Assembly (NCBI RefSeq): GCF_044324785.1 | Contig: NZ_CP172127.1 | Reading direction: 5' to 3' (one strand) | DNA: 64,000 nucleotides | Source of the DNA: Escherichia coli | GTDB lineage: Bacteria > Pseudomonadota > Gammaproteobacteria > Enterobacterales > Enterobacteriaceae | In this document: piece by piece, positions 1 through 64,000 of the stretch | Numbering within the stretch: the first letter of the stretch is position 1 | How the letters are laid out: each line of letters begins with the position of its first letter | Made by a program: the position numbers and the translations under genes | The notes under the pieces: model-generated | Databases searched by the model: none | What the model saw: the letters and a program-made list of their open reading frames with translations, nothing else | What the model was told of the DNA's origin: nothing

Positions 1-689
1 TGGACGCGGGCATTATTGATGCAATGGCCGAAAATATGCGCAGTCGGATGCTTACCATGGGCGATTCGGTGGTGAAAATTTCCCTCGCCTCGCTGGTCGG
101 TTTGCTGACCATAGCCGTCTATCTGGTGCTGGTGCCATTGATGGTCTTCTTCCTGCTGAAAGACAAAGAGCAGATGCTGAACGCCGTTCGTCGGGTGCTA
201 CCGCGTAACCGCGGACTGGCAGGACAGGTGTGGAAGGAGATGAATCAACAAATCACCAACTATATCCGCGGCAAAGTGCTGGAGATGATCGTGGTGGGGA
301 TCGCCACCTGGCTGGGATTCTTACTCTTCGGGCTGAACTATTCGCTGCTGCTGGCGGTGCTGGTCGGCTTCTCGGTACTTATTCCGTACATTGGTGCATT
401 TGTGGTGACCATTCCGGTGGTTGGCGTGGCGCTATTCCAGTTTGGTGCTGGCACGGAATTCTGGAGCTGCTTCGCGGTGTATCTGATCATTCAGGCGCTG
501 GACGGCAACCTGTTAGTACCTGTGTTGTTCTCCGAAGCGGTTAACCTGCATCCGCTGGTCATTATTTTATCAGTAGTGATCTTCGGTGGTTTGTGGGGAT
601 TCTGGGGCGTATTCTTCGCCATTCCATTGGCGACGCTGATCAAAGCCGTGATTCACGCCTGGCCCGATGGGCAAATCGCGCAAGAATAA
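1..689 (+). CDS. perM: Putative permease PerM (YfgO), AI-2E transporter family; 5' end lies upstream of the window (reading frame from position 3)
   Basis: Open frame runs from window edge to TAA at 687-689; hydrophobic multi-helix protein recognised as the C-terminal ~229 aa of E. coli PerM; sits next to focB as in E. coli. Confidence 0.85.
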
Positions 690-693
690 TCTT

Positions 694-727
694 CAGCCCG
701 ACGAACTGTTTCGCCGGGCTGATTTTT
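694..727 (+). terminator. Intrinsic terminator after perM (hairpin plus T-run), lying between convergent perM and focB
   Basis: GC-rich inverted repeat cagcccgacgaa...ttcgccgggctg followed by TTTTT at 723-727. Confidence 0.6.
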
Positions 728-1574
728 AGGGTTCCTGACGTAAATAAATAGCCCGATAACAAATACTCACCAGCACTGCACCGCCGATAATATTACCCAG
801 CATCACCGGGAGCAGATTGGCAGTAATAAAATGGCTGACCGTCAGTGCCGGAAAATGGTCTGCGCTACTGTGCGCCAGTTGCCAGAAGGTGGTAGGGGCG
901 AAATGGCGAATGGCAATGGCGAACGGAATCACAAACAAATTGGCGATACAGTGCTCAAAACCACTGGCGACAAACAGGGTGATGGGCAAAATCATGGCGA
1001 CGATTTTGTCGCATAACGAACGTCCGCAATAACTCATCCACAGCGCCAGGCAAACCATCACATTGCACATAATGCCGAGGCTGACTGATTCAGTAAATGT
1101 ATGATGCATTTTGCCCTCGGCGCAGTGTAAAACCGCGACTCCCCACATCGCGTTTTCACTCATCACCAGCCCGGAAAACCAGATTAACAAACTGAAACAG
1201 GCAATACCTGCCAGATTACCGCAGGCCACCAGAAGTGCATTAATCAGCCATGTTCGCCAGCTAATAACGCCCCGACTTTTTGCCATCACCGTCATTACCG
1301 ACGAGGTGAACAGGCTGGTGCCGCAAACCGCCAGCAAAATAAAGCCGAGTGTAAAGCAAAGGCCTCCCACCAGATGGGTTAATGCCTGTGAAGACGGGGC
1401 ATCGGCGATAACGGTAAGGTAAAAAGTAAATCCGATCGCCATAAACACGCCTGCGGACACCGCCATTAAAAAGACCGACACTTTGCTGCGGGCAATTTTA
1501 TGGGCGGCAATCCGTTCAGCGATTGCCGCTTTTCTGGCGCTCAACTGCAAGTCGAAAGAGAGTTTGTTTCTCAT
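726..1574 (-). CDS. focB: Formate channel FocB (formate/nitrite transporter family)
   Basis: 282 aa ORF, same length as E. coli FocB; membrane protein; immediately downstream of hyfR on the same strand. Confidence 0.93.
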   Translation of the reverse strand: MRNKLSFDLQLSARKAAIAERIAAHKIARSKVSVFLMAVSAGVFMAIGFTFYLTVIADAPSSQALTHLVGGLCFTLGFILLAVCGTSLFTSSVMTVMAKSRGVISWRTWLINALLVACGNLAGIACFSLLIWFSGLVMSENAMWGVAVLHCAEGKMHHTFTESVSLGIMCNVMVCLALWMSYCGRSLCDKIVAMILPITLFVASGFEHCIANLFVIPFAIAIRHFAPTTFWQLAHSSADHFPALTVSHFITANLLPVMLGNIIGGAVLVSICYRAIYLRQEP

Positions 1575-1595
1575 GCATACTCCTGCAAAAGCAGA

Positions 1596-3608
1596 TTACA
1601 ACACCTCGCGAACCGAGATCCCCAGACGCTGCATTCGTGACAGCAGCGTGGTGCGCTTCATCCCTAATCGTGTCGCCGCGCCACGGGGCCCGGCAACAAT
1701 GCCATTGGTTTCTCGCAATACCTGAACAATGCGCTGACGTTCTTCTTCGTCATTCTCTGGCGTCGTCGGGTGCAGCAACTGCGCCATTGAACTGCGAAGC
1801 GCTGAATCTTCATTTAGCGTCGGCAGTAAACGGCTTTGTCGGACATTAAGATGTAAATTCAGACTGTTACCGCGAGTCAGTAGTACCGCTCGCTCAATCA
1901 CGTTTTCCAGCTCGCGCACGTTGCCCGGCCAGTCCCACGACATCAACTGGCGTAGCGCCTCGGTCGGGATGGCGTCAATTGCGCGATTCATATGGCGCGC
2001 CATTTTTTGCGTGAAATGCTTTGCTAAAAGAGGGATATCTTCCGGACGGTCGCGTAGCGGGGGCAATTCCAGTGGGAAGACATTCAGGCGATAAAAGAGA
2101 TCGCTGCGAAACTGGCGATCTTCAACCATTTGCCACAAATCACGGTTGGTGGCGGCAATGACTCTGACATTCACCGGGATCGTTCTACTCCCGCCGAGAC
2201 GCTCAATCTCCCGCTCCTGCAATACGCGCAGCAGTTTAGGCTGAAGTTCTAACGGCAGATCGCCAATTTCATCGAGAAACAACGTGCCGCCATCGGCAAT
2301 TTCAAAACGACCACGATGGGTATTAATCGCACCAGTAAACGCCCCTTTGTCATGACCGAATAACTCACTTTCCAGAAGACTGGCGGGGATGGCAGCGCAG
2401 TTGATTTTGACCAGTGGCTTGTCGCGTCGTGGGCTAAGTTGATGGATCGCTCTGGCGATCACCTCTTTGCCGGTTCCGGTTTCACCACAAATCAACACCG
2501 TACTGTCGCTCTTCGCCACAATATCTACCTGCTGGAGTAGGTCTTCCATTGCCTGGCTTTGATAGATAATGTCACCGACGCCCAGATTCGAAAGGAGCTG
2601 CTCGCTAAGCTGGTGGTTTTCTTGCTGCAAACTTTCCTGCAAATCGGTCATGCTGCGCCAGGCATCGGCATTGCCAACGGCAATAGCGATGCGATCGGCA
2701 ATATGTTGTAGTAGCTGGCAGTTTTCCTCACTAAAGAGAGTGGAAGAGGTATGCGCCAGCAACAATGCACCCGGTGTATGGTTGCCAAAGGTGAGCGGTA
2801 TCAGGAGCGCAGATTCGCAGCCGTTAGATGCAAGTAAGTGTAATAACGGGTCGCGTTGCCAGAGAAACAGATCGTCTGCACGGTGCGTCAAGGTCGGTTG
2901 TCGGGTTTGTAGCGTTTGTGTCAGCAATACACTTTCGCCAGGCATACTGCGTGGCAGACATGCACAATCTGAGGCGGAAAAAACGCTGCACCACAGGCTG
3001 AACTTCTCGTTCTTTCGATGATCGCCCAGTACCATACTGACTGAAGCCAGACCGAAAAAATGATGGATCTCACGAGCGACGTCAGCGATCAGATCGTCGA
3101 GATCAAGATGTGACAATACTGCATTAGTGATATCCACCAGTACCCGATGATGATCGCGATCTTTCTCCAGCAAACGCAGCGCCACCTGCTGTTCTTCATC
3201 ATTGAGCCATGATTGCAGAACCGGGGTGATTATCCGCGCCAGCCAGTTAAACAGTGTGCAATCCTGGGGAGTAAAACGGCTGCCGTGAGTGCGAATAAAG
3301 CGTAGCTCCGCCATTCCACTACTGCCGAGAAGGACGGCGTGGCGCGAATAATCGACCATCTCGCCCTGATACTCTGTTGTTGCCGTCACATCGCTGCCAT
3401 CATCATGGTAGCGGTAATAGAAGTTGCTTTTGAGAACATGCAGTTCAATAAGTTGTACCGGGCTGAACGGCGGCGGCAGCGGGATGAAGGCGCGTAATAA
3501 AGACGCCTTGCCGTGTTTCTGCGCTAACCGCTCCGCGAGCATTCCGTTTACCGCTTCAATTGTTATTCCTTGCGGCGGGGCAAACATCGCCTCGTCTGAC
3601 ATAGCCAT
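1596..3608 (-). CDS. hyfR: Sigma-54-dependent transcriptional activator HyfR (FhlA-like)
   Basis: ORF contains Walker A GETGTGKE and the sigma-54 interaction motif GAFTGA plus a C-terminal HTH; 670 aa from the ATG at 3608 (the ORF track begins one codon earlier at TTG). Confidence 0.93.
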
Positions 3609-3637
3609 CAACAGTCCTTATTAATGAGAAATCCTTC

Positions 3638-4051
3638 TCACGCAATTTTTCTGGCCATCAGATAGATGGCCGGTTCCTGCACAATTTCATCCAACAGATG
3701 AATGAATTGAATGCTACGCGCCTGCCACACAGACGTCGCGTCATCTGCCAGTGGCGCGAATGCCCGGGTCAACAGGGCGGTGTGGCTGGCGTCAATAACA
3801 ATCTCACCAAAGGTCATCACCCCCAGCATCTTACGTCGGGCTTGCTCCTCTTCGACCTGTGCAAGCCAATCATCGTATTCCGTCTGTGGGCAGCGGAAGG
3901 CGACATTCAAACAATCAATCACGCCAACGTGATGACCGATAGCCAACGAGTAATACATTACCTGGGAGCTGTGTTCCGGCATCTCGTCGCTACTGGCGAC
4001 AAACTTTTTTCGCAGCGTCCAGAAAACAATTTCCCCGCACGCCTCAGCCAT
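3638..4051 (-). CDS. hyfJ: Hydrogenase-4 component HyfJ (HycH-like maturation/assembly protein)
   Basis: 137 aa ORF matching E. coli HyfJ; overlaps the hyfI stop by 8 nt. Confidence 0.9.
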
Positions 4052-4802
4052 GTAACCCCCGGAGAACGCGAAAGAGTTGCTGAACGATACTATTGAGACG
4101 TGGATCGTCGGCTTCGCGCAACCAGGTGTTAACCCGATTTCCTGTAGGATCGTCGCTTAAATGGCGCAGGAGCCGATCGCAAATTTCTCGCCCCTGACGA
4201 TAGCCCGCCAGCCGCCTCGCTTCTCGCTCAATGGCGATACGCTGTGATGGCGGGATCTGCGGCCATAGCGGTTGCATGGTCACCCCGGTGGGATCGCGAT
4301 AATCCACAGCGTGAATCTTCTGTTGCAGCAAACCGAGCGCCACGGCGAAACCGTGAATGGTGGCGGCCGGTGTTGGCGGGCAGCCGGGGATCCAAACATC
4401 AATGGGGACAATGGTGTCGCTGCCGCCCCAGACGCTGTAAAGATCGTGGAAAATACCGCCGCCGACACCGCACGCGCCGTAGGAAATACAGATTTTATGA
4501 TCGGGGGCAGACTCATATGCCCGAAGTGCAGGCATACGCATCGCCCGGGTGACTGCGCCAGTAAATAACAAAATATCGGCGTGACGCGGTGATGAAACAA
4601 CCTTAATGCCAAAACGTTCTGCGTCGAATACGGGTGTGATGGCGGCAAAAATTTCGATTTCGCAGGCGTTGCAGCCGCCGCAATCGACGCGATAAACGTA
4701 GGCCGAGCGACGGATATCCTGTAACAAATGCTGCTTCATCTTTTGCGTTTGCTCGTCCAGCGTGATGGGCTGGCTGACATATTGCGTAAGCACTGGACTC
4801 AT
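4044..4802 (-). CDS. hyfI: Hydrogenase-4 small subunit HyfI (NuoB/HycG-like)
   Basis: 252 aa; Cys-rich N-terminal cluster-binding region ([10 protein letters not shown]...GACGVGGG...GCPP) typical of NuoB-type subunits. Confidence 0.93.
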
Positions 4803-5344
4803 AGCTGCTCCTTAGCCACCAGCGGTACATCTGTATCGTCGTTGATCAGCGTCGCGCGTTGTTTGCACTCCGGGCAGACGCTCGCTTGCGCCCATAACAT
4901 TTCGCGGTTTTGTGGCGCATTTTGTTGCTGTGCCAACAATTCAGCAGCCAGTGCGACGGTTTTTTGCGGGGCAAACGGGCGTTCGCAACGGCTGCAACGT
5001 TGTAGATGAAACGTCGCGCGGGTATAGAGATCGGCTTTATTGGTGACGGTCAGTTCAAAGTTATTGGTAAGCTGAATGGCTCTGGTCGGGCACACTTCTT
5101 CACAACGTCCGCAGTAAATACAACGCCCCAGATAGAGCTGCCAGGTGCGCGTATTTTGCTGGTCGTCGGTCTGGATAGTCAGCGCGTTTGCCGGACAAGC
5201 ACAGGCGCAGGCACCGCAGGCAATACATTGGCTGGGCATCAGGTCCGGTTTCCCGCGAAAGCCTGGGCTGACCTCCAGTGGCGCGAAGGGATATTTCACC
5301 GTCGCGGTTCCGGCGCGCATAATAGTTTTCAGTAACTTCAGCAT
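4799..5344 (-). CDS. hyfH: Hydrogenase-4 ferredoxin-type subunit HyfH (2x[4Fe-4S])
   Basis: 181 aa; two CxxCxxCxxxCP motifs ([24 protein letters not shown]). Confidence 0.93.
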
Positions 5345-5353
5345 CTTCTGTCC

Positions 5354-7069
5354 TTACTTCAGCGGCGAACGGTTACGATCAATGCCGTAGCGTTCGATCT
5401 CTTTATACGGCACGGTTTTTGACTGGCGCTTGCGCACATCAACCAGCGTCACACGGTCGGTACAGGAGTAGCAGGGATCAAGGCTACCGATAATTAGCGG
5501 TGCGTCAGAAACGGTATTGCCGCGCAGCATGTAACGCAGCACTGGCCAGTTGGCGTAGGTGGCGGCACGACAGCGCCAGCGGAACAATTTTTGGTTATCA
5601 CCGAGCATGCTCCAGTGCACGTCTTCACCACGTGGCGCTTCAACAAAGCCCAGCGCGAATGCGTGAGGTTTATAGCTAAAGCCTTCGGTCAGCAGTGGGG
5701 TATCTGGCATGTTGTCGAGGGCAAATTCCAGCATTGCCAGCGAATCAAACGTCTCTTTGACACGGACCATCACGCGGGAGAAGACATCGCCGCCGGTAAA
5801 GGTAAACAGCGTTTTTGGAATATTGCCGTAGTCGGCGTAGGGGTGAGCAAAGCGCAAATCACGGGCAAAACCACTGCCGCGGATCAGCGGCCCTACGGGG
5901 CTATAATCACGGGCGATTTGTCGGTCGAGAATGCCAATGCCCTGAGTGCGTTGTTCCATATTCGGCGTGGCAAGCAGCATCTCTACCAGCTCCGACACGT
6001 CGGCGCGCATCTCGCGCACTAGTTTCAGCGTTTGCAGACGTTGCTCTTTGAGAATATCGCGGCGAACACCACCAATCAGATTCAGACCGTAGGTTTTACG
6101 CGACCCGGTCAGCAATTCCGCCATCGTCATCGACTTTTCCCGCACGCGGAAAAATTGCATAAAGCCGGTATCAAAACCAACAAAATGGCAGGAGAGGCCA
6201 AGGTTGAGCAAATGACTATGCAGCCGTTCGACTTCCAGCAGAATCGAGCGAATAGTATGCGCTCGTTGCGGCACTTCAATCCCCAGTGCATTTTCAACCG
6301 AGTTGGTATAGGCCACACTGTGGGCAAAACCGCAAATCCCACACACGCGGTCGGATAAGAAGGTCACTTCGTTGTAGCCCATCCGCGTTTCTGCCAGTTT
6401 CTCCATGCCGCGATGGACATAAAACAGGCGGTAATCAGCATCGACAATTTGCTCGCCATCCACAAACAAGCGGAAGTGACCTGGTTCATCGGAGGTGATA
6501 TGCAGCGGGCCGACAGGGATCACCCGCGCATCGCTGTTGCCCTCGTTGATAAACGGATACGTTTCGGTATCAGTCGTCGGTTCTGGGCGCAGTCGATAAT
6601 CCATCGCGTCTTTGCGCAGCGGATGCATATCTTCCGGCCAGTCATCGGGCAACACCAGCCGACGCTGATCCGGCAGGCCAACCGGAATCAGCCCGTACAT
6701 ATCGCGAATTTCTCGCTCGCCCCAGACCGCGGCAGGGACGCGCGGTGTGACTGACGGAAACTCCCGACTGTCGGCATCGACCAGTGCCTTCACCACGATC
6801 CAGCATTTTTCGGCCCCTTCCATAGAAAGGGCATAATAAACCGCGTAATGACCGTTAAGTGTCCGCTCGTCGTTGCCAAACAGGACTGGAAGCCAGCCAT
6901 CATGTTGATAATAAAGATAATGCACAACGTCAGGCAGCAGATTGATTTTCACCGTAATGGTGACCTGTTCAGGCGTTTGTCGCTCTTCATCCAGCACCGC
7001 GCCGGGGAACTGCGTTTTCAGGGCGGCGAGAATCGCTTCGCCACGATTTGACGATGAATTAACGTTCAC
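5354..7069 (-). CDS. hyfG: Hydrogenase-4 large [NiFe] subunit HyfG (HycE/NuoCD-like); start codon uncertain
   Basis: ORF track gives 586 aa from the ATG at 7114; a GTG at 7067-7069 preceded by GGAG (7 nt spacer) is the better-supported start; C-terminal ...DPCYSCTDR is a NiFe-ligand motif. Confidence 0.88.
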
Positions 7070-8639
7070 TGTGTTTCTCCGAAACAGATGCGGTGCCTGA
7101 AGGCAAAAAATCATGCCAGGTGCTACGTTGTGCAGGCAGGTCGTGCGTCCCTGAGAGGACTATAGTGGAAGCGCTTGCCAGGATCCTGATGACAGGTTGT
7201 GGAATATGCGTTCCCATCGCCAGCATCATGACCAGCAGAATCACCATTGGCGAGGTGGTCAACCAGCCAAGTTCACCCCGGTTAACGGCCTGCGGCGGTT
7301 TCGCCATTAACACCCGCGCAGCCATCCGTACCAGGCCCGCCAGCACCAGCGTTAACAGCAATAACAGCAGGACGATAAGCAGCAGATGATTACGCGCCAG
7401 TCCGGCGGTAACGGTCATAAATTCGCTAAGAAAAATGTTGAAGGGCGGCATCCCGGCCAGCGCCAGCGCACCGCCGCCAAACAACACGGCGGTAAATGGC
7501 ATGATTTTGAGCATCCCACAGACGACGTTGAGATCGCGCGTGCCGTACTTGAGCAGTACATTGCCGGAACCGCAGAACAACAGCGTTTTTGCCAGACTGT
7601 GGTTTAAGGTGTGCAGCAGCGCGGCAAAAATTCCCAGCGGCCCGCCAATGCCTAACGCCACCGCGACCAGTCCCATGTTCTCCACGCTGGAGTACGCCAG
7701 CAGACGCTTAATGTCCCGCTGTACCAGAATGAAAAATGCCGCCACGGCAACCGACAACATGCCGAAGATGAGCAACAACCGGTTGGGGAAATCGCTGCCG
7801 ATGGCCTGGCAAATAATGATGTAATAGCGAATAAGCACCAACAGCGCGCAGTTCAGCAATACGGCGGAGAGCAGGGCGCTGACCGGACTCGGCGCTTCAC
7901 TGTGAGCATCTGGCAGCCAGGCATGCATGGGGAATAGCCCGGTTTTAGTGCCAAAGCCAATTAGCACAAACACAAAGGCCAACAGCATTAATGTTGGGTC
8001 AAGCAAGGACGATTGCTTAAGAACCTCGCTCCAGAATATCGCCATTTCTGCCTGCGGCATAACGCTGGCGGCGTTGGCGTATACCAGCACGGTACCGAAC
8101 AGACCAAAAGCGACACCAACAGTACAAATAATGATGTACTTCCATGCAGCTTCCAGCGATGAACGCTGACCGTAAATGCCTACCAGAAACGCCGAGCTTA
8201 AGGTGGTGGCTTCGATTGCCGCCCACATCACAATCAGGTTATTGCTGGTAACAACCAGCAGCATGGTGAACAAAAACAGATGGAAGAAACCGTAGTAATC
8301 GCACAGCGTAACGGGTGAAAGCTCGCCGTGTGCCACTTCATGACGCATGTAGCCAATCGAGTAAACACCGGTGAGAAAGCCAATCACACCAAGAATGGCG
8401 AGGAACAAACCGCCCAGACCATCAATGTGAAGCCACAGTCCCGCAGCGAATATTTCTCCCGCATCAGCGGCAGTTTGGACCACCCACAGTGCCAGAATCA
8501 GCAGCAGTGTGATCCCTAAGCCATGTAGTACTGTCACCGTACGAGTCGCAGAGTGTCCCCGTTTCCGGCAGGCAAAACAGAGCAGCGAAAAAAGCAGCGG
8601 CGTGAGCAGGAGTAAAGCGAACATCACAAAATAACTCAT
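7059..8639 (-). CDS. hyfF: Hydrogenase-4 membrane subunit HyfF (NuoN/antiporter-like)
   Basis: 526 aa polytopic membrane ORF matching E. coli HyfF. Confidence 0.92.
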
Positions 8640-8643
8640 CTCA

Positions 8644-9294
8644 TTATCCCTTCAGCGCGGTCAAGTTGTTCACGTCCAGCGTGCCGTGGGTACGCCATAT
8701 TTTTCTTGCCAGTAACACCATCACAATGACGGCGAAGATGGCGTCGGTAGCGATACCAATTTCCACCAGTTCCGGTGCACGCCAGGCTAGAAGCGCCAGC
8801 ACCAGATGGGAGCCGTTTTCCATCAGGCAGTAACCAAAGATTTGCCGCAGGATATTGCGCTGGCTGACAATGCACAGCAGGCCAAGCAGAAAATGACCTA
8901 ACGCCACCGCCAGCGCCGGTTTCAGCCCGGTAGCCATCGGTAGCTTCACGGGCTGAACGACAAATGTGCAAAGCAGGACAATTAACGCCGCGAGCAGTGT
9001 CATCATTGCCGGACCGAATAACGCTTTTTCCGGGATGTTCTGGGGAATATTTCGTGCAGCGTAAGTCATGATTAACGGTACCAGCAGCACTTTGGTGATA
9101 AAGGCGCTGGCGGACCAGATCAGCAGTTGCTCTGCGGCGAATAGGCACGAGAGGGTGGCGAAAATAGACACCAGCACCAGTGACTGGCAGGCGTAAAATC
9201 CGCATGACAGGCGATAGCTTTTGACGCTAATCACAAACAGCGATGTCAGCATCATCAGTCCCGCCAGATTATTTACGATCGTAGAACCGGTCAT
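8644..9294 (-). CDS. hyfE: Hydrogenase-4 membrane subunit HyfE
   Basis: 216 aa hydrophobic ORF matching E. coli HyfE. Confidence 0.92.
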
Positions 9295-9305
9295 TCATCA
9301 TCTCC

Positions 9306-10745
9306 TTACTGCAACCAGGTCGCGGCGATTACGCTGGAAATCAGCGACATCACAATCAGTACAATCAACACCAGGCGCATTGATCCTGGCAGCGGTGCGG
9401 CATCGGCGACGGCCTCGCTCGGTTTGCCAGGCACGACGCGACCAAACCAGCGAATAAACCAGGCGAAACTGGCGACCGATTCAATCATCAGCAGAATCAT
9501 GGCGGGCAGCAGGATCCAGTACTCCACTGACAACGCAAAACCGGCAGCAAACAGCGGGAATTTACTGAAGAAGCCGTTGAACGGCGGCACGCCGGTAATT
9601 GCCAGCGCTGCCACGCAGAAACCCACGCCAGGCAACGGCAGGGTGTGCAATACGCCACGCAGACGCGGCAACAAGCGCGTGCCGCAGCTGTAACTCAGCG
9701 CACCTGCTACAAGGAAAAACAGGCTTTTAGCGAACGCGTGGTTGACGATGTAGGCGATGCTACCCTCCAGCGCCAGCCGCGAGCCGAAGATGGAGAGCGA
9801 CAAGCCGAAAAACATCCAGCCAAGTTGAGTGATGGTCGACCAGGCCAGCAACCGCTTCATATCCTGCTGTGGCAAATACATCAGGAAGCCATAAAGAATG
9901 GTGACCAGTGCCATAACCATGCCAACGCCGCCAATCACATGCGGGATATTGCCGCCGTCGATAATGGCACGGGCAAAAATGTAAACGCCCACTTTCACCA
10001 TCGATGCGGCGTGGAGATAGGCGCTGATCGGTGTTGGCGCTTCCATTGCATCCGGTAGCCACGCTTGCATCGGTAGCTGGGCCGATTTCCCCCACGCGGC
10101 AAACAGGATGCCACCATAAACCAGATAGCGTGCGTCGCCGTGTAACTCGCTCATCGCGCTGAGCGCAAACGTTCCGGTCTGCAAAAACAGCGTGGCGGCG
10201 GCAAGATACAACCCCAACGAACCGATATGAGTGATAAGCAACGCTTTTAGTGCTGAACGCTGCGCTTTATCGCTCTGGTAATAACTGATCAACGCCCAGG
10301 AGCAGCCGCCCGTAATTTCAAAAAACAACAACTGACCGAGCAGCGTCGAGGAGAGTACCAGTCCCGCCATCGCGCCGATAAAAACCAGCAAAAATGCGTA
10401 ATAACGATTCGTGCCGTTATGCGGGTGTTCGCGATTTTTATCCGTCAGATAACCCGTGGAGTAGATCGTGACCAGCAAACCGAGGAACACCACCACAAAC
10501 AGAATCAGCGTACTCACGCGATCAATGACCAGGCCAAACAACGCCACATCCCCCACGTTGACCAACGTCAACGTGACGGCAACTTTATCGGCCTGATAAA
10601 ACGCGGAGATCAGCGACAACATGCACAGCGTGGTCAGCGCGGCGAACAAAATCCCCCATTCGGCGGCCCGACGTTGTGGCGAAAACGAAACGACCAGTGC
10701 GCCGATAAAAGGCAGCAATAACGTCGTCAGAGCAAGATTTTCCAT
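9306..10745 (-). CDS. hyfD: Hydrogenase-4 membrane subunit HyfD (NuoM/antiporter-like)
   Basis: 479 aa polytopic ORF matching E. coli HyfD. Confidence 0.92.
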   Translation of the reverse strand: MENLALTTLLLPFIGALVVSFSPQRRAAEWGILFAALTTLCMLSLISAFYQADKVAVTLTLVNVGDVALFGLVIDRVSTLILFVVVFLGLLVTIYSTGYLTDKNREHPHNGTNRYYAFLLVFIGAMAGLVLSSTLLGQLLFFEITGGCSWALISYYQSDKAQRSALKALLITHIGSLGLYLAAATLFLQTGTFALSAMSELHGDARYLVYGGILFAAWGKSAQLPMQAWLPDAMEAPTPISAYLHAASMVKVGVYIFARAIIDGGNIPHVIGGVGMVMALVTILYGFLMYLPQQDMKRLLAWSTITQLGWMFFGLSLSIFGSRLALEGSIAYIVNHAFAKSLFFLVAGALSYSCGTRLLPRLRGVLHTLPLPGVGFCVAALAITGVPPFNGFFSKFPLFAAGFALSVEYWILLPAMILLMIESVASFAWFIRWFGRVVPGKPSEAVADAAPLPGSMRLVLIVLIVMSLISSVIAATWLQ

Positions 10746-10761
10746 ATTCCGTCAGTGCTCC

Positions 10762-11709
10762 TTACAGACCGGTTAACCAGAAGACCCAGGCAAGCGCAGC
10801 AAGGCTGAAGCCAAGCCAGGTCACATGGTGAATGAGTAAAAAACGCCCGCGTGCCAGCGTGTTTTCTGCGATTGAGGCCAGAACAAAAATCAGCAAAACC
10901 TTGAGCAGCGTAACGATAAGTGAAGTCAGCAGGCAGGTGAGAGAAAGCTCTTGCGCGCGCCCAAAGGGCAAAAACAGGGCCACAAACAGTGATGCCATCA
11001 CGACCTGTTTCAGCCCCAGCCCCAACTTCGCCAGCGCCAGCCCGGCACCGGAATATTCGGTCAGCGGGCCTTCCTGTAATTCCTGTTCTGCTTCAGCAAC
11101 ATCAAAGGGAATTTTTCCCATCTCAATGAAGCAGGCAAAACCACAGGCCAGTAACGCCAGTACGGTGGTTAGCGGCGAGTTCCAGCCCGTCGCCAGCGTC
11201 TTGCTGATCATCTCGATATGCGTGGAATCCGCTATCAGCGCCAATACCAGCAGTGAGAGAAGGAGCATTGGTTCGACCAGAATGCCGAGCGTCAACTCGC
11301 GACTGGCACCGACTCCCGCAAACGGGCTTCCGGTATCCAGCCCGGAAAGAGCAAAGAAAAAACGAAACAGGGCAAGAAGATAGATAAGGGTGATCAGATC
11401 GCCGCCGCCCGCAAAAGGGGAAACAGTAATAAATAGTGGTAGGGCCATCGCCAGCACCAGCATGCTGCTGATTAATACCCACGGCATCAGGCGGAACATC
11501 AGACCTGAAGATGTCGGCGCAACTTCCTGGCGTTTAAACAGTTTGTGGATATCGCGATAATCCTGCCAGATCCCCGGTCCGCGACGGGAGTGCATACGCG
11601 CGCGTATCTGCCGGGAAATCCCCGTAAAAAGCGGGGTTAGCACCAGCAGAATCACGGCCTGTGCTAACGCAAAAATGATCAGATATCCGTCGCAAAGAGT
11701 TTGTCTCAT
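10762..11709 (-). CDS. hyfC: Hydrogenase-4 membrane subunit HyfC (NuoH/HycD-like)
   Basis: ORF track 322 aa; the second ATG (MRQTLCDGY...) gives 315 aa as in E. coli HyfC. Confidence 0.9.
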   Translation of the reverse strand: MRQTLCDGYLIIFALAQAVILLVLTPLFTGISRQIRARMHSRRGPGIWQDYRDIHKLFKRQEVAPTSSGLMFRLMPWVLISSMLVLAMALPLFITVSPFAGGGDLITLIYLLALFRFFFALSGLDTGSPFAGVGASRELTLGILVEPMLLLSLLVLALIADSTHIEMISKTLATGWNSPLTTVLALLACGFACFIEMGKIPFDVAEAEQELQEGPLTEYSGAGLALAKLGLGLKQVVMASLFVALFLPFGRAQELSLTCLLTSLIVTLLKVLLIFVLASIAENTLARGRFLLIHHVTWLGFSLAALAWVFWLTGL

Positions 11710-11719
11710 GGTGATTTCC

Positions 11720-13738
11720 TTAGACGGCAATAGCGATTAGCAGCACAACCAGTGCGGCGATCACATACAGGCAATAGAGACGAAAGTCGCCGCTTTGCAG
11801 ATGCTGTATTTCTTTGGCCAGCCGTTGGGTGGCGCTCACGATGGGGCGGATCACCCGCTCATCCCAGAAGGGTTCTGTGCTCTGAGCCCTGGCGGTGATG
11901 TGCGCAAGACCTTTATTTAGCTTCAGCGTAGGGTCGAGCTGTTGTCGTAGACGAAATAGCGCAGAAAAGACCACACGCAGCGGCTGCATCACGCCATTGC
12001 CTGACGGGGCCATCGCATTATCCCAGCCGTAGCCGCATGCCCAGGCATCTCCTGTGCGACGAAACGCTGCGCGGCGCGAACGACGCCACAGCCAGTAAAG
12101 GCCAGGCAGCAAAGGCATCGCCAGTAGTAACAGCAACAGTAATGAGGGAGTGACCCGTGTATGAAACGTGCCGGGTACAAGTGCTATTCCGCTGGCGACA
12201 GTGACGGGAGGGGTATTGGTAAACGCATGGGCAATGTGCATTATCTTCGGTGCCAGCCAACTGGCACTAAGCGCAATGAATACGCAGAGTGCCGCGAGCA
12301 GTAGCATGGCGACGATCATCGTATTTGGCACTTCCTGTGCCTCTTCAGCGTGTGTACTGCGCGGCGCTCCACAGAAAGTAATACCGTACATTTTGGCGAA
12401 GCACATTACTGCCAGCCCACCAGTGACTGCCAGCATCACCATAGCAATAGGACCCGCAAGTTGTAGCGCTACGGCTTCCACACGACTTAGTGAGAACAGC
12501 GACTGCCAGGTGTACCATTCGCTGATAAAACCATTCAGCGGAGGAATGGCTGATATCGCGAGGCAACCAATCAGGCATGCTGCGGCTGTCCACGGCATCC
12601 GTTTTGCCAGTGCCCCCATTTTTTCCATGTCGTGGGTATGCAAACGCGAAATAATCGCACCCGCGCCGAGAAACAGCAGCCCTTTGAACAGTGCATGGTT
12701 GAGCAAATGAAACAGCGCGCCGAGCAGTCCAACCACGGTGAGCAGCGGGTCGTGCAGTGACAGACCGACCATCGCCACACCGACCGCCAGCAAAATAATG
12801 CCGACGTTTTCGACGGTACTCCAGGCCAGCAGCCGTTTGATATCCTGTTCCGCCAGCGCATACAGCACTCCCAGGAGCGCGGAGATTGCGCCGATCGCCA
12901 TCACCAGAATGCCCCACCACAGCGGCAAACCCGTTTGCGCCAGCAGGTCCATCGCTACTTTCAGGATGCCGAAAATACCGATTTTGACCATTACGCCAGA
13001 CATCAACGCCGAAGCGTGCGATGGTGCGGCAGGGTGAGCGCGTGGCAACCAGCTGTGCAACGGCATCATCCCGGCTTTCGCGCCAAAACCGAAGAAGGCC
13101 AGCAGGAACACCGCCGACGCCAGCCCCGGAGAAAGTGAAAGCGTGCGGAAACTGGCAAAATCGAGGCTGCCGCTTTCGCGCCACATCAGCAAGAAGGCGA
13201 TCATAATCAGCACCGATCCGGCGTGGGCGATAAAAAAGTAGAGCATGCCAGCGTTGATTGACGTTTTATCCTGCCTGGCAATGACCAGAAACCAGGAAGA
13301 CAGCGACATCATTTCAAACAGCACGATGAACCAAAAAGCGTTATCCATCACCAGCAGGGCAACCATCGATGCGATGAAAAGATTCATAAAGAAGCCCATT
13401 GCCGCCGCGCCTTTGCCCTCGTATTCGCGCATATAAGTCAATGAATAGAGCGAACAAACCCCCACCAGCAAGGAGATAACCAACACCATAAATGCCGAGA
13501 GGCTATCCATTCGCAGGGTTAAATCGGCAAAATCAAAAGGCGTGGCAAAACGGGCGACTAAAGTTACGCCTGCATGTAATTGCGTAATTCCGCTGATGAT
13601 GCCAATCACGCCGCCCACCAGCGATGTGATGCCGGAAAGCTTAATAGTCAGTCTGTCCAGACCGAGTAAAAACAGCGAAGCCAGACTGGCAAACAGATAG
13701 AGGATCAGCGACCAGGTTAATAATTGCAGGGCATCCAT
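11720..13738 (-). CDS. hyfB: Hydrogenase-4 membrane subunit HyfB (NuoL/HycC-like)
   Basis: 672 aa polytopic ORF matching E. coli HyfB. Confidence 0.92.
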   Translation of the reverse strand: MDALQLLTWSLILYLFASLASLFLLGLDRLTIKLSGITSLVGGVIGIISGITQLHAGVTLVARFATPFDFADLTLRMDSLSAFMVLVISLLVGVCSLYSLTYMREYEGKGAAAMGFFMNLFIASMVALLVMDNAFWFIVLFEMMSLSSWFLVIARQDKTSINAGMLYFFIAHAGSVLIMIAFLLMWRESGSLDFASFRTLSLSPGLASAVFLLAFFGFGAKAGMMPLHSWLPRAHPAAPSHASALMSGVMVKIGIFGILKVAMDLLAQTGLPLWWGILVMAIGAISALLGVLYALAEQDIKRLLAWSTVENVGIILLAVGVAMVGLSLHDPLLTVVGLLGALFHLLNHALFKGLLFLGAGAIISRLHTHDMEKMGALAKRMPWTAAACLIGCLAISAIPPLNGFISEWYTWQSLFSLSRVEAVALQLAGPIAMVMLAVTGGLAVMCFAKMYGITFCGAPRSTHAEEAQEVPNTMIVAMLLLAALCVFIALSASWLAPKIMHIAHAFTNTPPVTVASGIALVPGTFHTRVTPSLLLLLLLAMPLLPGLYWLWRRSRRAAFRRTGDAWACGYGWDNAMAPSGNGVMQPLRVVFSALFRLRQQLDPTLKLNKGLAHITARAQSTEPFWDERVIRPIVSATQRLAKEIQHLQSGDFRLYCLYVIAALVVLLIAIAV

Positions 13739-14355
13739 TAGCGTTGCTCCTGAGTGAGGGAAAGGGGATCCTCCCCGCCATTGGCAAACCAGCTTGCGGC
13801 AAGGCGCTGTTTTTCTTTCATCTGGCGTTGCAGGCTATCGTCGGTGATCAGCCGTAACGCCTTATTCGGGCAAGCGCGAACGCATGCCGGACCTTCTGGC
13901 AAGAAATCACACAGGTCGCATTTCACCGCGACGGTCTGGACACCCGGTTCCCAGCGCAGCAACGCATGTTGGGTCGACACGTTTACTTCTCCGTCTTTGA
14001 GTGAGCCCTCAGCCTGAAAAACATATTGCGCAGGGGCATTCACCGGACGGCTTCCTGAAGCGCTGATTGCGCCAAATGGGCAGACCACGGCACAAAGCTT
14101 GCAGCCAATACAGAGGCTTTCGTTGAGTTGGATCGCATCATCCCTCTGGGAGATGGCATTGACCGGGCAGACCTGCAGGCAAGGGGCTTCCTCACAGTGA
14201 TGACACACGACAGGGGCAGTGAGTGTTGACGTCTTCGCCAGGGCCAGGCGCGGGTGTTGCTGTAAACCTTGCGTTTTATGCACGTCCGAACAGGCAGCGA
14301 GACAGGTATTACATCCTGTACACCACAGTGGTTCGGCCACCACAAAGCGGTTCAT
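13738..14355 (-). CDS. hyfA: Hydrogenase-4 ferredoxin-type subunit HyfA (multiple [4Fe-4S])
   Basis: Several CxxCxxCxxxC motifs; the ATG at 14353-14355 with AGGAG 8 nt upstream gives 205 aa; the ORF-track ATG at 14392 lies upstream of the predicted transcription start. Confidence 0.9.
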   Translation of the reverse strand: MNRFVVAEPLWCTGCNTCLAACSDVHKTQGLQQHPRLALAKTSTLTAPVVCHHCEEAPCLQVCPVNAISQRDDAIQLNESLCIGCKLCAVVCPFGAISASGSRPVNAPAQYVFQAEGSLKDGEVNVSTQHALLRWEPGVQTVAVKCDLCDFLPEGPACVRACPNKALRLITDDSLQRQMKEKQRLAASWFANGGEDPLSLTQEQR

Positions 14356-14396
14356 GTCGGCTCCTTGAAAATGATATGAAACATTGCATTTCATAT

Positions 14397-14412
14397 TGCA
14401 TAAAGGATGCCA
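14397..14412 (-). promoter_or_regulatory. Sigma-54 (-24/-12) promoter of the hyf operon
   Basis: Minus-strand sequence TGGCATcctttaTGCA fits TGGCAC-N5-TTGCA with GG and GC at the correct spacing, about 40 bp upstream of the hyfA ATG; hyfR in the same operon encodes a sigma-54 activator. Confidence 0.7.
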
Positions 14413-14538
14413 GTCTGATTAATTTAATATATTCAATAAGTTATGAATTAACTGTATTCTGAACGGTACAAAAATGATGGTCATTAACGTTCAGCAAAAA
14501 ATGAATTCGACACCCGTGTCGCAGGGGAAAGCGAGAAT

Positions 14539-14552
14539 GTGATCTTGATCAC
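14539..14552. promoter_or_regulatory. Inverted repeat GTGATC-tt-GATCAC about 140 bp upstream of the hyf sigma-54 promoter; candidate enhancer or CRP-like site
   Basis: Perfect 6-bp arms; also reads TGTGA-N6-TCACg; position is typical of an enhancer-binding-protein site. Confidence 0.3.
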
Positions 14553-14607
14553 GAGAAGTGAGGTGTGCTGACCGCAAGCGCAGCCAGCACGGAATGGAGC
14601 AAAGTAA

Positions 14608-15078
14608 TCAGGCGTGTTCTTTCAGCCAGTTCAGCACAACGTCGTGGTGATTGCTGGTTTTGAAATCGTCAAAGACATGTTCGATTTTGCCATCAGCGTC
14701 AATCAGGAAGCTGATGCGATGAATACCATCGTAGGTTTTGCCCATGAAGGACTTTTCACCCCAGACGCCGAATTGTTCGCACACCTGGTGGTCCTCATCA
14801 GACAGGAGCGTAAAGTTAAGCAGCTCTTTTTCCGCAAAACGGGAGAGTTTTTCGGGTTTATCGGTGCTGATACCCAGCACATCAACGCCCGCTTTTTTCA
14901 ACTCATCCATGTTATCGCGTAAGCCGCAGGCTTGTACGGTACAGCCGGGGGTCATGGCTTTCGGGTAGAAATAAACCAGAACACGCTGTCCCTGGAAGTC
15001 GGTCAAATTAACTTGTTCTCCGTCTTGATCCGGCAAGCTAAATTTCGGTGCGATATCACCGGCTTTCAGTGGATTCAT
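14608..15078 (-). CDS. bcp: Thiol peroxidase Bcp (peroxiredoxin)
   Basis: 156 aa; peroxidatic Cys in the TPGCT context; its start overlaps the gcvR stop by 1 nt. Confidence 0.95.
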   Translation of the reverse strand: MNPLKAGDIAPKFSLPDQDGEQVNLTDFQGQRVLVYFYPKAMTPGCTVQACGLRDNMDELKKAGVDVLGISTDKPEKLSRFAEKELLNFTLLSDEDHQVCEQFGVWGEKSFMGKTYDGIHRISFLIDADGKIEHVFDDFKTSNHHDVVLNWLKEHA

Positions 15079-15650
15079 TACTTAACTCCATCCTGTTCAT
15101 CATGTTGGGAATAATTGACGACGTTAATACTGCCTTGTGCATTGAGTTCTGTACATAGGGCTTTGAACGCTTGCTCAATATTTGCTGCGTCCGCAGATGC
15201 GGGGCTGTGGGCGGTTATCTGAATATGCAACTGCGCAGCCCGTTCATTTTCAGCAGGTTGCGTGCGCGACACCAGCTCCGCAATGTTCATATGATGCGCG
15301 TCGAAAAGTGCTGTGAAGCGTTCAATTAAATGCGGGGAGTCTGCCACATCGACCTGAACCCAGACAGATGCTGGCATTGGCGGACGCGGACGCGCCGTCG
15401 TGCGCTTCATCACGATTAAAAGATCCAGCTCGGCACCTTTCAACGGTAACGTTGATTCAATCAGAGTAATGGCATTCCATGAACCGGAAAGCAGCATGAT
15501 AAACGTGAACTCTTCTCCCAGCATCGCCAGGCGACTGTCTTCAATATTACAGCCGCAACTACTGACATGACGGGTGATGGTGTTCACAATTCCAGGGCGA
15601 TCGGCACCCAACGCAGTGATCACCAGATAATGTTGCGATGACAGTGTCAA
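15078..15650 (-). CDS. gcvR: Glycine cleavage system transcriptional repressor GcvR (ACT domains)
   Basis: ORF track 212 aa from a TTG; a second in-frame TTG gives the 190 aa product (MTLSSQHYLVITALGADRPG...) known for E. coli GcvR. Confidence 0.88.
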   Translation of the reverse strand: MTLSSQHYLVITALGADRPGIVNTITRHVSSCGCNIEDSRLAMLGEEFTFIMLLSGSWNAITLIESTLPLKGAELDLLIVMKRTTARPRPPMPASVWVQVDVADSPHLIERFTALFDAHHMNIAELVSRTQPAENERAAQLHIQITAHSPASADAANIEQAFKALCTELNAQGSINVVNYSQHDEQDGVK

Positions 15651-15795
15651 ACTGGTTATTCCTTTAAGGGGTGAGTTGTTCTTAAGGAAAGCATAAAAAA
15701 AACATGCATACAACAATCAGAACGGTTCTGTCTGCTTGCTTTTAATGCCATACCAAACGTACCATTGAGACACTTGTTTGCACAGAGGATGGCCC

Positions 15796-16674
15796 ATGTT
15801 CACGGGAAGTATTGTCGCGATTGTTACTCCGATGGATGAAAAAGGTAATGTCTGTCGGGCTAGCTTGAAAAAACTGATTGATTATCATGTCGCCAGCGGT
15901 ACTTCGGCGATCGTTTCTGTTGGCACCACTGGCGAGTCCGCTACCTTAAATCATGACGAACATGCTGATGTGGTGATGATGACGCTGGAGCTGGCTGACG
16001 GGCGCATTCCGGTGATTGCCGGGACCGGCGCTAACGCTACTGCGGAAGCCATTAGCCTGACGCAGCGCTTCAATGACAGTGGTATCGTCGGCTGCCTGAC
16101 GGTAACCCCTTACTACAATCGTCCGTCGCAAGAAGGTTTGTATCAGCATTTCAAAGCCATCGCTGAGCATACTGACCTGCCGCAAATTCTGTATAATGTG
16201 CCGTCCCGTACTGGCTGCGATCTGCTCCCGGAAACGGTGGGCCGTCTGGCGAAAGTAAAAAATATTATCGGAATCAAAGAGGCAACAGGGAACTTAACGC
16301 GTGTAAACCAGATCAAAGAGCTGGTTTCAGATGATTTTGTTCTGCTGAGCGGCGATGATGCGAGCGCGCTGGACTTCATGCAATTAGGCGGTCATGGGGT
16401 TATTTCCGTTACGGCTAACGTCGCAGCGCGTGATATGGCCCAGATGTGCAAACTGGCAGCAGAAGGGCATTTTGCCGAGGCACGCGTTATTAATCAGCGT
16501 CTGATGCCATTACACAACAAACTATTTGTCGAACCCAATCCAATCCCGGTGAAATGGGCATGTAAGGAACTGGGTCTTGTGGCGACCGATACGCTGCGCC
16601 TGCCAATGACACCAATCACCGACAGTGGTCGTGAGACGGTCAGAGCGGCGCTTAAGCATGCCGGTTTGCTGTAA
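15796..16674 (+). CDS. dapA: 4-hydroxy-tetrahydrodipicolinate synthase DapA
   Basis: 292 aa from ATG 15796 ([17 protein letters not shown]...); the ORF track adds 6 upstream codons. Confidence 0.96.
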
Positions 16675-16690
16675 AGTTTAGGGAGATTTG

Positions 16691-17725
16691 ATGGCTTACT
16701 CTGTTCAAAAGTCGCGCCTGGCAAAGGTTGCGGGTGTTTCGCTTGTTTTATTACTCGCTGCCTGTAGTTCTGACTCACGCTATAAGCGTCAGGTCAGTGG
16801 TGATGAAGCCTACCTGGAAGCGGCACCGCTTGCGGAGCTTCATGCCCCGGCTGGAATGATTTTGCCGGTGACCTCCGGTGATTATGCAATCCCGGTGACC
16901 AACGGTAGTGGTGCTGTCGGTAAGGCGCTGGACATTCGTCCACCAGCCCAGCCGCTGGCACTGGTTTCTGGCGCGCGTACCCAGTTCACGGGCGATACCG
17001 CTTCATTGCTGGTGGAAAATGGTCGTGGCAATACTCTGTGGCCGCAGGTGGTTAGCGTGCTGCAGGCGAAAAACTACACCATCACCCAACGTGATGATGC
17101 TGGTCAGACACTGACCACCGATTGGGTACAATGGAACCGTCTGGACGAAGACGAGCAGTATCGTGGTCGTTATCAAATCTCTGTTAAGCCGCAGGGTTAT
17201 CAGCAGGCGGTTACGGTTAAACTGCTGAACCTGGAACAGGCGGGCAAACCGGTTGCAGACGCGGCTTCCATGCAGCGTTATAGCACGGAGATGATGAACG
17301 TTATTTCCGCCGGTCTGGATAAATCTGCCACTGACGCCGCGAACGCTGCGCAAAATCGTGCCTCCACCACTATGGACGTACAAAGTGCAGCTGATGACAC
17401 CGGTTTACCGATGCTGGTCGTACGCGGGCCGTTCAATGTGGTTTGGCAACGTCTGCCAGCGGCGCTGGAAAAAGTGGGCATGAAAGTGACCGACAGCACC
17501 CGTTCGCAGGGCAACATGGCCGTAACTTATAAGCCGCTGTCTGACAGCGACTGGCAGGAACTGGGCGCGAGCGATCCAGGCCTGGCATCCGGTGACTATA
17601 AACTGCAGGTTGGCGATTTAGATAACCGCAGCAGCCTACAGTTCATCGATCCGAAAGGTCATACTCTGACTCAGAGTCAGAACGACGCGCTGGTATCTGT
17701 CTTCCAGGCAGCGTTTAGCAAGTAA
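16691..17725 (+). CDS. bamC: Outer membrane protein assembly factor BamC (NlpB lipoprotein)
   Basis: 344 aa; lipobox LLAAC|SSD; GGGAG RBS before ATG 16691; 16 bp downstream of dapA. Confidence 0.95.
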
Positions 17726-17732
17726 AAATACA

Positions 17733-17758
17733 GGGCTGGAGTCATCCGGCCCTTTTTT
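17733..17758 (+). terminator. Intrinsic terminator of dapA-bamC
   Basis: Hairpin gggctgga-gtca-tccggccc (8 bp stem) followed by TTTTTT at 17753-17758. Confidence 0.75.
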
Positions 17759-17768
17759 CTGATATGAT

Positions 17769-17784
17769 ACGCAAACGTGTGCGT
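17769..17784. promoter_or_regulatory. PurR operator (pur box) in the purC leader
   Basis: ACGCAAACGTGTGCGT matches the 16-bp pur-box palindrome ACGCAAACGTTTGCGT at 15/16; a TATGAT -10-like hexamer sits just upstream at 17763-17768. Confidence 0.65.
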
Positions 17785-17830
17785 CGGCAGAAAAATGCGA
17801 TTTTAGCGGTAATTCGCACGAAATTTGTTT

Positions 17831-17872
17831 GTCGGACGTAGGTCGGATAAGGCGTTCTTGCCGCATCCGACA
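17831..17872. repeat. REP-like palindromic element in the purC 5' region
   Basis: ggtcggataaggcgttcttgccgcatccgac has the REP signature (GGATAAGGCG...GCCGCATCC) with gtcggat/atccgac arms. Confidence 0.65.
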
Positions 17873-17936
17873 AAACATCCGGCACACCAGACAGCAAAGA
17901 TTTTAAAACGTTAATTCACACCCAGGAGTGATAAAG

Positions 17937-18650
17937 ATGCAAAAGCAAGCTGAGTTGTATCGTGGTAAAGCGAAAACCGTATACAGCACGGAAAACCCGG
18001 ACCTGTTGGTGCTCGAATTCCGCAATGATACGTCAGCAGGGGATGGCGCGCGCATTGAGCAGTTTGATCGCAAAGGTATGGTGAACAACAAGTTCAACTA
18101 CTTCATTATGAGCAAACTGGCTGAAGCGGGTATCCCGACTCAAATGGAGCGTCTGCTCTCCGATACCGAATGTCTGGTGAAAAAGCTGGATATGGTGCCG
18201 GTTGAGTGTGTCGTGCGTAACCGTGCTGCTGGCTCTCTGGTGAAACGTCTTGGAATCGAAGAAGGTATTGAGCTGAACCCGCCGCTGTTCGATCTGTTCC
18301 TGAAAAACGACGCCATGCACGATCCGATGGTCAACGAATCTTACTGCGAAACCTTTGGCTGGGTGAGCAAAGAGAACCTGGCGCGTATGAAAGAGCTGAC
18401 CTACAAAGCGAACGACGTGCTGAAAAAACTGTTCGATGATGCTGGTCTGATTCTGGTCGACTTCAAGCTGGAATTTGGTCTGTACAAAGGCGAAGTGGTA
18501 CTGGGTGATGAGTTCTCCCCGGACGGTAGCCGCCTGTGGGACAAAGAAACGCTGGAGAAAATGGACAAAGACCGTTTCCGCCAGAGCCTCGGTGGCCTGA
18601 TCGAAGCCTATGAAGCCGTCGCCCGCCGCCTGGGTGTACAGCTGGACTGA
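17937..18650 (+). CDS. purC: Phosphoribosylaminoimidazole-succinocarboxamide synthase PurC
   Basis: 237 aa from ATG 17937 ([18 protein letters not shown]...) with AGGAG RBS. Confidence 0.96.
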
Positions 18651-18666
18651 TTTTTCTGTTCATCAT

Positions 18667-18691
18667 CTTGCCGTGCAGCTGGCACGGCAAG
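18667..18691 (+). other. Perfect 10-bp-stem hairpin 3' of purC (cttgccgtgc-agctg-gcacggcaag) with no U-tract
   Basis: Perfect inverted repeat 16 bp after the purC stop; no T-run follows on either strand, so it is not a canonical intrinsic terminator. Confidence 0.4.
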
Positions 18692-18817
18692 ACAACCGCT
18701 CTCGGAAGATGTGCATTGAACGCTCATTCCTCCGCCATTTCATCCCGCTTTCCTGTGGTAATCTTCCTCTGAACCACCTACGATCATTTCTATAATGAAT
18801 ATATTGTTGAGGTATCT

Positions 18818-19681
18818 ATGCGTTGGCAAGGGCGACGTGAAAGTGACAATGTTGAAGACAGGCGCAACAGCTCTGGTGGTCCGTCAATGGGCGGTCCAGG
18901 TTTTCGCCTGCCAAGCGGTAAAGGCGGGCTGATTTTACTGATAGTCGTGCTGGTTGCAGGCTATTATGGCGTTGATTTAACCGGGTTGATGACCGGACAG
19001 CCGGTTTCCCAACAGCAATCAACGCGGTCAATTAGCCCAAATGAAGACGAAGCCGCAAAATTCACTTCGGTGATTCTGGCAACCACGGAAGACACCTGGG
19101 GACAGCAATTCGAGAAGATGGGTAAAACCTATCAGCAACCGAAGCTGGTCATGTACCGTGGAATGACGCGCACCGGATGCGGGGCGGGCCAGTCCATAAT
19201 GGGGCCGTTCTATTGCCCGGCGGATGGCACGGTTTATATCGATCTCTCCTTCTATGATGACATGAAAGACAAACTTGGCGCGGATGGCGATTTTGCCCAG
19301 GGGTACGTTATCGCCCATGAAGTCGGTCATCATGTGCAGAAACTGTTAGGCATCGAGCCGAAAGTTCGTCAACTGCAACAAAACGCGACGCAGGCGGAAG
19401 TGAACCGCTTATCTGTGCGTATGGAACTCCAGGCCGACTGTTTTGCTGGTGTCTGGGGGCATAGTATGCAGCAGCAAGGCGTTCTGGAAACCGGCGATCT
19501 GGAAGAGGCGCTGAACGCGGCGCAGGCCATCGGCGATGATCGTTTACAACAGCAAAGTCAGGGGCGAGTAGTACCAGACAGTTTCACTCATGGCACTTCT
19601 CAGCAACGCTACAGCTGGTTTAAACGTGGTTTCGACAGCGGCGATCCGGCACAATGCAATACTTTTGGTAAAAGCATTTAA
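18818..19681 (+). CDS. ypfJ: Uncharacterised putative zinc metallopeptidase YpfJ
   Basis: 287 aa; N-terminal TM segment ([15 protein letters not shown]); HExxH-type motif AHEVGHHVQ; TATAAT hexamer at 18791-18796 upstream. Confidence 0.9.
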
Positions 19682-19695
19682 CTTCCGGGGCAGGG

Positions 19696-21699
19696 ATGGC
19701 TGAACTAACTGCGCTTCACACATTAACAGCGCAAATGAAACGTGAAGGGATCCGCCGCTTGCTGGTGTTGAGCGGGGAAGAGGGTTGGTGTTTTGATCAT
19801 GCGCTTAAGTTGCGTGATGCCTTACCTGGCGACTGGCTGTGGATTTCGCCGCAGCCAGTCGCTGAAAACCACTGTTTTCCCTCGGCGCTACAAACTTTAC
19901 TTGGGCGCGAATTCCGGCATGCGGTATTCGACGCCCGCCACGGCTTTGATGCCGCTGCCTTTGCAGCACTTAGCGGAACGTTGAAAGCGGGAAGCTGGCT
20001 GGTTTTGTTACTCCCTGTATGGGAAGAGTGGGAAAACCAACCTGATGCCGACTCGCTGCGCTGGAGTGATTGCCCTGACCCTATTGCGACGCCGCATTTT
20101 GTCCAGCATCTCAAACGTGTACTTACGGCGAATAACGACGCCATCCTCTGGCGGCAAAACCAGCCGTTCACGTTGGTGCATTTTGCTCCCCGTACTGACT
20201 GGCACCCCGCGACCGGCGCACCACAACCAGAACAACAGCAACTCTTACAGCAGCTACTGACCATGCCATTGGGCGTGGCGGTGGTAACGGCTGCGCGTGG
20301 GCGCGGTAAATCGGCGCTGGCAGGGCAACTCATTTCTCGTATTGCGGGTAGTGCGATTGTCACCGCGCCCGCAAAAGCGGCAACGGATGTACTGGCACAA
20401 TTTGCGGGCGAGAAGTTTCGCTTTATTGCGCCGGATGCCTTGTTAGCCAGCGATGAGCAAGCCGACTGGCTGGTGGTCGATGAAGCCGCAGCCATACCTG
20501 CGCCGTTGTTGCATCAACTGGTATCGCGTTTTCCTCGAACGTTGTTAACCACTACGGTGCAGGGCTACGAAGGTACCGGACGTGGTTTTTTGCTGAAATT
20601 TTGCGCTCGCTTTCCGCATTTACACCGTTTTGAATTGCAACAGCCGATCCGCTGGGCGCAGGGATGCCCGCTGGAAAAAATGGTCAGCGAGGCACTGGTT
20701 TTTGACGATGAAAACTTCACCCATACACCACAAGGCAATATCGTCATTGCCGCATTTGAACAGACGTTATGGCGAAGCGAGCCAGAAACGCCGTTAAAGG
20801 TTTATCAGCTATTGTCTGGTGCGCACTACCGGACCTCGCCGCTGGATTTACGCCGGATGATGGATGCACCAGGGCAACATTTTTTACAGGCGGCTGGCGA
20901 AAATGCCATTGCCGGGGCGCTGTGGCTGGTGGATGAGGGCGGATTATCTCAAGAACTCAGTCAGGCGGTATGGGCAGGTTTTCGTCGCCCGCGGGGTAAT
21001 CTGGTGGCCCAGTCGCTGGCGGCGCACGGCAGCAATCCACTGGCGGCGACATTGCGCGGAAGGCGGGTCAGCCGAATAGCAGTTCATCCGGCTCGTCAGC
21101 GGGAAGGCACAGGTCAGCAACTGATTGCTGGTGCTTTGCAATATACGCAAGGCCTCGACTATCTTTCGGTGAGTTTTGGTTACACCGAGGAGTTATGGCG
21201 TTTCTGGCAACGCTGCGGTTTTGTGCTGGTGCGAATGGGTAATCATCGTGAAGCCAGCAGCGGTTGCTATACGGCGATGGCGCTGTTACCGATGAGTGAT
21301 GCGGGTAAACAGCTGGCTGAACGTGAGCATTACCGTTTACGTCGCGATGCGCAGGCTCTCGCGCAGTGGAATGGCGAAATGCTTCCTGTTGATCCACTAA
21401 ACGATGCCGTCCTTTCTGACGACGACTGGCTTGAACTGGCCGGTTTTGCTTTCGCTCATCGTCCGCTATTAACGTCGTTAGGTTGCTTAATGCGTCTGTT
21501 ACAAACCAGCGAACTGGCATTACCGGCGCTGCGTGGACGTTTACAGAAAAACGCCAGTGACGCGCAGTTATGTACCACACTTAAACTTTCAGGCCGTAAG
21601 CTGTTACTGGTCCGTCAACGCGAAGAAGCCGCGCAGGCGCTATACGCACTTGATGATGTTCGCACTGAGCGTTTGCGCGATCGCATAACGCAATGGTAA
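19696..21699 (+). CDS. tmcA: tRNA(Met) cytidine acetyltransferase TmcA (helicase-like ATPase plus GNAT domain)
   Basis: 667 aa; P-loop GRGKS; 14 bp after ypfJ. Confidence 0.92.
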   Translation: MAELTALHTLTAQMKREGIRRLLVLSGEEGWCFDHALKLRDALPGDWLWISPQPVAENHCFPSALQTLLGREFRHAVFDARHGFDAAAFAALSGTLKAGSWLVLLLPVWEEWENQPDADSLRWSDCPDPIATPHFVQHLKRVLTANNDAILWRQNQPFTLVHFAPRTDWHPATGAPQPEQQQLLQQLLTMPLGVAVVTAARGRGKSALAGQLISRIAGSAIVTAPAKAATDVLAQFAGEKFRFIAPDALLASDEQADWLVVDEAAAIPAPLLHQLVSRFPRTLLTTTVQGYEGTGRGFLLKFCARFPHLHRFELQQPIRWAQGCPLEKMVSEALVFDDENFTHTPQGNIVIAAFEQTLWRSEPETPLKVYQLLSGAHYRTSPLDLRRMMDAPGQHFLQAAGENAIAGALWLVDEGGLSQELSQAVWAGFRRPRGNLVAQSLAAHGSNPLAATLRGRRVSRIAVHPARQREGTGQQLIAGALQYTQGLDYLSVSFGYTEELWRFWQRCGFVLVRMGNHREASSGCYTAMALLPMSDAGKQLAEREHYRLRRDAQALAQWNGEMLPVDPLNDAVLSDDDWLELAGFAFAHRPLLTSLGCLMRLLQTSELALPALRGRLQKNASDAQLCTTLKLSGRKLLLVRQREEAAQALYALDDVRTERLRDRITQW

Positions 21700-21784
21700 T
21701 TTTTTCACTGACTCCTTCAATTTTCTCCCATGGTCATTGTGAGTCAGCGGCGTAAAATTAATGACATCAGTTAAGGAGTTCGCC

Positions 21785-22483
21785 ATGAAACATGACCATT
21801 TTGTTGTTCAAAGCCCGGATAAACCTGCGCAACAGTTGTTACTGCTTTTCCACGGTGTCGGGGATAACCCGGTGGCAATGGGGGAAATAGGCAGCTGGTT
21901 TGCGCCGCTATTTCCTGATGCGCTGGTGGTGAGTGTCGGTGGCGCGGAGCCGAGCGGTAATCCGGCGGGGCGTCAGTGGTTTTCGGTGCAGGGTATTACG
22001 GAAGATAATCGCCAGGAGCGTGTGGATGCCATCATGCCGACGTTTATTGAAACGGTACGCTACTGGCAGAAACAGAGCGGAGTAGGGGCTAACGCCACGG
22101 CGCTAATCGGTTTCTCACAAGGCGCGATTATGGCGCTGGAGAGCATTAAAGCCGAACCGGGCCTTGCTTCGCGCGTCATTGCCTTCAACGGACGCTACGC
22201 GAGCCTGCCGGAAACCGCGTCTACAGCCACGACAATTCACTTGATTCATGGCGGTGAAGATCCGGTTATCGATCTGGCGCATGCGGTTGCGGCGCAGGAA
22301 GCGTTAATCAGTGCCGGTGGTGACGTGACGCTGGATATCGTGGAGGATTTAGGCCATGCGATCGACAATCGCAGTATGCAATTTGCCCTGGATCACTTGC
22401 GTTATACCATTCCGAAACATTATTTCGACGAAGCGCTAAGTGGCGGTAAGCCTGGCGATGATGATGTGATTGAAATGATGTAA
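21785..22483 (+). CDS. ypfH: Esterase YpfH (alpha/beta hydrolase)
   Basis: 232 aa from ATG 21785 (AGGAG RBS); GFSQG nucleophile-elbow motif. Confidence 0.92.
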   Translation: MKHDHFVVQSPDKPAQQLLLLFHGVGDNPVAMGEIGSWFAPLFPDALVVSVGGAEPSGNPAGRQWFSVQGITEDNRQERVDAIMPTFIETVRYWQKQSGVGANATALIGFSQGAIMALESIKAEPGLASRVIAFNGRYASLPETASTATTIHLIHGGEDPVIDLAHAVAAQEALISAGGDVTLDIVEDLGHAIDNRSMQFALDHLRYTIPKHYFDEALSGGKPGDDDVIEMM

Positions 22484-22494
22484 TAATAGCCGGG

Positions 22495-22558
22495 TAGGCC
22501 TGATAAGACCGTATCAGGCATCATGGCCGGATGCGGCGTTAACGCCTTATCCGGCCAC
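22495..22558. repeat. Pair of REP elements (BIME-like) between convergent ypfH and ypfN
   Basis: gtaggcctgataagaccgtatcaggc followed by ggccggatgcggcgttaacgccttatccggcc, a canonical REP sequence. Confidence 0.8.
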
Positions 22559-22563
22559 TCAGC

Positions 22564-22764
22564 TTACTTCTTCGGTTGATCCTTTTTCGGCCAGTCGTCG
22601 TCATCGTCCCACTTATCGTTGAAATCACGATGCGGGGGAAGCTCCGGCTTGTTGGCGAGAAATTTCTTATGGTCGACGCGCTTGAGATCTTTAATCACGT
22701 TCAGCAGGACGCCTACCAAAAAGACAATCACCAGAATCCACCAATATTTAGCCAGCCAGTCCAT
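22564..22764 (-). CDS. ypfN: Small membrane protein YpfN (UPF0370)
   Basis: 66 aa from ATG 22764 ([21 protein letters not shown]...) with an acidic/lysine-rich tail. Confidence 0.85.
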
Positions 22765-22791
22765 GCTTATTTCCTCTTGCAGAACCACTCA

Positions 22792-23919
22792 TCAGGCGAC
22801 GAGCTGTTCCATGATACGTTGATACATACGGGCAAGTAGCTGCAGGTCGGCAGCGTTCACACATTCATTAATTTTATGAATAGTGGCATTGACCGGCCCG
22901 AGTTCCACCACCTGCGCCCCCATGCGGGCAATAAAGCGCCCGTCGGACGTTCCGCCTGTGGTCAGTAGCTGCGGTTTAATTTCATTATAGTGCTCAACCG
23001 CGTTAACGACCGCATCCACCAGTTTACCGCGCGCGGTCAAAAATGGCTGCCCGGAAAGCCACCAATCCACCGTATAGCGCAGTTGATGTTTTTCAAGCAG
23101 GGCAAGTACCTGCGCTTTGATCATCTCATCAGTTAGTTCGGTGCTGAAGCGGAAGTTAAACTGCACAAACAGTTCACCCGGAATAACGTTGTTACTGCCC
23201 GTTCCCGCCTGAATATTGGCAATCTGCATACTGGTCGCCGGGAAGAATTCATTGCCCTGATCCCACTCAATAGCCACTAATTCATTAAGGAAAGGTGCTG
23301 CGCGATGTACCGGATTGTCAGCCAGATGTGGGTAGGCAACATGCCCCTGCACGCCATGAATGGTAAGGTTGCATGTTAACGATCCGCGACGACCATTTTT
23401 CACCACGTCACCTACCACTTCGATACTCGACGGTTCGCCGACCAGGCAGTAATCGAGACGCTCATTACGCGCCATTAACGCTTCGACGACTTTTACCGTA
23501 CCGTTGTGGGCACTGGCTTCTTCATCAGAGGTGATCAGAAATGCCAGTCGTCCCGTATGGTTGGGATGTTGTGCGACAAAGCGTTCTGCCGCTACCACCA
23601 TCGCTGCCAGCGAGCCTTTCATATCTGCCGCACCGCGCCCGAATAACATACCGTCACGAATGGTCGGTTCAAACGGCGGATTGATCCAACGATCTGCGTC
23701 GCCAGGCGGCACCACGTCGGTATGCCCGGCAAAGGCCAACGTTTCACCCTGCCCACGCCATGCCCAAAAATTCTGCGTATCGGCAAAATCCATGCGTTCA
23801 ACGGTAAAACCGATCGCCTGCAAACGTTCAATCAACAAAGCCTGGCATCCTGCGTCATCAGGACTCAGGGAAGGGCGGCGAATAAGCTGTTGTGTCAGCT
23901 CAATAACCGGGCACGACAT
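22792..23919 (-). CDS. dapE: Succinyl-diaminopimelate desuccinylase DapE (M20 peptidase)
   Basis: 375 aa matching E. coli DapE. Confidence 0.96.
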
Positions 23920-23922
23920 AGA

Positions 23923-24297
<375 letters not shown>

Positions 24298-24605
24298 TTA
24301 TGAGAATAAATACTCATTTAAGGGTGAAAACATTTTGCCTGCAAATGATTATCAGGAAATATAACATTATCGAAGTATTCAAATTAACAACTATTAAATA
24401 ATATTAAACATTTTTAACGTAAACATTAAGAATATTCATCTTGTTATCTGTCTGTATTTTAACCAGAATTAAATCAGTATTAGATACCGTATGAATATCT
24501 CGAAATGGTGCTGTGTATCACATACAAATCATCACCGCAGGACCATAGTATTTACATAAGGTTTGTCCCCCGGAGGTAGTCATCGCAGCAATCGAGTAAA
24601 TTAGC

Positions 24606-24634
24606 TTCACCACGGTATATTGTTTCCGTAGAAT
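24606..24634 (+). promoter_or_regulatory. Candidate sigma-70 promoter for ypfM (-35 TTCACC, 17 bp spacer, -10 TAGAAT)
   Basis: Hexamers at 24606-24611 and 24629-24634; predicted TSS about 20 nt before the ypfM ATG. Confidence 0.45.
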
Positions 24635-24659
24635 ACCCATAATTATAAGAGAGGTTGTT

Positions 24660-24719
24660 ATGATTGAACGTGAACTGGGGAACTGGAAAGACTTTATCGA
24701 AGTTATGCTTCGTAAGTAA
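24660..24719 (+). CDS. ypfM: Small protein YpfM (19 aa, MIERELGNWKDFIEVMLRK)
   Basis: ATG preceded by AGAGAGG; 19 codons then TAA; absent from the ORF track (below its size cutoff); matches the known E. coli small protein. Confidence 0.75.
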   Translation: MIERELGNWKDFIEVMLRK

Positions 24720-24743
24720 TTCCTGAGACAAAGTACAAACAGC

Positions 24744-24766
24744 AAGAACCTGCTGAGCAGGTTCTT
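24744..24766 (+). other. 10-bp-stem hairpin downstream of ypfM (aagaacctgc-tga-gcaggttctt), no U-tract
   Basis: Perfect inverted repeat; precedes the terminator at 24784-24812. Confidence 0.4.
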
Positions 24767-24783
24767 AATCGGAAAGTTGAAAA

Positions 24784-24812
24784 GGGCGACACATTGGCAT
24801 GTCGCCTTTTTT
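24784..24812. terminator. Bidirectional intrinsic terminator between convergent ypfM and acrD
   Basis: Hairpin ggcgaca-N8-tgtcgcc flanked by AAAA on the 5' side and TTTTTT (24807-24812) on the 3' side. Confidence 0.75.
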
Positions 24813-24817
24813 ATTGC

Positions 24818-27800
24818 TTATTCCGGGCGCGGCTTCAGCGGGAAGCGGCGGCGCACCAGCACAAAGAACAGCGGCACGAAGTAAATAGCCAGAATAGTGG
24901 CCGAAATCATCCCGCCCATTACGCCAGTACCCACCGCATGCTGACCACCGGAACCGGCACCCGTGCTGGTTGCCATTGGCAATACGCCGAAGATAAATGC
25001 CAGCGAGGTCATCAGAATCGGGCGTAAACGCTGACGGCAGGCGTGGAGCGTCGCTTCAAACAGGTCGTGGCCTTTTTGGTTCATCTCGTTAGCAAACTCG
25101 ACGATCAGGATGGCGTTTTTCGCCGATAAACCAATGACCGTTAACAGGCCCACCTGGAAGTAAACGTCGTTTTCCAGCCCGCGCATCCAGGTTGCCAGCA
25201 GCGCGCCGATAACCCCCAGCGGCACGACCAGCATTACCGAGAACGGCACCGACCAGCTTTCATACAGCGCCGCCAGACACAGGAATACCACCAGCAAGGA
25301 AATGGCGTACAGCGCCGGAGCCTGCGCGCCGGAAAGCCGCTCCTGATACGACATCGCCGTCCACTCCAGACCAAAGCCGTTTGGCAGCTGCTTCACTAAC
25401 GATTCCATAATATCCATCGCCGTACCGGTACTGACCCCCGGTGCGGCTTCCCCTACAATCTCTACCGCAGAATAACCGTTATAGCGTTCCAGACGCGGCG
25501 AGCCTGTCTCCCAGCGTGAGGTCGCGAAAGCAGAGAAGGGCACCATGCCGCCATCTTTATTTCGGACATACCAGAGATTGATGTCATCTGGCAGCATGCG
25601 ATATGGCGCAGCTGCCTGCACATAGACTTTCTTCACGCGACCGCGATCCATAAAGTCATTCACATAGCTCGAACCCCAGGCGGTTTGCAGTGTGTCGTTA
25701 ATATCGTCGATAGCAACGCCCAGCGCCTGAGCTTTACGCTGGTCGATATCAATCTGCAACTGCGGACTGTCGTCGAGGCCGTTATGGCGCACACGGGTTA
25801 GCTCCGGGTTTTCCGCCGCCAGCGCCAGCAACTGGTTACGTGCTGCCATCAGCGCATCGTGACCTGCCCCGGCGTGGTCCTGCAACTCCATATCAAAACC
25901 CGCAGAACTGCCAAGACCGCTAATTGCTGGCGGGCTGCTGGCGATAACGCGAGCTTCTTTAATCTTGTTAAACGCCTTCGTTGCACGCTCGATAATGGCA
26001 AACGAGGTGCCGGTCTTACTGTCGCGTTCGCTCCAGTCTTTCAGGCGGATAAACATTCGCGCCACGTTTTGCCCGTTACCCCCAGGGCCAGAACCAACAG
26101 TGGCAAACACCGACATGATGTTGTCTTTTTCATGGGTGAAGTAGTATTTCTCGATTTGCTCAACGACTTTCAGGGTCTGTTGTTGGGTTGAACCGCTGGG
26201 CAACTGTACCGAGGTAGTAAACATGCCCCGGTCTTCCAGTGGCAAGAACGACGTCGGCAAACGCAGGAACAGGAACACCATGCCGCCAAGCAGCAGGACA
26301 TAAATCACAATCCAGCGCAGGCTACGGTGGAGAATTTTCGCCACCCCTTTTTCGTAGCGTTCGGCGTTGCGGTTAAACATCTGGTTAAACCAGGCAAAAA
26401 AGCCTTTTTGCCCGTGATGCTCACCTTTTTTCAGTGGCTTAAGTAGCGTGGCACACAGAGCCGGAGTGAGGATCATCGCTACCAGTACTGACAGCACCAT
26501 CGCCGCAACAATGGTAATAGAGAACTGGCGATAGATGGCACCGGTGGTGCCGCCGAAGAAGGCCATTGGCACAAATACCGCCGAAAGCACCATCGCAATC
26601 CCGACCAGTGCCCCCTGGATCTGCCCCATCGATTTACGTGTGGCTTCGCGAGGAGTGAGTCCTTCCTCACTCATAATACGTTCGACGTTTTCCACCACCA
26701 CGATGGCGTCATCCACCAGCAGACCGATCGCCAGCACCATCGCGAACATGGTTAAGGTGTTGACGCTGTAACCGAAGGCATAAAGTACGGAGAAGGTTCC
26801 CATCAACACCACCGGCACGGCGATAGTGGGTATCAGCGTGGCGCGGAAGTTTTGCAGGAACAGATACATAACGAGGAAAACCAGAGCGATAGCTTCCAGC
26901 AGCGTTTTCACCACGTCTTCAATGGAGGCTTTAACAAACGAGGTGGTTTCATACGCCACCTTGTATTCCAGTCCATGCGGGAAATACTGCGCCAGCTCGT
27001 CAAGACGATTGAGCACCAGCTCCGCTGTCGCCATTTCGTTCGCGCCGGAGGCCAGTTTTACCCCCAACCCGGAGGCTGGCTTACCATTGAAGCGGCTAAG
27101 ATAATCGTATTTCTCCGCCCCCATTTCGACGGTGGCGACATCGCCCAGCCTTACCTCTGAGCCGTCCTGATTCACCCGCAAGGTGATATCGCGGAACTGT
27201 TCTGGTGTTTGCAGCAGTGACTGGGCGTTAATGGTGGCGTTGAGCGCCTGCTTATCGACGGAAGGCGTACCACCAAGTTGCCCAACCGCAATCTGCGCGT
27301 TCTGTGACTCAATGGCATCAGTGACATCTTTAGCCGTCATCTGGAAACTGTTGAGTTTCGCCGGGTCCAGCCAGATACGCATGGAATATTGCGAACCATA
27401 GGCATCGATATCCCCAACGCCATTCACGCGGCTTAACGGATCCTGAATATTACTGGCAACGTAATCGGCAATATCCTGTTTATCCATCGAACCATCGGTA
27501 GAGACGAAGGCAATGGTCAGAATGTTGGTATCGCCGGTTTTACGCACCGTCACGCCCTGATTTTGCACTGCCTGCGGTAACTTTCGCATGGCAGATTGCA
27601 GCTGGTTTTGTACTTGCTGCACGGCTTCGTCCGGATCGGTGCCTGCTTTAAAACTTAAAGTGACAGATGCCTGACCGGTGCCGCTGCTCTGAGATGACAT
27701 ATACATCAGATTATCGAGACCGGTCATATTTTGCTCGATAACCTGGGTCACGGTGTTTTCCAGCGTCTGGGCCGATGCGCCGGGATAGTTAGCGGTCACT

Positions 27801-27931
27801 CGCACATTCGGTGGCGCGAGATCGGGGTATTGTTCAACGGGCAATGAGAAAATCGCCAGGGTCCCTGTCAGACACAACAGGATTGCCAGCACCCAGGCAA
27901 AAATGGGGCGATCAATAAAGAAATTCGCCAT
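24818..27931 (-). CDS. acrD: RND multidrug efflux pump AcrD (aminoglycoside efflux)
   Basis: 1037 aa, 12-TM RND transporter matching E. coli AcrD. Confidence 0.96.
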
Positions 27932-28001
27932 TAAAAGAGGACCTCGTGTTTCTGCGTATCGTTGTAGGCTTGACTTGCTTCACTGTAGCGGCAAGGTACG
28001 A

Positions 28002-28019
28002 GCCAATCGTGGAGAAAAA
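28002..28019 (-). promoter_or_regulatory. BaeR binding box upstream of acrD
   Basis: Minus strand reads TTTTTCTCCACGATTGGC, one mismatch from the BaeR consensus TTTTTCTCCATDATTGGC; 71-88 bp upstream of the acrD ATG. Confidence 0.6.
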
Positions 28020-28094
28020 AAGGAGTTAATGTAAATTATCATGCCCTTTTATACTGAACTTTAAGGGCCAGTATTCTTTGGTCAGTCGGAGGCA

Positions 28095-29795
28095 TTACAT
28101 CAGCTGGCTTTCCTCACCCTCCGCGGAGCGAAAGCTAATACTCACTAACGTGCCGCCGCCGGAAGGTTGTGAAAAAGTCAGCGTCCCACCCAGCCGTTCC
28201 GCGCGCTCGCGCATGATATTCAGACCATAATGACCTTCGGGTTCTTTCGGTTCACCGATGCCAATCCCGTTGTCTCGAATATAGACTGTGTGATTGCCGT
28301 CCGGCGCGGTGACGCAACTGACGGCGATTTCGCTGGCGTTGGCGTGCTTCATCGCATTCAGCACCGCTTCGCGAATAATTTGCAACAAATGCACCTGCAT
28401 TTGCGCATCCAGCGCCAGGGTTGGCAGGCGGCAGTCGAGGGTCAGTTTAGCGCTGGTTTGATTTTGTAACGTATCCAGCATTTCCCTCAACGCGGAGGGG
28501 AGATCTGCCTGCTGCAGCGTCAGGCGGAAAGTAGTCAACAGCTCGCGTAACTGCCGATAAGCATCATTCAACGCCTGGGAAAAATCGGCCATGATACTTT
28601 GTGCGGTGGTGTTATCTTCCGGTATCGAACGCTTAAGTAACGTCAACTGGATACGTAAGTAAGAAAGTACCTGAGCCAGCGAGTCGTGCAATTCGCGGGC
28701 GATGGTCGCACGTTCTTCCATCAACAGTAACTGCTGAAAATGCTTCTGCGCCTGATTAAAGTACAAACCGCGTCCCAGCATCGACGAAACGCTGTTAAGC
28801 AGCGGTTCTGATGATGAAACGTGACTATTTTGCCAGTGCAGTTCGCCGTAAACCGTCTCTTGCATTGTCACTGGTAAAATCTGCATCGGCAATTCCGGGT
28901 TTGGTTGCCCTTCGCTAATCCGCCAGTTTTCACCGACATTTAACTCCAGATATTCAGCCGCTTCATTGTCGCGCACAATCTGCAAAATATGGCGGAAACA
29001 ATGCACATCAATCTGGCTGGTGTTCAGCGCCTGCGAACACTGATACAACACCTCCAGGCGACGCTTGGCCTCGTGGAGGTCGCGGGTCTTTTCTTCTACT
29101 GACGCTTCCAGCGAACGGTACAATTTATGCAGCTCGCTCGACATCTGGTTAAAGGTTTTGGCAAGCAGGCCAAGCTCATTCGGCAGGCTGGTATCCAGCG
29201 GCGGCGAGTCGAACTGCCCGTGTTCAATACGCTGACTGGCGGTAACCAGCTGATTCAGCGGGGCAACCACCTGATGGCGTATGCGGCGCAAAGTAAAAAA
29301 GACCAGCGTGAAAATACCGATACCGCCAGCCAGGGAAATCGCCACTACCAGCAGCATTTTGCGTTCAGCGTAGTGCTGTAAAGCCAGCACGAACAGGTCT
29401 ATCTGATTAACATAATTATTAATATTGGCCTGATACCACGGCAAATCGCCTTTGCTGAGCCGATTATTCATCTCCAGCCAGTTGGCATTCAGATGCGCAT
29501 AGCGAGTTTTTACTGCTTCTGGCACATACCAGACGTTGAGGTTGGTTAATACCGGTGAATGCAGTGCCTGATGAAATAACTGGCGATGTGCATTGAGTTG
29601 CGGACTGCCACTTTGCAAGTCGTAGCCCAGGCGGTAACTCTGCATACGCAGCGATCCGGCAATATTGATAGCCTCAGCATCGCGCAAACTGCTCGCCAGA
29701 GTTAGCAGAGCGATACCCGTGGAAAGAATCGACAGCAGCACAATGTAAAAAAAGGCCCGGGCCAGACTGGCCGAGACGGGTCGTTTAACAATCAC
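28095..29795 (-). CDS. narQ: Nitrate/nitrite sensor histidine kinase NarQ
   Basis: 566 aa from the GTG at 29793-29795 (GGAG RBS); H-box ELHDSLAQ, HAMP and ATPase domains. Confidence 0.94.
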   Translation of the reverse strand: MIVKRPVSASLARAFFYIVLLSILSTGIALLTLASSLRDAEAINIAGSLRMQSYRLGYDLQSGSPQLNAHRQLFHQALHSPVLTNLNVWYVPEAVKTRYAHLNANWLEMNNRLSKGDLPWYQANINNYVNQIDLFVLALQHYAERKMLLVVAISLAGGIGIFTLVFFTLRRIRHQVVAPLNQLVTASQRIEHGQFDSPPLDTSLPNELGLLAKTFNQMSSELHKLYRSLEASVEEKTRDLHEAKRRLEVLYQCSQALNTSQIDVHCFRHILQIVRDNEAAEYLELNVGENWRISEGQPNPELPMQILPVTMQETVYGELHWQNSHVSSSEPLLNSVSSMLGRGLYFNQAQKHFQQLLLMEERATIARELHDSLAQVLSYLRIQLTLLKRSIPEDNTTAQSIMADFSQALNDAYRQLRELLTTFRLTLQQADLPSALREMLDTLQNQTSAKLTLDCRLPTLALDAQMQVHLLQIIREAVLNAMKHANASEIAVSCVTAPDGNHTVYIRDNGIGIGEPKEPEGHYGLNIMRERAERLGGTLTFSQPSGGGTLVSISFRSAEGEESQLM

Positions 29796-30000
29796 ACGCG
29801 TCTTCTCCACAAAAAATCATTAATGTTCCAGCTCGCTGAAACGCAATTTAGTCAGTGATGGGATTATTTGATCTGCCACAGTTTATAGCGAAATAGTTAC
29901 TTATTCTGGGCACATGAACATTGCCGATTCCCCTGTAAGTCGGGTAATAACAACACTCATATAAAGAATAAGGTTTTTACAACCAAAAAAGAAGGTCGTT

Positions 30001-31980
30001 ATGAATCGTTTTATTATGGCCAACAGTCAGCAATGTCTGGGTTGTCATGCTTGTGAAATCGCCTGTGTCATGGCTCACAATGATGAGCAACATGTCCTGA
30101 GCCAACACCATTTTCATCCCCGAATTACGGTTATCAAACATCAGCAGCAACGTAGTGCAGTGACCTGTCACCATTGTGAAGATGCGCCCTGCGCCCGTAG
30201 CTGCCCTAATGGCGCAATCAGCCACGTTGATGACAGCATTCAGGTCAATCAGCAAAAGTGTATTGGCTGTAAATCCTGCGTGGTGGCCTGTCCATTTGGT
30301 ACGATGCAAATCGTCCTGACACCCGTCGCGGCGGGCAAAGTAAAAGCCACGGCGCATAAATGCGACCTTTGTGCAGGGCGCGAAAACGGTCCTGCCTGTG
30401 TCGAGAATTGCCCGGCGGACGCGCTGCAACTGGTCACTGACGCCGCACTCTCTGGCATGGCGAAATCCCGCCGCTTGCGTACCGCACGTCAGGAACATCA
30501 ACCGTGGCATGCCAGTACCGCGGCGCAAGAAATGCCGGTAATGAGTAAAGTCGAGCAAATGCAGGCAACGCCCGCGCGTGGCGAGCCGGACAAACTGGCG
30601 ATTGAAGCGCGCAAAACCGGTTTTGATGAAATTTATCTGCCATTCCGTGCCGATCAGGCACAACGGGAAGCCTCGCGCTGCCTTAAGTGCGGCGAGCACA
30701 GCGTTTGTGAATGGACCTGCCCGCTGCATAACCATATTCCACAGTGGATTGAACTGGTGAAAGCCGGAAACATCGACGCCGCCGTCGAGCTTTCTCACCA
30801 GACCAACACCCTGCCGGAAATTACCGGACGCGTTTGTCCGCAAGACCGTTTGTGTGAAGGTGCCTGTACTATTCGCGATGAGCACGGTGCGGTAACTATC
30901 GGCAACATTGAACGCTACATTTCAGATCAGGCGTTGGCGAAAGGTTGGCGTCCTGACTTAAGCCATGTCACCAAAGTGGACAAGCGGGTGGCGATTATCG
31001 GTGCGGGTCCGGCAGGGCTGGCCTGTGCGGATGTTCTGACCCGCAATGGCGTGGCGGTGACGGTGTACGATCGCCATCCAGAAATCGGTGGCTTGCTCAC
31101 TTTCGGCATTCCTTCTTTCAAACTGGATAAATCCCTGCTGGCACGCCGTCGGGAAATCTTCAGCGCGATGGGGATTCACTTCGAACTCAATTGTGAAGTG
31201 GGTAAAGATGTCTCTTTGGATTCGCTTTTGGAACAATACGACGCGGTCTTCGTTGGCGTAGGCACTTACCGTTCCATGAAAGCGGGTTTACCCAATGAAG
31301 ATGCGCCAGGCGTTTATGACGCGCTGCCGTTCCTCATCGCCAACACTAAACAGGTGATGGGACTCGAAGAGCTACCGGAAGAGCCGTTTATCAATACCGC
31401 CGGACTCAACGTCGTGGTACTGGGCGGCGGCGACACCGCGATGGACTGTGTGCGTACCGCGCTGCGCCACGGCGCGAGTAACGTCACCTGCGCTTATCGT
31501 CGTGATGAAGCTAACATGCCAGGCTCGAAGAAAGAGGTGAAGAACGCCCGCGAAGAGGGGGCCAACTTCGAATTTAACGTCCAGCCGGTGGCGCTTGAGC
31601 TGAATGAGCAAGGTCACGTTTGCGGGATTCGTTTCCTGCGTACGCGTCTTGGCGAGCCGGATGCCCAGGGGCGTCGGCGTCCAGTACCGGTGGAAGGCAG
31701 TGAATTTGTCATGCCAGCCGACGCGGTGATTATGGCGTTTGGCTTCAATCCACACGGGATGCCGTGGCTGGAGTCGCACGGTGTAACGGTAGACAAATGG
31801 GGCCGCATCATCGCGGATGTGGAAAGCCAGTACCGTTACCAGACCACGAATCCGAAAATCTTCGCCGGTGGTGACGCCGTGCGTGGTGCGGATCTGGTGG
31901 TTACCGCAATGGCAGAAGGACGTCATGCGGCACAGGGGATTATTGACTGGCTGGGGGTAAAATCAGTCAAATCTCACTGA
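30001..31980 (+). CDS. aegA: Fe-S/FAD oxidoreductase AegA (GltD-like, anaerobically expressed)
   Basis: 659 aa; N-terminal ferredoxin-like Cys clusters plus a GxGxxG dinucleotide fold (VAIIGAGPAGLACA). Confidence 0.93.
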   Translation: MNRFIMANSQQCLGCHACEIACVMAHNDEQHVLSQHHFHPRITVIKHQQQRSAVTCHHCEDAPCARSCPNGAISHVDDSIQVNQQKCIGCKSCVVACPFGTMQIVLTPVAAGKVKATAHKCDLCAGRENGPACVENCPADALQLVTDAALSGMAKSRRLRTARQEHQPWHASTAAQEMPVMSKVEQMQATPARGEPDKLAIEARKTGFDEIYLPFRADQAQREASRCLKCGEHSVCEWTCPLHNHIPQWIELVKAGNIDAAVELSHQTNTLPEITGRVCPQDRLCEGACTIRDEHGAVTIGNIERYISDQALAKGWRPDLSHVTKVDKRVAIIGAGPAGLACADVLTRNGVAVTVYDRHPEIGGLLTFGIPSFKLDKSLLARRREIFSAMGIHFELNCEVGKDVSLDSLLEQYDAVFVGVGTYRSMKAGLPNEDAPGVYDALPFLIANTKQVMGLEELPEEPFINTAGLNVVVLGGGDTAMDCVRTALRHGASNVTCAYRRDEANMPGSKKEVKNAREEGANFEFNVQPVALELNEQGHVCGIRFLRTRLGEPDAQGRRRPVPVEGSEFVMPADAVIMAFGFNPHGMPWLESHGVTVDKWGRIIADVESQYRYQTTNPKIFAGGDAVRGADLVVTAMAEGRHAAQGIIDWLGVKSVKSH

Positions 31981-32047
31981 TAGCCTGCGCAGACAAACCC
32001 GACTTCACAGCGTAAGATAATTGTTCATTTCGCGCTGTGGAGTCGGT

Positions 32048-32623
32048 ATGACGCAACAAATCACCCTCATTAAAGACAAAATTCTCTCCGATAACTATTT
32101 CACCCTGCACAACATTACTTACGATCTCACGCGCAAAGATGGCGAAGTTATCCGCCATAAACGTGAAGTTTACGATCGCGGTAATGGTGCAACGATCCTC
32201 CTGTACAACGCGAAGAAAAAGACCGTGGTTCTGATTCGTCAGTTCCGCGTCGCTACCTGGGTTAATGGCAATGAAAGCGGGCAGCTGATTGAAACCTGCG
32301 CCGGGCTGCTGGATAACGACGAACCGGAAGTGTGTATTCGTAAAGAAGCGATTGAAGAGACGGGTTATGAAGTTGGCGAAGTGCGCAAATTATTTGAACT
32401 GTATATGTCGCCAGGCGGTGTGACTGAGCTAATCCACTTCTTTATCGCCGAATACAGTGACAGCCAGCGCGCTAACGCGGGCGGTGGTGTCGAAGATGAA
32501 GATATTGAAGTGCTCGAGTTGCCGTTCAACAAGGCGCTGGAGATGATTAAAACCGGCGAGATACGTGACGGTAAGACGGTGTTATTGCTTAACTATTTGC
32601 AAATGTCACATTTAATGGACTGA
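32048..32623 (+). CDS. nudK: GDP-mannose pyrophosphatase NudK (Nudix hydrolase)
   Basis: 191 aa from ATG 32048; Nudix-box-like segment (...[14 protein letters not shown]...). Confidence 0.92.
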
Positions 32624-32748
32624 AAAATAACAATAATATTTCGTTGTTTATTATTGGCTCAATCCGATAAATCCGATTGAGCCGCGCTACCTGCGCAACG
32701 AAGATACGACTTGTGCTGTTTGTTTGAACTTCTGGGGTCGTACCGTCC

Positions 32749-33792
32749 ATGCGCTATCGCATTTTCCTTCTCTTTTTTTTCGCTTTGTTGCCGACGTCTT
32801 TGGTGTGGGCGGCACCAGCGCAACGGGCGTTTTCCGACTGGCAGGTTACCTGTAATAACCAAAATTTCTGTGTAGCGCGCAATACGGGCGATCATAATGG
32901 ACTGGTGATGACCCTGAGCCGCAGCGCCGGGGCGCATACCGATGCCGTTTTACGTATTGAGCGCGGCGGGTTGAAATCGCCGGATGCGTCTGAAGGGGAG
33001 ATAGCGCCACGGCTGCTGTTAGATGGTGAGCCGTTGGCATTAAGTGGTGACAAGTGGCGGATTTCACCATGGTTATTAGTAACCGATGATACGGCAACCA
33101 TCACCGCGTTTTTGCAGATGATTCAGGAAGGGAAGGCGATCACCTTACGCGACGGCAATCAGACCATTTCTCTGAGTGGCTTAAAAGCGGCGTTGTTGTT
33201 TATTGATGCTCAGCAAAAGCGCGTTGGCAGTGAAACCGCGTGGATCAAGAAAGGGGACGAACCGCCGCTCAGCGTACCGCCCGCGCCTGCGCTGAAAGAG
33301 GTCGCGGTGGTTAACCCAACGCCGACGCCACTCTCACTCGAAGAACGTAACGATTTGCTGGATTATGGAAACTGGCGGATGAATGGTCTGCGCTGCTCGC
33401 TTGATCCGTTACGTCGTGAGGTGAATGTCACTGCGTTGACCGATGATAAAGCACTGATGATGATTAGCTGTGAGGCAGGGGCCTATAACACCATTGATTT
33501 GGCATGGATTGTGTCGCGTAAAAAGCCGCTAGCCTCGCGCCCGGTTCGGTTGCGTTTGCCGTTCAACAACGGTCAGGAGACGAATGAACTGGAACTGATG
33601 AACGCAACATTTGATGAGAAATCGCGTGAACTGGTGACCTTAACGAAAGGGCGCGGATTAAGCGATTGTGGCATTCAGGCGCGCTGGCGCTTTGACGGTC
33701 AGCGTTTTCGCCTGGTGCGTTACGCCGCAGAACCCACCTGCGATAACTGGCATGGGCCAGACGCCTGGCCCACGTTGTGGATCACCCGTTAA
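32749..33792 (+). CDS. ypfG: Uncharacterised secreted protein YpfG (DUF1176)
   Basis: 347 aa; N-terminal signal peptide (LLFFFALLPTSLVWA|AP); several Cys. Confidence 0.9.
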   Translation: MRYRIFLLFFFALLPTSLVWAAPAQRAFSDWQVTCNNQNFCVARNTGDHNGLVMTLSRSAGAHTDAVLRIERGGLKSPDASEGEIAPRLLLDGEPLALSGDKWRISPWLLVTDDTATITAFLQMIQEGKAITLRDGNQTISLSGLKAALLFIDAQQKRVGSETAWIKKGDEPPLSVPPAPALKEVAVVNPTPTPLSLEERNDLLDYGNWRMNGLRCSLDPLRREVNVTALTDDKALMMISCEAGAYNTIDLAWIVSRKKPLASRPVRLRLPFNNGQETNELELMNATFDEKSRELVTLTKGRGLSDCGIQARWRFDGQRFRLVRYAAEPTCDNWHGPDAWPTLWITR

Positions 33793-33824
33793 ACAAAATC
33801 CCAGATGCGCCCCTAAAAAGAGCA

Positions 33825-33873
33825 CGGACCGTCCCCTCGCCCCTCTGGGGAGAGGGTTAGGGTGAGGGGAACA
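33825..33873. repeat. GC-rich ~49 bp intergenic repeat, copy 1 (between convergent ypfG and tktB)
   Basis: cggaccgtcccctcgcccctctggggagagggttagggtgaggggaaca; internally palindromic; differs at 2 positions from the copy at 47218-47266. Confidence 0.75.
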
Positions 33874-33894
33874 TACAGCATCCGGCGATCACCA

Positions 33895-35898
33895 TCAGGC
33901 ACCTTTCACTCCCAGCACCTTATGCGCTTTTGCCACAATATTCTCGGCGGTAAAGCCAAAGAACGGGAACAGCTTATCCGCCGGAGCAGATTCCCCATAA
34001 CCTGTCATCCCGACAATTGCCCCTTTCAGGCCAACATATTTGTACCAGTAATCGGCAATACCCGCTTCCACCGCCACGCGAGCCGCAACGTTAGAAGGCA
34101 ACACCGACTCGCGATATTCCTCATCCTGGGCGTCGAAAATATCGGTCGAGGGCAGGGAAACTACGCGTACATTGCGACCTTCTCCCGCTAATTTCTCTGC
34201 CGCTTGCAGGGTGATTTCCATCTCTGAACCGGTGGCAATCAAAATAATATCCGGCTTGCCGCCGCTGTCTTTCAACACATAACCACCACGAGCAATCTCT
34301 TTAACCTGATCCGGCGTACGTTCCACCTGGGCCAGATTCTGCCTGGAGAGGATCAGTGCCGTCGGTCCGTTGTGGCGCTCAACCGCCAGCTTCCAGCCCA
34401 CCGCTGCTTCCACCTGATCGCACGGTCGCCAGGTGCTGAAATTTGGCGTTAAGCGCAGACTGGCCAGTTGCTCAACAGCCTGGTGCGTAGGACCATCTTC
34501 GCCCAGACCAATTGAGTCGTGGGTATAAACCATAATCTGCCGCGCTTTCATCAGTGCCGCCATCCGCGCGGCGTTACGGGCGTATTCAACAAACATCAGG
34601 AACGTCGCGGTATACGGTACAAATCCACCGTGGTGCGCGATGCCATTGGCGATAGCGGTCATACCAAATTCACGCACCCCGTAGTGAATATAGTTGCCCG
34701 CCGGATCTTCCTTCAGCGACACAGAACCTTTCCAGATGGTGAGGTTGCTGGGAGCCAGATCCGCCGAACCGCCGAGCAGCTCCGGTAGCATCGGCCCGTA
34801 AGCGTTAAGCGTATTTTGCGAAGCCTTACGGGTAGCGATTTTCGCCGGATTTGCCTGTAACTCATTGATATATTTCTGAGTCGTTTTCTCCCAGTCCTTC
34901 GGTAAACCACCGCTCATCCGACGGGTAAACTCTTCTGCCAGTTGCGGATGGGCCTTTTTGTAGGCTGCATACTTCTCATTCCAGCTCTGCTGCGCTTTTT
35001 CGCCTTTTTCGCGGGCATCCCAGGCGTGATAAATCTCTTTAGGGATTTCAAATGGCGGATGGTGCCAGCCCAGTTTTTGCCGTGCCAGCGCCACTTCTTC
35101 TTCCCCCAGCGGTGCGCCATGCGCCTCTTCCTTACCTGCTTTATTCGGCGATCCAAAGCCAATCACTGTACGACAGATAATCAGCGACGGCTTATCTTTC
35201 ACGCTTTGCGCTTCAAGGATCGCTTCCTTCACCGCCTGCGGATCGTGACCGTCGATCTCGTGGATCACATGCCAGTGATAGGCTTCAAAACGTTTTGCTG
35301 TATCGTCGGTAAACCAGCCTTCGGTTTCACCGTCGATGGAAATACCGTTGTGATCGTAAAAACCAATCAGCTTGCCCAGTCCCAGCGTGCCCGCCAGCGA
35401 ACAGACTTCGTGGGAAATACCTTCCATCAGGCAACCGTCGCCCATAAACACATAGGTGAAGTGATCGACAATTTCATGATCCGGCTGGTTAAACTGCGCC
35501 GCCAGTGTACGCTCTGCTATCGCCAGCCCGACGGCGTTCGCCAAACCTTGTCCAAGTGGACCGGTGGTGGTTTCAACACCTGGCGTATAACCAATCTCCG
35601 GGTGACCTGGGGTTTTTGAATGCAACTGACGGAAGTTCTTCAGCTCTTCCAGCGGCAGGTCGTAACCGGTCAGATGCAGCAAACTGTAGAGCAGCATCGA
35701 CGCGTGGCCGTTGGAAAGAATAAAGCGGTCGCGATCATACCAGGTTGGGTCGGTGGGGTTATGTTTAAGAAAATCGTTCCACAGCACTTCGGCAATATCA
35801 GCCATGCCCATCGGCGCGCCGGGATGACCAGAATTGGCTTTTTGTACCGCATCCATACTGAGTGCGCGAATCGCATTGGCAAGGTCTTTTCGGGACAT
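33895..35898 (-). CDS. tktB: Transketolase 2 TktB
   Basis: 667 aa from ATG 35898 ([27 protein letters not shown]...); the ORF track adds 21 upstream codons. Confidence 0.96.
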
Positions 35899-35917
35899 AT
35901 AACACTCCGTGGCTGGT

Positions 35918-36868
35918 TTATAGTTTGGCGGCAAGAAGATCTTCCAGTTTGCGTTGATCAACGGCGAACAGACGAATGCCTTCAGACAGTTTTTCTACCG
36001 CCATCGCATCCTGATTGTGCTCCCAACGGAACTCCGCTTCGCTCATGGGAGCTGGGCGTGGGAACGTCTGAGAAGATGGGATTAATTTACGTACCACTGG
36101 CGAAACTTTTTCCTGCAGCTCCTTCAGCAAATTCGGTGCGATAGTCAGTCGATCGCAGCCGGTTAAGGCGAGGATTTGTTCGGTGCGACGGAAGCTCGCG
36201 CCCATCACAATGGTTTCATAGTGGTGTTGCTTATAGTAGTCGTAGATATTGCGTACTGATTTAACGCCTGGATCTTCTTCCACCACATACGGGTCCATCG
36301 GCTTGCGTGCCTGATACCAGTCATAAATACGCCCGACAAACGGCGAAATAAGAAATACGCCTGCTTCTGCACAGGCCCGCGCCTGTGCAAAAGAAAACAG
36401 CAGCGTCAGGTTGCAGTTAATACCTTCTTTTTCCAGCTCTTCTGCCGCGCGAATTCCTTCCCAGGTTGAAGCCAGCTTGATCAAAATGCGTGATTTCTCA
36501 ACGCCTTGTTGCTGATACAAGTCCACCAGATGGCGCGCTTTCTCAATACTCTTTTCTTTATCAAAAGAGAGGCGTGCATCAACTTCTGTTGACACGCGAC
36601 CGGGTACGATTTTGAGAATTTCAGCACCGAAATTGACCGCCAGTTTGTCACACGCTGCGACCACCTGTTGTTCCTGGGTCTTGCCATTTTTTTTACCCCA
36701 GGCGATAGCATCGTCTATTAAATGCTCATATTGTGATAATCCGGCAGCCTTGAGTAACAGCGAAGGATTGGTGGTGGCATCCTGGGGATGATAATGGCGA
36801 ATGGACTCAATATCGCCGCTGTCTGCCACGACAGTGGTGAACTGTTTGATGCCGTCTAACTCGTTCAT
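35918..36868 (-). CDS. talA: Transaldolase A TalA
   Basis: 316 aa; 19 bp upstream of tktB on the same strand. Confidence 0.96.
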
Positions 36869-37156
36869 AGGAAATACTCCTTGAAAAGTAAAGTGTTAGA
36901 TGAGTGCGTTAATTCACACTTCTGAGAAATTTCGCTAAACGCATCAAAAAAGCATAGCAGACAGGCATGGTATTGCTGGATTAAGCAGGTAACATCAGTG
37001 TTATAGGATTATTACCAAAACATTATATTAATGGTGAGAGTTTGGACTTGCTCAAAGTCTGTAGACTCCGGCAAGGTAATAATGTGCGCCACGTTGTGGG
37101 CAGGGGCTGTTGCCCACACACTTTACTTGTGAACGTTACGTGAAAGGAACAACCAA

Positions 37157-39436
37157 ATGGATGACCAGTTAAAACAAAGTGCACTTGATTTCCATGAATT
37201 TCCAGTTCCAGGGAAAATCCAGGTTTCTCCAACCAAGCCTCTGGCAACGCAGCGCGATCTGGCGCTGGCCTACTCACCAGGCGTTGCCGCACCTTGTCTT
37301 GAAATCGAAAAAGACCCGTTAAAAGCCTACAAATATACCGCGCGCGGTAACCTGGTGGCGGTGATCTCTAACGGTACGGCGGTGCTGGGGTTAGGCAACA
37401 TTGGCGCGCTGGCAGGCAAACCGGTGATGGAAGGCAAGGGCGTTCTGTTTAAGAAATTCGCCGGGATTGATGTATTTGACATTGAAGTTGATGAACTCGA
37501 CCCGGACAAATTTATTGAAGTCGTCGCCGCGCTTGAACCGACCTTCGGCGGCATCAACCTCGAAGACATTAAAGCGCCAGAATGTTTCTATATTGAACAG
37601 AAACTGCGCGAGCGAATGAATATTCCGGTATTCCACGACGATCAGCACGGCACGGCAATCATCAGCACTGCCGCCATCCTCAACGGTTTGCGCGTGGTGG
37701 AGAAAAACATCTCCGACGTGCGGATGGTGGTTTCCGGCGCGGGTGCCGCAGCAATCGCCTGTATGAACCTGCTGGTAGCGCTGGGTCTGCAAAAACATAA
37801 CATCGTGGTTTGCGATTCAAAAGGCGTTATCTATCAGGGCCGTGAGCCAAACATGGCGGAAACCAAAGCCGCATATGCGGTGGTGGATGACGGCAAACGT
37901 ACCCTCGATGATGTGATTGAAGGCGCGGATATTTTCCTCGGCTGTTCCGGCCCGAAAGTGCTGACCCAGGAAATGGTGAAGAAAATGGCTCGTGCGCCAA
38001 TGATCCTGGCGCTGGCGAATCCGGAACCGGAAATTCTGCCGCCGCTGGCGAAAGAAGTGCGTCCGGATGCCATCATCTGCACCGGTCGTTCCGACTACCC
38101 GAACCAGGTGAACAACGTTCTTTGCTTCCCGTTCATCTTCCGTGGCGCGCTGGACGTTGGCGCAACCGCCATCAACGAAGAGATGAAACTGGCGGCGGTA
38201 CGCGCGATTGCAGAACTGGCCCATGCGGAACAGAGTGAAGTGGTGGCTTCAGCTTATGGCGATCAGGATCTGAGCTTTGGTCCGGAATACATCATTCCAA
38301 AACCGTTTGATCCGCGCTTGATCGTTAAGATCGCTCCTGCGGTCGCTAAAGCAGCGATGGAGTCGGGCGTGGCGACGCGTCCGATTGCTGATTTCGACGT
38401 CTACATCGACAAGCTGACGGAGTTCGTTTACAAAACCAACCTGTTTATGAAGCCGATTTTTTCCCAGGCTCGCAAAGCGCCGAAGCGCGTCGTTCTGCCG
38501 GAAGGGGAAGAGGCGCGCGTTCTGCATGCCACTCAGGAACTGGTAACGCTGGGGCTGGCGAAACCGATCCTTATCGGTCGTCCGAACGTGATCGAAATGC
38601 GCATTCAGAAACTGGGCTTGCAGATCAAAGCGGGCGTTGATTTTGAGATCGTCAATAACGAATCCGATCCGCGCTTTAAAGAGTACTGGACCGAATACTT
38701 CCAGATCATGAAGCGTCGCGGCGTCACTCAGGAACAGGCGCAGCGGGCGCTGATCAGTGACCCGACAGTGATTGGCGCGATCATGGTTCAGCGTGGCGAA
38801 GCCGATGCAATGATCTGCGGTACGGTGGGCGATTATCATGAACATTTTAGCGTGGTGAAAAATGTCTTTGGTTATCGCGATGGCGTTCACACCGCAGGTG
38901 CCATGAACGCGCTGCTGCTGCCGAGTGGTAACACCTTTATTGCCGATACTTACGTTAATGACGAACCAGACGCAGAAGAGCTTGCGGAGATCACCTTGAT
39001 GGCGGCAGAAACTGTTCGTCGTTTCGGTATTGAACCGCGCGTGGCTCTGTTGTCGCACTCCAACTTTGGTTCTTCTGACTGCCCGTCGTCGAGCAAAATG
39101 CGTCAGGCGCTGGAACTGGTCAGGGAACGTGCACCAGAACTGATGATTGATGGTGAAATGCACGGCGATGCAGCGCTGGTGGAAGCGATTCGCAGCGACC
39201 GTATGCCGGACAGCCCTTTGAAAGGTTCCGCTAATATTCTGGTGATGCCGAACATGGAAGCTGCCCGCATTAGTTACAACTTATTGCGCGTTTCCAGCTC
39301 GGAAGGTGTGACTGTCGGTCCGGTGCTGATGGGCGTGGCGAAACCGGTTCACGTGTTAACGCCGATCGCATCGGTACGTCGTATCGTCAACATGGTGGCG
39401 CTGGCTGTGGTTGAAGCACAAACCCAACCGCTGTAA
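37157..39436 (+). CDS. maeB: NADP-dependent malic enzyme MaeB (malic enzyme fused to a PTA-like domain)
   Basis: 759 aa matching E. coli MaeB. Confidence 0.96.
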
Positions 39437-39453
39437 TTCATTCTTAACTCTCA

Positions 39454-39487
39454 CGCTTACCCTGAATATTCAGGGTAAGCGGTTTTC
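39454..39487 (+). terminator. Intrinsic terminator of maeB
   Basis: Near-perfect palindrome cgcttaccctgaata/tattcagggtaagcg followed by TTTT. Confidence 0.8.
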
Positions 39488-39728
39488 CTGAAATATATTA
39501 GCAAAGCTTATTACTGAGTTTGCGAATAATAAAAAAAGCAGTATATAAAATATCTCGATATTATTTTATTTATATTCATGCCTCGCATATGAAAGTTTAT
39601 TCATAACAGTAAATATCTCTCCATTCTTAGTGATCTACCTCACCTTTTAAACGCGCTTGCCGAATTTTGTTATTTACTCTGACGAAAAATTGTCACGATA
39701 CACGAAAGTTTTTCACAGGCGGCGACTC

Positions 39729-40064
39729 ATGGATAAAGAACGCATCATTCAGGAATTTGTGCCCGGTAAACAGGTCACACTGGCGCATCTCATCGCGCAT
39801 CCCGGCGAGGAACTGGCGAAGAAAATCGGCGTTCCGGATGCGGGCGCAATCGGCATTATGACGCTAACTCCTGGCGAAACGGCGATGATCGCCGGTGATT
39901 TAGCACTAAAAGCCGCCGATGTGCATATCGGTTTTCTCGACCGTTTTAGCGGCGCGTTGGTGATTTATGGCTCGGTGGGTGCAGTAGAAGAAGCGTTATC
40001 ACAAACCGTCAGCGGTTTAGGGCGTTTATTAAATTATACGCTTTGTGAAATGACCAAAAGTTAA
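39729..40064 (+). CDS. eutS: Ethanolamine-utilisation microcompartment shell protein EutS (BMC domain)
   Basis: 111 aa from ATG 39729 ([15 protein letters not shown]...); the ORF track adds 24 upstream codons. Confidence 0.93.
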
Positions 40065-40076
40065 TACGAGGCATTC

Positions 40077-40556
40077 ATGAAACGAATTGCGTTTGTGGGT
40101 ACCGTCGGGGCAGGAAAAACAACGTTATTTAATGCGTTGCAGGGAGATTATACCCTCGCCAGAAAAACGCAGGCCGTAGAATTTAATGATAAGGGTGATA
40201 TTGATACGCCGGGTGAATATTTTAGCCATCCCCGCTGGTATCACGCCTTAATTACCACGCTACAGGATGTGGACATGCTGATCTATGTCCACGGCGCGAA
40301 TGACCCGGAAAGTCGGTTGCCTGCCGGGTTGCTGGATATTGGCGTCAGCAAACGGCAAATCGCCGTCATCAGTAAAACGGACATGCCAGATGCTGACGTC
40401 GCCGCAACGCGAAAGTTATTGCTTGAGACGGGCTTCGAAGAGCCGATTTTCGAGCTAAACAGCCACGACCCGCAAAGCGTGCAGCAACTGGTGGATTATC
40501 TGGCATCTCTCACCGAACAGGAGGAAGCAGGTGAAAAAACTCATTACAGCGAATGA
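40077..40556 (+). CDS. eutP: Ethanolamine-utilisation protein EutP (P-loop GTPase/acetate-kinase-like)
   Basis: 159 aa; P-loop GTVGAGKT. Confidence 0.93.
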   Translation: MKRIAFVGTVGAGKTTLFNALQGDYTLARKTQAVEFNDKGDIDTPGEYFSHPRWYHALITTLQDVDMLIYVHGANDPESRLPAGLLDIGVSKRQIAVISKTDMPDADVAATRKLLLETGFEEPIFELNSHDPQSVQQLVDYLASLTEQEEAGEKTHYSE

Positions 40557-41232
40557 TATTCGTGAAGCACACGCGCGCGGCGAACAGGCAATGTCCGTGG
40601 TTCTGCGCGCCAGCATTATTACCCCGGAAGCCCGTGAAGTGGCGGATCTGTTGGGTTTTACCATCACTGAATGTGATGAATCGACTGCGGTAACGACGTC
40701 TGTTCCCGCCAGCGTGCCAGCCGATAAAACCGAAAGCCAGCGCATCCGCGAAACCATCATCGCCCAGCTGCCGGAAGGCCAGTTTACCGAAAGCCTGGTC
40801 GCGCAGCTGATGGAAAAAGTGATGAAGGAAAAACAGTCACTGGAGCAGGGTGCAATGCAGCCGAGTTTCAAATCGGTTACCGGCAAAGGCGGCATCAAAG
40901 TTATTGATGGCAGCAGCGTCAAGTTTGGTCGTTTTGACGGCGCACAGCCACACTGCGTCGGATTAACGGATCTGGTCACCGGAGACGACGGCAGCAGCAT
41001 GGCCGCTGGTTTTATGCAGTGGGAGAACGCCTTCTTCCCGTGGACCCTGAACTATGACGAAATCGACATGGTACTGGAAGGGGAACTGCACGTTCGCCAC
41101 GAAGGCGAAACCATGATCGCCAAAGCAGGCGACGTGATGTTTATCCCGAAAGGCTCCAGCATCGAATTTGGTACGACATCCAGCGTGAAATTCCTGTATG
41201 TCGCCTGGCCGGCTAACTGGCAATCCCTATGA
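40531..41232 (+). CDS. eutQ: Ethanolamine-utilisation protein EutQ (cupin domain)
   Basis: 233 aa, GTG start; overlaps eutP by 26 nt. Confidence 0.92.
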   Translation: MKKLITANDIREAHARGEQAMSVVLRASIITPEAREVADLLGFTITECDESTAVTTSVPASVPADKTESQRIRETIIAQLPEGQFTESLVAQLMEKVMKEKQSLEQGAMQPSFKSVTGKGGIKVIDGSSVKFGRFDGAQPHCVGLTDLVTGDDGSSMAAGFMQWENAFFPWTLNYDEIDMVLEGELHVRHEGETMIAKAGDVMFIPKGSSIEFGTTSSVKFLYVAWPANWQSL

Positions 41233-42032
41233 AAGATTTCATCACCGAAGCATGGCTAAGAGCGAACCATACGCTCAGCGAAGGCGCAGAGATCCATCTC
41301 CCTGCGGACAGTCGCCTGACGCCCTCTGCCCGGGAGTTGCTGGAAAGCCGCCATCTGCGCATCAAGTTTATTGACGAGCAGGGCCGCCTGTTTGTTGACG
41401 ATGAACAGCAGCAGCCGCAGCCCGTTCATGGGCTGACCAGTAGCGATGAACATCCGCAGGCGTGCTGCGAACTGTGCCGCCAGCCGGTGGCGAAAAAGCC
41501 GGATACGCTGACTCACCTGTCGGCGGAAAAAATGGTCGCCAAAAGCGATCCGCGCCTGGGTTTTCGCGCTGTTCTCGACAGCACCATTGCGCTGGCAGTG
41601 TGGCTGCAAATTGAACTGGCAGAACCGTGGCAGCCATGGCTGGCGGACATCCGCTCGCGTCTTGGCAACATTATGCGCGCCGATGCGCTGGGGGAACCGC
41701 TGGCCTGCCAGGCGATTGTCGGGCTTTCTGACGAAGATCTGCATCGGCTTTCTCACCAGCCGCTGCGCTATCTTGGTCACGATCATCTGGTGCCGGAAGC
41801 CAGCCACGGGCGCGATGCGGCGTTGCTCAATCTGCTACGCACCAAAGTGCGGGAAACCGAAACCGTGGCGGCGCAGGTCTTTATCACCCGCAGCTTTGAA
41901 GTATTACGCCCGGACATCTTGCAGGCGCTGAACCGCCTTTCCAGCACGGTCTACGTGATGATGATCCTGAGCGTAGCGAAACAACCGCTAACGGTGAAGC
42001 AGATCCAACAACGACTGGGGGAAACGCAATGA
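41229..42032 (+). CDS. eutT: Corrinoid adenosyltransferase EutT
   Basis: 267 aa; ATGA overlap with eutQ. Confidence 0.93.
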
Positions 42033-43045
42033 TTATTGAACGTTGTCGTGAACTGGCGTTGCGAGCGCCCGCCAGAGTGGTATTTCCGGATGCGTTAGAT
42101 CAACGTGTGCTGAAAGCTGCGCAATATTTACATCAACAAGGTCTGGCAACGCCCATTCTGGTCGCCAATCCGTTTGAACTTCGTCAGTTTGCGCTCAGTC
42201 ACGGCGTGGCGATGGACGGGCTACAGGTGATAGATCCGCATGGCAACCTCGCAATGCGGGAAGAATTTGCTCTCCGCTGGCTGGCCCGTGCGGGCGAAAA
42301 AACGCCGCCGGATGCGCTGGAAAAACTCACCGATCCGCTGATGTTCGCTGCCGCAATGGTCAGCGCCGGGACAGCGGATGTTTGCATTGCGGGCAATCTC
42401 TCTTCCACGGCGAATGTGCTGCGTGCCGGATTACGCATTATTGGCTTACAGCCAGGCTGTAAAACGCTCTCCTCCATTTTCCTGATGCTGCCGCAGTACA
42501 GCGGCCCGGCGTTGGGCTTTGCCGATTGCAGCGTGGTGCCACAGCCGACGGCGGCGCAGCTGGCGGATATCGCGCTTGCCAGCGCCGAAACCTGGCGCGC
42601 CATCACCGGAGAAGAGCCGCGCGTGGCGATGTTGTCGTTTTCCAGTAACGGCAGCGCCCGTCACCCCTGCGTTGCCAACGTCCAGCAGGCGACAGAAATC
42701 GTCCGTGAGCGCGCGCCGCAGTTGGTAGTCGATGGCGAGTTGCAGTTTGACGCCGCCTTCGTGCCGGAAGTGGCGGCGCAAAAAGCGCCTGCCAGCCCAC
42801 TACAAGGCAAAGCCAATGTGATGGTTTTTCCGTCGCTGGAAGCCGGAAATATTGGCTACAAAATCGCACAACGACTCGGCGGATATCGTGCCGTCGGGCC
42901 ATTGATACAAGGACTTGCCGCGCCGATGCACGATCTCTCTCGTGGTTGTAGCGTGCAGGAAATTATCGAGCTGGCGCTGGTGGCAGCTGTGCCGCGTCAG
43001 ACAGAAGTAAACCGTGAAAGCAGTTTACAAACACTGGTTGAATGA
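42029..43045 (+). CDS. eutD: Phosphotransacetylase EutD (EutI)
   Basis: 338 aa PTA-family ORF; ATGA overlap with eutT. Confidence 0.94.
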
Positions 43046-43083
43046 ACGGTCCCGTTCTGGACCCTGATAAAGAGGAAAGCACA

Positions 43084-43377
43084 ATGGAAGCATTAGGAAT
43101 GATCGAAACCCGGGGCCTGGTTGCACTGATTGAGGCTTCTGACGCGATGGTGAAAGCTGCGCGCGTCAAGCTGGTTGGTGTTAAGCAGATTGGCGGCGGC
43201 CTGTGTACTGCCATGGTTCGTGGTGATGTTGCAGCCTGTAAAGCCGCGACCGACGCAGGTGCTGCAGCGGCACAGCGTATCGGCGAGCTGGTATCTGTAC
43301 ACGTTATCCCGCGTCCGCACGGCGACCTGGAAGAAGTCTTCCCGATCGGCCTCAAAGGCGATAGCAGCAACCTGTAA
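43084..43377 (+). CDS. eutM: Major microcompartment shell protein EutM (BMC-H)
   Basis: 97 aa from ATG 43084 ([26 protein letters not shown]...) with GAGGAAA RBS. Confidence 0.95.
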
Positions 43378-43386
43378 TCACCCTGT

Positions 43387-43408
43387 GTGACGTCGATTCG
43401 GGCGTCAC
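43387..43408 (+). other. Hairpin (gtgacg-N10-cgtcac) followed by a T-rich tract in the eutM-eutN spacer
   Basis: 6-bp stem then ctctctcctttttcatttt; a possible weak attenuator within the operon. Confidence 0.3.
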
Positions 43409-43483
43409 GCTCTCTCCTTTTTCATTTTACCTTCCGCGGAGGGTAGGGGGAGCTTTTACCTGAAATACGCCACGGAGGCGGGT

Positions 43484-43771
43484 ATGAAACTGGCAGTCGT
43501 CACTGGACAAATTGTTTGTACCGTACGCCATCACGGACTGGCGCATGACAAATTGCTGATGGTGGAAATGATTGATCCACAAGGTAATCCTGACGGGCAA
43601 TGCGCCGTCGCCATCGACAATATTGGCGCGGGAACCGGGGAGTGGGTGTTGCTGGTGAGTGGCAGTTCCGCCCGCCAGGCGCATAAAAGCGAAACGTCAC
43701 CGGTCGATCTGTGCGTGATTGGCATCGTCGATGAGGTGGTGTCTGGCGGTCAGGTAATTTTCCACAAATAA
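43484..43771 (+). CDS. eutN: Microcompartment vertex protein EutN (BMC-P family)
   Basis: 95 aa matching E. coli EutN. Confidence 0.94.
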   Translation: MKLAVVTGQIVCTVRHHGLAHDKLLMVEMIDPQGNPDGQCAVAIDNIGAGTGEWVLLVSGSSARQAHKSETSPVDLCVIGIVDEVVSGGQVIFHK

Positions 43772-43782
43772 GGCAGAACATC

Positions 43783-45186
43783 ATGAATCAACAGGATATT
43801 GAACAGGTGGTGAAAGCGGTACTGCTGAAAATGCAAAGCAGTGACACGCCGCCCGCCGCCGTTCATGAGATGGGCGTTTTCGCGTCCCTGGATGACGCCG
43901 TTGCGGCAGCCAAAATTGCCCAGCAAGGGTTAAAAAGCGTGGCAATGCGCCAGTTAGCCATTGCTGCCATTCGTGAGGCAGGCGAAAAACACGCCAGAGA
44001 TTTAGCGGAACTTGCCGTCAGTGAAACCGGCATGGGCCGCGTCGAAGATAAATTTGCCAAAAACGTCGCTCAGGCGCGCGGCACACCAGGCGTTGAGTGC
44101 CTCTCTCCGCAAGTGCTGACAGGCGACAACGGCCTGACTTTAATTGAAAACGCGCCCTGGGGCGTGGTGGCTTCGGTGACGCCTTCCACTAACCCGGCGG
44201 CAACCGTAATTAACAACGCCATCAGCCTGATTGCCGCGGGCAACAGCGTCATTTTTGCCCCGCATCCGGCGGCGAAAAAAGTCTCCCAGCGGGCGATTAC
44301 GCTGCTCAACCAGGCGATTGTTGCCGCAGGCGGGCCGGAAAACTTACTGGTTACTGTGGCCAATCCGGATATCGAAACCGCACAACGCTTGTTCAAGTTT
44401 CCGGGTATTGGCCTTTTGGTGGTGACCGGCGGCGAAGCGGTAGTAGAAGCGGCGCGTAAACACACCAATAAACGTCTGATTGCCGCAGGTGCCGGTAACC
44501 CGCCGGTAGTGGTGGATGAAACCGCCGACCTCGCCCGTGCCGCTCAGTCCATCGTTAAAGGTGCTTCTTTCGATAACAACATCATTTGTGCCGACGAAAA
44601 GGTACTGATTGTTGTTGATAGCGTAGCCGATGAACTGATGCGTCTGATGGAAGGCCAGCACGCGGTGAAACTGACCGCAGAGCAGGCGCAGCAGCTACAA
44701 CCGGTGTTGCTGAAAAATATCGACGAGCGCGGAAAAGGCACCGTCAGCCGTGACTGGGTTGGTCGCGATGCGGCGAAAATCGCGGCGGCAATCGGCCTTA
44801 AAGTTCCGGAACAAACGCGACTGCTGTTTGTGGAAACCACTGCAGAACATCCGTTTGCCGTGACTGAACTGATGATGCCGGTGCTGCCCGTCGTGCGCGT
44901 CGCCAACGTGGCGGATGCCATTGCGCTGGCGGTGAAACTGGAAGGCGGTTGCCACCACACGGCGGCAATGCACTCGCGCAATATCGAGAACATGAACCAG
45001 ATGGCGAATGCCATTGATACCAGCATTTTCGTTAAGAACGGACCGTGCATTGCCGGGCTGGGGCTGGGCGGGGAAGGCTGGACCACCATGACCATCACCA
45101 CGCCAACCGGTGAAGGGGTAACCAGCGCGCGGACGTTTGTCCGTCTGCGTCGCTGTGTATTAGTCGATGCGTTTCGCATTGTTTAA
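43783..45186 (+). CDS. eutE: Acetaldehyde dehydrogenase (CoA-acetylating) EutE
   Basis: 467 aa aldehyde-dehydrogenase-family ORF. Confidence 0.95.
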   Translation: MNQQDIEQVVKAVLLKMQSSDTPPAAVHEMGVFASLDDAVAAAKIAQQGLKSVAMRQLAIAAIREAGEKHARDLAELAVSETGMGRVEDKFAKNVAQARGTPGVECLSPQVLTGDNGLTLIENAPWGVVASVTPSTNPAATVINNAISLIAAGNSVIFAPHPAAKKVSQRAITLLNQAIVAAGGPENLLVTVANPDIETAQRLFKFPGIGLLVVTGGEAVVEAARKHTNKRLIAAGAGNPPVVVDETADLARAAQSIVKGASFDNNIICADEKVLIVVDSVADELMRLMEGQHAVKLTAEQAQQLQPVLLKNIDERGKGTVSRDWVGRDAAKIAAAIGLKVPEQTRLLFVETTAEHPFAVTELMMPVLPVVRVANVADAIALAVKLEGGCHHTAAMHSRNIENMNQMANAIDTSIFVKNGPCIAGLGLGGEGWTTMTITTPTGEGVTSARTFVRLRRCVLVDAFRIV

Positions 45187-45196
45187 GGAGTAACCG

Positions 45197-46033
45197 ATGG
45201 CGCACGACGAACAATGGCTCACCCCTCGACTGCAAACGGCGGCAACGCTGTGTAACCAGACGCCCGCCGCGACGGAATCTCCGCTGTGGCTGGGGGTGGA
45301 TCTGGGCACCTGCGATGTGGTGTCGATGGTTGTCGACTGCGACGGTCAGCCGGTGGCGGTATGTCTCGACTGGGCCGATGTGGTCCGCGACGGCATCGTC
45401 TGGGATTTCTTCGGTGCGGTCACCATTGTTCGTCGCCATCTCGACACCCTCGAGCAGCAATTCGGTCGCCGTTTTAGCCATGCGGCGACCTCTTTTCCTC
45501 CAGGTACGGATCCGCGTATTTCCATCAACGTGCTGGAGTCTGCCGGGCTGGAAGTGAGCCATGTGCTGGATGAGCCAACCGCAGTCGCGGATCTGCTGCA
45601 ACTGGACAACGCCGGTGTAGTGGATATCGGCGGCGGCACCACCGGCATTGCCATCGTGAAAAAGGGCAAGGTGACTTACTCGGCAGATGAAGCCACCGGC
45701 GGACATCATATCTCTCTGACTCTCGCCGGAAATCGCCGTATTTCGCTGGAAGAGGCGGAGCAGTACAAGCGCGGTCACGGTGAAGAGATTTGGCCTGCGG
45801 TGAAACCGGTGTACGAAAAAATGGCGGACATTGTCGCCCGGCATATTGAAGGGCAGGGCATTACTGATTTATGGCTGGCGGGCGGCTCTTGTATGCAACC
45901 GGGCGTGGCGGAACTGTTTCGCAAACAATTCCCGGCGTTACAGGTGCATTTACCGCAGCACAGTTTGTTTATGACCCCGCTGGCGATCGCCAGTAGCGGG
46001 CGAGAGAAAGCGGAGGGGCTATATGCAAAATGA
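45197..46033 (+). CDS. eutJ: Ethanolamine-utilisation chaperone-like ATPase EutJ (actin/Hsp70 fold)
   Basis: 278 aa; DLGTCD and VDIGGGTTG sugar-kinase/Hsp70 motifs. Confidence 0.94.
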   Translation: MAHDEQWLTPRLQTAATLCNQTPAATESPLWLGVDLGTCDVVSMVVDCDGQPVAVCLDWADVVRDGIVWDFFGAVTIVRRHLDTLEQQFGRRFSHAATSFPPGTDPRISINVLESAGLEVSHVLDEPTAVADLLQLDNAGVVDIGGGTTGIAIVKKGKVTYSADEATGGHHISLTLAGNRRISLEEAEQYKRGHGEEIWPAVKPVYEKMADIVARHIEGQGITDLWLAGGSCMQPGVAELFRKQFPALQVHLPQHSLFMTPLAIASSGREKAEGLYAK

Positions 46034-47210
46034 ATTGCAGACCGCGCTCTTTCAGGCGTTCGATACCCTGAATCTGCAACGGGTAAAAACATTTAGCGTT
46101 CCACCGGTGACGCTTTGCGGTCCGGGCGCGATGAGCAGTTGCGGGCAGCAAGCGCAAACGCGTGGGCTGAAACATCTGTTCGTGATGGCAGACAGCTTTT
46201 TGCATCAGGCGGGGATGACCGCCGGGCTGACGCGTAGCCTGGCCGTTAAAGGTATCGCCATGACGCTCTGGCCATGTCCGGTGGGCGAACCGTGCATCAC
46301 CGACGTGTGTGCAGCCGTGGCGCAGTTGCGTGAATCAGGTTGTGACGGGGTGATCGCGTTTGGCGGCGGCTCGGTGCTGGATGCGGCGAAAGCCGTGGCG
46401 TTGCTGGTGACAAACCCGGATAGCACGCTGGCAGAAATGTCAGAAACCAGCGTTCTGCAACCGCGCCTGCCGTTGATTGCCATTCCAACGACCGCCGGAA
46501 CCGGCTCTGAAACCACCAACGTAACGGTGATTATCGACGCGGTGAGCGAGCGCAAGCAGGTGTTAGCCCATGCCTCGCTGATGCCGGATGTGGCGATTCT
46601 TGACGCCGCATTGACCGAAGGTGTGCCGTCGCATGTCACGGCGATGACCGGTATCGACGCGTTAACTCATGCCATTGAAGCGTACAGCGCGCTGAACGCC
46701 ACACCGTTTACCGACAGTCTGGCGATTGGCGCTATTGCGATGATTGGCAAATCGCTGCCGAAAGCGGTGGGCTACGGTCACGACCTTGCCGCGCGCGAGA
46801 GCATGTTGCTGGCTTCATGTATGGCGGGAATGGCGTTTTCCAGTGCGGGGCTTGGGTTATGCCACGCGATGGCGCATCAGCCGGGGGCGGCGCTGCATAT
46901 TCCGCACGGTCTGGCGAACGCCATGCTACTGCCAACGGTGATGGAGTTTAACCGGATGGTCTGTCGTGATCGGTTTAGTCAGATTGGTCGGGCGCTGACA
47001 AACAAGAAAACTGACGAGCGCGAGGTAATTAGCGTGATAAGCGAGCTGATTGCGGAAGTTGGGATCAACAAGCGGCTGGCTGATGTGGGCGCAACCACCG
47101 GACATTACCGCGCATGGGCGCAGGCCGCGATGGAAGATATTTGTCTGCGCAGCAACCCGCGTACCGCCAGCCTGGAGCAGATTATTGGTCTGTATGCTGC
47201 GGCGCAATAA
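46023..47210 (+). CDS. eutG: Iron-containing alcohol dehydrogenase EutG
   Basis: 395 aa Fe-ADH-family ORF; overlaps eutJ by 11 nt. Confidence 0.94.
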   Translation: MQNELQTALFQAFDTLNLQRVKTFSVPPVTLCGPGAMSSCGQQAQTRGLKHLFVMADSFLHQAGMTAGLTRSLAVKGIAMTLWPCPVGEPCITDVCAAVAQLRESGCDGVIAFGGGSVLDAAKAVALLVTNPDSTLAEMSETSVLQPRLPLIAIPTTAGTGSETTNVTVIIDAVSERKQVLAHASLMPDVAILDAALTEGVPSHVTAMTGIDALTHAIEAYSALNATPFTDSLAIGAIAMIGKSLPKAVGYGHDLAARESMLLASCMAGMAFSSAGLGLCHAMAHQPGAALHIPHGLANAMLLPTVMEFNRMVCRDRFSQIGRALTNKKTDEREVISVISELIAEVGINKRLADVGATTGHYRAWAQAAMEDICLRSNPRTASLEQIIGLYAAAQ

Positions 47211-47217
47211 AAGTGTA

Positions 47218-47335
47218 CGGACAGTCCCCTCGCCCCTTTGGGGAGAGGGTTAGGGTGAGGGGAACAGAGTCGCGCCGGTGCAAACAATTACCCTCACCCC
47301 GGCCCCTCGGCTTCCAGAGTGAGGGAAAAACCCAC
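47218..47335. repeat. GC-rich intergenic repeat, copy 2, plus downstream inverted partial copies, between eutG and eutH
   Basis: 47218-47266 cggacagtcccctcgcccctttggggagagggttagggtgaggggaaca; 47291-47300 ccctcacccc is the reverse complement of the gggtgagggg core, and gagtgaggg recurs at ~47318. Confidence 0.75.
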
Positions 47336-47379
47336 TTTCAGCATTGGCAATAAATAACAACTAACAGGGAGTAAAGGTG

Positions 47380-48606
47380 ATGGGAATTAACGAAATCATC
47401 ATGTACATCATGATGTTCTTTATGCTGATAGCTGCCGTAGACAGGATCCTGTCGCAGTTCGGTGGTTCTGCTCGTTTCCTCGGTAAGTTCGGTAAAAGTA
47501 TCGAAGGATCAGGCGGTCAGTTCGAAGAAGGCTTTATGGCAATGGGCGCACTGGGCCTGGCGATGGTTGGTATGACCGCGCTGGCACCGGTACTGGCCCA
47601 CGTACTCGGGCCGGTGATTATCCCGGTTTACGAAATGCTCGGCGCAAACCCGTCAATGTTCGCCGGAACACTGCTGGCGTGCGATATGGGCGGCTTCTTC
47701 CTCGCCAAAGAGCTGGCGGGCGGCGACGTAGCAGCGTGGCTATACTCTGGGTTAATTCTCGGGTCGATGATGGGGCCAACGATTGTGTTTTCCATTCCGG
47801 TGGCGCTCGGCATTATCGAACCTTCTGACCGTCGTTATCTGGCGCTCGGCGTGCTGGCGGGCATTGTGACCATTCCAATTGGTTGTATCGCCGGTGGCCT
47901 GGTGGCTATGTACTCCGGTGTACAGATCAACGGCCAGCCGGTGGAATTCACCTTTGCGCTTATCCTGATGAACATGATCCCGGTACTTATCGTCGCGGTA
48001 CTGGTGGCGCTGGGGCTGAAATTCATCCCGGAAAAAATGATCAACGGCTTCCAGATCTTCGCCAAATTCCTCGTTGCATTGATCACCCTCGGTCTTGCTG
48101 CCGCGGTAGTGAAATTCCTGCTTGGCTGGGAACTGATCCCCGGTCTGGATCCTATCTTTATGGCCCCTGGCGATAAACCCGGTGAAGTGATGCGCGCCAT
48201 TGAAGTTATCGGTTCTATCTCCTGCGTTCTGTTAGGGGCGTACCCGATGGTACTGCTGCTGACTCGCTGGTTTGAAAAACCGCTGATGAGCGTCGGTAAG
48301 GTGCTGAATATGAACAATATCGCGGCAGCTGGCATGGTGGCAACGCTTGCCAACAACATCCCAATGTTTGGCATGATGAAGCTGATGGATACCCGCGGCA
48401 AAGTCATCAACTGCGCCTTCGCCGTTTCCGCTGCTTTCGCCCTGGGTGACCACTTAGGCTTCGCCGCTGCCAACATGAACGCCATGATTTTCCCGATGAT
48501 TGTCGGCAAATTGATCGGCGGCGTAACGGCGATTGGCGTGGCGATGATGCTGGTGCCAAAAGAAGACGCGACCGCGGCTAAAACCGAAGCGGAGGCACAA
48601 TCGTGA
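47380..48606 (+). CDS. eutH: Ethanolamine permease/facilitator EutH
   Basis: 408 aa polytopic membrane protein from ATG 47380 (GGGAG RBS). Confidence 0.94.
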   Translation: MGINEIIMYIMMFFMLIAAVDRILSQFGGSARFLGKFGKSIEGSGGQFEEGFMAMGALGLAMVGMTALAPVLAHVLGPVIIPVYEMLGANPSMFAGTLLACDMGGFFLAKELAGGDVAAWLYSGLILGSMMGPTIVFSIPVALGIIEPSDRRYLALGVLAGIVTIPIGCIAGGLVAMYSGVQINGQPVEFTFALILMNMIPVLIVAVLVALGLKFIPEKMINGFQIFAKFLVALITLGLAAAVVKFLLGWELIPGLDPIFMAPGDKPGEVMRAIEVIGSISCVLLGAYPMVLLLTRWFEKPLMSVGKVLNMNNIAAAGMVATLANNIPMFGMMKLMDTRGKVINCAFAVSAAFALGDHLGFAAANMNAMIFPMIVGKLIGGVTAIGVAMMLVPKEDATAAKTEAEAQS

Positions 48607-50006
48607 ACACTCGCCAGCTACTGAGCGTCGGTATCGATATCGGCACCACCACCACCCAGGTGATCTTCTCCCACCTGGAACTGGTTAACCGTGCGGCGGT
48701 GTCGCAGGTGCCGCGCTACGAATTCATCAAACGCGAAATTAGCTGGCAAAGCCCGGTGTTCTTTACCCCTGTCGATAAACAGGGTGGTTTAAAAGAAGCG
48801 GAACTGAAATCGCTGATTTTAGAGCAATATCAGGCTGCGGGCATTGCGCCGGAAAGCGTTGATTCTGGTGCCATCATCATCACCGGTGAAAGCGCGAAAA
48901 CCCGCAACGCTCGCCCGGCGGTGATGACGCTCTCCCAGTCGCTGGGCGATTTTGTCGTCGCCAGCGCCGGGCCGCATCTCGAATCCGTGATCGCCGGTCA
49001 CGGTGCCGGGGCGCAAACCCTTTCTGAACAACGGCTGTGTCGGGTACTGAATATCGACATCGGCGGTGGCACCGCGAACTACGCCCTGTTCGATGCCGGA
49101 AAAATCAGCGGCACTGCCTGCCTCAACGTTGGCGGTCGCCTGCTGGAAACCGACAGCCAGGGGCGCGTGGTTTACGCTCATATACCGGGGCAGATGATTG
49201 TGGATGAGTGCTTCGGTGCAGGCACTGACGCCCGTTCGCTGACCGGCACGCAGTTGGTGCAGGTTACCCGGCGGATGGCAGAACTGATTGTCGAAGTGAT
49301 TGACGGAACGCTCTCGCCGCTCGCGCAGGCATTGATGCAAACCGGTTTGTTGCCCGCAGGTGTTACGCCCGAAATCATTACGCTTTCTGGCGGCGTGGGC
49401 GAATGTTATCGCCACCAGCCCGCCGACCCGTTCTGTTTTGCCGATATCGGCCCGCTTCTGGCAACGGCGCTGCATGACCATCAGCGCCTGCGTGAGATGA
49501 ACGTGCAGTTTCCAGCGCAAACCGTGCGCGCCACGGTGATTGGCGCGGGCGCACATACCCTTTCGCTCTCTGGCAGCACAATCTGGCTGGAGGGCGTACA
49601 ACTGCCGCTGCGCAATTTGCCGGTGGCGATCCCAATTGATGAAACGGATCTGGTGAGTGCCTGGCAACAGGCGCTGATTCAGCTGGATCTTTGCCCCAAA
49701 ACTGACGCGTACGTGCTGGCGCTTCCCGCCTCGCTGCCTGTGCGTTACGCCGCGGTACTGACGGTCATCAACGCGCTGGTCGATTTCGTCGCGCGTTTTC
49801 CGAATCCGCATCCCCTGCTGGTGGTGGCCGGGCAGGACTTTGGTAAAGCTCTGGGCATGTTGTTGCGCCCACAGCTACAACAACTCCCGTTGGCAGTCAT
49901 TGACGAAGTGATTGTCCGCGCGGGGGACTATATCGACATTGGTACGCCTCTTTTTGGCGGATCGGTTGTGCCGGTGACGGTGAAATCACTCGCATTTCCT
50001 TCCTGA
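48603..50006 (+). CDS. eutA: Ethanolamine ammonia-lyase reactivase EutA
   Basis: 467 aa, GTG start overlapping the eutH stop (GTGA). Confidence 0.94.
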   Translation: MNTRQLLSVGIDIGTTTTQVIFSHLELVNRAAVSQVPRYEFIKREISWQSPVFFTPVDKQGGLKEAELKSLILEQYQAAGIAPESVDSGAIIITGESAKTRNARPAVMTLSQSLGDFVVASAGPHLESVIAGHGAGAQTLSEQRLCRVLNIDIGGGTANYALFDAGKISGTACLNVGGRLLETDSQGRVVYAHIPGQMIVDECFGAGTDARSLTGTQLVQVTRRMAELIVEVIDGTLSPLAQALMQTGLLPAGVTPEIITLSGGVGECYRHQPADPFCFADIGPLLATALHDHQRLREMNVQFPAQTVRATVIGAGAHTLSLSGSTIWLEGVQLPLRNLPVAIPIDETDLVSAWQQALIQLDLCPKTDAYVLALPASLPVRYAAVLTVINALVDFVARFPNPHPLLVVAGQDFGKALGMLLRPQLQQLPLAVIDEVIVRAGDYIDIGTPLFGGSVVPVTVKSLAFPS

Positions 50007-50017
50007 GGGAACGACTT

Positions 50018-51379
50018 ATGAAACTAAAGACCACATTGTTCGGCAATGTATATCAGTTTAAGGATGTAAAAGAGGTGCTGGCTAAAGCCAACGAACTGCG
50101 TTCGGGGGATGTGCTGGCGGGCGTTGCAGCGGCAAGCTCACAAGAGCGCGTGGCGGCAAAGCAGGTGTTGTCGGAAATGACCGTAGCGGACATCCGCAAT
50201 AATCCGGTGATTGCCTATGAAGATGACTGCGTGACGCGGCTGATTCAGGACGACGTTAACGAAACGGCCTACAACCAGATTAAAAACTGGAGCATCAGCG
50301 AACTGCGTGAGTATGTGCTGAGCGATGAAACCAGCGTGGACGACATTGCCTTTACCCGCAAAGGGCTGACCTCGGAAGTGGTCGCGGCGGTAGCGAAGAT
50401 TTGCTCCAACGCGGACCTGATCTACGGCGCGAAGAAAATGCCGGTAATCAAAAAGGCCAATACCACCATCGGTATTCCGGGCACCTTTAGCGCCCGTTTG
50501 CAGCCAAATGACACCCGTGACGACGTGCAAAGTATCGCCGCGCAAATCTACGAAGGGCTTTCCTTCGGGGTGGGCGATGCGGTGATCGGCGTTAACCCGG
50601 TGACTGACGATGTGGAAAACTTAAGCCGCGTGTTGGACACCATTTACGGCGTGATCGACAAATTCAACATTCCGACCCAGGGCTGCGTGCTGGCGCACGT
50701 CACCACCCAGATTGAAGCGATCCGTCGTGGCGCACCAGGCGGGCTGATTTTCCAGAGTATCTGCGGCAGCGAAAAAGGGCTGAAAGAATTTGGCGTGGAG
50801 CTGGCGATGCTCGATGAAGCACGCGCAGTGGGCGCGGAGTTCAACCGTATCGCCGGGGAAAACTGCCTCTACTTCGAAACCGGACAAGGCTCTGCGCTGT
50901 CCGCTGGCGCTAACTTCGGCGCAGACCAGGTGACGATGGAAGCACGTAACTATGGGCTGGCGCGTCATTACGATCCGTTTATCGTCAACACCGTGGTCGG
51001 CTTTATTGGGCCGGAGTATCTCTACAACGACCGCCAGATTATCCGTGCGGGCTTAGAAGATCACTTTATGGGTAAGCTGAGCGGCATCTCTATGGGCTGT
51101 GACTGCTGCTACACCAACCACGCTGACGCTGACCAGAACCTCAACGAAAACCTCATGATCCTGCTCGCCACCGCAGGCTGCAACTACATCATGGGGATGC
51201 CGCTGGGTGATGACATCATGCTCAACTACCAGACCACCGCCTTCCACGATACTGCCACTGTGCGTCAGTTACTCAACCTGCGCCCGTCACCGGAGTTTGA
51301 ACGCTGGCTGGAAAGCATGGGCATTATGGCAAACGGTCGCCTGACCAAACGGGCGGGCGATCCGTCACTGTTCTTCTGA
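50018..51379 (+). CDS. eutB: Ethanolamine ammonia-lyase large subunit EutB
   Basis: 453 aa; begins 11 bp after eutA with no inserted DNA. Confidence 0.96.
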   Translation: MKLKTTLFGNVYQFKDVKEVLAKANELRSGDVLAGVAAASSQERVAAKQVLSEMTVADIRNNPVIAYEDDCVTRLIQDDVNETAYNQIKNWSISELREYVLSDETSVDDIAFTRKGLTSEVVAAVAKICSNADLIYGAKKMPVIKKANTTIGIPGTFSARLQPNDTRDDVQSIAAQIYEGLSFGVGDAVIGVNPVTDDVENLSRVLDTIYGVIDKFNIPTQGCVLAHVTTQIEAIRRGAPGGLIFQSICGSEKGLKEFGVELAMLDEARAVGAEFNRIAGENCLYFETGQGSALSAGANFGADQVTMEARNYGLARHYDPFIVNTVVGFIGPEYLYNDRQIIRAGLEDHFMGKLSGISMGCDCCYTNHADADQNLNENLMILLATAGCNYIMGMPLGDDIMLNYQTTAFHDTATVRQLLNLRPSPEFERWLESMGIMANGRLTKRAGDPSLFF

Positions 51380-51399
51380 TGACGCGGAGATAACACATC

Positions 51400-52284
51400 A
51401 TGGATCAAAAACAGATTGAAGAAATTGTACGCAGCGTGATGGCGTCAATGGGACAAGCGGCCCCCGCGCCGTCAGAAGCAAAGTGCGCCACCACCTATGC
51501 GGCACCGGTGACCTCGGAAAGCTGCGCGCTGGATTTAGGCTCTGCGGAAGCAAAAGCGTGGATTGGCGTTGAAAACCCGCATCGCGCAGACGTATTAACA
51601 GAACTGCGTCGCAGCACCGTGGCCCGCGTTTGTACCGGTCGTGCCGGTCCGCGTCCGCGTACCCAGGCGTTGCTGCGTTTCCTGGCCGATCACTCTCGTT
51701 CGAAAGATACCGTACTGAAAGAAGTGCCGGAAGAGTGGGTGAAAGCGCAGGGCTTGCTGGAAGTCCGCTCTGAAATTAGCGACAAAAATCTCTACCTGAC
51801 TCGTCCGGATATGGGCCGCCGCCTGTGTGCAGAAGCTGTTGAAGCGCTGAAAGCACAGTGTGTTGCTAATCCGGACGTGCAGGTCGTTATTTCTGATGGC
51901 CTGTCAACTGATGCGATCACCGTGAACTACGAAGAGATCCTGCCGCCGCTGATGGCGGGCCTGAAACAGGCCGGGCTGAAAGTCGGTACACCATTCTTTG
52001 TTCGTTATGGTCGCGTGAAGATTGAAGATCAGATCGGTGAGATCCTCGGCGCGAAAGTGGTGATCCTGCTGGTGGGGGAACGCCCGGGATTAGGGCAGTC
52101 AGAAAGCCTCTCCTGCTACGCCGTTTACTCGCCGCGTATGGCAACCACCGTTGAGGCCGATCGCACCTGCATCTCTAACATTCACCAGGGCGGCACGCCG
52201 CCGGTTGAAGCCGCAGCCGTCATTGTGGATTTGGCGAAACGTATGCTGGAGCAGAAAGCATCCGGCATCAACATGACCCGATAA
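51400..52284 (+). CDS. eutC: Ethanolamine ammonia-lyase small subunit EutC
   Basis: 294 aa matching E. coli EutC. Confidence 0.95.
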
Positions 52285-52293
52285 GGAGGCATC

Positions 52294-52953
52294 ATGCCAG
52301 CTTTAGATTTGATTCGACCGTCGGTAACCGCCATGCGGGTGATTGCCTCCGTTAACGCCGAATTTGCGCGTGAACTGAAATTGCCGCCGCATATTCGTAG
52401 CCTCGGGCTGATTTCTGCTGATTCCGATGACGTCACCTACATTGCGGCTGACGAAGCGACCAAGCAGGCGATGGTGGAAGTGGTGTATGGACGCTCGCTG
52501 TATGCGGGAGCCGCACACGGCCCGTCACCGACTGCCGGTGAAGTGCTGATTATGCTTGGTGGGCCAAACCCGGCGGAAGTGCGTGCTGGTCTGGATGCGA
52601 TGGTTGCGCATATTGAAAATGGCGCGGCTTTCCAGTGGGCTAATGACGCAGAAAACACAGCCTTCCTGGCACATGTAGTTTCGCGTACCGGTTCTTATCT
52701 CTCATCAACCGCCGGGATCACGCTTGGCGATCCGATGGCGTATCTGGTGGCACCGCCGCTGGAAGCGACCTATGGCATTGATGCAGCCCTGAAATCTGCC
52801 GACGTGCAACTGGTGACCTACGTACCGCCGCCGTCTGAAACCAACTACTCGGCAGCATTTTTAACCGGTAGCCAGGCCGCGTGTAAAGCAGCCTGTAACG
52901 CCTTTACCGATGCAGTGCTGGAAATCGCGCGTAATCCAATCCAGCGTGCGTAA
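52294..52953 (+). CDS. eutL: Microcompartment shell protein EutL (tandem BMC domains)
   Basis: 219 aa matching E. coli EutL. Confidence 0.95.
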
Positions 52954-52965
52954 CGGAGGTTGCCG

Positions 52966-53466
52966 ATGATCAATGCACTGGGATTGCTGGAAGTGGACGG
53001 CATGGTCGCCGCGATAGATGCTGCGGATGCCATGCTCAAAGCAGCTAACGTTCGTCTGCTCAGTCACGAAGTGCTTGACCCTGGTCGCCTAACGCTGGTG
53101 GTGGAAGGCGATCTGGCGGCGTGTCGTGCGGCGCTGGACGCAGGTTGTGCTGCCGCGATGCGTACCGGGCGTGTCATCAGCCGTAAGGAGATCGGTCGGC
53201 CAGACGATGACACCCAGTGGCTGGTTACTGGCTTTAACCGCCAGCCGAAGCAACCCGTAAAGGAACCCGACGCGCCAGTTATCGTCGCGGAATCTGCTGA
53301 CGAGTTGTTGGCGCTGTTAACATCAGTACGTCAGGGAATGACGGCAGGAGAAGTGGCTGCCCACTTTGGCTGGCCGCTGGAAAAAGCCAGAAATGCGCTC
53401 GAACAGCTCTTTTCTGCCGGGACGTTACGTAAACGCAGTAGTCGTTATCGTCTCAAGCCCCATTAA
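52966..53466 (+). CDS. eutK: Microcompartment shell protein EutK (BMC domain plus C-terminal helix-turn-helix-like tail)
   Basis: 166 aa from ATG 52966 (ACGGAGG RBS); the ORF track starts 2 codons earlier at TTG. Confidence 0.93.
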   Translation: MINALGLLEVDGMVAAIDAADAMLKAANVRLLSHEVLDPGRLTLVVEGDLAACRAALDAGCAAAMRTGRVISRKEIGRPDDDTQWLVTGFNRQPKQPVKEPDAPVIVAESADELLALLTSVRQGMTAGEVAAHFGWPLEKARNALEQLFSAGTLRKRSSRYRLKPH

Positions 53467-53478
53467 CCTGTCGGAGGT

Positions 53479-53502
53479 GCCGGGTGTCCTACAACACCCG
53501 GC
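53479..53502 (+). other. 9-bp-stem hairpin (gccgggtgt-cctaca-acacccggc) between eutK and eutR
   Basis: Perfect inverted repeat 12 bp after the eutK stop and 10 bp before the eutR ATG; no U-tract. Confidence 0.4.
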
Positions 53503-53511
53503 ATTAACATC

Positions 53512-54564
53512 ATGAAAAAGACCCGTACAGCCAATTTGCACCATCTTTATCATGAACCCTTACCCGAAAACCTGAAGCTCACGCCGAAGGTCGAAGTGGA
53601 TAATGTTCATCAACGACAGACAACGGATGTCTATGAACATGCTTTGACAATTACCGCCTGGCAGCAGATTTACGATCAGCTGCATCCGGGCAAGTTTCAT
53701 GGTGAATTTACGGAAATTCTACTCGATGATATTCAGGTTTTTCGTGAATACACCGGTCTGGCGCTGCGTCAGTCGTGCCTGGTCTGGCCGAACTCGTTCT
53801 GGTTTGGCATTCCGGCGACGCGCGGTGAGCAGGGATTTATCGGTTCGCAATGTCTGGGAAGTGCAGAAATAGCCACGCGGCCTGGCGGCACTGAGTTTGA
53901 ATTGAGTACGCCGGACGATTACACCATCCTTGGCGTGGTGCTTTCTGAAGATGTCATTACCCGGCAGGCTAACTTTTTGCATAACCCGGAGCGGGTGTTG
54001 CATATGTTGCGTCACCAGTCGGCGCTGGAAGTGAAAGAGCAGCATAAAGCCGCGCTGTGGGGCTTTGTCCAACAGGCGCTGGCGACGTTTTGCGAGAACC
54101 CGGAAAATCTCCATCAGCCTGCAGTGCGAAAAGTGTTGGGGGATAATTTGCTCATGGCGATGGGGGCGATGCTGGAAGAAGCGCAACCAATGGTGACGGC
54201 GGAAAGCATCAGTCATCAGAGTTACCGTAGATTACTTTCCCGCGCCCGTGAATATGTGCTGGAAAATATGTCTGAGCCGGTGACGGTGCTGGACTTGTGT
54301 AATCAACTGCATGTCAGTCGCCGCACGCTACAAAACGCGTTTCACGCTATTTTAGGCATTGGCCCGAACGCGTGGCTGAAACGCATTCGCCTGAACGCCG
54401 TACGCCGCGAACTGATAAGCCCGTGGTCGCAAAGCACAACGGTAAAAGACGCCGCCATGCAGTGGGGATTCTGGCATCTGGGGCAATTCGCCACGGATTA
54501 CCAGCAGCTGTTTGCCGAGAAGCCGTCACTGACGCTGCATCAGCGGATGCGGGAATGGGGGTGA
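53512..54564 (+). CDS. eutR: AraC-family transcriptional activator EutR
   Basis: 350 aa with a C-terminal AraC-type HTH; last gene of the eut cluster. Confidence 0.94.
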
Positions 54565-54569
54565 GGGAG

Positions 54570-55472
<903 letters not shown>

Positions 55473-56342
55473 TTACCGCTTTCTCGAGTGTGCTTTCTGG
55501 TTGTCAAACCAGTGAAAATAACTGATCACGCCTTCGGCAATCGCTGTGGCGATTTTCTGGCGAAATGCTGCCGTGCCTAACAGCCGCTCTTCTTCCGGGT
55601 TGGTGATAAACGAGGTTTCCACCAGCACCGAAGGAACCGACGGCGATTTCAACACCACAAACGCGGCTTGTTCGGTGTTGCGGCTGTGCAGTTTATGCAC
55701 CGGCTTAATCTTTTTCAGAATATGCGAGCCGAGCGTCAGGCTGTTTTTAATAGTATCGGTTTGCACCAGATCAAACAGCACTTGCTGCAATAGGTGATCC
55801 TTGTCAGTCGCCTTTTTACCGGCAACTTCATCGGCGCGGTTTTCGCGTTCAGACAGGTATTTCGCCATTGCGCTACTTGCCCCACGGTTAGAGAGGGCAA
55901 ATACCGAAGCACCGGCAGCTTTCGGGTTGGTAAAGCCGTCGGCATGAATTGACATAAACAGATCTGCGCCATGTTTATGGGCGATTTCAACGCGATCGTA
56001 AAGTGGGATAAACGTATCGCCAGAACGCGTTAAACGCGCATCAATCCCATGATTACGCAAAATGGAACGGACGTTTTTAGCAATCGCCAGCACCACATGT
56101 TTTTCTTTCGAACCGTTGCGCCCGATCGCTCCGGTATCAATCCCGCCGTGGCCTGGATCGAGAACAACGACACGTTTGCCGCCAGATTTTTTGGCTTTCG
56201 GCTTGCTGTGTCCGTTGCTGGTTTTTAAAGGTTCGTCTTTGGCGATGGCTTGCGACATTCCTGACAACGTCAGCGCTGCAAGTCCTGCTTTCAGCACCTG
56301 GCGGCGCGAAGTGAGTGTTTTTAGTGGTTTAAAAGTGCTCAT
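55473..56342 (-). CDS. amiA: N-acetylmuramoyl-L-alanine amidase AmiA
   Basis: 289 aa; twin-arginine signal (TSRRQVLKAGLAAL); amidase_3 domain; 3 bp upstream of hemF. Confidence 0.95.
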   Translation of the reverse strand: MSTFKPLKTLTSRRQVLKAGLAALTLSGMSQAIAKDEPLKTSNGHSKPKAKKSGGKRVVVLDPGHGGIDTGAIGRNGSKEKHVVLAIAKNVRSILRNHGIDARLTRSGDTFIPLYDRVEIAHKHGADLFMSIHADGFTNPKAAGASVFALSNRGASSAMAKYLSERENRADEVAGKKATDKDHLLQQVLFDLVQTDTIKNSLTLGSHILKKIKPVHKLHSRNTEQAAFVVLKSPSVPSVLVETSFITNPEEERLLGTAAFRQKIATAIAEGVISYFHWFDNQKAHSRKR

Positions 56343-56555
56343 ACGGCCTGAGTTGTAATAATAAAGTTCCAGATGTTATATCGTATCGCGTAATCCGTTA
56401 CGACCGTTTGCTGTTGAGAATTGTTTTACTTTTCATTTCAATAGTTGACAACTCCCCATTATGCCACTTTTTCAACCGATTTTCGTCAGATATTGGCTAA
56501 TTCGACCGTTCACGCCATAATCAGCCTTTTAACCCGCAAAAAGGTAACGAATACC

Positions 56556-56981
56556 ATGGAGATACGCGTATTTCGCCAGGAAGATTTCGAAGAGGTCATC
56601 ACCCTTTGGGAGCGTTGCGACTTGCTGCGTCCGTGGAACGATCCGGAAATGGACATCGAGCGTAAGATGAACCATGACGTCAGTTTGTTTCTGGTCGCTG
56701 AGGTGAACGGTGAAGTGGTCGGAACGGTGATGGGCGGTTATGACGGGCATCGCGGGTCTGCTTATTATCTTGGCGTGCATCCAGAGTTTCGTGGGCGTGG
56801 GATTGCTAATGCGTTGCTTAATCGGCTGGAGAAAAAGCTGATTGCTCGCGGCTGCCCGAAAATTCAGATCAACGTGCCGGAAGATAACGACATGGTGCTC
56901 GGAATGTATGAACGCCTGGGATATGAACACGCCGACGTGCTGAGTCTGGGTAAGCGTTTGATTGAAGATGAAGAGTACTGA
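56556..56981 (+). CDS. ypeA: GNAT-family acetyltransferase YpeA
   Basis: 141 aa from ATG 56556; the ORF-track start at 56445 is a TTG extension. Confidence 0.9.
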
Positions 56982-57417
56982 GTTTCATCCTGTCCATTAT
57001 GATGCGCACGGTCGCCTGCGTTTACCCTTGCTCTTCTGGCTTGTGCTATTGCTTCAGGCGCGAACCTGGGTGCTGTTTGTCATTGCCGGTGCGTCGCGCG
57101 AGCAGGGTACTGCGCTGCTAAATCTGTTTTATCCCGATCACGATAACTTCTGGCTGGGGTTGATTCCCGGCATTCCGGCGGTGCTGGCGTTTTTGCTGAG
57201 TGGTCGGCGGGCTTCATTTCCCCGTATCTGGCATGTGCTCTATTTTCTGTTGCTGTTGGCGCAAGTGGTTTTACTTTGCTGGCAACCGTGGCTGTGGCTG
57301 AACGGTGAATCCGTTAGCGGTATCGGTCTGGCGCTGGTAGTGGCGGATATTGTGGCGTTAATCTGGCTGCTGACCAATCGACGTTTACGCGCTTGTTTTA
57401 ATGAAGAAAAAGAATAA
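56968..57417 (+). CDS. yfeZ: Inner membrane protein YfeZ
   Basis: 149 aa hydrophobic ORF from ATG 56968; overlaps the ypeA end by 14 nt. Confidence 0.88.
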
Positions 57418-57477
57418 CGGCACTTTTTGGTGAATTTGCACTCCAAGCAACGTTATTGAATAACCAAAGGAAGTGAC

Positions 57478-58053
57478 ATGAAATCGCTGCGTTTAATGTT
57501 ATGCGCTATGCCGTTGATGCTGACCGGCTGTTCCACGATGTCGTCAGTTAACTGGTCTGCCGCTAACCCGTGGAACTGGTTTGGGTCGTCCACCAAAGTG
57601 AGCGAGCAGGGCGTTGGTGAATTAACGGCGTCCACACCACTGCAAGAACAAGCCATTGCTGATGCGCTTGATGGCGATTATCGCCTGCGCAGCGGAATGA
57701 AAACCGCGAACGGCAACGTGGTGCGCTTTTTTGAAGTGATGAAAGGCGACAACGTGGCGATGGTGATTAACGGTGATCAAGGCACGATCAGCCGCATTGA
57801 TGTGCTGGATAGCGATATTCCTGCTGACACCGGTGTTAAAATCGGTACACCGTTTAGCGACCTTTACAGCAAAGCATTTGGCAATTGCCAAAAAGCTGAT
57901 GGTGATGATAATCGTGCCGTCGAATGTAAAGCCGAAGGCAGTCAACATATTAGCTACCAGTTCAGCGGGGAATGGAGTGGTCCTGAAGGGTTAATGCCTT
58001 CGGACGATACCCTGAAAAACTGGAAAGTCAGTAAAATTATCTGGCGGCGTTAA
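57478..58053 (+). CDS. yfeY: Lipoprotein YfeY
   Basis: 191 aa; signal peptide with lipobox LTGC|ST. Confidence 0.9.
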   Translation: MKSLRLMLCAMPLMLTGCSTMSSVNWSAANPWNWFGSSTKVSEQGVGELTASTPLQEQAIADALDGDYRLRSGMKTANGNVVRFFEVMKGDNVAMVINGDQGTISRIDVLDSDIPADTGVKIGTPFSDLYSKAFGNCQKADGDDNRAVECKAEGSQHISYQFSGEWSGPEGLMPSDDTLKNWKVSKIIWRR

Positions 58054-58064
58054 TTTGCGTCTGA

Positions 58065-59048
<984 letters not shown>

Positions 59049-59068
59049 TCGTTTCTGATTCATTGATT

Positions 59069-59107
59069 AAAGGCCAGCCAGTAACACAACTGACTGGCCT
59101 TTTTATT
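59069..59107 (+). terminator. Intrinsic terminator of yfeX
   Basis: Hairpin aggccagccag-N8-ctgactggcct (one mismatch) followed by TTTTT. Confidence 0.7.
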
Positions 59108-59227
59108 ACTGCTTTAACGCCGCATACACTTGATCAACTACTTTCTGTCAGAACAGGGTATTTTGCGGCGCTGACGCTACAACTAACAGCCAGCAGAGAA
59201 AGATAGAGCATTGTCCGTTTCATATTA

Positions 59228-60652
<1,425 letters not shown>

Positions 60653-60655
60653 GGG

Positions 60656-61552
60656 TTATTCCTTGTCTAAAACCTGACGAATAAAGCCGCCGTGTTGATC
60701 AAGGCGTTTTTTAGCTTCTGCGGCATCGAGATTTTTCAGCACCATCACAATGGCCGTTTTACAGTTGCGCTCGCAGGCAACCAATGCCGCTTCCGCTTGC
60801 TCTGCGCTACATCCGGTAGCGTTTTTGACGATATTGACCTGGCGCACATGCAGTTTTTCGTTGGTGGCGACCACATCAACCATCAGGTTACCGAACACTT
60901 TGCCGGATTTAATCATCAGCCCGGTGGAGAGCATGTTGAGCACCAGTTTCTGCGCCGTACCTGCTTTCATTCGCGAAGAACCTGTGACCACTTCGGCCCC
61001 AACAACTGGCGTAATGGCAAACTCAGCGGTGGTTGAAACAGCGCTCCCGGGATTACAGGAAATTCCCACTGTGCGGCAGCCGAGCTGGCGTGCGTATTCC
61101 AGTCCGGCAATCACATACGGCGTGCGTCCGCTGGCCGCAATACCAACCACCACATCCTGCGCGGTTAAATTAAGATTTTTCAGATCGTTAACACCACCTT
61201 CCCGGCTATCTTCCGCGCCTTCCACCGCGTGCTGAATGGCATATTCGCCGCCAGCAATTAATCCAACTACCAGGCCTGGCTTCACGCCGTAGGTGGGCGG
61301 ACATTCGCTGGCATCCAGAATCCCCAGACGACCGGATGTTCCCGCACCGAGATAAATCAGACGCCCGCCGCCGCTTACCTGGGCGTGGATAACATCGATC
61401 GCCGCGGCGATATCCGGCAGTACGCGCTCAACGGCAAGCGGTACGGTTTTATCTTCATCGTTGATAATCCGGCACATTTCCAGCGTTGATACGCGGTCAA
61501 TTTCAGCCGAGGCGGCGTTCGAGCCTTCGGTAATCATCTTTTCAAGTTGCAT
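60656..61552 (-). CDS. murQ: N-acetylmuramic acid 6-phosphate etherase MurQ (SIS domain)
   Basis: 298 aa; 3 bp upstream of murP. Confidence 0.95.
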
Positions 61553-61643
61553 CGGTGGTGACCTTACTATTTACGATCAAATAATTGCAGATGTATGGAA
61601 TCATATATCCCGAATTGACAGACTTAAAGGAATCATTGAGTCT

Positions 61644-61658
61644 ACACTCGCAGAGTGT
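61644..61658. promoter_or_regulatory. Inverted repeat ACACTC-gca-GAGTGT in the murQ/murR divergent region; candidate MurR operator or CRP-like half site
   Basis: Perfect 6-bp arms with a 3-bp spacer, roughly mid-way between the divergent start codons; the adjacent TGTGA-N6-TCAta resembles a CRP site. Confidence 0.35.
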
Positions 61659-61715
61659 GAAGAGCGTCATAAGAACTTAAGCGGAATTTTTGCTGCCAGC
61701 CCAGGAGAGTGGAAG

Positions 61716-62573
61716 ATGTTGTACCTGACGAAAATACGCAATGCGGAAAGTGAATTTACCGAGAACGAGCAAAAAATTGCTGACTTTCTGCGGGCCAACG
61801 TGAGTGAGCTGAAATCCGTCTCTTCGCGCAAGATGGCGAAACAGCTCGGCATCAGCCAGTCGAGTATTGTGAAGTTTGCCCAGAAGCTCGGCGCGCAAGG
61901 ATTTACTGAATTGCGTATGGCGTTAATTGGCGAATACAGTGCCAGCCGGGAGAAAACGAATGCCACGGCGCTGCACCTGCACAGTTCGATTACCAGTGAT
62001 GATTCGCTGGAAGTGATTGCCCGCAAACTGAATCGCGAAAAAGAGCTGGCGCTGGAGCAAACCTGCGCGTTGTTTGACTACGCGCGGCTGCAAAAAATCA
62101 TTGAGGTCATCAGTAAAGCACCGTTTATCCAGATAACGGGCTTGGGTGGGTCGGCGCTGGTGGGGCGCGATCTGTCGTTCAAACTGATGAAAATTGGCTA
62201 TCGCGTGGCCTGTGAAGCCGACACGCACGTACAAGCCACCGTTTCTCAGGCGCTGAAAAAAGGCGATGTACAAATCGCTATCTCTTACAGCGGCAGTAAA
62301 AAAGAGATTGTCTTGTGCGCCGAGGCAGCGCGAAAGCAGGGGGCAACGGTGATTGCCATTACCTCGTTAACCGATTCTCCGCTGCGGCGGCTGGCGCATT
62401 TCACGCTCGATACCGTTTCCGGTGAAACCGAATGGCGTAGCTCGTCGATGTCTACCCGCACGGCGCAAAATTCTGTTACCGATTTACTGTTTGTTGGCCT
62501 TGTGCAACTCAATGATGTGGAGTCATTGAAAATGATTGAGCGCAGCAGTGAGCTAACGCAACGCCTGAAATGA
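61716..62573 (+). CDS. murR: RpiR-family transcriptional regulator MurR (HTH plus SIS domain)
   Basis: 285 aa from ATG 61716 (GGAGAGTGGAAG RBS); the ORF track extends 85 codons upstream into murQ. Confidence 0.93.
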
Positions 62574-62701
62574 TGCATAAAGCAGCGACTGAATTGAGAT
62601 TTTCCTGAATTAGTGAGCTGATCCGCAGCAATATTTTGTTTATCCTGTATTTTCAGAGGGAATGGAGTGTAACGCTCTGTATTAACAAGGAGAGCATTAA
62701 A

Positions 62702-63493
62702 ATGGGTAAACTCACGGGCAAGACAGCACTGATTACGGGCGCATTGCAAGGAATTGGCGAAGGTATTGCCAGAACTTTTGCGCGTCATGGCGCAAACCTA
62801 ATCTTGCTGGATATCTCCCCTGAGATCGAAAAGCTGGCGGACGAACTGTGTGGTCGTGGTCATCGCTGTACGGCGGTTGTCGCCGATGTGCGTGACCCGG
62901 CGTCGGTCGCCGCAGCTATCAAGCGCGCGAAGGAAAAAGAAGGGCGCATTGATATCCTGGTGAATAACGCAGGCGTTTGTCGTCTGGGCAGTTTCCTCGA
63001 TATGAGCGATGAAGATCGCGATTTCCATATTGATATCAATATTAAAGGCGTATGGAACGTCACGAAGGCGGTGTTGCCGGAGATGATTGCCCGCAAAGAT
63101 GGTCGCATTGTGATGATGTCTTCAGTCACTGGCGATATGGTGGCCGATCCGGGTGAAACGGCGTATGCCTTAACGAAAGCGGCGATTGTTGGCCTGACTA
63201 AATCGCTGGCGGTGGAGTACGCGCAGTCTGGTATTCGCGTTAACGCCATCTGCCCGGGATACGTTCGCACGCCAATGGCGGAAAGCATTGCCCGCCAGTC
63301 GAACCCGGAAGATCCAGAAGCGGTGCTGACTGAAATGGCAAAAGCAATCCCGATGCGTCGCCTCGCCGATCCGCTGGAAGTCGGTGAACTGGCGGCCTTC
63401 CTCGCATCGGATGAATCCAGCTATTTAACCGGTACACAGAATGTGATTGATGGCGGCAGCACACTGCCGGAGACGGTTAGCGTCGGCATCTGA
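62702..63493 (+). CDS. ucpA: Short-chain dehydrogenase/reductase UcpA
   Basis: 263 aa from ATG 62702 (AAGGAG RBS); TGALQGIG dinucleotide motif and an SDR catalytic YxxxK segment. Confidence 0.94.
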   Translation: MGKLTGKTALITGALQGIGEGIARTFARHGANLILLDISPEIEKLADELCGRGHRCTAVVADVRDPASVAAAIKRAKEKEGRIDILVNNAGVCRLGSFLDMSDEDRDFHIDINIKGVWNVTKAVLPEMIARKDGRIVMMSSVTGDMVADPGETAYALTKAAIVGLTKSLAVEYAQSGIRVNAICPGYVRTPMAESIARQSNPEDPEAVLTEMAKAIPMRRLADPLEVGELAAFLASDESSYLTGTQNVIDGGSTLPETVSVGI

Positions 63494-63505
63494 TTCACCT
63501 CTGTT

Positions 63506-63538
63506 TCCTCCCTGCATTTGTGGGGAGGATTTCGTCTT
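63506..63538 (+). terminator. Probable intrinsic terminator of ucpA
   Basis: Hairpin tcctccc-N10-gggagga followed by a T-rich tract (tttcgtctt). Confidence 0.5.
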
Positions 63539-63663
63539 GAACCCGGTTCTTATTCCCTTTTCAACTTCCAAATCACCAAACGGTATATAAAACCGTTACT
63601 CCTTTCACGTCCGTTATAAATATGATGGCTATTAGAAAGTCATTAAATTTATAAGGGTGCGCA

Positions 63664-64000
63664 ATGGCCGTTAACTTACTGAAAAAGAACTCACTCGCGC
63701 TGGTCGCTTCTCTGCTGCTGGCGGGCCATGTACAGGCAACGGAACTGCTGAACAGTTCTTATGACGTCTCTCGCGAGCTGTTTGCAGCCCTTAATCCGCC
63801 GTTTGAGCAACAATGGGCAAAAGATAACGGCGGCGACAAACTGACGATAAAACAATCTCATGCCGGGTCATCAAAACAGGCGCTGGCGATTTTGCAGGGC
63901 TTAAAAGCAGACGTTGTCACTTATAACCAGGTGACCGACGTACAAATCCTGCATGACAAAGGCAAGCTGATCCCGGCCGACTGGCAGTCGCGCCTGCCGA
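63664..64000 (+). CDS. cysP: Thiosulfate-binding periplasmic protein CysP; 3' end lies beyond the window
   Basis: ATG 63664; signal peptide ([13 protein letters not shown]|TE); open to the window edge. Confidence 0.92.

Follow-up and report, generated by a model that had tools for sequence, protein, structure and literature searches.

Hydrogenase-4 (Hyd-4) is the hydrogenase part of formate hydrogenlyase-2 (FHL-2). The hyf locus described here raises two questions, namely whether this copy is undamaged and whether it could yield an active enzyme. The locus is found in a stretch of E. coli DNA of 64,000 nucleotides, which we call the window, and we are highly confident that positions 693-14553 (minus strand) represent the chromosomal hyfABCDEFGHIJR-focB operon. 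The original prediction of an intact twelve-gene locus at 726-14412 is borne out, as all frames are open. Its judgement that this is a known system and not a new one is also correct, given that the operon occupies the usual site between bcp and yfgO and is collinear with that of K-12 (~98% nucleotide identity).

The twelve genes and their products

The hyf genes have one orientation, and their order and flanks are those annotated in strains N3 and K-12. E. coli N3 is collinear with the window across all 64 kb, and the bcp-[12 hyf genes]-yfgO arrangement also occurs in Citrobacter, Kosakonia and Phytobacter. No frame is interrupted by a stop, and 11 of the 12 products match their K-12 counterparts in length. 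The genes were expected to be tightly packed or overlapping; indeed, their junctions consist of overlaps of 1, 11, 4 or 8 nt or of gaps of 4-29 nt, and each product contains the anticipated Pfam domains and cofactor motifs. In this work, a locus is called intact when its reading frames are open and its motifs preserved. Alignment to reference loci, which had been proposed as a check, revealed zero inactivating changes in the window and a 16-codon in-frame deletion in hyfG of K-12. All features described below lie on the minus strand; the strand was absent from the original prediction.

The first gene, hyfA (13738..14355), encodes a ferredoxin-like protein of 205 aa with Fer4 domains, 16 Cys and four 4Fe-4S motifs; it has the K-12 length and differs from the K-12 protein by 7 amino acids, with 16/16 Cys kept. 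Its start at 14355 is preceded by an AAGGAG Shine-Dalgarno and is the same start used in K-12. An ATG at 14394, which would give a longer ORF, was rejected because both the Shine-Dalgarno and the K-12 start favour 14355. Three genes encode antiporter-like membrane subunits with a Proton_antipo_M domain, namely hyfB (11720..13738, 672 aa, NuoL/M/N type), hyfD (9306..10745, 479 aa) and hyfF (7059..8639, 526 aa). HyfD has a single amino-acid difference from K-12 (dN/dS 0.015), and the gene is a hotspot of frameshifts and of 208- and 216-nt deletions in other E. coli. The membrane subunits also include HyfC (10762..11709, 315 aa), a NuoH/HycD-like protein of the NADHdh Pfam family which aligns with HycD of PDB 7z0s (E = 1e-91), and HyfE (8644..9294, 216 aa), whose C-terminal half is NuoK-like (Oxidored_q2 at residues 127-216).

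The [NiFe] large subunit of the NuoC-NuoD fusion type is encoded by a full-length hyfG allele (5354..7069, 571 aa), which has a GTG start and, as in K-12, overlaps hyfF by 11 nt. It is followed by hyfH (4799..5344, 181 aa), specifying a 2x[4Fe-4S] subunit of the NuoI/HycF type with Fer4 domains and two CxxCxxCxxxC motifs (residues 40 and 75); a 6-nt loss within the first of these motifs, seen in BL21 and 2015C-3121, has not occurred in the window. The small subunit HyfI (4044..4802, 252 aa, NuoB/HycG type, Oxidored_q6) has its Cys at the same positions as in K-12, and HyfJ (3638..4051, 137 aa) is a HycH-type assembly protein (Pfam HycH, E = 1e-56).

The last two genes encode a regulator and a channel. 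HyfR (1596..3608, 670 aa) consists of GAF, AAA+ and HTH parts (Sigma54_activat, E = 5e-75; GAF; AAA_lid_14) and, as had been stated, retains the GAFTGA (residue 422) and the Walker A (GETGTGKE, 375) and Walker B (LFLDE, 443) motifs. It differs from the K-12 protein by 7 amino acids, while the C-terminal 60 aa, i.e., the DNA-binding end, are identical. These features are those of a sigma-54 enhancer-binding activator of the HyfR/FhlA type, to which HyfR can be assigned on its sequence. Likewise, FocB (726..1574, 282 aa) is predicted to be a channel of the formate/nitrite transporter family, since the Form_Nir_trans domain covers residues 20-273 of 282 (E = 6e-64); its translation contains the FocA-type motifs LFT and GFEHCIAN, which we take to correspond to FocA Thr91 and His209. 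A terminator-like hairpin (693..722) begins 4 nt past the focB stop and is common to the convergent yfgO; with a stem of 13 bp, of which 8 are G-C pairs, it is the strongest terminator-like site of the region and is the same in K-12.

The sigma-54 promoter and the upstream region

The claim that the operon has its own sigma-54 promoter upstream of hyfA also holds. The -24/-12 element TGGCATCCTTTATGCA (14397..14412; GG at 14411-14410, GC at 14399-14398) has GG-N10-GC spacing and lies 42 nt upstream of the hyfA ATG. Taken alone, the degenerate pattern is no rarer than expected, as the window contains 50 matches to a bare -24/-12 pattern (≤2 mismatches) versus 49 expected by chance. The core of TGGCATCCTTTATGCA also has two mismatches to the TGGCAC-N5-TTGCA consensus. 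It could thus be argued that the match is fortuitous and that transcription begins at another promoter. We consider this very improbable: over its 16-base core, the element matches letter for letter the K-12 site OS23, which is bound by sigma-54 in vivo (ChIP-seq) and in vitro, and the hyfA upstream region has been reported as the strongest gSELEX peak of the RpoN holoenzyme. Moreover, GG-N10-GC is invariant and at an unchanged distance from hyfA in six genera (Citrobacter, Klebsiella indica, Kosakonia, Phytobacter, Trabulsiella and Proteus) in which the flanking sequence diverges, and a search of the region upstream of hyfA for a sigma-70-like site found none. Over the 252 nt of the promoter region, the window and K-12 differ by 8 substitutions, including A to C at -25. 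The element thus has the hallmarks of a sigma-54 promoter with a core unchanged from the experimentally defined K-12 site, and sigma-54 binding is predicted in the source strain.

Three further elements were identified upstream. The palindrome cGTGATCAAGATCACA (14538..14553) matches TGTGA-N6-TCACA with one mismatch and is, by consensus, a candidate CRP site; at the aligned position, the Citrobacter homologues have the perfect TGTGACTAATATCACA. The inverted repeat CGACACGGGTGTCG (14508..14521) contains CGACA..TG.CG, which is invariant across 8 aligned upstream regions from six genera and can form a hairpin. It is located ~100 nt upstream of the -24 element, a distance usual for enhancer sites, and is a candidate upstream activator site that may be recognized by FhlA or HyfR. 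Finally, the block TGACCATCATTTTTG (14469..14483) is the longest invariant stretch of the upstream alignment (TGACCATCA.TTTTG).

What is established for this family and for K-12 suggests how the system would operate. Sigma-54 RNA polymerase would occupy the hyfA -24/-12 element, and an enhancer-binding ATPase, either FhlA together with formate or HyfR, itself encoded by the operon, would open the promoter from upstream sites. In the complex, HyfA would serve as the electron-input ferredoxin, HyfB, C, D, E and F would build a complex-I-like membrane arm, HyfG and HyfI would form the [NiFe] catalytic pair with HyfH as Fe-S partner, and HyfJ, HyfR and FocB would act as assembly protein, activator and formate channel, respectively. 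The genes for essential partners (fdhF, hycI, hyp) are outside the window. With these partners, namely formate dehydrogenase H, the HycI protease and the Hyp proteins, Hyd-4 would oxidize formate and produce H2 from protons, a reaction that may be linked to ion translocation.

The full-length hyfG allele and hyf lesions in E. coli

The single difference in protein length with respect to K-12 concerns HyfG, which has 571 aa in the window and 555 aa in K-12; 571 aa is the length in every homologue outside E. coli, and the window hyfG is the ancestral 571-codon form. Alignment to K-12 places the difference in a 48-nt segment (5867..5914, codons 386-401) absent from K-12, and 10-nt direct repeats GCCCGTGATT, at 5914..5905 and 5866..5857, flank the deletion. 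The 16 residues encoded by this segment are present and ungapped in HycE, MbhL, Nqo4 and ND7/49-kDa, and are kept in 80/80 close and 120/120 distant HyfG homologues. Among the latter, G393 is invariant and R397 is found in 119/120; an alignment of 64 sequences of the family has only 13 invariant columns, and both positions are among them. We found no paper in the literature that mentions the hyfG deletion.

The alignment with HycE of PDB 7z0s (E = 2e-291) is gap-free over the catalytic half, the sole gap being the engineered His-tag insertion of HycE near residue 84. HyfG contains the ligand motifs of the RxCGxCxxxH type at 241 and DPCYSCTDR at 531, the latter followed by a 32-aa C-terminal peptide predicted to be removed by a protease, and has all the proton-pathway and canopy residues (H286, R397, E439, R480 and D531, equivalent to HycE H284, R395, E437, R478 and D529; offset +2). 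On these grounds, it is classified as the large subunit of a group 4 membrane-bound [NiFe]-hydrogenase. The position of R397 is missing from K-12 HyfG, and its HycE counterpart, Arg395, has been named as part of a conserved proposed proton pathway.

The condition of hyf across the species was surveyed in 5,426 complete E. coli genomes. The operon is absent from ~21% of them, and in the hyf-less genomes bcp and yfgO fall inside a 1,280-bp span. The relevant part of hyfG is present in 4,294 genomes, of which 2,179 keep the 48-nt segment and 2,113 carry the deletion junction, so that about half of hyf-bearing E. coli have the deletion. This lesion, or any of eleven other catalogued frameshifts, stops and deletions, affects 3,130 of the 5,426 genomes, and deletions, frameshifts or stops are found in at least 73% of the genomes that have hyf; the window has none of the twelve. 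A hyf locus that looks undamaged, like that of the window, is present in at most about 1,160 genomes (21%). Because most E. coli genomes have the hyfG deletion or other lesions, an undamaged copy is both rarer and more useful than originally assumed.

In a 2020 study, no H2 was obtained when K-12 hyf was expressed from Phyc or PT5, whether or not a HycE C-terminal swap had been made, and the authors put the failure down to "additional, unknown, biosynthetic problems" in K-12 Hyd-4. On the other side, Hyd-4 activity was claimed in K-12 (Mirzoyan et al., 2017), a work cited approvingly in a 2025 review; if such reports are correct, the short hyfG allele is not dead. From the conservation of the missing segment, we infer that the K-12-type deletion cripples Hyd-4, and a window-type copy could yield active enzyme. 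The damaged hyfG of K-12 may explain why Hyd-4 has never been made to work in laboratory strains.

Alternatively, the 555- and 571-aa forms of HyfG could be a neutral polymorphism, equally good or equally poor. The deletion is in frame and occurs in 2,113 genomes of many sources, 762 of which have no second catalogued lesion, indicating that it does the cell no strong harm, and hyf mutations are reported to affect physiology in K-12 backgrounds. Such harmlessness would, however, be expected of any lesion in a dispensable enzyme and says nothing about enzyme function. AlphaFold2 is likewise not discriminating in our models, as it predicts the same global fold for each allele (pTM 0.89), while local confidence falls from 97 to 75 in the K-12 form. 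Against neutrality, the segment is lost in 0/200 homologues spanning 30% to 92% identity and includes the two invariant columns and the Arg395 equivalent described above; the haplotype with the deletion has, in addition, T321I, which replaces a Thr found in 80/80 homologues, and the K-12 enzyme was not activated by any promoter or C-terminal engineering. Hence, we regard equivalence of the two alleles as unlikely.

More serious, albeit still short of an even chance in our estimation, is the possibility that the operon is open but functionally cryptic, so that the species-wide loss has not yet produced a frameshift here while missense changes or missing partners already block activity. The extent of absence and damage in the survey is in line with this reading, and so is the dN/dS of hyf, which ranges over 0.11-0.17 across all pairs, whether the copies are intact or damaged; compared with the 0.037 of 41 flanking genes, this is roughly a threefold increase, also within the intact clade. 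Constraint on hyf therefore appears relaxed, and even open copies may be weakly selected. In addition, no protease is encoded within the operon; HyfC carries G161D, where 72/73 homologues have Gly, in the window and in every sampled window-like genome, and HyfG carries D408A (Asp in 73/80 homologues) in the window alone. However, these dN/dS values are far below 1, which means that purifying selection persists, with hyfD and hyfG (0.044) tightly constrained, and the catalytic, Fe-S and ATPase motifs are all intact. Of the sampled genomes ≥98.5% identical to the window, 8/8 are fully open over 13.6 kb, an outcome unlikely under neutral decay given the rate of lesions in other lineages. As to the individual objections, HycI has been reported to be able to process a Hyd-4 large subunit, and G161 falls in a variable loop when HyfC is aligned to more distant homologues.

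Comparison with known systems

The hyf locus of K-12 MG1655 (b2481-b2492) has the same 12 genes, order, junctions and bcp/yfgO flanks as the window, and the sigma-54 core and the hyfJ-hyfR and hyfR-focB spacers are identical. The K-12 copy differs in HyfG, where residues 386-401 of the window protein are missing and T321I is present, and departs from conserved residues in HyfA (P108H), HyfB (L120I and W186G, the latter at a position occupied by Trp in the window and by Trp or Tyr in homologues), FocB (T54S) and HyfF (A328E, T344I, V410I and E456D, all four conserved residues being retained in the window). In turn, the window departs from conserved residues in HyfB (V448A, E573D), HyfC (G161D), HyfG (D408A), HyfJ (L56Q, Leu in 13/14 homologues) and FocB (L172V). 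With about 8-9 changed positions in K-12 versus 6 in the window, the comparison is not clearly asymmetric.

Beyond the species, FHL-1 (hyc, hydrogenase-3; cryo-EM structures PDB 7Z0S/7Z0T) has related subunits, with HycE matching HyfG at all [NiFe], canopy and proton-pathway residues, HycD matching HyfC, and HyfJ belonging to the HycH family. Unlike hyc, hyf encodes the extra antiporter-like and NuoK-like subunits HyfD, E and F, as well as its own activator and formate channel, and lacks genes for the HycI protease and HycA. The FHL-2 loci of Pectobacterium atrosepticum and Trabulsiella guamensis share with the window the hyfA-J core and its order, a GG-N10-GC element upstream of hyfA, and a HyfG (80-85% identical) with the full 16-residue segment. 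These loci have been reported to be active and encode a HycI-like protease (HyfK); they differ from the window in that hyfR is divergent or distant, focB is not at the same position and the flanks are different. Among loci arranged as in E. coli (hyfR-focB, bcp-yfgO), the closest are those of Citrobacter sp., Kosakonia, Phytobacter and Enterobacter sp. Bisph1.

Finally, the subunits NuoB, CD, H, I, K, L, M and N of complex I are homologous one for one to Hyf subunits. Complex I has a quinone pocket in place of the [NiFe] site and a different electron-input module; nevertheless, Nqo4, ND7 and the 49-kDa subunit all conserve the VGPxxRxSG segment that is absent from K-12 HyfG.

The hyf locus and its promoter region

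The 15-kb hyf region was matched in 5,425 of the 5,426 complete E. coli genomes. Identity was highest in strain N3 (99.3%) and below 99% in every other genome; therefore, the source belongs to an ordinary E. coli lineage that has not been closely sampled. The window is collinear with N3 throughout its 64 kb, with an identity of 99.33% in the first 16.5 kb (1–16500) and 98.40% in the remainder (16501–64000), a step that suggests mosaic ancestry with recombination near hyf. Elsewhere in the window, tmcA (19696–21699, plus strand) is four codons shorter than in N3 owing to a CAA to TAA change at 21697, which is a trivial C-terminal truncation and not a pseudogene, and eutC (51400–52284) is one codon shorter. 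The window has an open eut operon, including eutT (41229–42032) and eutR (53512–54564), which carry an internal stop and a frameshift, respectively, in N3.

Gene names (hyfA-J, hyfR and focB, with bcp and yfgO as flanks) were taken from the RefSeq annotation of N3 and K-12 MG1655. Twelve consecutive ORFs, all open, occupy positions 726–14412 on the minus strand, with neighbouring genes either overlapping (by 1, 11, 4 and 8 nt) or separated by 4–29 nt. Alignment to the reference hyf, a check proposed with the original prediction, was carried out by translating gene by gene against K-12. No internal stop is found in the twelve window genes, the start codons are those of K-12, and the product lengths are equal in 11 of 12 cases, HyfG being longer in the window. 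The Pfam domains found are the expected ones, namely Fer4 in HyfA and HyfH, Proton_antipo_M in HyfB, HyfD and HyfF, NADHdh in HyfC, Oxidored_q2 in HyfE, Complex1_30kDa, Complex1_49kDa and NiFeSe_Hases in HyfG, Oxidored_q6 in HyfI, HycH in HyfJ, GAF, Sigma54_activat and AAA_lid_14 in HyfR, and Form_Nir_trans in FocB. All Cys positions of HyfA, HyfH and HyfI coincide with those of K-12, and HyfG bears its N-terminal motif at residue 241 and DPCYSCTDR at 531, after which come 32 C-terminal residues. HyfR retains, as had been claimed, Walker A (GETGTGKE, residue 375), GAFTGA (422) and Walker B (LFLDE, 443). With open frames, domains and motifs present and a promoter core as in K-12, the locus is intact at the level of sequence.

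The sigma-54 element TGGCATCCTTTATGCA is located at 14412..14397 on the minus strand. A chance test of the motif alone was uninformative (50 matches of the degenerate pattern against 49 expected); therefore, support for the promoter was drawn from K-12 binding data and cross-genus conservation. The 16-mer is identical to the sigma-54 ChIP-seq site OS23 upstream of hyfA in K-12 (Bonocora et al., 2015), and the hyfA upstream region gives the strongest peak of RpoN holoenzyme in gSELEX. Furthermore, GG-N10-GC is conserved across genera upstream of hyfA: its distance to the ATG is about 58 nt in Klebsiella indica, Citrobacter, Kosakonia, Phytobacter and Trabulsiella and about 81 nt in Proteus. These three lines of evidence support the -24/-12 promoter originally predicted upstream of hyfA. 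The bcp-hyfA spacer (252 nt) differs from K-12 at 8 positions, among which an A to C change at -25 shifts the sequence toward the sigma-54 consensus. An upstream alignment of six genera contains three invariant features on the minus strand, namely a CRP-like palindrome (14553..14538) and the blocks CGACAC..TGYCG (14521..14508) and TGACCATCAYTTTTG (14483..14469), which are candidate FhlA/HyfR or CRP sites. The sigma-70 and terminator scan detected no sigma-70-like promoter upstream of hyfA and yielded only the focB/yfgO hairpin, a strong structure 3′ of focB (722..693); the Rfam scan of window positions 1–15200 gave no match.

The HyfG segment missing from K-12

HyfG consists of 571 residues in the window and 555 in K-12. 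The K-12 MG1655 gene (8987–10654 in the K-12 locus, L003) lacks 48 nt, equivalent to window positions 5914..5867 (codons 386–401); the deletion is in-frame and falls precisely between two copies of the 10-nt direct repeat GCCCGTGATT. The 16-residue segment is ancestral, as judged from its distribution among homologues. Window HyfG aligns without gaps across it with HycE, the hydrogenase-3 large subunit (PDB 7z0s), and likewise with Pyrococcus furiosus MbhL, Thermus thermophilus Nqo4 and the mitochondrial ND7/49-kDa subunits. All 80 close homologues, drawn from species-representative genomes, keep the segment (73–92% identity), with 11 of its 16 positions at least 90% conserved. It is missing in none of 120 distant family representatives, in which G393 is found 120 times and R397 119 times; these two residues also account for two of the 13 invariant columns in a 64-sequence alignment.

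According to the published structure of formate hydrogenlyase-1, HycE Arg395, His284 and Glu437 form a proton pathway that reaches the canopy at Arg478 and Asp529 and is conserved across FHL, MBH, soluble hydrogenases and complex I. With a constant offset of +2, the HyfG counterparts are R397, H286, E439, R480 and D531, all of which are present in the window protein; R397 is missing from that of K-12. T321I is also part of the deletion haplotype; 80 of 80 homologues have Thr there. AlphaFold2 returns the same global fold and pTM for both alleles; at the K-12 junction two short helices disappear and the local pLDDT dips (97 to 75), which is weak evidence. The proposal that the deletion disables Hyd-4 in K-12 is well supported by conservation and the published structure. 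It is plausible that the window operon would encode an active enzyme.

Damage to hyf across E. coli

Among the 5,426 complete E. coli genomes surveyed, this part of hyfG is present in 4,294; the 48 nt are retained in 2,179, and a probe specific for the deletion junction matched 2,113, including K-12, BL21, TOP10, MC1061 and O111:H8. The operon is absent from approximately 1,130 genomes (about 21%), as judged against the flanks at window positions 1–725 and 14608–15100; in these genomes, which include Nissle 1917 and NC101, bcp and yfgO lie inside a 1,280-bp span.

Alignment of 20 sampled hyf loci revealed many further lesions, often common to several genomes. In hyfB we found a -1 shift at codon 197 and, in an O157:H7 sublineage, a +1 shift at codon 269; in hyfC a -1 shift at codon 97 (BL21) and a stop at 253; in hyfD -1 shifts at codons 30 and 145 and deletions of 216 and 208 nt; in hyfF stops at codons 210 and 123; in hyfI a -1 shift at codon 116; and in hyfH a loss of 6 nt, in frame, within the first Fe-S motif. 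The window equivalents of the recurrent hyfB, C, D, F and I lesions are 13148, 12934, 11420, 10657, 10370, 10312, 9988, 8273, 8012 and 4455. The hyfH loss at codon 44 (equivalent to window 5209–5214), seen in BL21 and 2015C-3121, shortens CxxCxxCxxxC to a non-canonical spacing; in window HyfH this first motif is full. Identical small lesions occur on both hyfG backgrounds, which implies either that the operon recombines internally or that the mutations recur. As for an enrichment of lesions on the deletion background, the difference (64% vs 47%) is suggestive only, because the genomes are non-independent samples.

These lesions were then counted with allele-specific probes, with which non-carriers share at most 27 consecutive bases, under the 28-base megablast word. 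The hyfB -1 shift at codon 197 alone was detected in 1,264 genomes, any of ten non-hyfG lesions in 2,336, these or the hyfG deletion in 3,098, and 3,130 once the O157 lesion is included. Thus, hyf is damaged in at least 73% of the E. coli that bear it, and at most 1,164 genomes (4,294 - 3,130; 21% of all and 27% of hyf-bearing ones) combine an undamaged operon with full-length hyfG. In an evenly spaced ranking sample, about 8 of 60 genomes (13%) belong to a clade that is free of indels and shares at least 98.5% identity with the window, and all eight members inspected are fully open. Therefore, the window represents a minority, undamaged state, and the reference does not.

Constraint on hyf is relaxed everywhere, yet far from absent: dN/dS is 0.117 between window and K-12 and 0.109 between window and N3, against a value of 0.037 in 41 flanking genes. 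By pair, it ranges from 0.09 to 0.17 in the intact clade and from 0.13 to 0.24 in lesion-bearing lineages; a higher value in the latter is unconvincing, as medians are close (about 0.16 vs 0.13) and ranges overlap. The window departs from residues at least 90% conserved at six positions (HyfB V448A and E573D, HyfC G161D, HyfG D408A, HyfJ L56Q, FocB L172V). HyfG D408A is found in the window only. HyfC G161D is common to all sampled members of the window-like clade; Gly occupies this position in 72 of 73 homologues, and in more distant ones it falls in a variable loop of the alignment. K-12 departs at HyfA P108H, HyfB L120I, four HyfF positions, HyfG T321I and FocB T54S, and its residue 186 of HyfB is Gly, as opposed to Trp or Tyr in the homologues. 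With 8–9 conserved positions changed in K-12 vs 6 in the window there is no clear asymmetry in point-mutation load, and this argument was dropped.

Hyd-4, or FHL-2, is considered the nearest extant relative of the complex I ancestor and a candidate for a formate hydrogenlyase that conserves energy. In E. coli, whose genetics are the best of any organism, hyf has carried the label silent or cryptic since 1997. Efforts to activate it in K-12 failed for unexplained reasons, and researchers turned to Pectobacterium and Trabulsiella. To our knowledge, laboratory E. coli has not yielded a demonstrably active Hyd-4 in a quarter-century of work.

We tentatively propose, with somewhat less than even confidence, that the 571-codon hyfG is the working form and the 555-codon K-12 allele a natural loss-of-function, produced by slippage at the 10-nt repeats and devoid of the Arg395 equivalent; together with the lesions of other lineages, this would explain the inactive laboratory Hyd-4, and a repaired K-12 or a window-like locus would yield active FHL-2. 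The difficulty has been put down, in a 2019 Pectobacterium paper, to poor expression, a missing accessory gene and the lack of agreed test conditions. In another study, 15 K-12 strains were built in which Phyc or PT5 drove hyf, along with a C-terminal swap between HyfG and HycE (Finney et al., 2020); the internal deletion of hyfG goes unmentioned there. Neither the deletion nor hyf pseudogenes turned up in a full-text literature search, with subscription journals mostly outside its scope. Speaking against a fully dead K-12 allele, evidence that FHL-2 is active in E. coli in stationary phase (Mirzoyan et al., 2017) is accepted in a 2025 review.

If the K-12 allele is indeed a loss-of-function, a window-like locus, or K-12 repaired with the 48 nt, would provide E. 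coli itself with an active FHL-2 that might translocate ions. Given the segment loss in K-12 and an undamaged operon in about a fifth of genomes, the K-12 puzzle becomes simply testable with a repaired allele or a natural intact strain. The survey also portrays the parallel loss of a large metabolic operon from many lineages within a single species and cautions against equating the K-12 sequence with wild type.

Comparison with hyf in other genera

No HyfG more than 92% identical was found in a scan of the contigs of species-representative genomes; hyf is therefore lacking from the genomes that represent E. coli and its sister species, and the deletion could not be dated from other Escherichia species. 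Citrobacter sp., Enterobacter sp. Bisph1, Kosakonia and Phytobacter display the same 12-gene order between bcp and yfgO as E. coli, with HyfG 87–92% identical. This shared arrangement suggests that hyf is old at the bcp-yfgO site and was repeatedly lost, rather than recently acquired. Trabulsiella, Pectobacterium and Proteus have the hyfA-J core as in E. coli, whereas the hyfR-focB tail and the flanks are not shared. The hyf operon of the window is an already known system, named and annotated in both K-12 and N3, in agreement with the original prediction; what it adds is an undamaged copy of ancestral type, the laboratory reference being the damaged one.

Follow-up and report, generated by a model that had tools for sequence, protein, structure and literature searches.

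The question raised by this locus is where translation of hyfG begins, and why the product differs in length from that of the Escherichia coli reference strain. The window (the whole stretch of DNA analysed, 64,000 nucleotides) holds a longest hyfG frame of 586 aa, located at 5354..7114 on the minus strand and opened by an ATG at 7114-7112. The reading best supported, with a probability of about 0.92, is that hyfG is translated from a GTG at 7069-7067 to give a protein of 571 aa, and that the 555-aa length of the K-12 protein reflects an internal 48-bp deletion. Features of the hyfF/hyfG junction are as follows.

5354..7069, minus strand: best-supported hyfG coding sequence, 571 aa from the GTG, and its stop codon (open reading frame and translation, RefSeq, Pfam, HycE alignment)
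7059..8639, minus strand: hyfF coding sequence, 526 aa, stop codon TAA at 7061-7059 (K-12 hyfF has equal length and equal overlap)
7067..7069, minus strand: GTG initiation codon of hyfG (RefSeq annotation and conservation in other genera)
7077..7080, minus strand: Shine-Dalgarno sequence GGAG, 7 nt 5' of the GTG and within the hyfF coding sequence (sequence reading)
7112..7114, minus strand: upstream in-frame ATG, start of the longest open reading frame (586 aa), judged unused
7019..7021, minus strand: CTG, in frame as codon 17 from the GTG, an internal Leu17 codon of HyfG and no start

The gene belongs to the hyf rather than the hyc operon, with hyfF immediately upstream and hyfH and hyfI downstream (open reading frames 4799..5344 and 4044..4802); RefSeq annotates the same gene order at the near-identical locus of AR_0077. 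HyfG is the large (catalytic) subunit of hydrogenase-4, a fusion of NuoC-like 30-kDa and NuoD-like 49-kDa domains that match PF00329 (85.3 bits) and PF00346 (170.3 bits) far over the gathering cut-offs, and PF00374 also matches. All four sequence features of a group 4a [NiFe]-hydrogenase large subunit of the HycE/HyfG type are present. The Ni-binding RxCGxCxxxH motif (R241, C243, G244, I245, C246, G247, H250) and the DPCxxCxxR motif (D531 P532 C533 Y534 S535 C536 T537 D538 R539) are invariant in 52 sequences, and the 32 residues past R539 align with the HycE assembly peptide, which is predicted to be cleavable. HycE of hydrogenase-3 (formate hydrogenlyase-1; PDB 7Z0S/7Z0T chain E) has the same NuoC-NuoD fusion, Ni-cysteine motifs and C-terminal assembly peptide. 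However, it is a paralogue encoded in another operon, with hycD rather than hyfF upstream and an ATG start. HyfG residues 7-571 align with HycE 4-581 (E=2e-291 against 7z0s_E), and the N-terminus that begins at the GTG is only 3 residues longer than that of HycE.

GTG is annotated as the hyfG start in K-12 MG1655 and, without exception, in the 17 other RefSeq genomes examined. The K-12 (555 aa) and AR_0077 (571 aa) genes both begin at this codon with an 11-nt hyfF overlap, and O157:H7 and 15 further RefSeq genomes likewise start there. The junction DNA itself is equal at 150 of 151 aligned bases between the window and K-12, with no difference from the ATG to the CTG inclusive; the single base at which K-12 and AR_0077 depart from the window sits 5' of the ATG. 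Across 73 hyf-type loci from other genera, the sole in-frame start with a Shine-Dalgarno sequence is the homologous GTG (68 loci) or an ATG in its place (5 loci). A core of (A)GGAG or related form is found in 73/73, with a 7-nt spacer in 57, and no second upstream start with a Shine-Dalgarno sequence occurs in any of these loci. In the junction alignment of orthologues, GGAG...GTGA is the sole conserved island, in which the GTGA and both Shine-Dalgarno G's are invariant. The window shows what is expected of Shine-Dalgarno-led initiation: anti-Shine-Dalgarno complementarity 5-9 nt 5' of the start (GGAG with a 7-nt spacer), a start and Shine-Dalgarno sequence kept in all 73 loci, and no conserved coding signal upstream. 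The published numbering of HyfG, in which a His tag was placed between Gly-85 and Ala-86, also agrees with the GTG start.

The original prediction had chosen this GTG rather than the longer frame opened by the ATG, citing the GGAG 7 nt before it and a hyfF overlap of only 11 nt. The preference was right, as both RefSeq annotation and the 73 loci agree with it, and the coordinates are confirmed. Conservation upstream of the GTG, which would have counted against the call, was looked for and none was found, and alignment of the N-terminus with K-12 HyfG and with HycE fits the GTG start in both cases. GGAG is a modest Shine-Dalgarno sequence of 4 nt. As a motif alone, GGAG-N7-GTG occurs in the window no more often than by chance (7 observed, 6.3 expected), and about 1.4 in-frame ATG, GTG or TTG codons are expected by chance in an open stretch of 30 codons. 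What goes beyond chance, by sequence comparison, is the position at a gene junction together with conservation of the GGAG...GTG block across the 73 hyf loci of other genera. Searches of the literature yielded no N-terminal peptide of HyfG from any organism, nor any ribosome-profiling or mutational data on it. The start call rests on comparative and sequence evidence because the hyf operon is poorly expressed in K-12, and from that evidence we infer both initiation at the GTG in vivo and coupling to hyfF translation. On the same comparative grounds the start-codon question is an ordinary one that is already settled, since current RefSeq annotation uses the GTG and the comparison across genera concurs. 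The choice of start is itself of little consequence, and the corrected cause of the length difference is the useful part.

Two alternatives involve the ATG at 7114-7112. According to the first, both starts are used, with most of the protein made from the GTG and a minor isoform, extended at the N-terminus, from the ATG. Nothing specific speaks for this, beyond an open frame, a strong initiation codon and the passage of hyfF-translating ribosomes over the ATG in another frame, and it appears very improbable. Initiation within an actively translated gene at a site with no Shine-Dalgarno sequence is inefficient, and the absent conservation speaks against a function for the isoform, which also faces every objection to the ATG as sole start. 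That second alternative, slightly less probable again, has hyfG beginning at the ATG to give the 586-aa protein, with a 15-residue extension and a 56-nt hyfF overlap. It has in its favor the longest frame, the ATG codon itself and a few older public annotations, with the 586-aa form on 9 contigs (e.g. EFF01158.1, WP_001309644.1) and a 570-aa deletion form on 20; the GTG forms, by comparison, are each found on at least 1000 contigs. The original prediction correctly described this frame as lacking a Shine-Dalgarno sequence, as confirmed on the minus strand, where there is no GGAG, GAGG or AGGA 4-12 nt upstream. It had placed the ATG 55 nt inside hyfF; the position holds, and the count is 56 nt when the stop codon is included, a matter of counting convention. 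The ATG and extension are conserved in 0/73 hyf-type loci of other genera. In 34 of the 73 a stop codon lies fewer than 15 codons 5' of the start, making an extension that long impossible; in the closest relatives, Klebsiella indica and Citrobacter sp. NCU1, a stop precedes the GTG by 11 codons, and in certain species a stop directly precedes the hyfG start. Residues 1-16 of the 586-aa form fall outside every protein-family match, and HycE has no counterpart of the extension. NCBIfam has no HyfG-specific model, and the profile check of the N-terminus showed only the 15-residue extension to be uncovered. The ATG start was rejected for its missing Shine-Dalgarno sequence, missing conservation, stops in relatives and lack of profile coverage. 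Read in the hyfF frame, the ATG is part of the His-Asp codons CAT GAT, and it would be a chance in-frame codon within hyfF.

With the GTG as the start, the 555-aa length of the reference product remains to be accounted for. That length, given as approximate in the original prediction, is correct for K-12 MG1655 (b2487, NP_416982.1), but the proposal that the reference starts later, at the codon that is CTG here (7021-7019), through a start-codon mutation or annotation choice, can be dismissed almost entirely: it has only the arithmetic in its favor (571 - 16 = 555), and direct comparison with NC_000913.3 rules it out, as the codon is CTG in K-12 too, the K-12 CDS is annotated from the same GTG, 11 nt inside hyfF, and the 16 residues missing from the K-12 protein are internal (386-401) rather than N-terminal. 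The CTG codon moreover belongs to a conserved N-terminal helix, which can be aligned with HycE. Its Leu17 aligns with HycE Leu14, is Leu or Val in orthologues within a conserved (Y/C)LAA(L/V) stretch, and falls inside a predicted helix (residues 11-20, pLDDT ~95 in the AlphaFold2 model). The 555 and 571 aa lengths differ because of an internal 48-bp in-frame deletion in K-12, which removes exactly 16 residues. Of the two explanations originally offered, a strain difference is therefore upheld, but as a deletion elsewhere in the gene, and a choice of start is not. Comparison of the 555- and 571-aa forms could prompt a wrong re-annotation of the hyfG start, when the real difference is the internal deletion.

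5867..5914, minus strand: 48-bp segment encoding HyfG residues 386-401, absent from the K-12 reference (sequence comparison)
5846..5848, minus strand: codon GCT, Ala408, where all other sequences examined have Asp (RFDHPY); a private substitution

The 48-bp segment, retained in the window, is bounded by 10-bp direct repeats (GCCCGTGATT) at 5914-5905 and 5866-5857, and the deletion lies between them. The segment is present in 80/80 orthologous loci, and the 52 sequences compared are all identical at 10 of the 16 residues. The deletion would have formed between the two repeats and would be the derived state, with the window carrying the ancestral full-length allele. Of 4294 complete E. coli genomes with hyfG, at least 2113 (at least 49%) have the deletion, B strains and O111/O26-type STEC among them. 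The open-access full-text literature searched contains no mention of the deletion, although an earlier description is possible.

Residues 386-401 include an invariant SPVGPxxRxSG motif. The part of it associated with the proton-pathway Arg, GPxxRxSG, is present in the window at residues 393-400, with Arg397 encoded by CGC at 5881-5879 (minus strand), and is missing from the K-12 allele. Arg397 aligns with HycE Arg395 (after subtraction of a 12-residue His-tag insert), a residue placed in a conserved proton pathway (Steinhilper 2022). The deleted motif is invariant in HyfG, in HycE, in archaeal MbhL and as far afield as NDUFS2 of complex I. The PF00346 score falls from 170.3 bits for full-length HyfG to 129.6 bits for the K-12 form. 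AlphaFold2 gives a mean pLDDT of 68.6 for the full-length protein and 65.8 for K-12 HyfG, both moderate values from a shallow alignment; near the deletion junction, local pLDDT is ~76 in the full-length model and ~60 in the K-12 model, which also lacks one short helix, a difference too weak to show misfolding. The dN/dS ratio is 0.30 in deletion alleles versus 0.045, and polymorphic codons are nonsynonymous and synonymous in a ratio of 8:7 in deletion alleles versus 10:55 (Fisher p = 0.004), a contrast suggestive of relaxed selection on the deletion alleles but drawn from 4 distinct, non-independent sequences and confounded by the nonsynonymous excess seen among very close relatives.

Promoter swaps and C-terminal engineering have failed to activate K-12 hydrogenase-4, and 'additional, unknown' problems have been invoked. 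The deletion may help explain this failure. It strikes a universally conserved motif and a proposed proton-pathway Arg in the strain used for most hydrogenase-4 work. We tentatively suggest, at somewhat less than even odds, that the gene for the 555-aa HyfG, found in K-12 and in at least 49% of complete E. coli genomes with hyfG, is a naturally occurring allele that is crippled or has lost its function, that this is one of the 'additional, unknown' problems keeping K-12 hydrogenase-4 inactive, and that strains with the 571-aa protein (O157:H7, and the window apart from D408A) are those where the enzyme can work. If the deletion is inactivating, it would give a simple and testable account of the long-standing 'silent hyf' problem, and E. 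coli formate hydrogenlyase-2 would best be studied in strains with the full-length allele.

The last 11 nt of hyfF (7059-7069) are shared with the 5' end of hyfG, and the hyfF stop lies 8 nt 3' of the first base of the GTG. In translationally coupled pairs, such as those at trp operon junctions, the second gene starts inside the closing codons of the first, and this geometry is found here, with the hyfG start within the last hyfF codons. As in coupled overlapping pairs generally, both the start and the Shine-Dalgarno sequence are within the upstream coding sequence. The commonest overlaps of operon genes are 1 or 4 nt, and in contrast to these the hyfF/hyfG overlap is longer, at 11 nt, although still the tight layout typical of translationally coupled operon genes. 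A ribosome finishing hyfF, or one newly binding, would use the GGAG at 7080-7077 inside hyfF. A search for RNA structure that would enforce coupling by sequestering the hyfG Shine-Dalgarno sequence and start found a fold no better than that of shuffled sequence (z = -0.19), and no occluding structure points to obligatory coupling of hyfG to hyfF. Other hyf junctions in K-12 are just as close, with overlaps of 4 nt at hyfH/hyfI and 8 nt at hyfI/hyfJ. In other genera hyfF and hyfG most commonly overlap by 4 nt (GTGA) or are separated by 1-2 nt; in 59/73 loci the junction ranges from a 3-nt gap to a 26-nt overlap, and apparent hyfF overlaps of more than 40 nt in some distant loci are probably frame-tracking errors of the script that computed stop positions.

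Functional FHL-2 systems are known in Pectobacterium atrosepticum and Trabulsiella guamensis. P. atrosepticum itself was absent from the loci retrieved, and the junction was read in P. peruviense, P. betavasculorum and T. guamensis. In all three, as in E. coli, the hyfG start is a GTG that follows AGGAG or GGAG after 6-7 nt and overlaps hyfF briefly, and segment 386-401 is intact in their HyfG. Their N-termini are 6-7 residues longer (MSYQ.../MTYDN...), and E. coli hyfG has 4 codons fewer just after the start than the closest genera.

Within E. coli, the full-length 571-aa proteins WP_001102312.1 (AR_0077, 118UI) and WP_001102329.1 (O157:H7 TW14359) share the start, length and segment 386-401 of the window. 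HyfG in the window is a single residue (D408A) from WP_001102312.1, which is annotated from the GTG in AR_0077. A 45-nt query across the D408A variant matched 0 of 5426 complete E. coli genomes, and at least 90% of 52 orthologues keep Asp at this position. Scanning the entire window for Rfam families and tRNAs gave no hit. The K-12 gene (UniProt HYFG_ECOLI) occupies the same place in the operon, with the same GTG, GGAG and 11-nt overlap, and its product is 99% identical to that of the window over aligned residues. Apart from the lack of residues 386-401, K-12 HyfG differs by Q50, S168 and I321, and by D408 where the window has A408; K-12 I321 replaces a Thr that is invariant in 51 orthologues.

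The hyfG start lies at the hyfF-hyfG junction, where the original prediction had all coordinates right (residues are numbered in full-length, 571-aa HyfG counted from the GTG):

7059..8639, minus strand: hyfF, an open reading frame of 526 aa, with its stop TAA at 7061-7059.
5354..7114, minus strand: longest frame of hyfG, 586 aa, beginning with ATG at 7114-7112.
7080-7077, minus strand: GGAG Shine-Dalgarno (SD) sequence inside hyfF, with a 7-nt spacer to the GTG.
7069-7067, minus strand: GTG, with an 11-nt overlap with hyfF.
7021-7019, minus strand: CTG, in frame, 16 codons past the GTG (Leu17).

The comparative evidence points to the GTG as the start of hyfG, with a probability of roughly 90%. 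The original prediction had preferred this codon, and it is both the annotated and the best-supported start; the junction is an ordinary one that was correctly and carefully read. The motif GGAG-N7-GTG is unremarkable alone (7 occurrences in the whole window vs 6.3 expected), and an in-frame ATG, GTG or TTG within 30 open upstream codons is also expected by chance. RefSeq starts hyfG at this GTG in AR_0077 (99.8% identity with the window over the junction), K-12, O157:H7 TW14359 and 15 further genomes, with products of 555 or 571 aa. These two forms are each found on at least 1000 contigs in public protein collections, and ATG-started forms of 570 and 586 aa on 20 and 9 contigs, respectively, mostly from older annotations. 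The ambiguity is present in databases, but largely settled.

An annotation-independent scan of one genome per species gave 80 loci, and in 73 of them hyfG directly follows hyfF. Each of these 73 has just one in-frame start preceded by an SD, the homologous codon (68 GTG, 5 ATG), with the SD core AGGAG (46), GGAG (23), AGGAGG (2) or GAGG (2) and a 7-nt spacer in 57; none has another such start further upstream. Fewer than 15 upstream codons are open in 34 of the 73 loci, making an extension of E. coli length impossible there. GGAG...GTGA is the only conserved island in the junction alignment. Conservation upstream of the GTG, which the original prediction had named as evidence against this start, does not reach beyond an Arg-Arg encoded by the SD itself, the hyfG-frame sequence upstream of the island being otherwise unconserved. 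HyfG 7-571 aligns with residues 4-581 of HycE, the hydrogenase-3 counterpart (PDB 7Z0S chain E), and thus the GTG N-terminus is merely three residues longer than that of HycE. A published His tag between Gly-85 and Ala-86 also agrees with numbering from the GTG.

The ATG at 7114 opens the longest frame, but is disfavoured: there is no SD-like core within 4-12 nt upstream, no Pfam or NCBIfam profile covers the 15-residue extension, and the upstream sequence is unconserved in loci of other species. The CTG at 7021 is ruled out, as Leu17 lies within a predicted helix (residues 11-20, pLDDT ~95), aligns with HycE Leu14, is Leu or Val in orthologues, and is encoded by the same CTG in K-12.

The CTG had been proposed from a reference length of about 555 aa. 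The length is correct for K-12 HyfG (NP_416982.1), but the start deduced from it is wrong, since K-12 begins at the same GTG and 16 residues are missing internally. The hyfG gene of NC_000913.3 (b2487) occupies locus positions 4488..6155 and starts 11 nt inside hyfF, whose last base is 4498. Of 151 nt around the junction, K-12 and the window share all but one, which lies 26 nt upstream of the ATG; they agree at the ATG, GGAG, GTG and CTG, and thus the reference uses the same GTG. In the protein alignment, residues 386-401 are absent from K-12 HyfG. The length difference is an internal deletion polymorphism and not a matter of a CTG start.

The hyfF stop lies 8 nt beyond the first base of the hyfG GTG, and further hyf junctions in K-12 are as tight (overlaps of 4 and 8 nt, gaps of 4-16 nt). 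This geometry fits translational coupling, in which hyfG translation would be coupled to that of hyfF, or at least efficiently re-initiated, via the SD inside hyfF; no significant RNA structure occluding the hyfG start site was found, and coupling is thus inferred from geometry. Across genera, the commonest states of the junction are a 4-nt overlap (GTGA, 18 loci) and a 1-2 nt gap (27 loci). Right after GTG-AAC (window 7055-7069, minus strand), E. coli is 12 nt shorter than Klebsiella indica, Citrobacter and Kosakonia (loci L003, L004, L005 and L007, around 2486-2510). The missing nucleotides are the codons Y-L-D-S (Tyr-Leu-Asp/Ala-Ser), whose loss changes MNYLDSVN... to MNVN... and the overlap from 23 nt to 11 nt, leaving HyfG shorter at its N-terminus and HyfF at its C-terminus.

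The internal deletion was located by DNA comparison with K-12:

5867-5914, minus strand: 48-bp segment encoding HyfG 386-401, intact in the window and missing from K-12 (locus L002, 5597-5689 compared).
5914-5905 and 5866-5857: 10-bp direct repeats GCCCGTGATT in the window.

The K-12 gap is a clean 48 bp, in frame and flanked by two copies of GCCCGTGATT, the signature of a putative repeat-mediated deletion. The 16-residue segment is kept in 80/80 orthologous loci, where HyfG is 567-598 aa long and 555 aa is an outlier; thus, the deletion is the derived state. The window carries the ancestral, intact hyfG allele, while the laboratory reference is missing a core catalytic-subunit motif. Ten of the 16 lost residues are invariant among 52 sequences (A386, R387, D388, S390, V392, G393, P394, R397, S399 and G400), and the invariant motif SPVGPxxRxSG is taken out. 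GPxxRxSG...DxR...PY also occurs in P. furiosus MbhL and in structurally solved 49-kDa subunits of mitochondrial and bacterial complex I, with GG instead of GP in T. thermophilus Nqo4. In 7z0s_E, the residue aligned with HyfG Arg397 is at chain position 407; minus a 12-residue tag insert, this is native HycE Arg395. Together with His284 and Glu437, Arg395 forms a putative proton pathway leading to the [NiFe]-site canopy residues, a pathway conserved among FHL, MBH, soluble hydrogenases and complex I (Steinhilper et al. 2022, PMC9474812). The PF00346 score is ~40 bits lower with the deletion.

Among the 4294 complete E. coli genomes with a hyfF-hyfG junction, a 40-nt deletion-junction probe matches 2113, including K-12, B strains and O111-type strains, so that at least 2113 carry the deletion. 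The intact 48-nt segment matches 1703, including O157:H7, and 478 are matched by neither probe. With window 6800-7400 as query, 1132 of 5426 complete genomes lack any such junction, in line with the published finding that the F/G/B2 lineage has lost the hyf operon (PMC6896753).

The deletion alleles are close to one another, with 9 genomes yielding 4 distinct sequences and pS at 0.008, and their nearest full-length relative is that of YY76-1, 5-10 nt apart. Thr321 (LLTG[SA]RKTYG) is invariant in 51 orthologues and the window, and is Ile in K-12. As T321I is common to 9/9 sampled deletion alleles and full-length YY76-1, the substitution appears to predate the deletion. Protein-changing polymorphic codons (8/15 in deletion vs 10/65 in full-length alleles, Fisher p = 0.004) and dN/dS (0.30 vs 0.045) fit relaxed constraint on deletion alleles, confounded by clade recency and small sample; in the deletion alleles, changes at invariant positions include P196L, G197S and G517D. 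Annotated hyfI frameshifts occur in 4/8 sampled deletion genomes (L084, L085, L089, L090), and internal stops in hyfF or hyfG in 2/8 sampled full-length genomes (YY76-1 and L095). Erosion thus extends beyond deletion strains, hyf genes being often broken in E. coli. In strain OW1E2 (H17), hyfG is labelled 'NADH-quinone oxidoreductase subunit C', probably due to truncation.

The deletion may have a bearing on why K-12 hydrogenase-4 is 'silent'. The difficulty has been put down to weak expression, the absence of an accessory gene and uncertainty over assay conditions (Finney et al. 2019, PMC7384014), and the K-12 hyf promoter has been swapped for Phyc or PT5, with the HycE assembly peptide fused onto HyfG (Finney et al. 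2020). No mention of an internal HyfG deletion was found in a full-text search of open-access papers, which did not cover Andrews 1997 (the original hyf paper) and Self 2004. ΔhyfG phenotypes are repeatedly reported in BW25113 (e.g. PMC10758574), arguing against a completely dead deletion allele. The deletion, a by-product of the start question, is worth a bench test.

One further difference was seen in the window hyfG:

5846-5848, minus strand: GCT, HyfG codon 408, Ala; Asp (RFDHPY) in K-12, in AR_0077 and in almost all of the 80 orthologues.

A 45-nt probe across this variant has no matches in 5426 complete E. coli genomes, and thus D408A is private to the window sequence. No Rfam family reaches gathering score in the 64-kb window, nor does ARAGORN find a tRNA or tmRNA gene there. 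The best complete E. coli genome over window 1-25000, strain N3, has merely 99.0% identity, indicating that complete genomes include no close representative of the window lineage; despite this ceiling over 25 kb, the hyfFG junction is 99.8% identical to AR_0077.

Follow-up and report, generated by a model that had tools for sequence, protein, structure and literature searches.

The known sigma-54 promoter of the hyf operon and the start codon of hyfA in Escherichia coli

The gcvR-bcp-hyf locus

The window, by which we mean the whole 64-kb stretch of E. coli DNA that was analysed, covers the gcvR-bcp / hyfABCDEFGHIJR-focB region, in which hyf occupies the minus strand. Along this strand the local gene order is gcvR, bcp, hyfA and hyfB, and the operon, which is the hydrogenase-4 operon hyfABCDEFGHIJR-focB, runs on to hyfR and focB (Table 1). 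A spacer of 252 bp separates bcp from hyfA and holds the promoter, the leader and a series of conserved upstream boxes. At the far end of the operon, hyfR encodes its own sigma-54 enhancer-binding activator. The longest open reading frame (ORF) of hyfR opens with a TTG codon and spans 671 aa; as with hyfA, translation may in truth begin elsewhere than at this mechanically assigned codon.

A 451-bp query laid across the feature was 100% identical to strain N3, and 5,424 of the 5,426 complete E. coli genomes matched the bcp part of the query or more. Of the 5,426, 4,297 carry promoter and leader, and all but one of these carriers (4,296/4,297) share 95% identity or more over 90 bp in this within-species comparison. 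As the promoter and leader region hardly varies within E. coli, within-species variation does not discriminate for or against the in-frame ATG upstream of the accepted start (ATG1). The remaining genomes (1,129/5,426) lack the hyf promoter and hyfA (region 14336-14700). Their match stops after bcp, at ~140 bp of the query and some 50 bp beyond the bcp stop codon. This break suggests that the hyf operon was deleted or replaced in particular lineages, with the junction falling in the bcp-hyfA spacer.

Table 1. Features of the bcp-hyfA spacer and of the hyf operon, in window coordinates; negative positions are relative to the predicted +1.
Feature	Position	Strand	Description
CRP-like palindrome cGTGATCAAGATCACA	14538..14553	(-)	-167..-152; GTGA-N6-TCAC core; putative
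GC-rich hairpin after bcp stop codon	14565..14590	(-)	predicted fold; no U-tract
Palindrome CGACAC-GGG-TGTCG	14508..14521	(-)	-135..-122; conserved as CGACAC-N3-TGYCG in three genera
Conserved box TGACCATCAYTTTTGT	14468..14483	(-)	-97..-82; invariant but for one position in Escherichia, Citrobacter and Kosakonia
IHF-like element TAACTTATTGAAT	14431..14443	(-)	-57..-45; reverse complement of WATCAANNNNTTR with one mismatch
Sigma-54 (-24/-12) promoter hyfAp CTGGCATCCTTTATGCA	14397..14413	(-)	GG 14411-14410, GC 14399-14398
ATG1	14392..14394	(-)	in frame with hyfA; longest-ORF start; inside the promoter, -8..-6
Predicted transcription start (+1)	14385..14386	(-)	motif centre 14405 minus 19 = 14386; 30-31 nt upstream of ATG2
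Short 5' leader of hyf mRNA	14356..14386	(-)	~31 nt, carries AAGGAG
Shine-Dalgarno AAGGAG	14361..14366	(-)	AGGAG 14365-14361; 5-nt spacer (CCGAC) before ATG2
ATG2	14353..14355	(-)	hyfA start codon; 205-aa product
hyfA CDS	13738..14355	(-)	205 aa + stop; 4Fe-4S ferredoxin-type subunit of hydrogenase 4; start ATG2; Pfam Fer4 domains
hyfR	1596..3611	(-)	GAF PF01590 and Sigma54_activat AAA+ PF00158 (E=4.6e-75); coordinate of the longest-ORF TTG start
focB	726-1574		formate/nitrite transporter

Sigma-54 motif, predicted transcription start and leader

The spacer carries, upstream of hyfA and in the same orientation, a -24/-12 element whose GG and GC are exactly 10 bp apart in a TGGCAC-N5-TTGCW-like context. 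The element, TGGCATCCTTTATGC, spans 14412..14398 of the minus strand with the GG-N10-GC arrangement of canonical sigma-54 spacing. Extended by one base, TGGCATCCTTTATGCA (14412-14397) fits the N-containing consensus TGGCACNNNNNTTGCW at 14 of 16 positions, a count in which five N positions are included. The original prediction had placed a sigma-54 promoter upstream of hyfA with its -12 GC at ~14398, and the GC is indeed found at 14399-14398. The distance to hyfA leaves a leader of plausible length, and a cognate AAA+ enhancer-binding protein with a sigma-54 interaction domain is available in the product of hyfR. A single match to the strict pattern TGGCAY-N6-TGCW lies in the 64-kb window, where shuffles lead one to expect 1.22, and at least one match arose in 73 of 100 shuffles. 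With a count so close to chance, the motif alone is not significant and its reality must come from context. We therefore take it as real on the basis of its place and orientation in the spacer, its conservation among orthologues, and the published chromatin immunoprecipitation (ChIP-seq) and genomic-SELEX data for sigma-54. A simple consensus scan of positions 14200-14760 returned no sigma-70-like promoter. The heptamer ATGCAAT occurs as a direct repeat on the minus strand (14401-14395 and 14389-14383) that spans the -12 element and the predicted +1; we rejected the second copy as a second -12 element because no matching GG lies 10 bp upstream of it.

Placing +1 at 19 bp downstream of the motif centre, a rule taken from Bonocora et al. 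(2015; PMC4591121), predicts transcription from 14386, in agreement with the start near 14385 that had been proposed. Window positions 14385-14386 correspond to about 2601170-2601171 of K-12 (NC_000913.3). Counted from the GC at 14399-14398 to a +1 at 14386, ATG1 falls at -8 to -6 and is thus not part of the sigma-54 transcript, as the original prediction held for this ORF-track ATG (14392-14394). A conserved block, AAYGTTT, starts at 14385, exactly at the predicted +1. Primer extension by Skibinski et al. in 2002 reportedly put the start 30 bp upstream of hyfA, with -24 and -12 boxes appropriately placed, which we take to be position 14385 of the window. In the same work a hyfA-lacZ fusion reportedly lost its activity when rpoN was mutated, or when the GG or the GC was changed to TT. 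The exact +1 is thus a probable position, drawn from the prediction, from the 'confirmed' flag of EcoCyc as relayed by Bonocora et al. (2015; PMC4591121) and from the start reported in 2002 by Skibinski et al.

In the predicted fold of the leader, the AGGAG at 14365-14361 would pair with five bases near the 5' end. A scan of 14250-14700 against Rfam at E<=1 matched no RNA family, and a riboswitch or leader RNA reading was dropped on this ground. An out-of-frame ATG lies at 14384-14382 on the minus strand, 1-2 nt from the predicted mRNA 5' end. It opens an upstream ORF (uORF; 14352-14384, minus strand) of 10 codons, MFHIIFKEPT*, whose TGA overlaps the ATG of hyfA (ATGA). Translation of such a nearly leaderless uORF could influence initiation at hyfA, and might be one cause of the well-known poor expression of hyf in E. 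coli. We regard this as quite unlikely, given that Citrobacter has ACG in place of the ATG and that in Kosakonia the ATG lies in the hyfA frame. As the uORF ATG is not conserved, the AAYGTTT block is best read as a constraint at the DNA level or on the initial transcribed sequence.

Choice between the two in-frame ATG codons

The two ATG codons that could begin the hyfA frame differ sharply in their ribosome-binding context. Pairing with the anti-Shine-Dalgarno sequence amounts to -7.7 kcal/mol for ATG2 against -1.5 for ATG1. The 2,071 ATGs of the window average -2.5 kcal/mol, and only 2.3% of them reach -8.0 or stronger, the tabulated threshold nearest to the value of ATG2. ATG1 has no Shine-Dalgarno sequence and pairs more weakly than this window-wide mean. 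The AGGAG that the original prediction placed 8 nt upstream of ATG2 is present, although five bases separate the two and a distance of 8 is obtained only from the middle of AGGAG. Homology draws the same boundary. Position 1 of the NCBIfam profiles for AegA, YgfT and HydN aligns to residue 14 of the 218-aa ORF, and in each of the 43 orthologous loci that could be compared the tblastn match begins with the first residue of the 205-aa form.

These loci come from a scan of one genome per species, which yielded 45 loci of the HyfA/HycB type, 43 of them with the N-terminus in view. No Escherichia or Shigella loci were among them, so the closest genus for comparison is Citrobacter. The aligned M/V-NRF codon is the start in 43/43 loci, with NRF at residues 2-4 in 41 of them. 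An ATG 13 codons upstream occurs in none (0/43), and 22 of the 43 have an in-frame stop within those 13 codons. Within 260 nt upstream, 31 of the 43 loci have the pattern TGG[CT]A-N7-TGC on the coding strand, where 0.32 were expected. The motif stands at -57 from the start codon in E. coli, -57/-54 in Citrobacter, and -58 in both Kosakonia and Dickeya, and TGGCA and TGC are invariant in these last three genera. Where the motif is missing, a stop usually precedes the gene by 7-8 codons, and such loci look like hycB-type second operon genes. Among them, L025, L026, L028, L031-L033 and L038 lack an upstream sigma-54 motif, carry CGTCA(T/A)AAATGAC upstream together with a stop at 7-8 codons, and look like genes of this type rather than hyfA orthologues; GTG starts were seen in L025, L026 and L038.

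The whole spacer was aligned for E. coli, four Citrobacter and two Kosakonia, which share the gcvR-bcp-hyfA synteny, and the alignment resolved discrete conserved blocks with unconserved DNA between them. The blocks are the CRP-like palindrome, CGACAC-N3-TGYCG, TGACCATCAYTTTTGT, TAAC..TTGA, TGGCA/TGC, AAYGTTT, the Shine-Dalgarno sequence, and ATG2 with the coding sequence. The -24/-12 elements, the Shine-Dalgarno sequence (its GGAG in both Citrobacter and Kosakonia) and ATG2 are invariant, whereas the column of ATG1 is not conserved in Citrobacter and Kosakonia. The unconserved ATG1 column, together with single-base indels between the -12 element and the Shine-Dalgarno sequence, gives a pattern that fits non-coding DNA.

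Existing annotation follows the shorter form. Both RefSeq/PGAP for strain N3 and K-12 b2481 give hyfA as 618 nt with a start equivalent to window position 14355. The exact 205-aa HyfA is found on 291 contigs and belongs to a cluster of 3,736 HyfA entries, almost all of 205 aa. The exact 218-aa product was absent from a collection of ~15 billion proteins.

ATG1 could still be a genuine alternative start on bcp read-through or other upstream transcripts, giving a 218-aa HyfA with the 13-residue extension MKCNVSYHFQGAD. No stop interrupts the frame between ATG1 and ATG2, and as the hairpin after bcp lacks a U-tract, leaky termination may give read-through transcripts that contain ATG1. The codon is also essentially invariant within E. 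coli, which promoter constraint explains equally well. Against such use stand the missing Shine-Dalgarno sequence (-1.5 kcal/mol, weaker than the -2.5 mean of window ATGs), an extension found in no orthologue and interrupted by an in-frame stop in 22/43, paralogue profiles that begin at residue 14 of the long ORF, the lack of a sigma-70-like promoter in the spacer, and the fact that no gene caller on record made the 218-aa protein for this allele. We judge the use of ATG1 very improbable, and a weaker alternative than the uORF.

Initiation at ATG2 is thus supported by four lines that do not depend on the promoter: the Shine-Dalgarno sequence, the profiles, the orthologue starts and the non-conservation of ATG1. 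ATG1 is promoter DNA that is in frame by accident and not a real start codon. The start proposed originally, the ATG at 14353-14355, agrees with the Shine-Dalgarno sequence, the profiles, the 43 orthologous loci and RefSeq. The further proposition that the promoter fixes this start is sound in its logic and right in its choice of the second ATG; the promoter is not needed for it, as homology and the Shine-Dalgarno sequence already suffice. It corrects only the naive longest-ORF call; real annotation needed no correction, RefSeq being already at 14355. The longest-ORF track makes hyfA 13 codons too long and carries it into its own promoter, a lesson for quality control. A careful reading of the sequence alone recovers the accepted hyfA start, with little significance beyond such control.

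Sigma-54 occupancy, upstream elements and known systems

Occupancy of the promoter by sigma-54 is documented in K-12. The K-12 site ATGGCATCCTTTATGCA, to which the promoter core of the window is identical, was bound in vivo by sigma-54 in ChIP-seq (Table 1, OS23, FAT 16, in Bonocora et al., 2015; PMC4591121). In the same study the site faces hyfA, its predicted start lies 31 bp before the gene, and it is flagged 'C', the mark of sites experimentally confirmed in EcoCyc (PMC4591121). In genomic SELEX, the bcp-hyfA spacer gave the highest peak for the RpoN holoenzyme with NtrC and 92% of the maximum for the RpoN holoenzyme alone (Shimada et al., 2021; PMC8743547). Many sigma-54 sites were transcriptionally inactive under the conditions tested (PMC4591121), and the hyf operon is poorly expressed in K-12 (PMC7384014). 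These two observations, and a motif frequency equal to chance expectation in the window, are what speaks for a -24/-12 match that is fortuitous or inert, with hyfA read from another promoter and the motif saying nothing on the start codon. We find this reading scarcely credible. The site lies between genes, faces hyfA at a distance of 31 bp, keeps a position of -54 to -58 in three other genera and recurs in 31/43 loci. It is bound by sigma-54 in vivo and in vitro (PMC4591121, PMC8743547) and 'confirmed' in EcoCyc, and its operon has a sigma-54 activator gene of its own, hyfR. The start-codon conclusion would hold even without the promoter. The feature is almost certainly the known sigma-54 promoter of the hyf operon with an already annotated start, and nothing new. 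Literature and databases have documented the hyf promoter, its dependence on sigma-54 and the 205-aa HyfA since 1997-2002, with genome-wide reconfirmation in 2015 and 2021.

An activator site, a bend and the -24/-12 elements make up the standard sigma-54 architecture, and the layout of the spacer fits it. The sigma-54 RNA polymerase would bind the -24 GG and -12 GC at 14412-14398 as a closed complex, which an AAA+ activator (FhlA or the operon-encoded HyfR), bound ~100-135 bp upstream, would open. Opening would probably be aided by an IHF-type bend, plus CRP further upstream. Transcription from ~14386/14385 would then produce a ~31-nt leader with AAGGAG, and translation of hyfA from ATG2 (14355) would yield the 205-aa protein.

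For several of the upstream boxes, sequence and conservation suggest a candidate protein. The CGACAC-N3-TGYCG palindrome is a candidate enhancer (UAS) for FhlA or HyfR because its TGTCG/CGACA half-sites and an 8-mer, CGACACGG, recur in the hycA-hypA intergenic region of K-12. The same stretch (14521-14508) was the one terminator-like hairpin, a weak hit, in the consensus scan; a protein-binding palindrome is more likely, as both half-sites are kept across genera and the 3-base spacer varies. The exact IHF consensus WATCAANNNNTTR has no match in the spacer, and the IHF-like element is partly conserved (TAAC...TTGA). Because the spacer offers only this one-mismatch site, we infer rather than assert a role for IHF. 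The single variable position (Y) of the TGACCATCAYTTTTGT box is T in E. coli and C in the other six sequences; in E. coli only, the box lies within an inverted repeat, CTGAACG-N22-CGTTCAG (14494-14459). The putative CRP site reads TGTGAY-N5-ATCACA in Citrobacter and TTTGAC-N5-ATCACA in Kosakonia. Self et al. in 2004 reportedly found that hyf expression needs cAMP-CRP, which fits this palindrome. In Citrobacter, a GC-rich hairpin at the equivalent place after bcp is followed by a T-run; in E. coli, bcp may be terminated less efficiently or by other means. The conserved boxes (CRP-like, CGACAC-N3-TGYCG and TGACCATCAYTTTTGT) provide a cross-genus footprint useful for studying the near-silent hyf operon, and enlarge a known system without revealing a new one.

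The closest known counterpart is the K-12 locus itself. The hyfAp of K-12 (OS23 of Bonocora et al., 2015) is the same locus and the window is identical to it from -24 through the start codon, with the same flanking bcp and hyfB and a 205-aa HyfA of the same length and start. The two differ in the base 5' of TGGCA, which is A in K-12 and C here, in a few SNPs further upstream in the spacer, and in a handful of allelic differences in HyfA, of which the allele of the window is the one counted above on 291 contigs. At the protein level, HyfA has in common with the HycB, HydN and AegA-N-terminal family the N-terminus MNRF(V/I)(V/I)A(D/E)P..C..C, and no member of this family has the 13-residue MKCNVSYHFQGAD extension of the longest ORF. 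Among promoters, the FhlA-activated members of the formate regulon (hycA, hypA, fdhF and hydN) share with hyf the TGGCA-N7-TGC core and short leaders of 20-31 nt (Table 1 of PMC4591121). Also in common are TGTCG/CGACA repeats ~100-135 bp upstream, and the hyc-hyp spacer contains the identical 8-mer CGACACGG. In contrast to these promoters, hyf has its own activator gene, hyfR, at the operon end, and its -12 element is ATGCA where the formate regulon has TTGCA/T. Finally, hyf has a conserved CRP-like palindrome at -160, whereas the hyc-hyp spacer is without one.

Follow-up and report, generated by a model that had tools for sequence, protein, structure and literature searches.

The Perfect-Armed Inverted Repeat Upstream of the hyf Operon of Escherichia coli Is the Catalogued CRP Site of the hyf Promoter

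Introduction

The spacer between bcp and hyfA of Escherichia coli contains the perfect-armed inverted repeat GTGATC-TT-GATCAC, which is an ordinary, known regulatory element, namely the already catalogued CRP site of the hyf promoter. With high probability, the repeat forms the core of a high-affinity CRP-cAMP site centred at -160.5 of the sigma-54-dependent promoter of hyfA, so that hydrogenase-4 is placed under catabolite control on top of its control by formate, FhlA and HyfR. Published data demonstrate the binding of CRP at this site both in vitro (genomic SELEX) and in vivo (ChIP-seq in ETEC H10407). The site is of practical value for annotation, as it shows where catabolite control acts on the hyf operon and sets this CRP input apart from the likely HyfR/FhlA sites of the same spacer (14508-14521, perhaps 14468-14483). 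All positions refer to the window, i.e., the whole stretch of 64,000 nucleotides of E. coli DNA that was analysed.

The bcp-hyfA Spacer and Its Elements

The genes bcp and hyfA, the latter being followed by the remainder of the operon up to hyfR and focB, are both carried on the minus strand; "upstream" of hyf, thus, corresponds to higher coordinates. Both genes are annotated by RefSeq on identical DNA of strain N3 (100% identity over 14300-14700), and the spacer separating them, when reading from right to left, comprises 252 bp. Translation of hyfA starts at the ATG at 14355, with the encoded protein beginning MNRFVVAEPLWCTGC, while the listed open reading frame of 657 nt (13738..14394, 218 aa) represents hyfA over-extended at its 5' end. 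The coordinates of the individual elements are compiled in Table 1.

Table 1. Features of the bcp-hyfA region, ordered from upstream to downstream of hyf.
Feature	Sequence	Position	Strand	Basis or remarks
bcp		15078..14608	-	stop at 14608
Strong hairpin just past the bcp stop, likely bcp 3' end or terminator structure		14565..14590	-	inverted repeat; RNA fold
CRP-cAMP site, 22 bp	gaaTGTGATCTTGATCACGaga	14535..14556	none	16-bp core 14538-14553; centre 14545.5, at -160.5 of hyfAp
FhlA-type palindrome, candidate HyfR/FhlA upstream activating site 1	CGACACGGGTGTCG	14508..14521	-	inverted repeat; conservation
Invariant 16-bp block	TGACCATCATTTTTGT (TGACCATCAYTTTTGT)	14483..14468	-	centre ~-89.5; conservation
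IHF-like element, one mismatch to WATCAANNNNTTR	ATTCAATAAGTTA	14431..14443	+	sequence, partly conserved; putative assignment
Sigma-54 promoter of hyfA	TGGCATCCTTTATGCA	14412..14397	-	sequence; published ChIP-seq and SELEX; conservation
hyfA CDS, 205 aa, first gene of hyfABCDEFGHIJR-focB		13738..14355	-	translation; RefSeq annotation

The sigma-54 element of hyfA carries the GG dinucleotide at 14411-14410 and the GC dinucleotide of the -12 element at 14399-14398, GG and GC being 12 bp apart, and the start site is located at about 14385-14386. This assignment agrees with two published genome-wide data sets, in which the sigma-54 ChIP-seq site OS23 (ATGGCATCCTTTATGCA) was assigned to hyfA (PMC4591121) and the RpoN genomic-SELEX peak in the bcp/hyfA spacer was the highest of the run performed with NtrC (PMC8743547). 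The promoter is also conserved in the orthologues of Citrobacter and Kosakonia.

At the opposite end of the spacer, the strong hairpin following the bcp stop codon is present in the minimum-energy fold (-26 kcal/mol) of the 92-nt post-bcp segment and is separate from the CRP site. In the same place, Citrobacter and Kosakonia have an inverted repeat rich in G+C with a T run behind it.

The initial annotation had described a perfect-armed repeat with two GATC sites within 14531-14560, roughly 140 bp upstream of the -12 element, and in these respects it was accurate. The repeat occupies 14539-14552, with perfect arms of 6 bp and a spacer of 2 bp, its near edge lies 140 bp from the -12 element, and the two GATC sites are found at 14541-14544 and 14547-14550. 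Its centre at 14545.5 is situated about 147 bp from the -12 element, corresponding to -159.5/-160.5 relative to the start site.

Identity of the Repeat as a CRP Site

Palindromes of this size are common: the window contains 20 perfect inverted repeats of the 6+2+6 type, compared to a mean of 15.7 in shuffled sequence; hence, the symmetry by itself is no evidence of function. When allowing for one mismatch, the expected number of occurrences of the exact 14-mer of the repeat is 0.13 per window. The 16-mer TGTGATCTTGATCACG (14538-14553) deviates from TGTGA-N6-TCACA by a single mismatch, i.e., it matches 9 of the 10 core bases. A CRP matrix was derived from 106 sites bound by CRP in vivo in ETEC H10407, with hyfA omitted, and on it this 16-mer attains 19.2 bits. 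This is the top score of the 64-kb window by a distance of 4.7 bits (next 14.5); of the 106 training sites, only three do better, and 2 of 200 shuffled windows attain the value.

The next-best matches to the CRP matrix in the window are TTTGACGCTAATCACA (14.5 bits), AGTGATCTACCTCACC (13.9 bits) and GGTGATGGTGTTCACA (13.2 bits), located at 9220-9235, 39629-39644 and 15573-15588; all of them fall within the score range of the in vivo sites.

The same element is found in published compilations of CRP targets. Table S4 of Shimada et al. (2011), with RegulonDB-style ECK ids, lists TCTCGTGATCAAGATCACATTC at -160.5 of hyfABCDEFGHIJR-focB, with CRP as activator (PMC3105977); the listed sequence is identical to the site in the window, and the tabulated position agrees within 1 bp with the one calculated independently here. 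Table S3 of that study places the box TGTGATCTTGATCACG beneath a CRP genomic-SELEX peak in the bcp/hyfA spacer, and hyfA is named among the known RegulonDB targets of CRP which were retrieved by genomic SELEX (PMC3105977). For ETEC H10407, Table 1 of Haycocks et al. (2015) gives hyfA as a high-confidence ChIP-seq target of CRP, the site at the peak being CGTGATCAAGATCACA (PMC4287617). With the RegulonDB site, the SELEX peak and the ETEC ChIP-seq peak all at this position, the option of a near CRP site providing a CRP input, which had been among those originally put forward for the repeat, is borne out.

The label "activator" is a curated one, taken from the RegulonDB entry as reproduced in PMC3105977. 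A search of reviews for statements on the CRP dependence of hyf yielded nothing usable. The activator call reportedly goes back to Self, Hasona and Shanmugam, who are said to have described in 2004 a requirement of CRP-cAMP for hyf expression.

The repeat might also be read as an FNR site serving the anaerobic control of hyf. GTGATCAAGATCAC matches TTGAT-N4-ATCAA in 8 of the 10 specified bases, and Myers et al. (2013) predicted it to be an FNR site, giving a matrix score of 13.04 (PMC3688515, supplementary file 6). In the same study, however, it was classified as "silent", lacking an FNR ChIP-seq peak, with overlapping signals of IHF and Fis (PMC3688515), and by this ChIP-seq result the FNR reading is largely refuted. 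Furthermore, the outer bases G and C of the repeat are those which discriminate CRP from FNR, and the orthologous site of Citrobacter sp. shows three mismatches to the FNR consensus. An FNR site is, thus, extremely unlikely.

The location of the repeat 55 nt past the bcp stop codon, and the number of about 16 palindromes of the 6+2+6 type to be expected by chance per 64 kb, would fit a terminator or RNA hairpin of bcp, or else a chance palindrome devoid of function. As RNA, however, the repeat would form a stem of only 5 bp (-3.9 kcal/mol) without a U run; the terminator scan makes no call on it, an Rfam search returned no match, and the strong post-bcp hairpin is found elsewhere, at the position given in Table 1. 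Chance, in turn, is countered by the conservation of the element and by the documented binding of CRP, leaving this reading barely credible.

Conservation and Natural Variants of the CRP Site

For the comparison of hyf promoter regions, relatives of HyfA were taken from 45 species. The closest of these, Citrobacter amalonaticus, three Citrobacter spp. and two Kosakonia, retain the bcp-hyfA arrangement, the sigma-54 promoter and, at the equivalent place, a strong CRP site, which reads TGTGATCGCAATCACA in C. amalonaticus (18.7 bits), TGTGACTAATATCACA in Citrobacter spp. (17.0 bits) and TTTGACCGCGATCACA in Kosakonia (15.8 bits). The distance of the orthologous sites from the G of the -24 element varies between 133.5 and 135.5 bp, with 135.5 bp in E. 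coli. Upon alignment, TGA...ATCACA is the only invariant part of the site, whereas the six central bases change in every lineage. This combination of invariant TGA...ATCACA with a drifting centre and drifting GATCs is indicative of a CRP footprint rather than of a Dam-dependent element or of a protein recognizing the perfect palindrome. The CRP site is absent from the more distant hyf-type operons of Atlantibacter, Dickeya, Pectobacterium, Morganella, Providencia and Serratia, which implies that the CRP input is specific to one clade.

These data also bear on the idea that the two GATCs constitute a Dam-methylation-dependent epigenetic switch in the manner of pap or agn43. In its favour, both GATCs lie inside a protein-binding site, and GATCs occupied by CRP count among the classic examples of under-methylation in E. 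coli. The GATCs are, however, not conserved, their number per orthologous site being 2, 1, 0 and 1, and in the natural variant of E. coli OkiPb01695 (TGTGATCTTGGTCACG) the second GATC has been lost with retention of TCAC. Among the 106 in vivo CRP sites, 39 contain a GATC and three contain two of them, because the CRP consensus itself is TGTGATCTAGATCACA. The GATCs of the repeat are, therefore, a by-product of the CRP consensus, and the Dam option is not supported; a literature search for a link of hyfA to GATC methylation found nothing relevant. A switch of this kind appears very unlikely.

Within E. coli, the 40-mer around the site is present in each of the 4297 hyf-carrying complete genomes, 3404 of which are at least 99% identical over the aligned part. 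It is missing from 1129 of 5426 complete E. coli genomes, and in one of these that was examined the whole hyf-focB block (698-14558 of the window) is absent. A further rare natural variant, in which the TCAC half-site is broken, occurs in E. coli 99-3165 (TGTGATCTTGAGCACG).

In the hyf-less strain AH21F008, bcp adjoins yfgO, and of the DNA upstream of hyf a decayed stretch is left, AAAAAAT...GTGTTGCAGGG...GAGAAG, from which precisely the CRP site has been lost through a gap of about 19 bp. A break of the BLAST alignments at 14554-14559 in hyf-less strains was considered as an edge of the hyf island and rejected, since the alignment shows decayed promoter DNA from which the CRP site is gone.

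HyfR, FhlA and Further Elements of the Spacer

The repeat had alternatively been proposed to be the site of HyfR or FhlA. In such a case, it would serve as an upstream activating site for these sigma-54 enhancer-binding proteins, either in place of CRP or shared with it. On an FhlA matrix of 13 published sites (PMC7658346, Table 2), whose discriminating power is low, the best match in the spacer is TGATCAAGATCACA, which overlaps the repeat and scores 10.0 bits (9.6 with flat background). A score of 9.6-10 bits equals that of the FhlA-like sites located at fdhF and hydN, and the equivalent 14-mer of Citrobacter sp. reaches 11.0. Moreover, FhlA-type palindromes are found at the same distance, i.e., 131-140 bp from the -24 G, in the hyf promoters of Dickeya, Sodalis and one member of the Burkholderiaceae. 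HyfR is said to bind to the hyf promoter region in vitro, according to work by Skibinski from 2002; no mapped HyfR site was found in the literature searched.

On the other hand, 42 positions of the window score at least as high as TGATCAAGATCACA on the FhlA matrix, corresponding to about 0.16 such matches expected per spacer. The match lacks the strong matrix positions C4 and G11, and position 11 is occupied in every orthologue by the C required by CRP and never by the G of the FhlA matrix. While the CRP scores of the orthologous sites are stable (15.8-18.8), the FhlA scores of the corresponding 14-mers range from 5.4 to 11.0. In addition, there is an FhlA-type palindrome of better conservation 31 bp further towards the promoter, and the occupancy of the repeat by CRP is experimentally documented. 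A role of the repeat as HyfR or FhlA site is, therefore, unlikely. Concerning the distance from the promoter, which had been called typical of enhancer-binding-protein sites, the description was fair, considering the 131-140 bp from -24 in the distant hyf promoters; the assignment to HyfR or FhlA derived from it finds no support, since the invariant letters are the CRP half-sites, a C stands at position 11 and the better FhlA-type palindrome is nearby.

This second element, CGACAC-CC-GTGTCG, is likewise a perfect 6+2+6 repeat in E. coli, with its centre at about -128.5. Its core, CGACAC-N3-TGYCG, is invariant in seven sequences from Escherichia, Citrobacter and Kosakonia; it retains the high-information positions G2, C4, T10, G11 and C13 of the FhlA matrix and is closely similar to the FhlA-like CGTCACTAGTGTCG upstream of hydN in K-12. 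Judging from these sequence features, the palindrome is most likely the HyfR/FhlA site of the hyfA promoter. It was also the only element on which the terminator scan made a terminator-like call, which was rejected, considering that it forms only five pairs and is conserved as DNA in an untranscribed spacer.

Since the FhlA-type palindromes of the distant hyf promoters occupy the slot of the CRP palindrome (131-140 bp from the -24 G), the CRP site may have replaced a distal enhancer site in the clade of E. coli, Citrobacter and Kosakonia. The palindromes in question, from hyf loci of Sodalis, Dickeya and Burkholderiaceae, comprise TGTCGAGGGTGACG, CGTCATTTATGACG and CGTCATAAATGACG.

Between the FhlA-type palindrome and the IHF-like element sits the 16-bp block, which is invariant across Escherichia, Citrobacter and Kosakonia save for one Y position and is a possible second site for an enhancer-binding protein. 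In E. coli only, the block is flanked by the inverted repeat CTGAACG/CGTTCAG. The IHF-like element, in turn, lies between the upstream sites and the promoter, and an IHF ChIP-chip signal has been recorded at the bcp-hyfA spacer (PMC3688515, supplementary file 6).

Alternatively, the CRP bound here could act as a class I activator on a weak sigma-70 promoter within the spacer, instead of acting on the sigma-54 promoter. The spacer was bound by RpoD holoenzyme in genomic SELEX, and a promoter ATGACC-17-CAGAAT was proposed (PMC3946193), which maps to 14484..14456 on the minus strand. A sigma-70 start near 14449, however, would place CRP at about -96.5, which does not agree in phase with -93 and -103.5, the positions of class I activation, and a consensus scan of 14300-14700 on both strands detected no sigma-70-like promoter. 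Furthermore, the putative -35 hexamer ATGACC overlaps the invariant 16-bp block, which resembles a factor site, and RegulonDB ties the CRP site to the mapped promoter of the operon, at -160.5. Activation via a sigma-70 promoter is, thus, unlikely.

Mode of CRP Action

As an input to the sigma-54 promoter, CRP bound at -160.5 would be too distant for the usual class I or class II contact with RNA polymerase. The centre of the CRP site is separated from the centre of the FhlA-type palindrome by exactly 31 bp, equivalent to approximately three helical turns, in all eight sequences analysed, and does not vary among Escherichia, Citrobacter and Kosakonia. From this position and spacing we infer an architectural role, in which CRP would either bend the DNA beside the enhancer or contact the enhancer-binding protein. 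The bend or contact would help HyfR or FhlA to assemble and, together with IHF, to loop onto the sigma-54 polymerase, by which a cAMP gate would be added to the control by formate.

In a more specific version of this proposal, the CRP site and the FhlA-type palindrome would constitute an enhancer module of fixed geometry, with CRP-cAMP directly aiding the assembly or looping of HyfR/FhlA. We put this forward tentatively, as a possibility that we consider more doubtful than probable. If it were true, the module would represent a dedicated catabolite gate for formate hydrogenlyase-2, via an undissected mode of CRP action, and might help to explain why hyf is "silent" in glucose-grown laboratory cultures.

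The same layout is encountered in K-12 at fdhF, the product of which is the partner enzyme of hydrogenase 4. Here, a CRP site known from ChIP-seq (CGTGATGGCTGTCACG, 13.3 bits) is found 33 bp upstream of the FhlA-like palindrome CGTCAAAACTGACG, the two elements being located at about -178.5 and -145.5 from the fdhF ATG. In the control regions of hyc, hyp and hydN, there was no match to the CRP matrix of at least 7 bits.

The CRP site of fdhF is at the same time the stem of a hairpin, GCCGCGTGA...TCACGCGG, which is followed by a T-rich tail and resembles a terminator belonging to mdtP, the gene upstream.

Comparison with Known Systems

The closest counterpart of the site is the CRP site of hyfAp recorded in RegulonDB and EcoCyc, which is the same element, the window strain differing from K-12 only at flanking spacer positions. 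With the consensus CRP site (ICAP, AAATGTGATCTAGATCACATTT), it shares 16 of 22 positions, including TGTGATCT.GATCAC, and both have a 16-bp core of two-fold symmetry that is bound by the dimer.

The FhlA sites of the formate regulon (hyc, hyp, fdhF and hydN; TGWC-N6-GWCA) likewise consist of a palindrome 100-140 bp upstream of the -24/-12 promoter. To these, the repeat is a partial match (9.6-10 bits), without C4 and G11, and its conserved letters are those of CRP.

At the class I and class II CRP-dependent sigma-70 promoters, such as lac and gal, the CRP sites are centred at -41.5, at -61.5 and up to -93, whereas the hyf site is at -160.5 of a sigma-54 promoter, too far out for CRP to be expected to contact the alpha subunit of the polymerase beside the promoter. 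CRP inputs are known from other sigma-54 promoters, comprising activation at prpBCDE and repression at glnAp2 and dctA. As in these systems, CRP-cAMP acts at hyf on an enhancer-dependent promoter, joining carbon status to a specific signal; in contrast to them, CRP at hyf has its site on the upstream side of the enhancer, with an effect curated as positive.

Follow-up and report, generated by a model that had tools for sequence, protein, structure and literature searches.

Which of the elements packed between bamC and purC control purC, and does the REP-like palindrome among them take part in this control? We examined this question in a window of 64,000 nucleotides from Escherichia coli (contig NZ_CP172127.1), the whole stretch of DNA that was analysed, in which the list of open reading frames places dapA, bamC, purC, ypfJ and tmcA around the locus on the + strand. 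The spacer begins after the TAA stop codon of bamC (17723-17725, + strand), which closes the reading frame 16688-17725 and agrees with the bamC annotation in matching E. coli genomes. It leads to the purC Shine-Dalgarno sequence AGGAG (17924-28) and to the ATG start codon (17937-39), both read from the sequence of the + strand. The original prediction had described four elements in this spacer, namely a terminator, a -10 hexamer, a pur box and a REP-like palindrome, and each of them was found again in its place.

The spacer is about 97% identical, by alignment, to that of E. coli K-12 MG1655, and a stretch of 451 nt around it is found at an identity of at least 95% in 5425 of 5426 complete E. 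coli genomes. Because of this close identity and this near-universal presence in E. coli, data published for K-12 can be transferred to the window base by base, using a window-to-MG1655 coordinate mapping that was checked on the MG1655 locus (NC_000913.3). The differences between the two sequences are few substitutions and a 1-nt change in an A-run, all located within the leader insertion described below, and the sequence from the terminator through the pur box is identical. Furthermore, the translation of purC is 100% identical to PurC of E. coli and E. albertii.

The bamC-purC intergenic region is a known and well-characterised control region of E. coli K-12, in which the terminator, the promoter, the operator and the REP have been established individually. 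The original prediction did not mention this earlier characterisation, nor the TG of an extended -10, nor the direct repeats that flank the REP. Re-examination of the locus adds the extended -10 motif, the demonstration, from published data, of the transcription of the REP, and the recognition of a repeat-flanked insertion specific to Escherichia. It also provides evidence of weak constraint on this insertion, and a testable account, based on a PurR roadblock, of the published behaviour of the terminator. Taken as a whole, the locus is most probably this known control region, with its extended -10 and its PurR operator, in which an Escherichia-specific REP insertion would be carried as a tolerated passenger having a small effect at most.

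Terminator, promoter and operator upstream of purC

The Rho-independent terminator of dapA-bamC (17732-17759, + strand) was delimited by a terminator scan, by folding and by published RNA 3' ends. According to the scan, its hairpin (17732-17753) contains nine pairs, six of them being G-C, and is followed by TTTTTT up to 17758 (T-run 17753-17758); its predicted folding energy is -17.0 kcal/mol, with a z-score of -3.95. The dapA-bamC 3' end located by SMRT-Cappable-seq at 2597797 (Yan et al. 2018, PMC6131387) corresponds to position 17759 of the window, and the Term-seq 3' ends at 2597798 and 2597799 (Adams 2021, supplements) correspond to 17758 and 17757. A GC-rich hairpin directly preceding a U-tract, together with in vivo 3' ends lying in this tract in two published data sets, identifies the element as a Rho-independent terminator, as had been predicted. 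Polymerases completing dapA-bamC would stop at this hairpin and its U-tract and leave 3' ends at 17757-17759.

The purC promoter (17760-17768, + strand) comes next. Its hexamer TATGAT (17763-17768, -12 to -7) is preceded by a TG at 17760-61 (-15/-14), and both form in the sequence an extended -10, TGATATGAT. No two-hexamer promoter was returned by the promoter scan, and a lone hexamer matching at five positions out of six is not significant. The purC -35 position falls in the terminator hairpin and offers no usable match. Since an extended -10 needs no -35, the promoter can overlie the terminator.

The purC transcription start site (+1) is position 17775 (+ strand), the third A of ACGCAAACG, located 7 nt after the hexamer. 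It corresponds to NC_000913.3 2597781 on the reverse strand, a start marked 'same' as the one of RegulonDB in Supplementary Data 1 and 2 of Yan et al. 2018 (PMC6131387), who report a single start site for monocistronic purC. A TG at -15/-14, a hexamer that has A2 and T6 and a start lying 6-8 nt downstream are the features of a sigma-70 extended -10 promoter; hence, what had been put forward as a -10-like hexamer is substantiated by the TG and by the published start. The extended -10 TGATATGAT, which opens four bases past the terminator, would start the purC mRNA at 17775. The promoter is invariant in the eight Escherichia sequences used to evaluate constraint (six E. coli strains, one divergent E. 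coli and E. albertii). There is no essential difference from purCp of K-12 (RegulonDB), the start site, the PurR box and the sequence from terminator to box being the same in the window. In addition, the -10 and the pur box are enclosed by a perfect 8-bp inverted repeat, TTTTTCTG / CAGAAAAA (17754-17761 / 17788-17795), which is 2 nt off-centre from the operator dyad, is found in Citrobacter and has one mismatch in MG1655.

The PurR operator, or pur box (17769-17784, no strand being assigned, -6 to +10), matches the consensus ACGCAAACGTTTGCGT at 15 of 16 positions. Its sequence, ACGCAAACGTGTGCGT, has a single mismatch to this palindromic consensus, keeps the central CG and is the sole match in the window, for a chance expectation of about 0.0007 sites with at most one mismatch per 64 kb. 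The predicted pur box is an in vivo PurR site in K-12: ChIP-chip of PurR in MG1655 gave for purC the site ACGCACACGTTTGCGT, which is the reverse complement of the pur box, and PurR sites that overlap promoter elements regulate initiation (Cho 2011). The element thus has the properties of a pur box, being a 16-bp near-palindrome that overlaps the purC promoter and that, according to the literature on MG1655 where the box is identical, is occupied by PurR in vivo. The box is ACGCAAACGTGTGCGT in 28 of 31 Enterobacteriaceae loci, two others have the mirror-image variant ACGCACACGTTTGCGT, and the box of Shimwellia contains an additional mismatch. From the geometry of the site and established knowledge of the pur regulon, PurR bound to its purine corepressor would block initiation by occupying the start site, which lies within the operator (-6 to +10).

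One may ask whether these motifs are chance matches devoid of function in a spacer of mixed AT and GC content, given that a lone hexamer with five matches out of six is expected by chance and that the promoter scan was empty. However, chance hardly accounts for the pur box, with its expectation of about 0.0007, or for the coincidence of the motifs with the published start site, RNA 3' ends and PurR ChIP signal, and the terminator, the -10 and the operator are invariant across Escherichia. The start-site, 3'-end, ChIP and conservation results have therefore already refuted this explanation, to which we give practically no credence.

A REP-carrying insertion in the Escherichia purC leader

The palindrome predicted between the operator and the purC Shine-Dalgarno sequence proved to be a single REP (17838-17873, + strand), composed of a GTAG foot (17838-41) and an imperfect hairpin (17842-17871) whose arms are 17842-17853 and 17860-17871. 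The hairpin has a predicted folding energy of -17.7 kcal/mol and a z-score of -4.58. The element displays the attributes of a REP: a stable imperfect hairpin footed by GTAG, dispersed copies and an extragenic location, between the bamC stop (17725) and the purC ATG (17937). Its core is found at no fewer than 40 places in every E. coli chromosome and occurs again in the window at 22528-22552, 4.6 kb away, with no match in 100 shuffles. This second copy belongs to a BIME-like cluster of two REPs (22494-22560) located just past the stop codon of a minus-strand gene.

A search of Rfam at E <= 1 returned no riboswitch and no known leader, the only hit being a sub-threshold match to naRNA4 (RF02564). 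Its score is 31.9 bits for a gathering threshold of 59.5, and it covers one hairpin of a two-hairpin model; for these reasons, the identity with naRNA4 was rejected and the element is regarded as REP-like. It shares with E. coli REPs the GTAG foot, the GC-rich imperfect hairpin of about 30 nt, the extragenic location and the multicopy state. Unlike the REPs whose roles have been studied, which lie in 3' UTRs or between cistrons, the purC REP is solitary and lies 3' of the next gene's own promoter, which places it in a 5' UTR.

The leader that carries the REP differs in length from that of other genera. In E. coli and E. albertii, 168-169 nt separate the pur box from the ATG, as against 65-68 nt in Citrobacter, Enterobacter, Pseudocitrobacter, Phytobacter, Leclercia and others, among 80 loci encoding close PurC relatives, a set that does not include Salmonella and E. 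fergusonii. Alignment of the E. coli and Citrobacter leaders gives a single clean gap of about 101 nt. The terminator-operator module is conserved across Enterobacteriaceae, whereas the insertion is missing from Citrobacter, Enterobacter and others. In Citrobacter and Enterobacter, the short leader has essentially no structure, its folding energy being -1.6 and -3.7 kcal/mol, respectively.

Local alignment resolves the Escherichia leader into three segments of the + strand: an operator-proximal ancestral leader segment (copy A, 17785-17819), a unique core of 68 nt that carries the REP (17820-17887) and is absent from Citrobacter, Enterobacter and others, and an RBS-proximal ancestral leader segment (copy B, 17888-17921). 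Copies A and B are imperfect direct repeats of about 35 nt; their alignment score was reached by 0 to 7 of 2000 shuffles in four Escherichia sequences, and a repeat search indicates that they share a 13-nt core. Both copies align to the Citrobacter leader, in which the segment is single-copy. An insertion of about 100 nt, consisting of the 68-nt REP core flanked by two copies of about 35 nt, would have interrupted an ancestral, unstructured leader of some 60 nt. It would have arisen in the Escherichia lineage and is fixed in E. coli. Its flanks occur as single copies in 5425 of 5426 E. coli genomes, and no donor locus was found for them in E. coli. A flanking duplication of about 35 nt is unusually long for the insertion of a REP.

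Variation within Escherichia is unevenly distributed along the spacer. In the alignment of the eight Escherichia sequences, one of 59 columns is variable from the terminator to the pur box, 10 of 36 are variable in copy A and 23 of 70 in the core (17821-17890), 12 of these 23 being due to a 12-nt deletion in one strain. The segment 17891-17936, which includes most of copy B and the Shine-Dalgarno sequence, has one variable column out of 47, corresponding to a change in the length of an A-run. The deletion is carried by E. coli AMSCJX03, lies directly 3' of the REP stem and aligns with positions 17872-17883 of the window; it shows that natural strains can do without this part of the leader. The REP hairpin itself is kept in all eight sequences, with folding energies ranging from -14.4 to -17.7 kcal/mol, and the substitutions found in its stem in E. 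albertii and in strain SCPM are not compensatory.

Several other genera have acquired unrelated hairpin-forming sequences in the same slot, between the pur box and the ribosome-binding site. These are Kluyvera, Enterobacter sp. BIGb0383, Shimwellia and Siccibacter, whose distances from box to ATG are 130, 100, 88 and 87 nt, respectively. These insertions are independent, and a hairpin at this place could be mildly useful rather than simply tolerated.

The REP and the expression of purC

The original prediction would have been undermined by a purC start site downstream of the REP. Since the published start (17775) lies upstream of it, the REP is included in the 5' UTR of purC: mapped from this start, the leader has a length of 162 nt and the REP extends from +64 to +99. 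Read-through variants initiated at the dapA or bamC promoters also reach purC (bamC-purC, bamC-purC-ypfJ and dapA-bamC-purC-ypfJ; Yan et al. 2018, PMC6131387), and in these transcripts the REP is intercistronic. The transcribed REP would form a hairpin of its own, about 50 nt before the ribosome-binding site, and folding of the whole leader likewise gives it as an independent domain. The predicted mean probability of being unpaired is 0.70 for the Shine-Dalgarno sequence and 0.18 for the AUG, and in-silico removal of the REP alone, or of about one repeat period (the insertion), leaves both values as they were. Occlusion of the ribosome-binding site by the REP was thus rejected on predicted accessibility, and a function as a + strand intrinsic terminator was rejected because no U-tract follows the hairpin. 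The Term-seq supplements of Adams 2021 (text files) list no 3' end inside the leader, although repression of purC in rich medium could hide some.

Two other potential structures were noted in the leader. In the minimum-energy fold, GUGUGC at the 5' end and GCACAC after the REP form a 6-bp long-range helix, which was treated as incidental: it lies in insertion sequence and loses a pair in E. albertii. On the minus strand, a weak terminator-like hairpin with TTTTG (17893-17876) adjoins the REP; it is probably due to chance, since its stem reaches only -0.8 kcal/mol on the plus-strand fold.

The suggestion that the REP affects the stability or the translation of the purC mRNA receives no support from these data: the insertion is restricted to Escherichia and variable, the predicted accessibility of the start region is unchanged and none of the listed 3' ends falls in the leader. 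Most likely, the REP is a tolerated, near-neutral passenger, and any regulatory role that it has looks minor. It may nevertheless play a modest role, for instance by hindering RNase E or, in read-through transcripts, by acting as a barrier to 3' exonucleases. Two observations call for caution. The first is that a REP hairpin of -14 to -18 kcal/mol is present in every Escherichia sequence examined, the insertion being fixed in E. coli and common to E. albertii; such retention is compatible with some benefit. The second is the presence of unrelated hairpin-bearing insertions in the same slot in Kluyvera, Shimwellia, Siccibacter and one Enterobacter species.

Alternatively, the hairpin could be a working post-transcriptional element of purC, which would prolong the life of the purC mRNA by slowing 5'-end-dependent scanning by RNase E or, in read-through dapA-bamC-purC transcripts, would shield the upstream bamC part from 3' exonucleases. 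Obstacles to RNase E scanning are known, the REP lies inside the purC transcript as a stable hairpin kept in all the Escherichia sequences examined, it also occurs between bamC and purC in read-through transcripts, and unrelated hairpins are found at the same spot in other genera. Moreover, according to a 2026 preprint, REPs located between tandem genes bias expression towards the upstream gene by termination and by blocking decay. Nevertheless, genera having the same control logic lack the REP, and within Escherichia the insertion has accumulated far more variation than the regulatory elements around it, with non-compensatory changes in the REP stem. Furthermore, no Term-seq 3' end is found at the REP, and the median read-through of 343-359 nt ends well past it. 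Starting 67 nt from the 5' end, the hairpin cannot protect the 5' terminus itself. The same 2026 preprint reports no genome-wide difference in half-life for REP-associated genes, and it describes tandem-gene REPs as context-dependent 3'-UTR elements, a REP located 3' of the next gene's own promoter not being addressed there. A working post-transcriptional element therefore appears unlikely to us, even if it is the more serious of the two functions considered for the REP.

The REP could also act on DNA, as a site for gyrase, HU, IHF or a REP-associated transposase that insulates supercoiling between dapA-bamC and purC. It does lie between two tandem transcription units, and clusters of REPs are reported, partly in the background of the 2026 preprint, to bind gyrase, IHF and HU. 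However, the purC REP is a single element rather than a paired cluster, its counterpart in the window lying 4.6 kb off; its match to naRNA4 is sub-threshold and concerns one of two hairpins; and there is no sequence support for an IHF site. In addition, the abstract of the 2026 preprint opens with the statement that the model REP325 'does not measurably...'. A function at the DNA level is thus very improbable, and the REP as a tolerated passenger is the reading that we retain. Accepted as such, the purC locus illustrates that a 5' UTR can host a REP with no disturbance of a control module that is otherwise conserved, by means of an insertion that can be dated to the Escherichia lineage.

The PurR operator as a possible roadblock and as a fixed point in a possible promoter turnover

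Read-through of the dapA-bamC terminator (data covering MG1655 2597772-2597813) was found to be 40% in M9 and 9-11% in rich medium, in agreement with qPCR across the terminator (Yan et al. 2018, PMC6131387). The read counts of this study are 255 ended, 197 passed and 45 within 50 bp in M9 versus 157, 17 and 21 in rich medium, a difference for which we obtained a p-value of about 2e-17 by Fisher's test. Its authors attributed the difference to a predicted RNA 'attenuator' located 10 bp upstream, the deletion of which raised read-through in rich medium only. A hairpin (17689-17719) located in the final codons of bamC, some 12 nt ahead of the terminator hairpin, is probably this deleted 'attenuator'. 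In the context of read-through, PurR and purC are mentioned neither by the paper nor by its supplements (Yan et al. 2018, PMC6131387).

The PurR operator starts 10 nt past the U-tract. When a polymerase is halted by a protein about 10 nt ahead, its active site would fall in the U-tract. PurR bound downstream of an elongating polymerase has been reported to block elongation at purB and purR (Cho 2011), and of the two media, M9 alone yielded the purC start site (Yan et al. 2018, PMC6131387), which is consistent with occupancy of the operator by PurR in rich medium. Furthermore, all 31 Enterobacteriaceae loci that have a box with at most two mismatches keep a gap of 9-11 nt between U-tract and box, while the sequence of this gap varies between genera and the downstream leader ranges from 49 to 153 nt. 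We tentatively propose that PurR bound at 17769-17784 stalls incoming polymerases in the U-tract and thereby raises termination. This would make the dapA-bamC terminator responsive to purines and would re-explain the values of 40% and 9-11%, a possibility that we hold as somewhat doubtful at present but worth testing. The purC operator would then act as a roadblock against upstream read-through, in addition to its effect on initiation.

The result of the attenuator deletion argues for a contribution of RNA structure as well, and the constant spacing between the U-tract and the pur box could be equally explained by constraints on the promoter. In comparison with the PurR roadblock at purB, the repressor and the type of operator are the same, and the purC operator additionally overlaps a promoter. 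In comparison with the terminator analysed by Yan et al. 2018, the hairpin and the 3' end are the same; the cause advanced there is an upstream attenuator, whereas the one proposed here is a PurR operator 10 nt downstream. If true, the roadblock would keep constitutive transcription from upstream from bypassing the control of purC by PurR. In any case, a repressor roadblock offers a simple and testable alternative to an RNA attenuator for the published condition-dependent read-through.

The position of the -10 relative to this operator appears to differ between genera, the side being assigned from sequence and the experimental purC start site being that of E. coli alone. In Escherichia, Citrobacter and Pseudocitrobacter, the best -10 (TGATATGAT) directly precedes the pur box. 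In Enterobacter and Leclercia (TGGCATAAT), Serratia (TGGCACAAT), Phytobacter (TAGAAT), Pseudescherichia (GATAAT) and Edwardsiella (TATAAT), it follows the box at a distance of 2-11 nt. In E. coli, cggcAGAAAAAt/c aligns with cggcGTAAAATa of other genera and looks as if it were a decayed downstream -10. These alignments suggest a turnover of the promoter around a fixed operator, in which the -10 appears to switch sides, and the purC locus may therefore provide an example of this type of promoter evolution.

Follow-up and report, generated by a model that had tools for sequence, protein, structure and literature searches.

The stem-loop that follows purC in the analysed stretch of Escherichia coli DNA (64,000 nucleotides, hereafter the window) coincides with the main 3' end of purC mRNA, but it is leaky. 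It is an ordinary, functional-looking element which has already been mapped and which belongs to a known class of 3'-end stem-loops that lack a U-tract. We consider it fairly probable that the hairpin is a former intrinsic terminator, or the counterpart of one, that has lost its U-tract and now protects the 3' ends of purC transcripts that are either terminated by Rho or processed; an involvement of Rho, trimming by exonucleases and stabilisation of the mRNA at this site are what we infer.

The hairpin and the 3' end of purC mRNA

The gene order on the + strand of the window is dapA-bamC-purC-ypfJ-tmcA, with the hairpin located between purC and ypfJ. Positions are those of the window and are converted to MG1655 coordinates by subtracting the window position from 2615555, which was verified on NC_000913.3.

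17937-18650, + strand: purC coding sequence, based on its open reading frame and translation and on how RefSeq annotates E. coli loci with the same or nearly the same sequence
18651-18817, + strand: purC-ypfJ spacer, 167 nt
18666-18692, + strand: hairpin, with left arm 18666-18676, loop AGCTG 18677-18681 and right arm 18682-18692
18694, + strand: published 3' end of the purC transcript (MG1655 2596861, labelled 'novelTTS'; Yan et al. 2018, PMC6131387)

The 10-bp core of the hairpin (18667-18691) reads CTTGCCGTGC-AGCTG-GCACGGCAAG, a perfect near-palindrome of 25 bp separated by 16 nt from the purC stop codon (TGA, 18648-18650). This agrees with the preliminary description, to which a further pair, T18666-A18692, can be added, bringing the stem to 11 bp with seven G-C pairs. 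The high stability claimed there is likewise borne out by folding of the 39-nt hairpin context, which reaches -20.1 kcal/mol versus -7.8 +/- 2.4 kcal/mol in 200 dinucleotide shuffles (z = -5.2), none of which equalled it (0/200). The hairpin in MG1655 (NC_000913.3) is identical. Perfect hairpins of at least 10 bp with loops of 3-8 nt are about ten-fold enriched in the 64-kb window, where four distinct ones occur versus 0.4 +/- 0.7 in 100 shuffles; the other three are found at 24744-24766, 39454-39481 and 53478-53503, and no obvious T-run directly follows any of them.

Past the stem, the tail is ACAACCGCTC on the + strand and TGATGAACAG on the - strand, so that the reported lack of a T-run holds for both strands, and the tail contains at most 2 T in 8-nt windows starting 0-2 nt past the stem. 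A terminator scan made no call at the purC hairpin, but did call the canonical bamC terminator (17732-17758) about 900 nt upstream. Because the U-tract is absent, the hairpin is not a textbook intrinsic terminator, which had also been the view of the preliminary description. A terminator acting on the minus strand was rejected: the hairpin folds there too, but without a T-run, and no gene ends there. A small open reading frame (18610-18795, 61 aa), which runs out of frame over the end of purC and spans the hairpin as well as the SNP-dense stretch behind it, was discarded as being without support.

On the upstream side, the published purC start 2597781 corresponds to window position 17774 and lies inside a palindrome at 17769-17784 (ACGCAAACGTGTGCGT) that is similar to a PurR box. 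The 163-nt purC 5' UTR also holds a REP-type element at 17841-17885. This element, a partial match to naRNA4 (31.9 bits, below the gathering score), was the sole match in an Rfam scan of 17600-19000 at a permissive E-value, which returned none at the purC hairpin.

The evidence for the 3' end comes from published transcript maps. In the SMRT-Cappable-seq data of Yan et al. (2018, PMC6131387), the M9_TTS sheet of Supplementary Data 1 gives the purC (b2476) class with TSS 2597781 and TTS 2596861. Among the 88 M9 reads that begin at this TSS, 58 stop at the TTS, another 8 do so no more than 50 bp downstream of it, and 19 run at least 50 bp beyond it and into ypfJ, the median extension being 1077 nt (PMC6131387). 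The end at 18694 is positioned 3 nt past the 10-bp stem, or 2 nt past the 11-bp stem. With 58/88 reads ending beside the stem and 19/88 continuing, the hairpin marks the 3' end of purC but leaks. In accordance with such read-through, both purC alone and purC-ypfJ (b2476|b2475) are given as operon variants from the purC TSS in Supplementary Data 2, and a 'dapA-ypfJ operon' is named in Supplementary Fig. 7 of the same study (PMC6131387). The purC TTS row appears in the M9 sheet only (PMC6131387); that it is missing from the Rich-medium sheet is expected, as the gene is repressed by PurR. Since SMRT-Cappable-seq reports steady-state ends, termination and processing are not separable in these numbers.

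A second data set gives a different picture. For cells grown in LB (two densities) and in M63 glucose, Adams et al. (2021, PMC7815308) provide curated lists of Term-seq ends, which cover only a fraction of genes. These include the end of the bamC terminator at 2597798 but no 3' end from there to 2590726. Mapping of 3' ends, proposed in the preliminary description as one way to check the element, yields the SMRT-Cappable-seq end at 18694 in M9 and none in the curated Term-seq lists. An absence of purC ends near 18691, which was named there as an outcome that would speak against the element, is contradicted by the end at 18694, and of the roles that had been offered for the hairpin, that of a 3' stability element fits best with a published end 2-3 nt past the stem (PMC6131387).

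These ends could also be produced in other ways. The hairpin might be a factor-independent, non-canonical intrinsic terminator that releases about 75% of polymerases at 18693-18695 without a U-tract. A sharp 3' end near the stem, with 58 reads at it, 8 within the next 50 bp and 19 running through, would be in line with such release. It is nevertheless well established that E. coli RNA polymerase terminates inefficiently at hairpins lacking a U-tract, and here not more than 2 T occur in 8 nt past the stem and the RNA:DNA hybrid at the point of release would be rich in C and G (ACAACCGC; the same tail with its U-tract restored would be TTTTTTGC). As a class, moreover, such ends depend on Rho and exonucleases (Dar & Sorek 2018, PMC6061677), and factor-independent release at purC is an improbable explanation.

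Alternatively, no termination might take place near the hairpin at all. purC would then be co-transcribed with ypfJ-tmcA, and the end at 18694 would come solely from RNA that is cut by an endonuclease or terminated distally and then in either case degraded 3'->5' as far as the hairpin, which would be a pure decay barrier that uncouples the levels of purC and ypfJ mRNA. The read-through transcripts and the purC-ypfJ and dapA-ypfJ operon variants (PMC6131387) are compatible with this scenario, and REP-type and other hairpins are known barriers to decay (PMC6061677). As only 19/88 reads extend by at least 50 bp, however, any full-length precursors would need to disappear very quickly. For this and for further reasons given below in connection with ypfJ, a barrier without local termination has a small chance of being correct.

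Conservation of the hairpin and the vapBC allele of the spacer

Across Enterobacterales, the position and the pairing of the hairpin are retained rather than its sequence. In 80 purC loci, taken from one genome per species, a stable hairpin is present about 10-60 nt past the purC stop in virtually all cases, with genus-specific sequences. A U-tract (at least 5 T in 8 nt) follows the hairpin in 41/80 loci, for example in Cedecea, Shimwellia, Serratia, Yersinia, Photorhabdus and Providencia, while U-poor tails are found in Escherichia (at most 2 T in 8 nt), Citrobacter, Kluyvera and Leclercia. The E. coli hairpin thus stands where other genera have canonical terminators, an observation which also suits factor-independent release.

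As variation within Escherichia is too low for an analysis of covariation (one wobble-preserving change in the stem), this was carried out in sister genera, with 13 alignable hairpins from Enterobacter, Leclercia, Pluralibacter and Pseudocitrobacter. Both sides had changed in a compensatory manner in 6/11 pairs, and 88% of cells were paired versus 40-52% when partners were slid; the observed values were reached by 1/500 shuffles. Within Escherichia, a retrieval of metagenome contigs that placed no constraint on the 27 hairpin positions gave 53 contigs with three hairpin variants only, i.e. the reference, the loop change A18677T, and C18676T, in which pairing is kept as G.U. In terms of variable sites, this amounts to one wobble-preserving site among 22 stem positions and one in the loop, versus seven in 18703-18714. 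The hairpin of E. albertii equals that of the window except for C18676T (G.U pair) and a change in the loop. Structure that is kept while the sequence turns over indicates a role at the RNA level and argues against a sequence-specific protein site. Half-sites of the operator type, which would be kept in orthologous regions, were not found, as hairpin sequences differ between genera and the pairing is retained. The suggestion of a protein-binding palindrome in the preliminary description is thus not upheld.

Three further features of the spacer concern its variation within E. coli.

18659-18725, + strand: allelic segment with the hairpin, 67 bp, in place of which about 30% of E. coli genomes carry about 830 bp
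667-1495 of locus L001 (also in loci L002 and L005): the replacement segment of about 830 bp, with vapB-vapC, a toxin-antitoxin pair (tRNA-fMet endonuclease)
18703-18714, + strand: SNP-dense stretch just 3' of the hairpin, 7 variable sites in 12 nt

The SNPs at 18703-18714 form three haplotype groups (cggaagatgtgc, cggaatatatgc and cataagatgagt), and this hot spot is flanked by two conserved elements, the hairpin on one side and the ypfJ promoter on the other.

The contiguous hairpin allele is carried by 3807/5426 complete E. coli genomes and the vapBC allele, which replaces 18659-18725, by 1615-1621/5426. The latter has a hairpin of its own, ATTTAGCCGGAG-GGTA-CTCCGGCTAAAT, which is perfect, U-poor, 13 bp long and folds at -21 kcal/mol about 20 nt past the purC stop, followed by vapB-vapC. 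A hairpin right after purC is hence retained in both alleles. The right end of the vapBC segment resembles a diverged copy of window 18703-18725, and the swapped segment is not bordered by direct repeats. Among the genomes with the vapBC allele is the GTDB representative of E. coli. As the hairpin allele is present in E. albertii, it is probably ancestral, and we infer that the vapBC form represents a divergent spacer which was imported and carries an inserted cassette. The idea that the hairpin served as the insertion target for vapBC was rejected in favour of allelic replacement, given that the vapBC allele has an equally placed hairpin of its own and a right end that resembles a diverged copy.

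Additional variants of the spacer were observed. A third, rare allele in E. coli HH45 (L138, 900-1190) has a spacer of 291 nt with a damaged form of the vapBC-allele hairpin and vapC fragments, and is thus a decayed cassette. Escherichia sp. ESNIH1 and Pseudescherichia vulneris (L027 and L028) have a hairpin TTAGCCGGAGG...CCTCCGGC about 20 nt past the purC stop, which has an 11-nt string in common with the vapBC-allele hairpin of E. coli (TTTAGCCGGAGG). This may hint at the donor lineage of the vapBC allele, or it may be a coincidence.

Taken together, the comparative data leave very little room for a palindrome that works at the DNA level, be it as the site of a dimeric regulator, as a cruciform, or as target or scar of a mobile vapBC cassette. 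Such a function could be read from the perfection of the 25-bp near-palindrome and from its location in a segment that is swapped for vapBC in about 30% of strains. It is opposed by the compensatory changes that keep a hairpin, and not its sequence, at this position between genera, by C18676T, which can pair only as G.U and therefore only in RNA, and by the occurrence of the hairpin in one place per genome across 2072 E. coli genomes and in no plasmid. As regards the cassette, the lack of direct repeats beside the swapped segment, the probable ancestry of the hairpin allele, and the replacement of one spacer by another with a hairpin at the same offset all speak against a target or scar.

The region downstream: candidate Rho loading and the ypfJ promoter

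Behind the hairpin and the SNP-dense stretch, the following features lead into ypfJ.

18715-18799, + strand: C-rich, G-poor untranslated stretch, a candidate Rho loading (rut) region, overlapping the ypfJ promoter
18756-18784, + strand: conserved ypfJ promoter, with a -35-like TGGTAA at 18756-61, a 17-nt spacer and a -10 TACGAT at 18779-84
18791-18796, + strand: TATAAT hexamer, which holds the mapped ypfJ start A18792
18818-19681, + strand: ypfJ coding sequence, with Shine-Dalgarno GAGG at 18809-18812, reached by read-through purC transcripts

The composition downstream of the hairpin resembles that of a Rho loading site. The count is 27 C to 9 G in 80-nt windows that begin at 18715-18720, a difference at the 99.8th percentile of all 80-nt windows in the 64 kb, and 34 C and 15 G are present in 18692-18790. 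As the conserved ypfJ promoter lies in this stretch too, the bias may be due to something other than Rho loading. Among the 80 loci, tails poorer in T tend to be accompanied by a greater excess of C over G downstream, a weak correlation that is uncorrected for phylogeny (rho = -0.27, p = 0.014). In the list of Rho regions by Adams et al. (2021, PMC7815308), compiled from cells in LB, where purC is repressed, nothing is given for 2594-2597 kb, and purC and ypfJ are absent from a published study of 72 terminators. The missing Rho region would fit with factor-independent release, and together with the missing Term-seq end also with a pure decay barrier (PMC7815308). Rut-like composition directly downstream of the stem, on the other hand, matches local Rho action and hence is at odds with a barrier that involves no nearby termination.

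The possession by ypfJ of its own conserved promoter with mapped starts is a further point against that scenario. In an alignment of 26 Enterobacterales, TGGTAA and TACGAT are conserved and their spacer is constant at 17 nt, with TAAAAT, TAGAAT or TATAAT as the -10 element in Erwiniaceae and Serratia. Published start sites of ypfJ are 2596784 and 2596763 (Yan et al. 2018, PMC6131387), corresponding to 18771 and to 18792, the latter 7 nt past TACGAT, and no start sites are reported downstream of the TATAAT hexamer (PMC6131387). TGGTAA-17 nt-TACGAT is consequently the better-supported ypfJ promoter, with TATAAT as the region of initiation. The preliminary description had correctly located TATAAT at 18791-18796 and assigned it to ypfJ, but it is not the -10 element, because the mapped start 18792 lies inside it. 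The motif TGgTAATCT (18756-64) could in addition double as an extended -10 for the start at 18771.

If the hairpin is indeed a terminator-derived element that protects 3' ends, the following course of events can be envisaged. RNA polymerase would mostly transcribe past the purC hairpin, and most transcripts would be ended a short distance downstream, likely by Rho loading on the C-rich, G-poor spacer, or alternatively by endonucleolytic cleavage. Exonucleases would then trim the RNA in the 3'->5' direction back to the foot of the hairpin, which would block further decay. The product would be a stable monocistronic purC mRNA with its end at about 18694, while roughly a quarter of the transcripts would run on into ypfJ(-tmcA).

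Perhaps the loss of the U-tract in Escherichia and the second U-poor hairpin with vapBC reflect a tunable termination after purC, by which a set fraction of purC transcription enters ypfJ-tmcA under purine limitation, when PurR is off. We regard this as doubtful. If true, a putative metallopeptidase and a tRNA-Met ac4C acetyltransferase would be under partial purine control via a leak sensitive to Rho or to translation, and the locus would provide a dated natural example of a switch from intrinsic to Rho-dependent termination.

Comparison with known systems

Practical consequences of these observations are small and no new question is opened by them. The hairpin explains how purC mRNA has a defined end without a textbook terminator, the assumed ypfJ promoter is corrected, and the purC-ypfJ spacer emerges as an allelic hot spot in E. 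coli, with either the hairpin or a hairpin plus vapBC.

Among known elements, REP/BIME barriers to 3' exonucleases share with the purC hairpin the nature of an intergenic palindromic stem-loop able to stabilise the upstream mRNA. They differ from it in that the purC hairpin is single-copy and has neither a REP consensus nor an Rfam match, the true REP of this locus being the one in the purC 5' UTR. Membership in such a repeat family was rejected on the grounds of one copy per genome in the 2072 genomes and a single match to the hairpin pattern in the window, even with 3 mismatches allowed.

Canonical intrinsic terminators, such as that of bamC, resemble the purC hairpin in that a GC-rich stem-loop comes soon after the stop codon and transcript ends map to it, and the hairpin occupies the same position as true U-tract terminators after purC in the six genera named above and others. 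The U-rich tract of about 7-8 nt that is expected 3' of the stem is lacking at purC, however: a canonical terminator has at least 5 T, whereas the purC hairpin has 1-2 T in 8-9 nt and receives no call in the terminator scan.

The hypothesis behind U-tract-less 3' stem-loops of Rho-dependent transcripts reportedly goes back to Peters et al. in 2012. In E. coli, U-less stem-loops at the ends of Rho-dependent transcripts have been shown, as a class, to protect against PNPase and RNase II, and a rut-like bias of C over G, or rut sites, are found just downstream of them (Dar & Sorek 2018, NAR 46:6797, PMC6061677). The purC hairpin departs from this class insofar as about 22% of its transcripts enter a gene some 125 nt away whose promoter sits inside the candidate rut region, and insofar as Rho dependence and exonuclease trimming at purC are presumed. 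In the remaining respects the two are alike. Both have a stable, GC-rich stem-loop with an energy like that of intrinsic terminators, a steady-state 3' end directly past the stem (at purC in M9) and an excess of C over G further downstream. Both lack an A-tract 5' of the stem and a U-tract 3' of it (low U content), and neither is of the REP type. Dar and Sorek have also proposed that terminators may switch type in evolution via their uridine content (PMC6061677). The Enterobacterales series, in which hairpins of differing sequence occupy the same position and only some are followed by a U-tract, illustrates such switching cleanly, and it could become a test case for the effect of U-tract loss on read-through.
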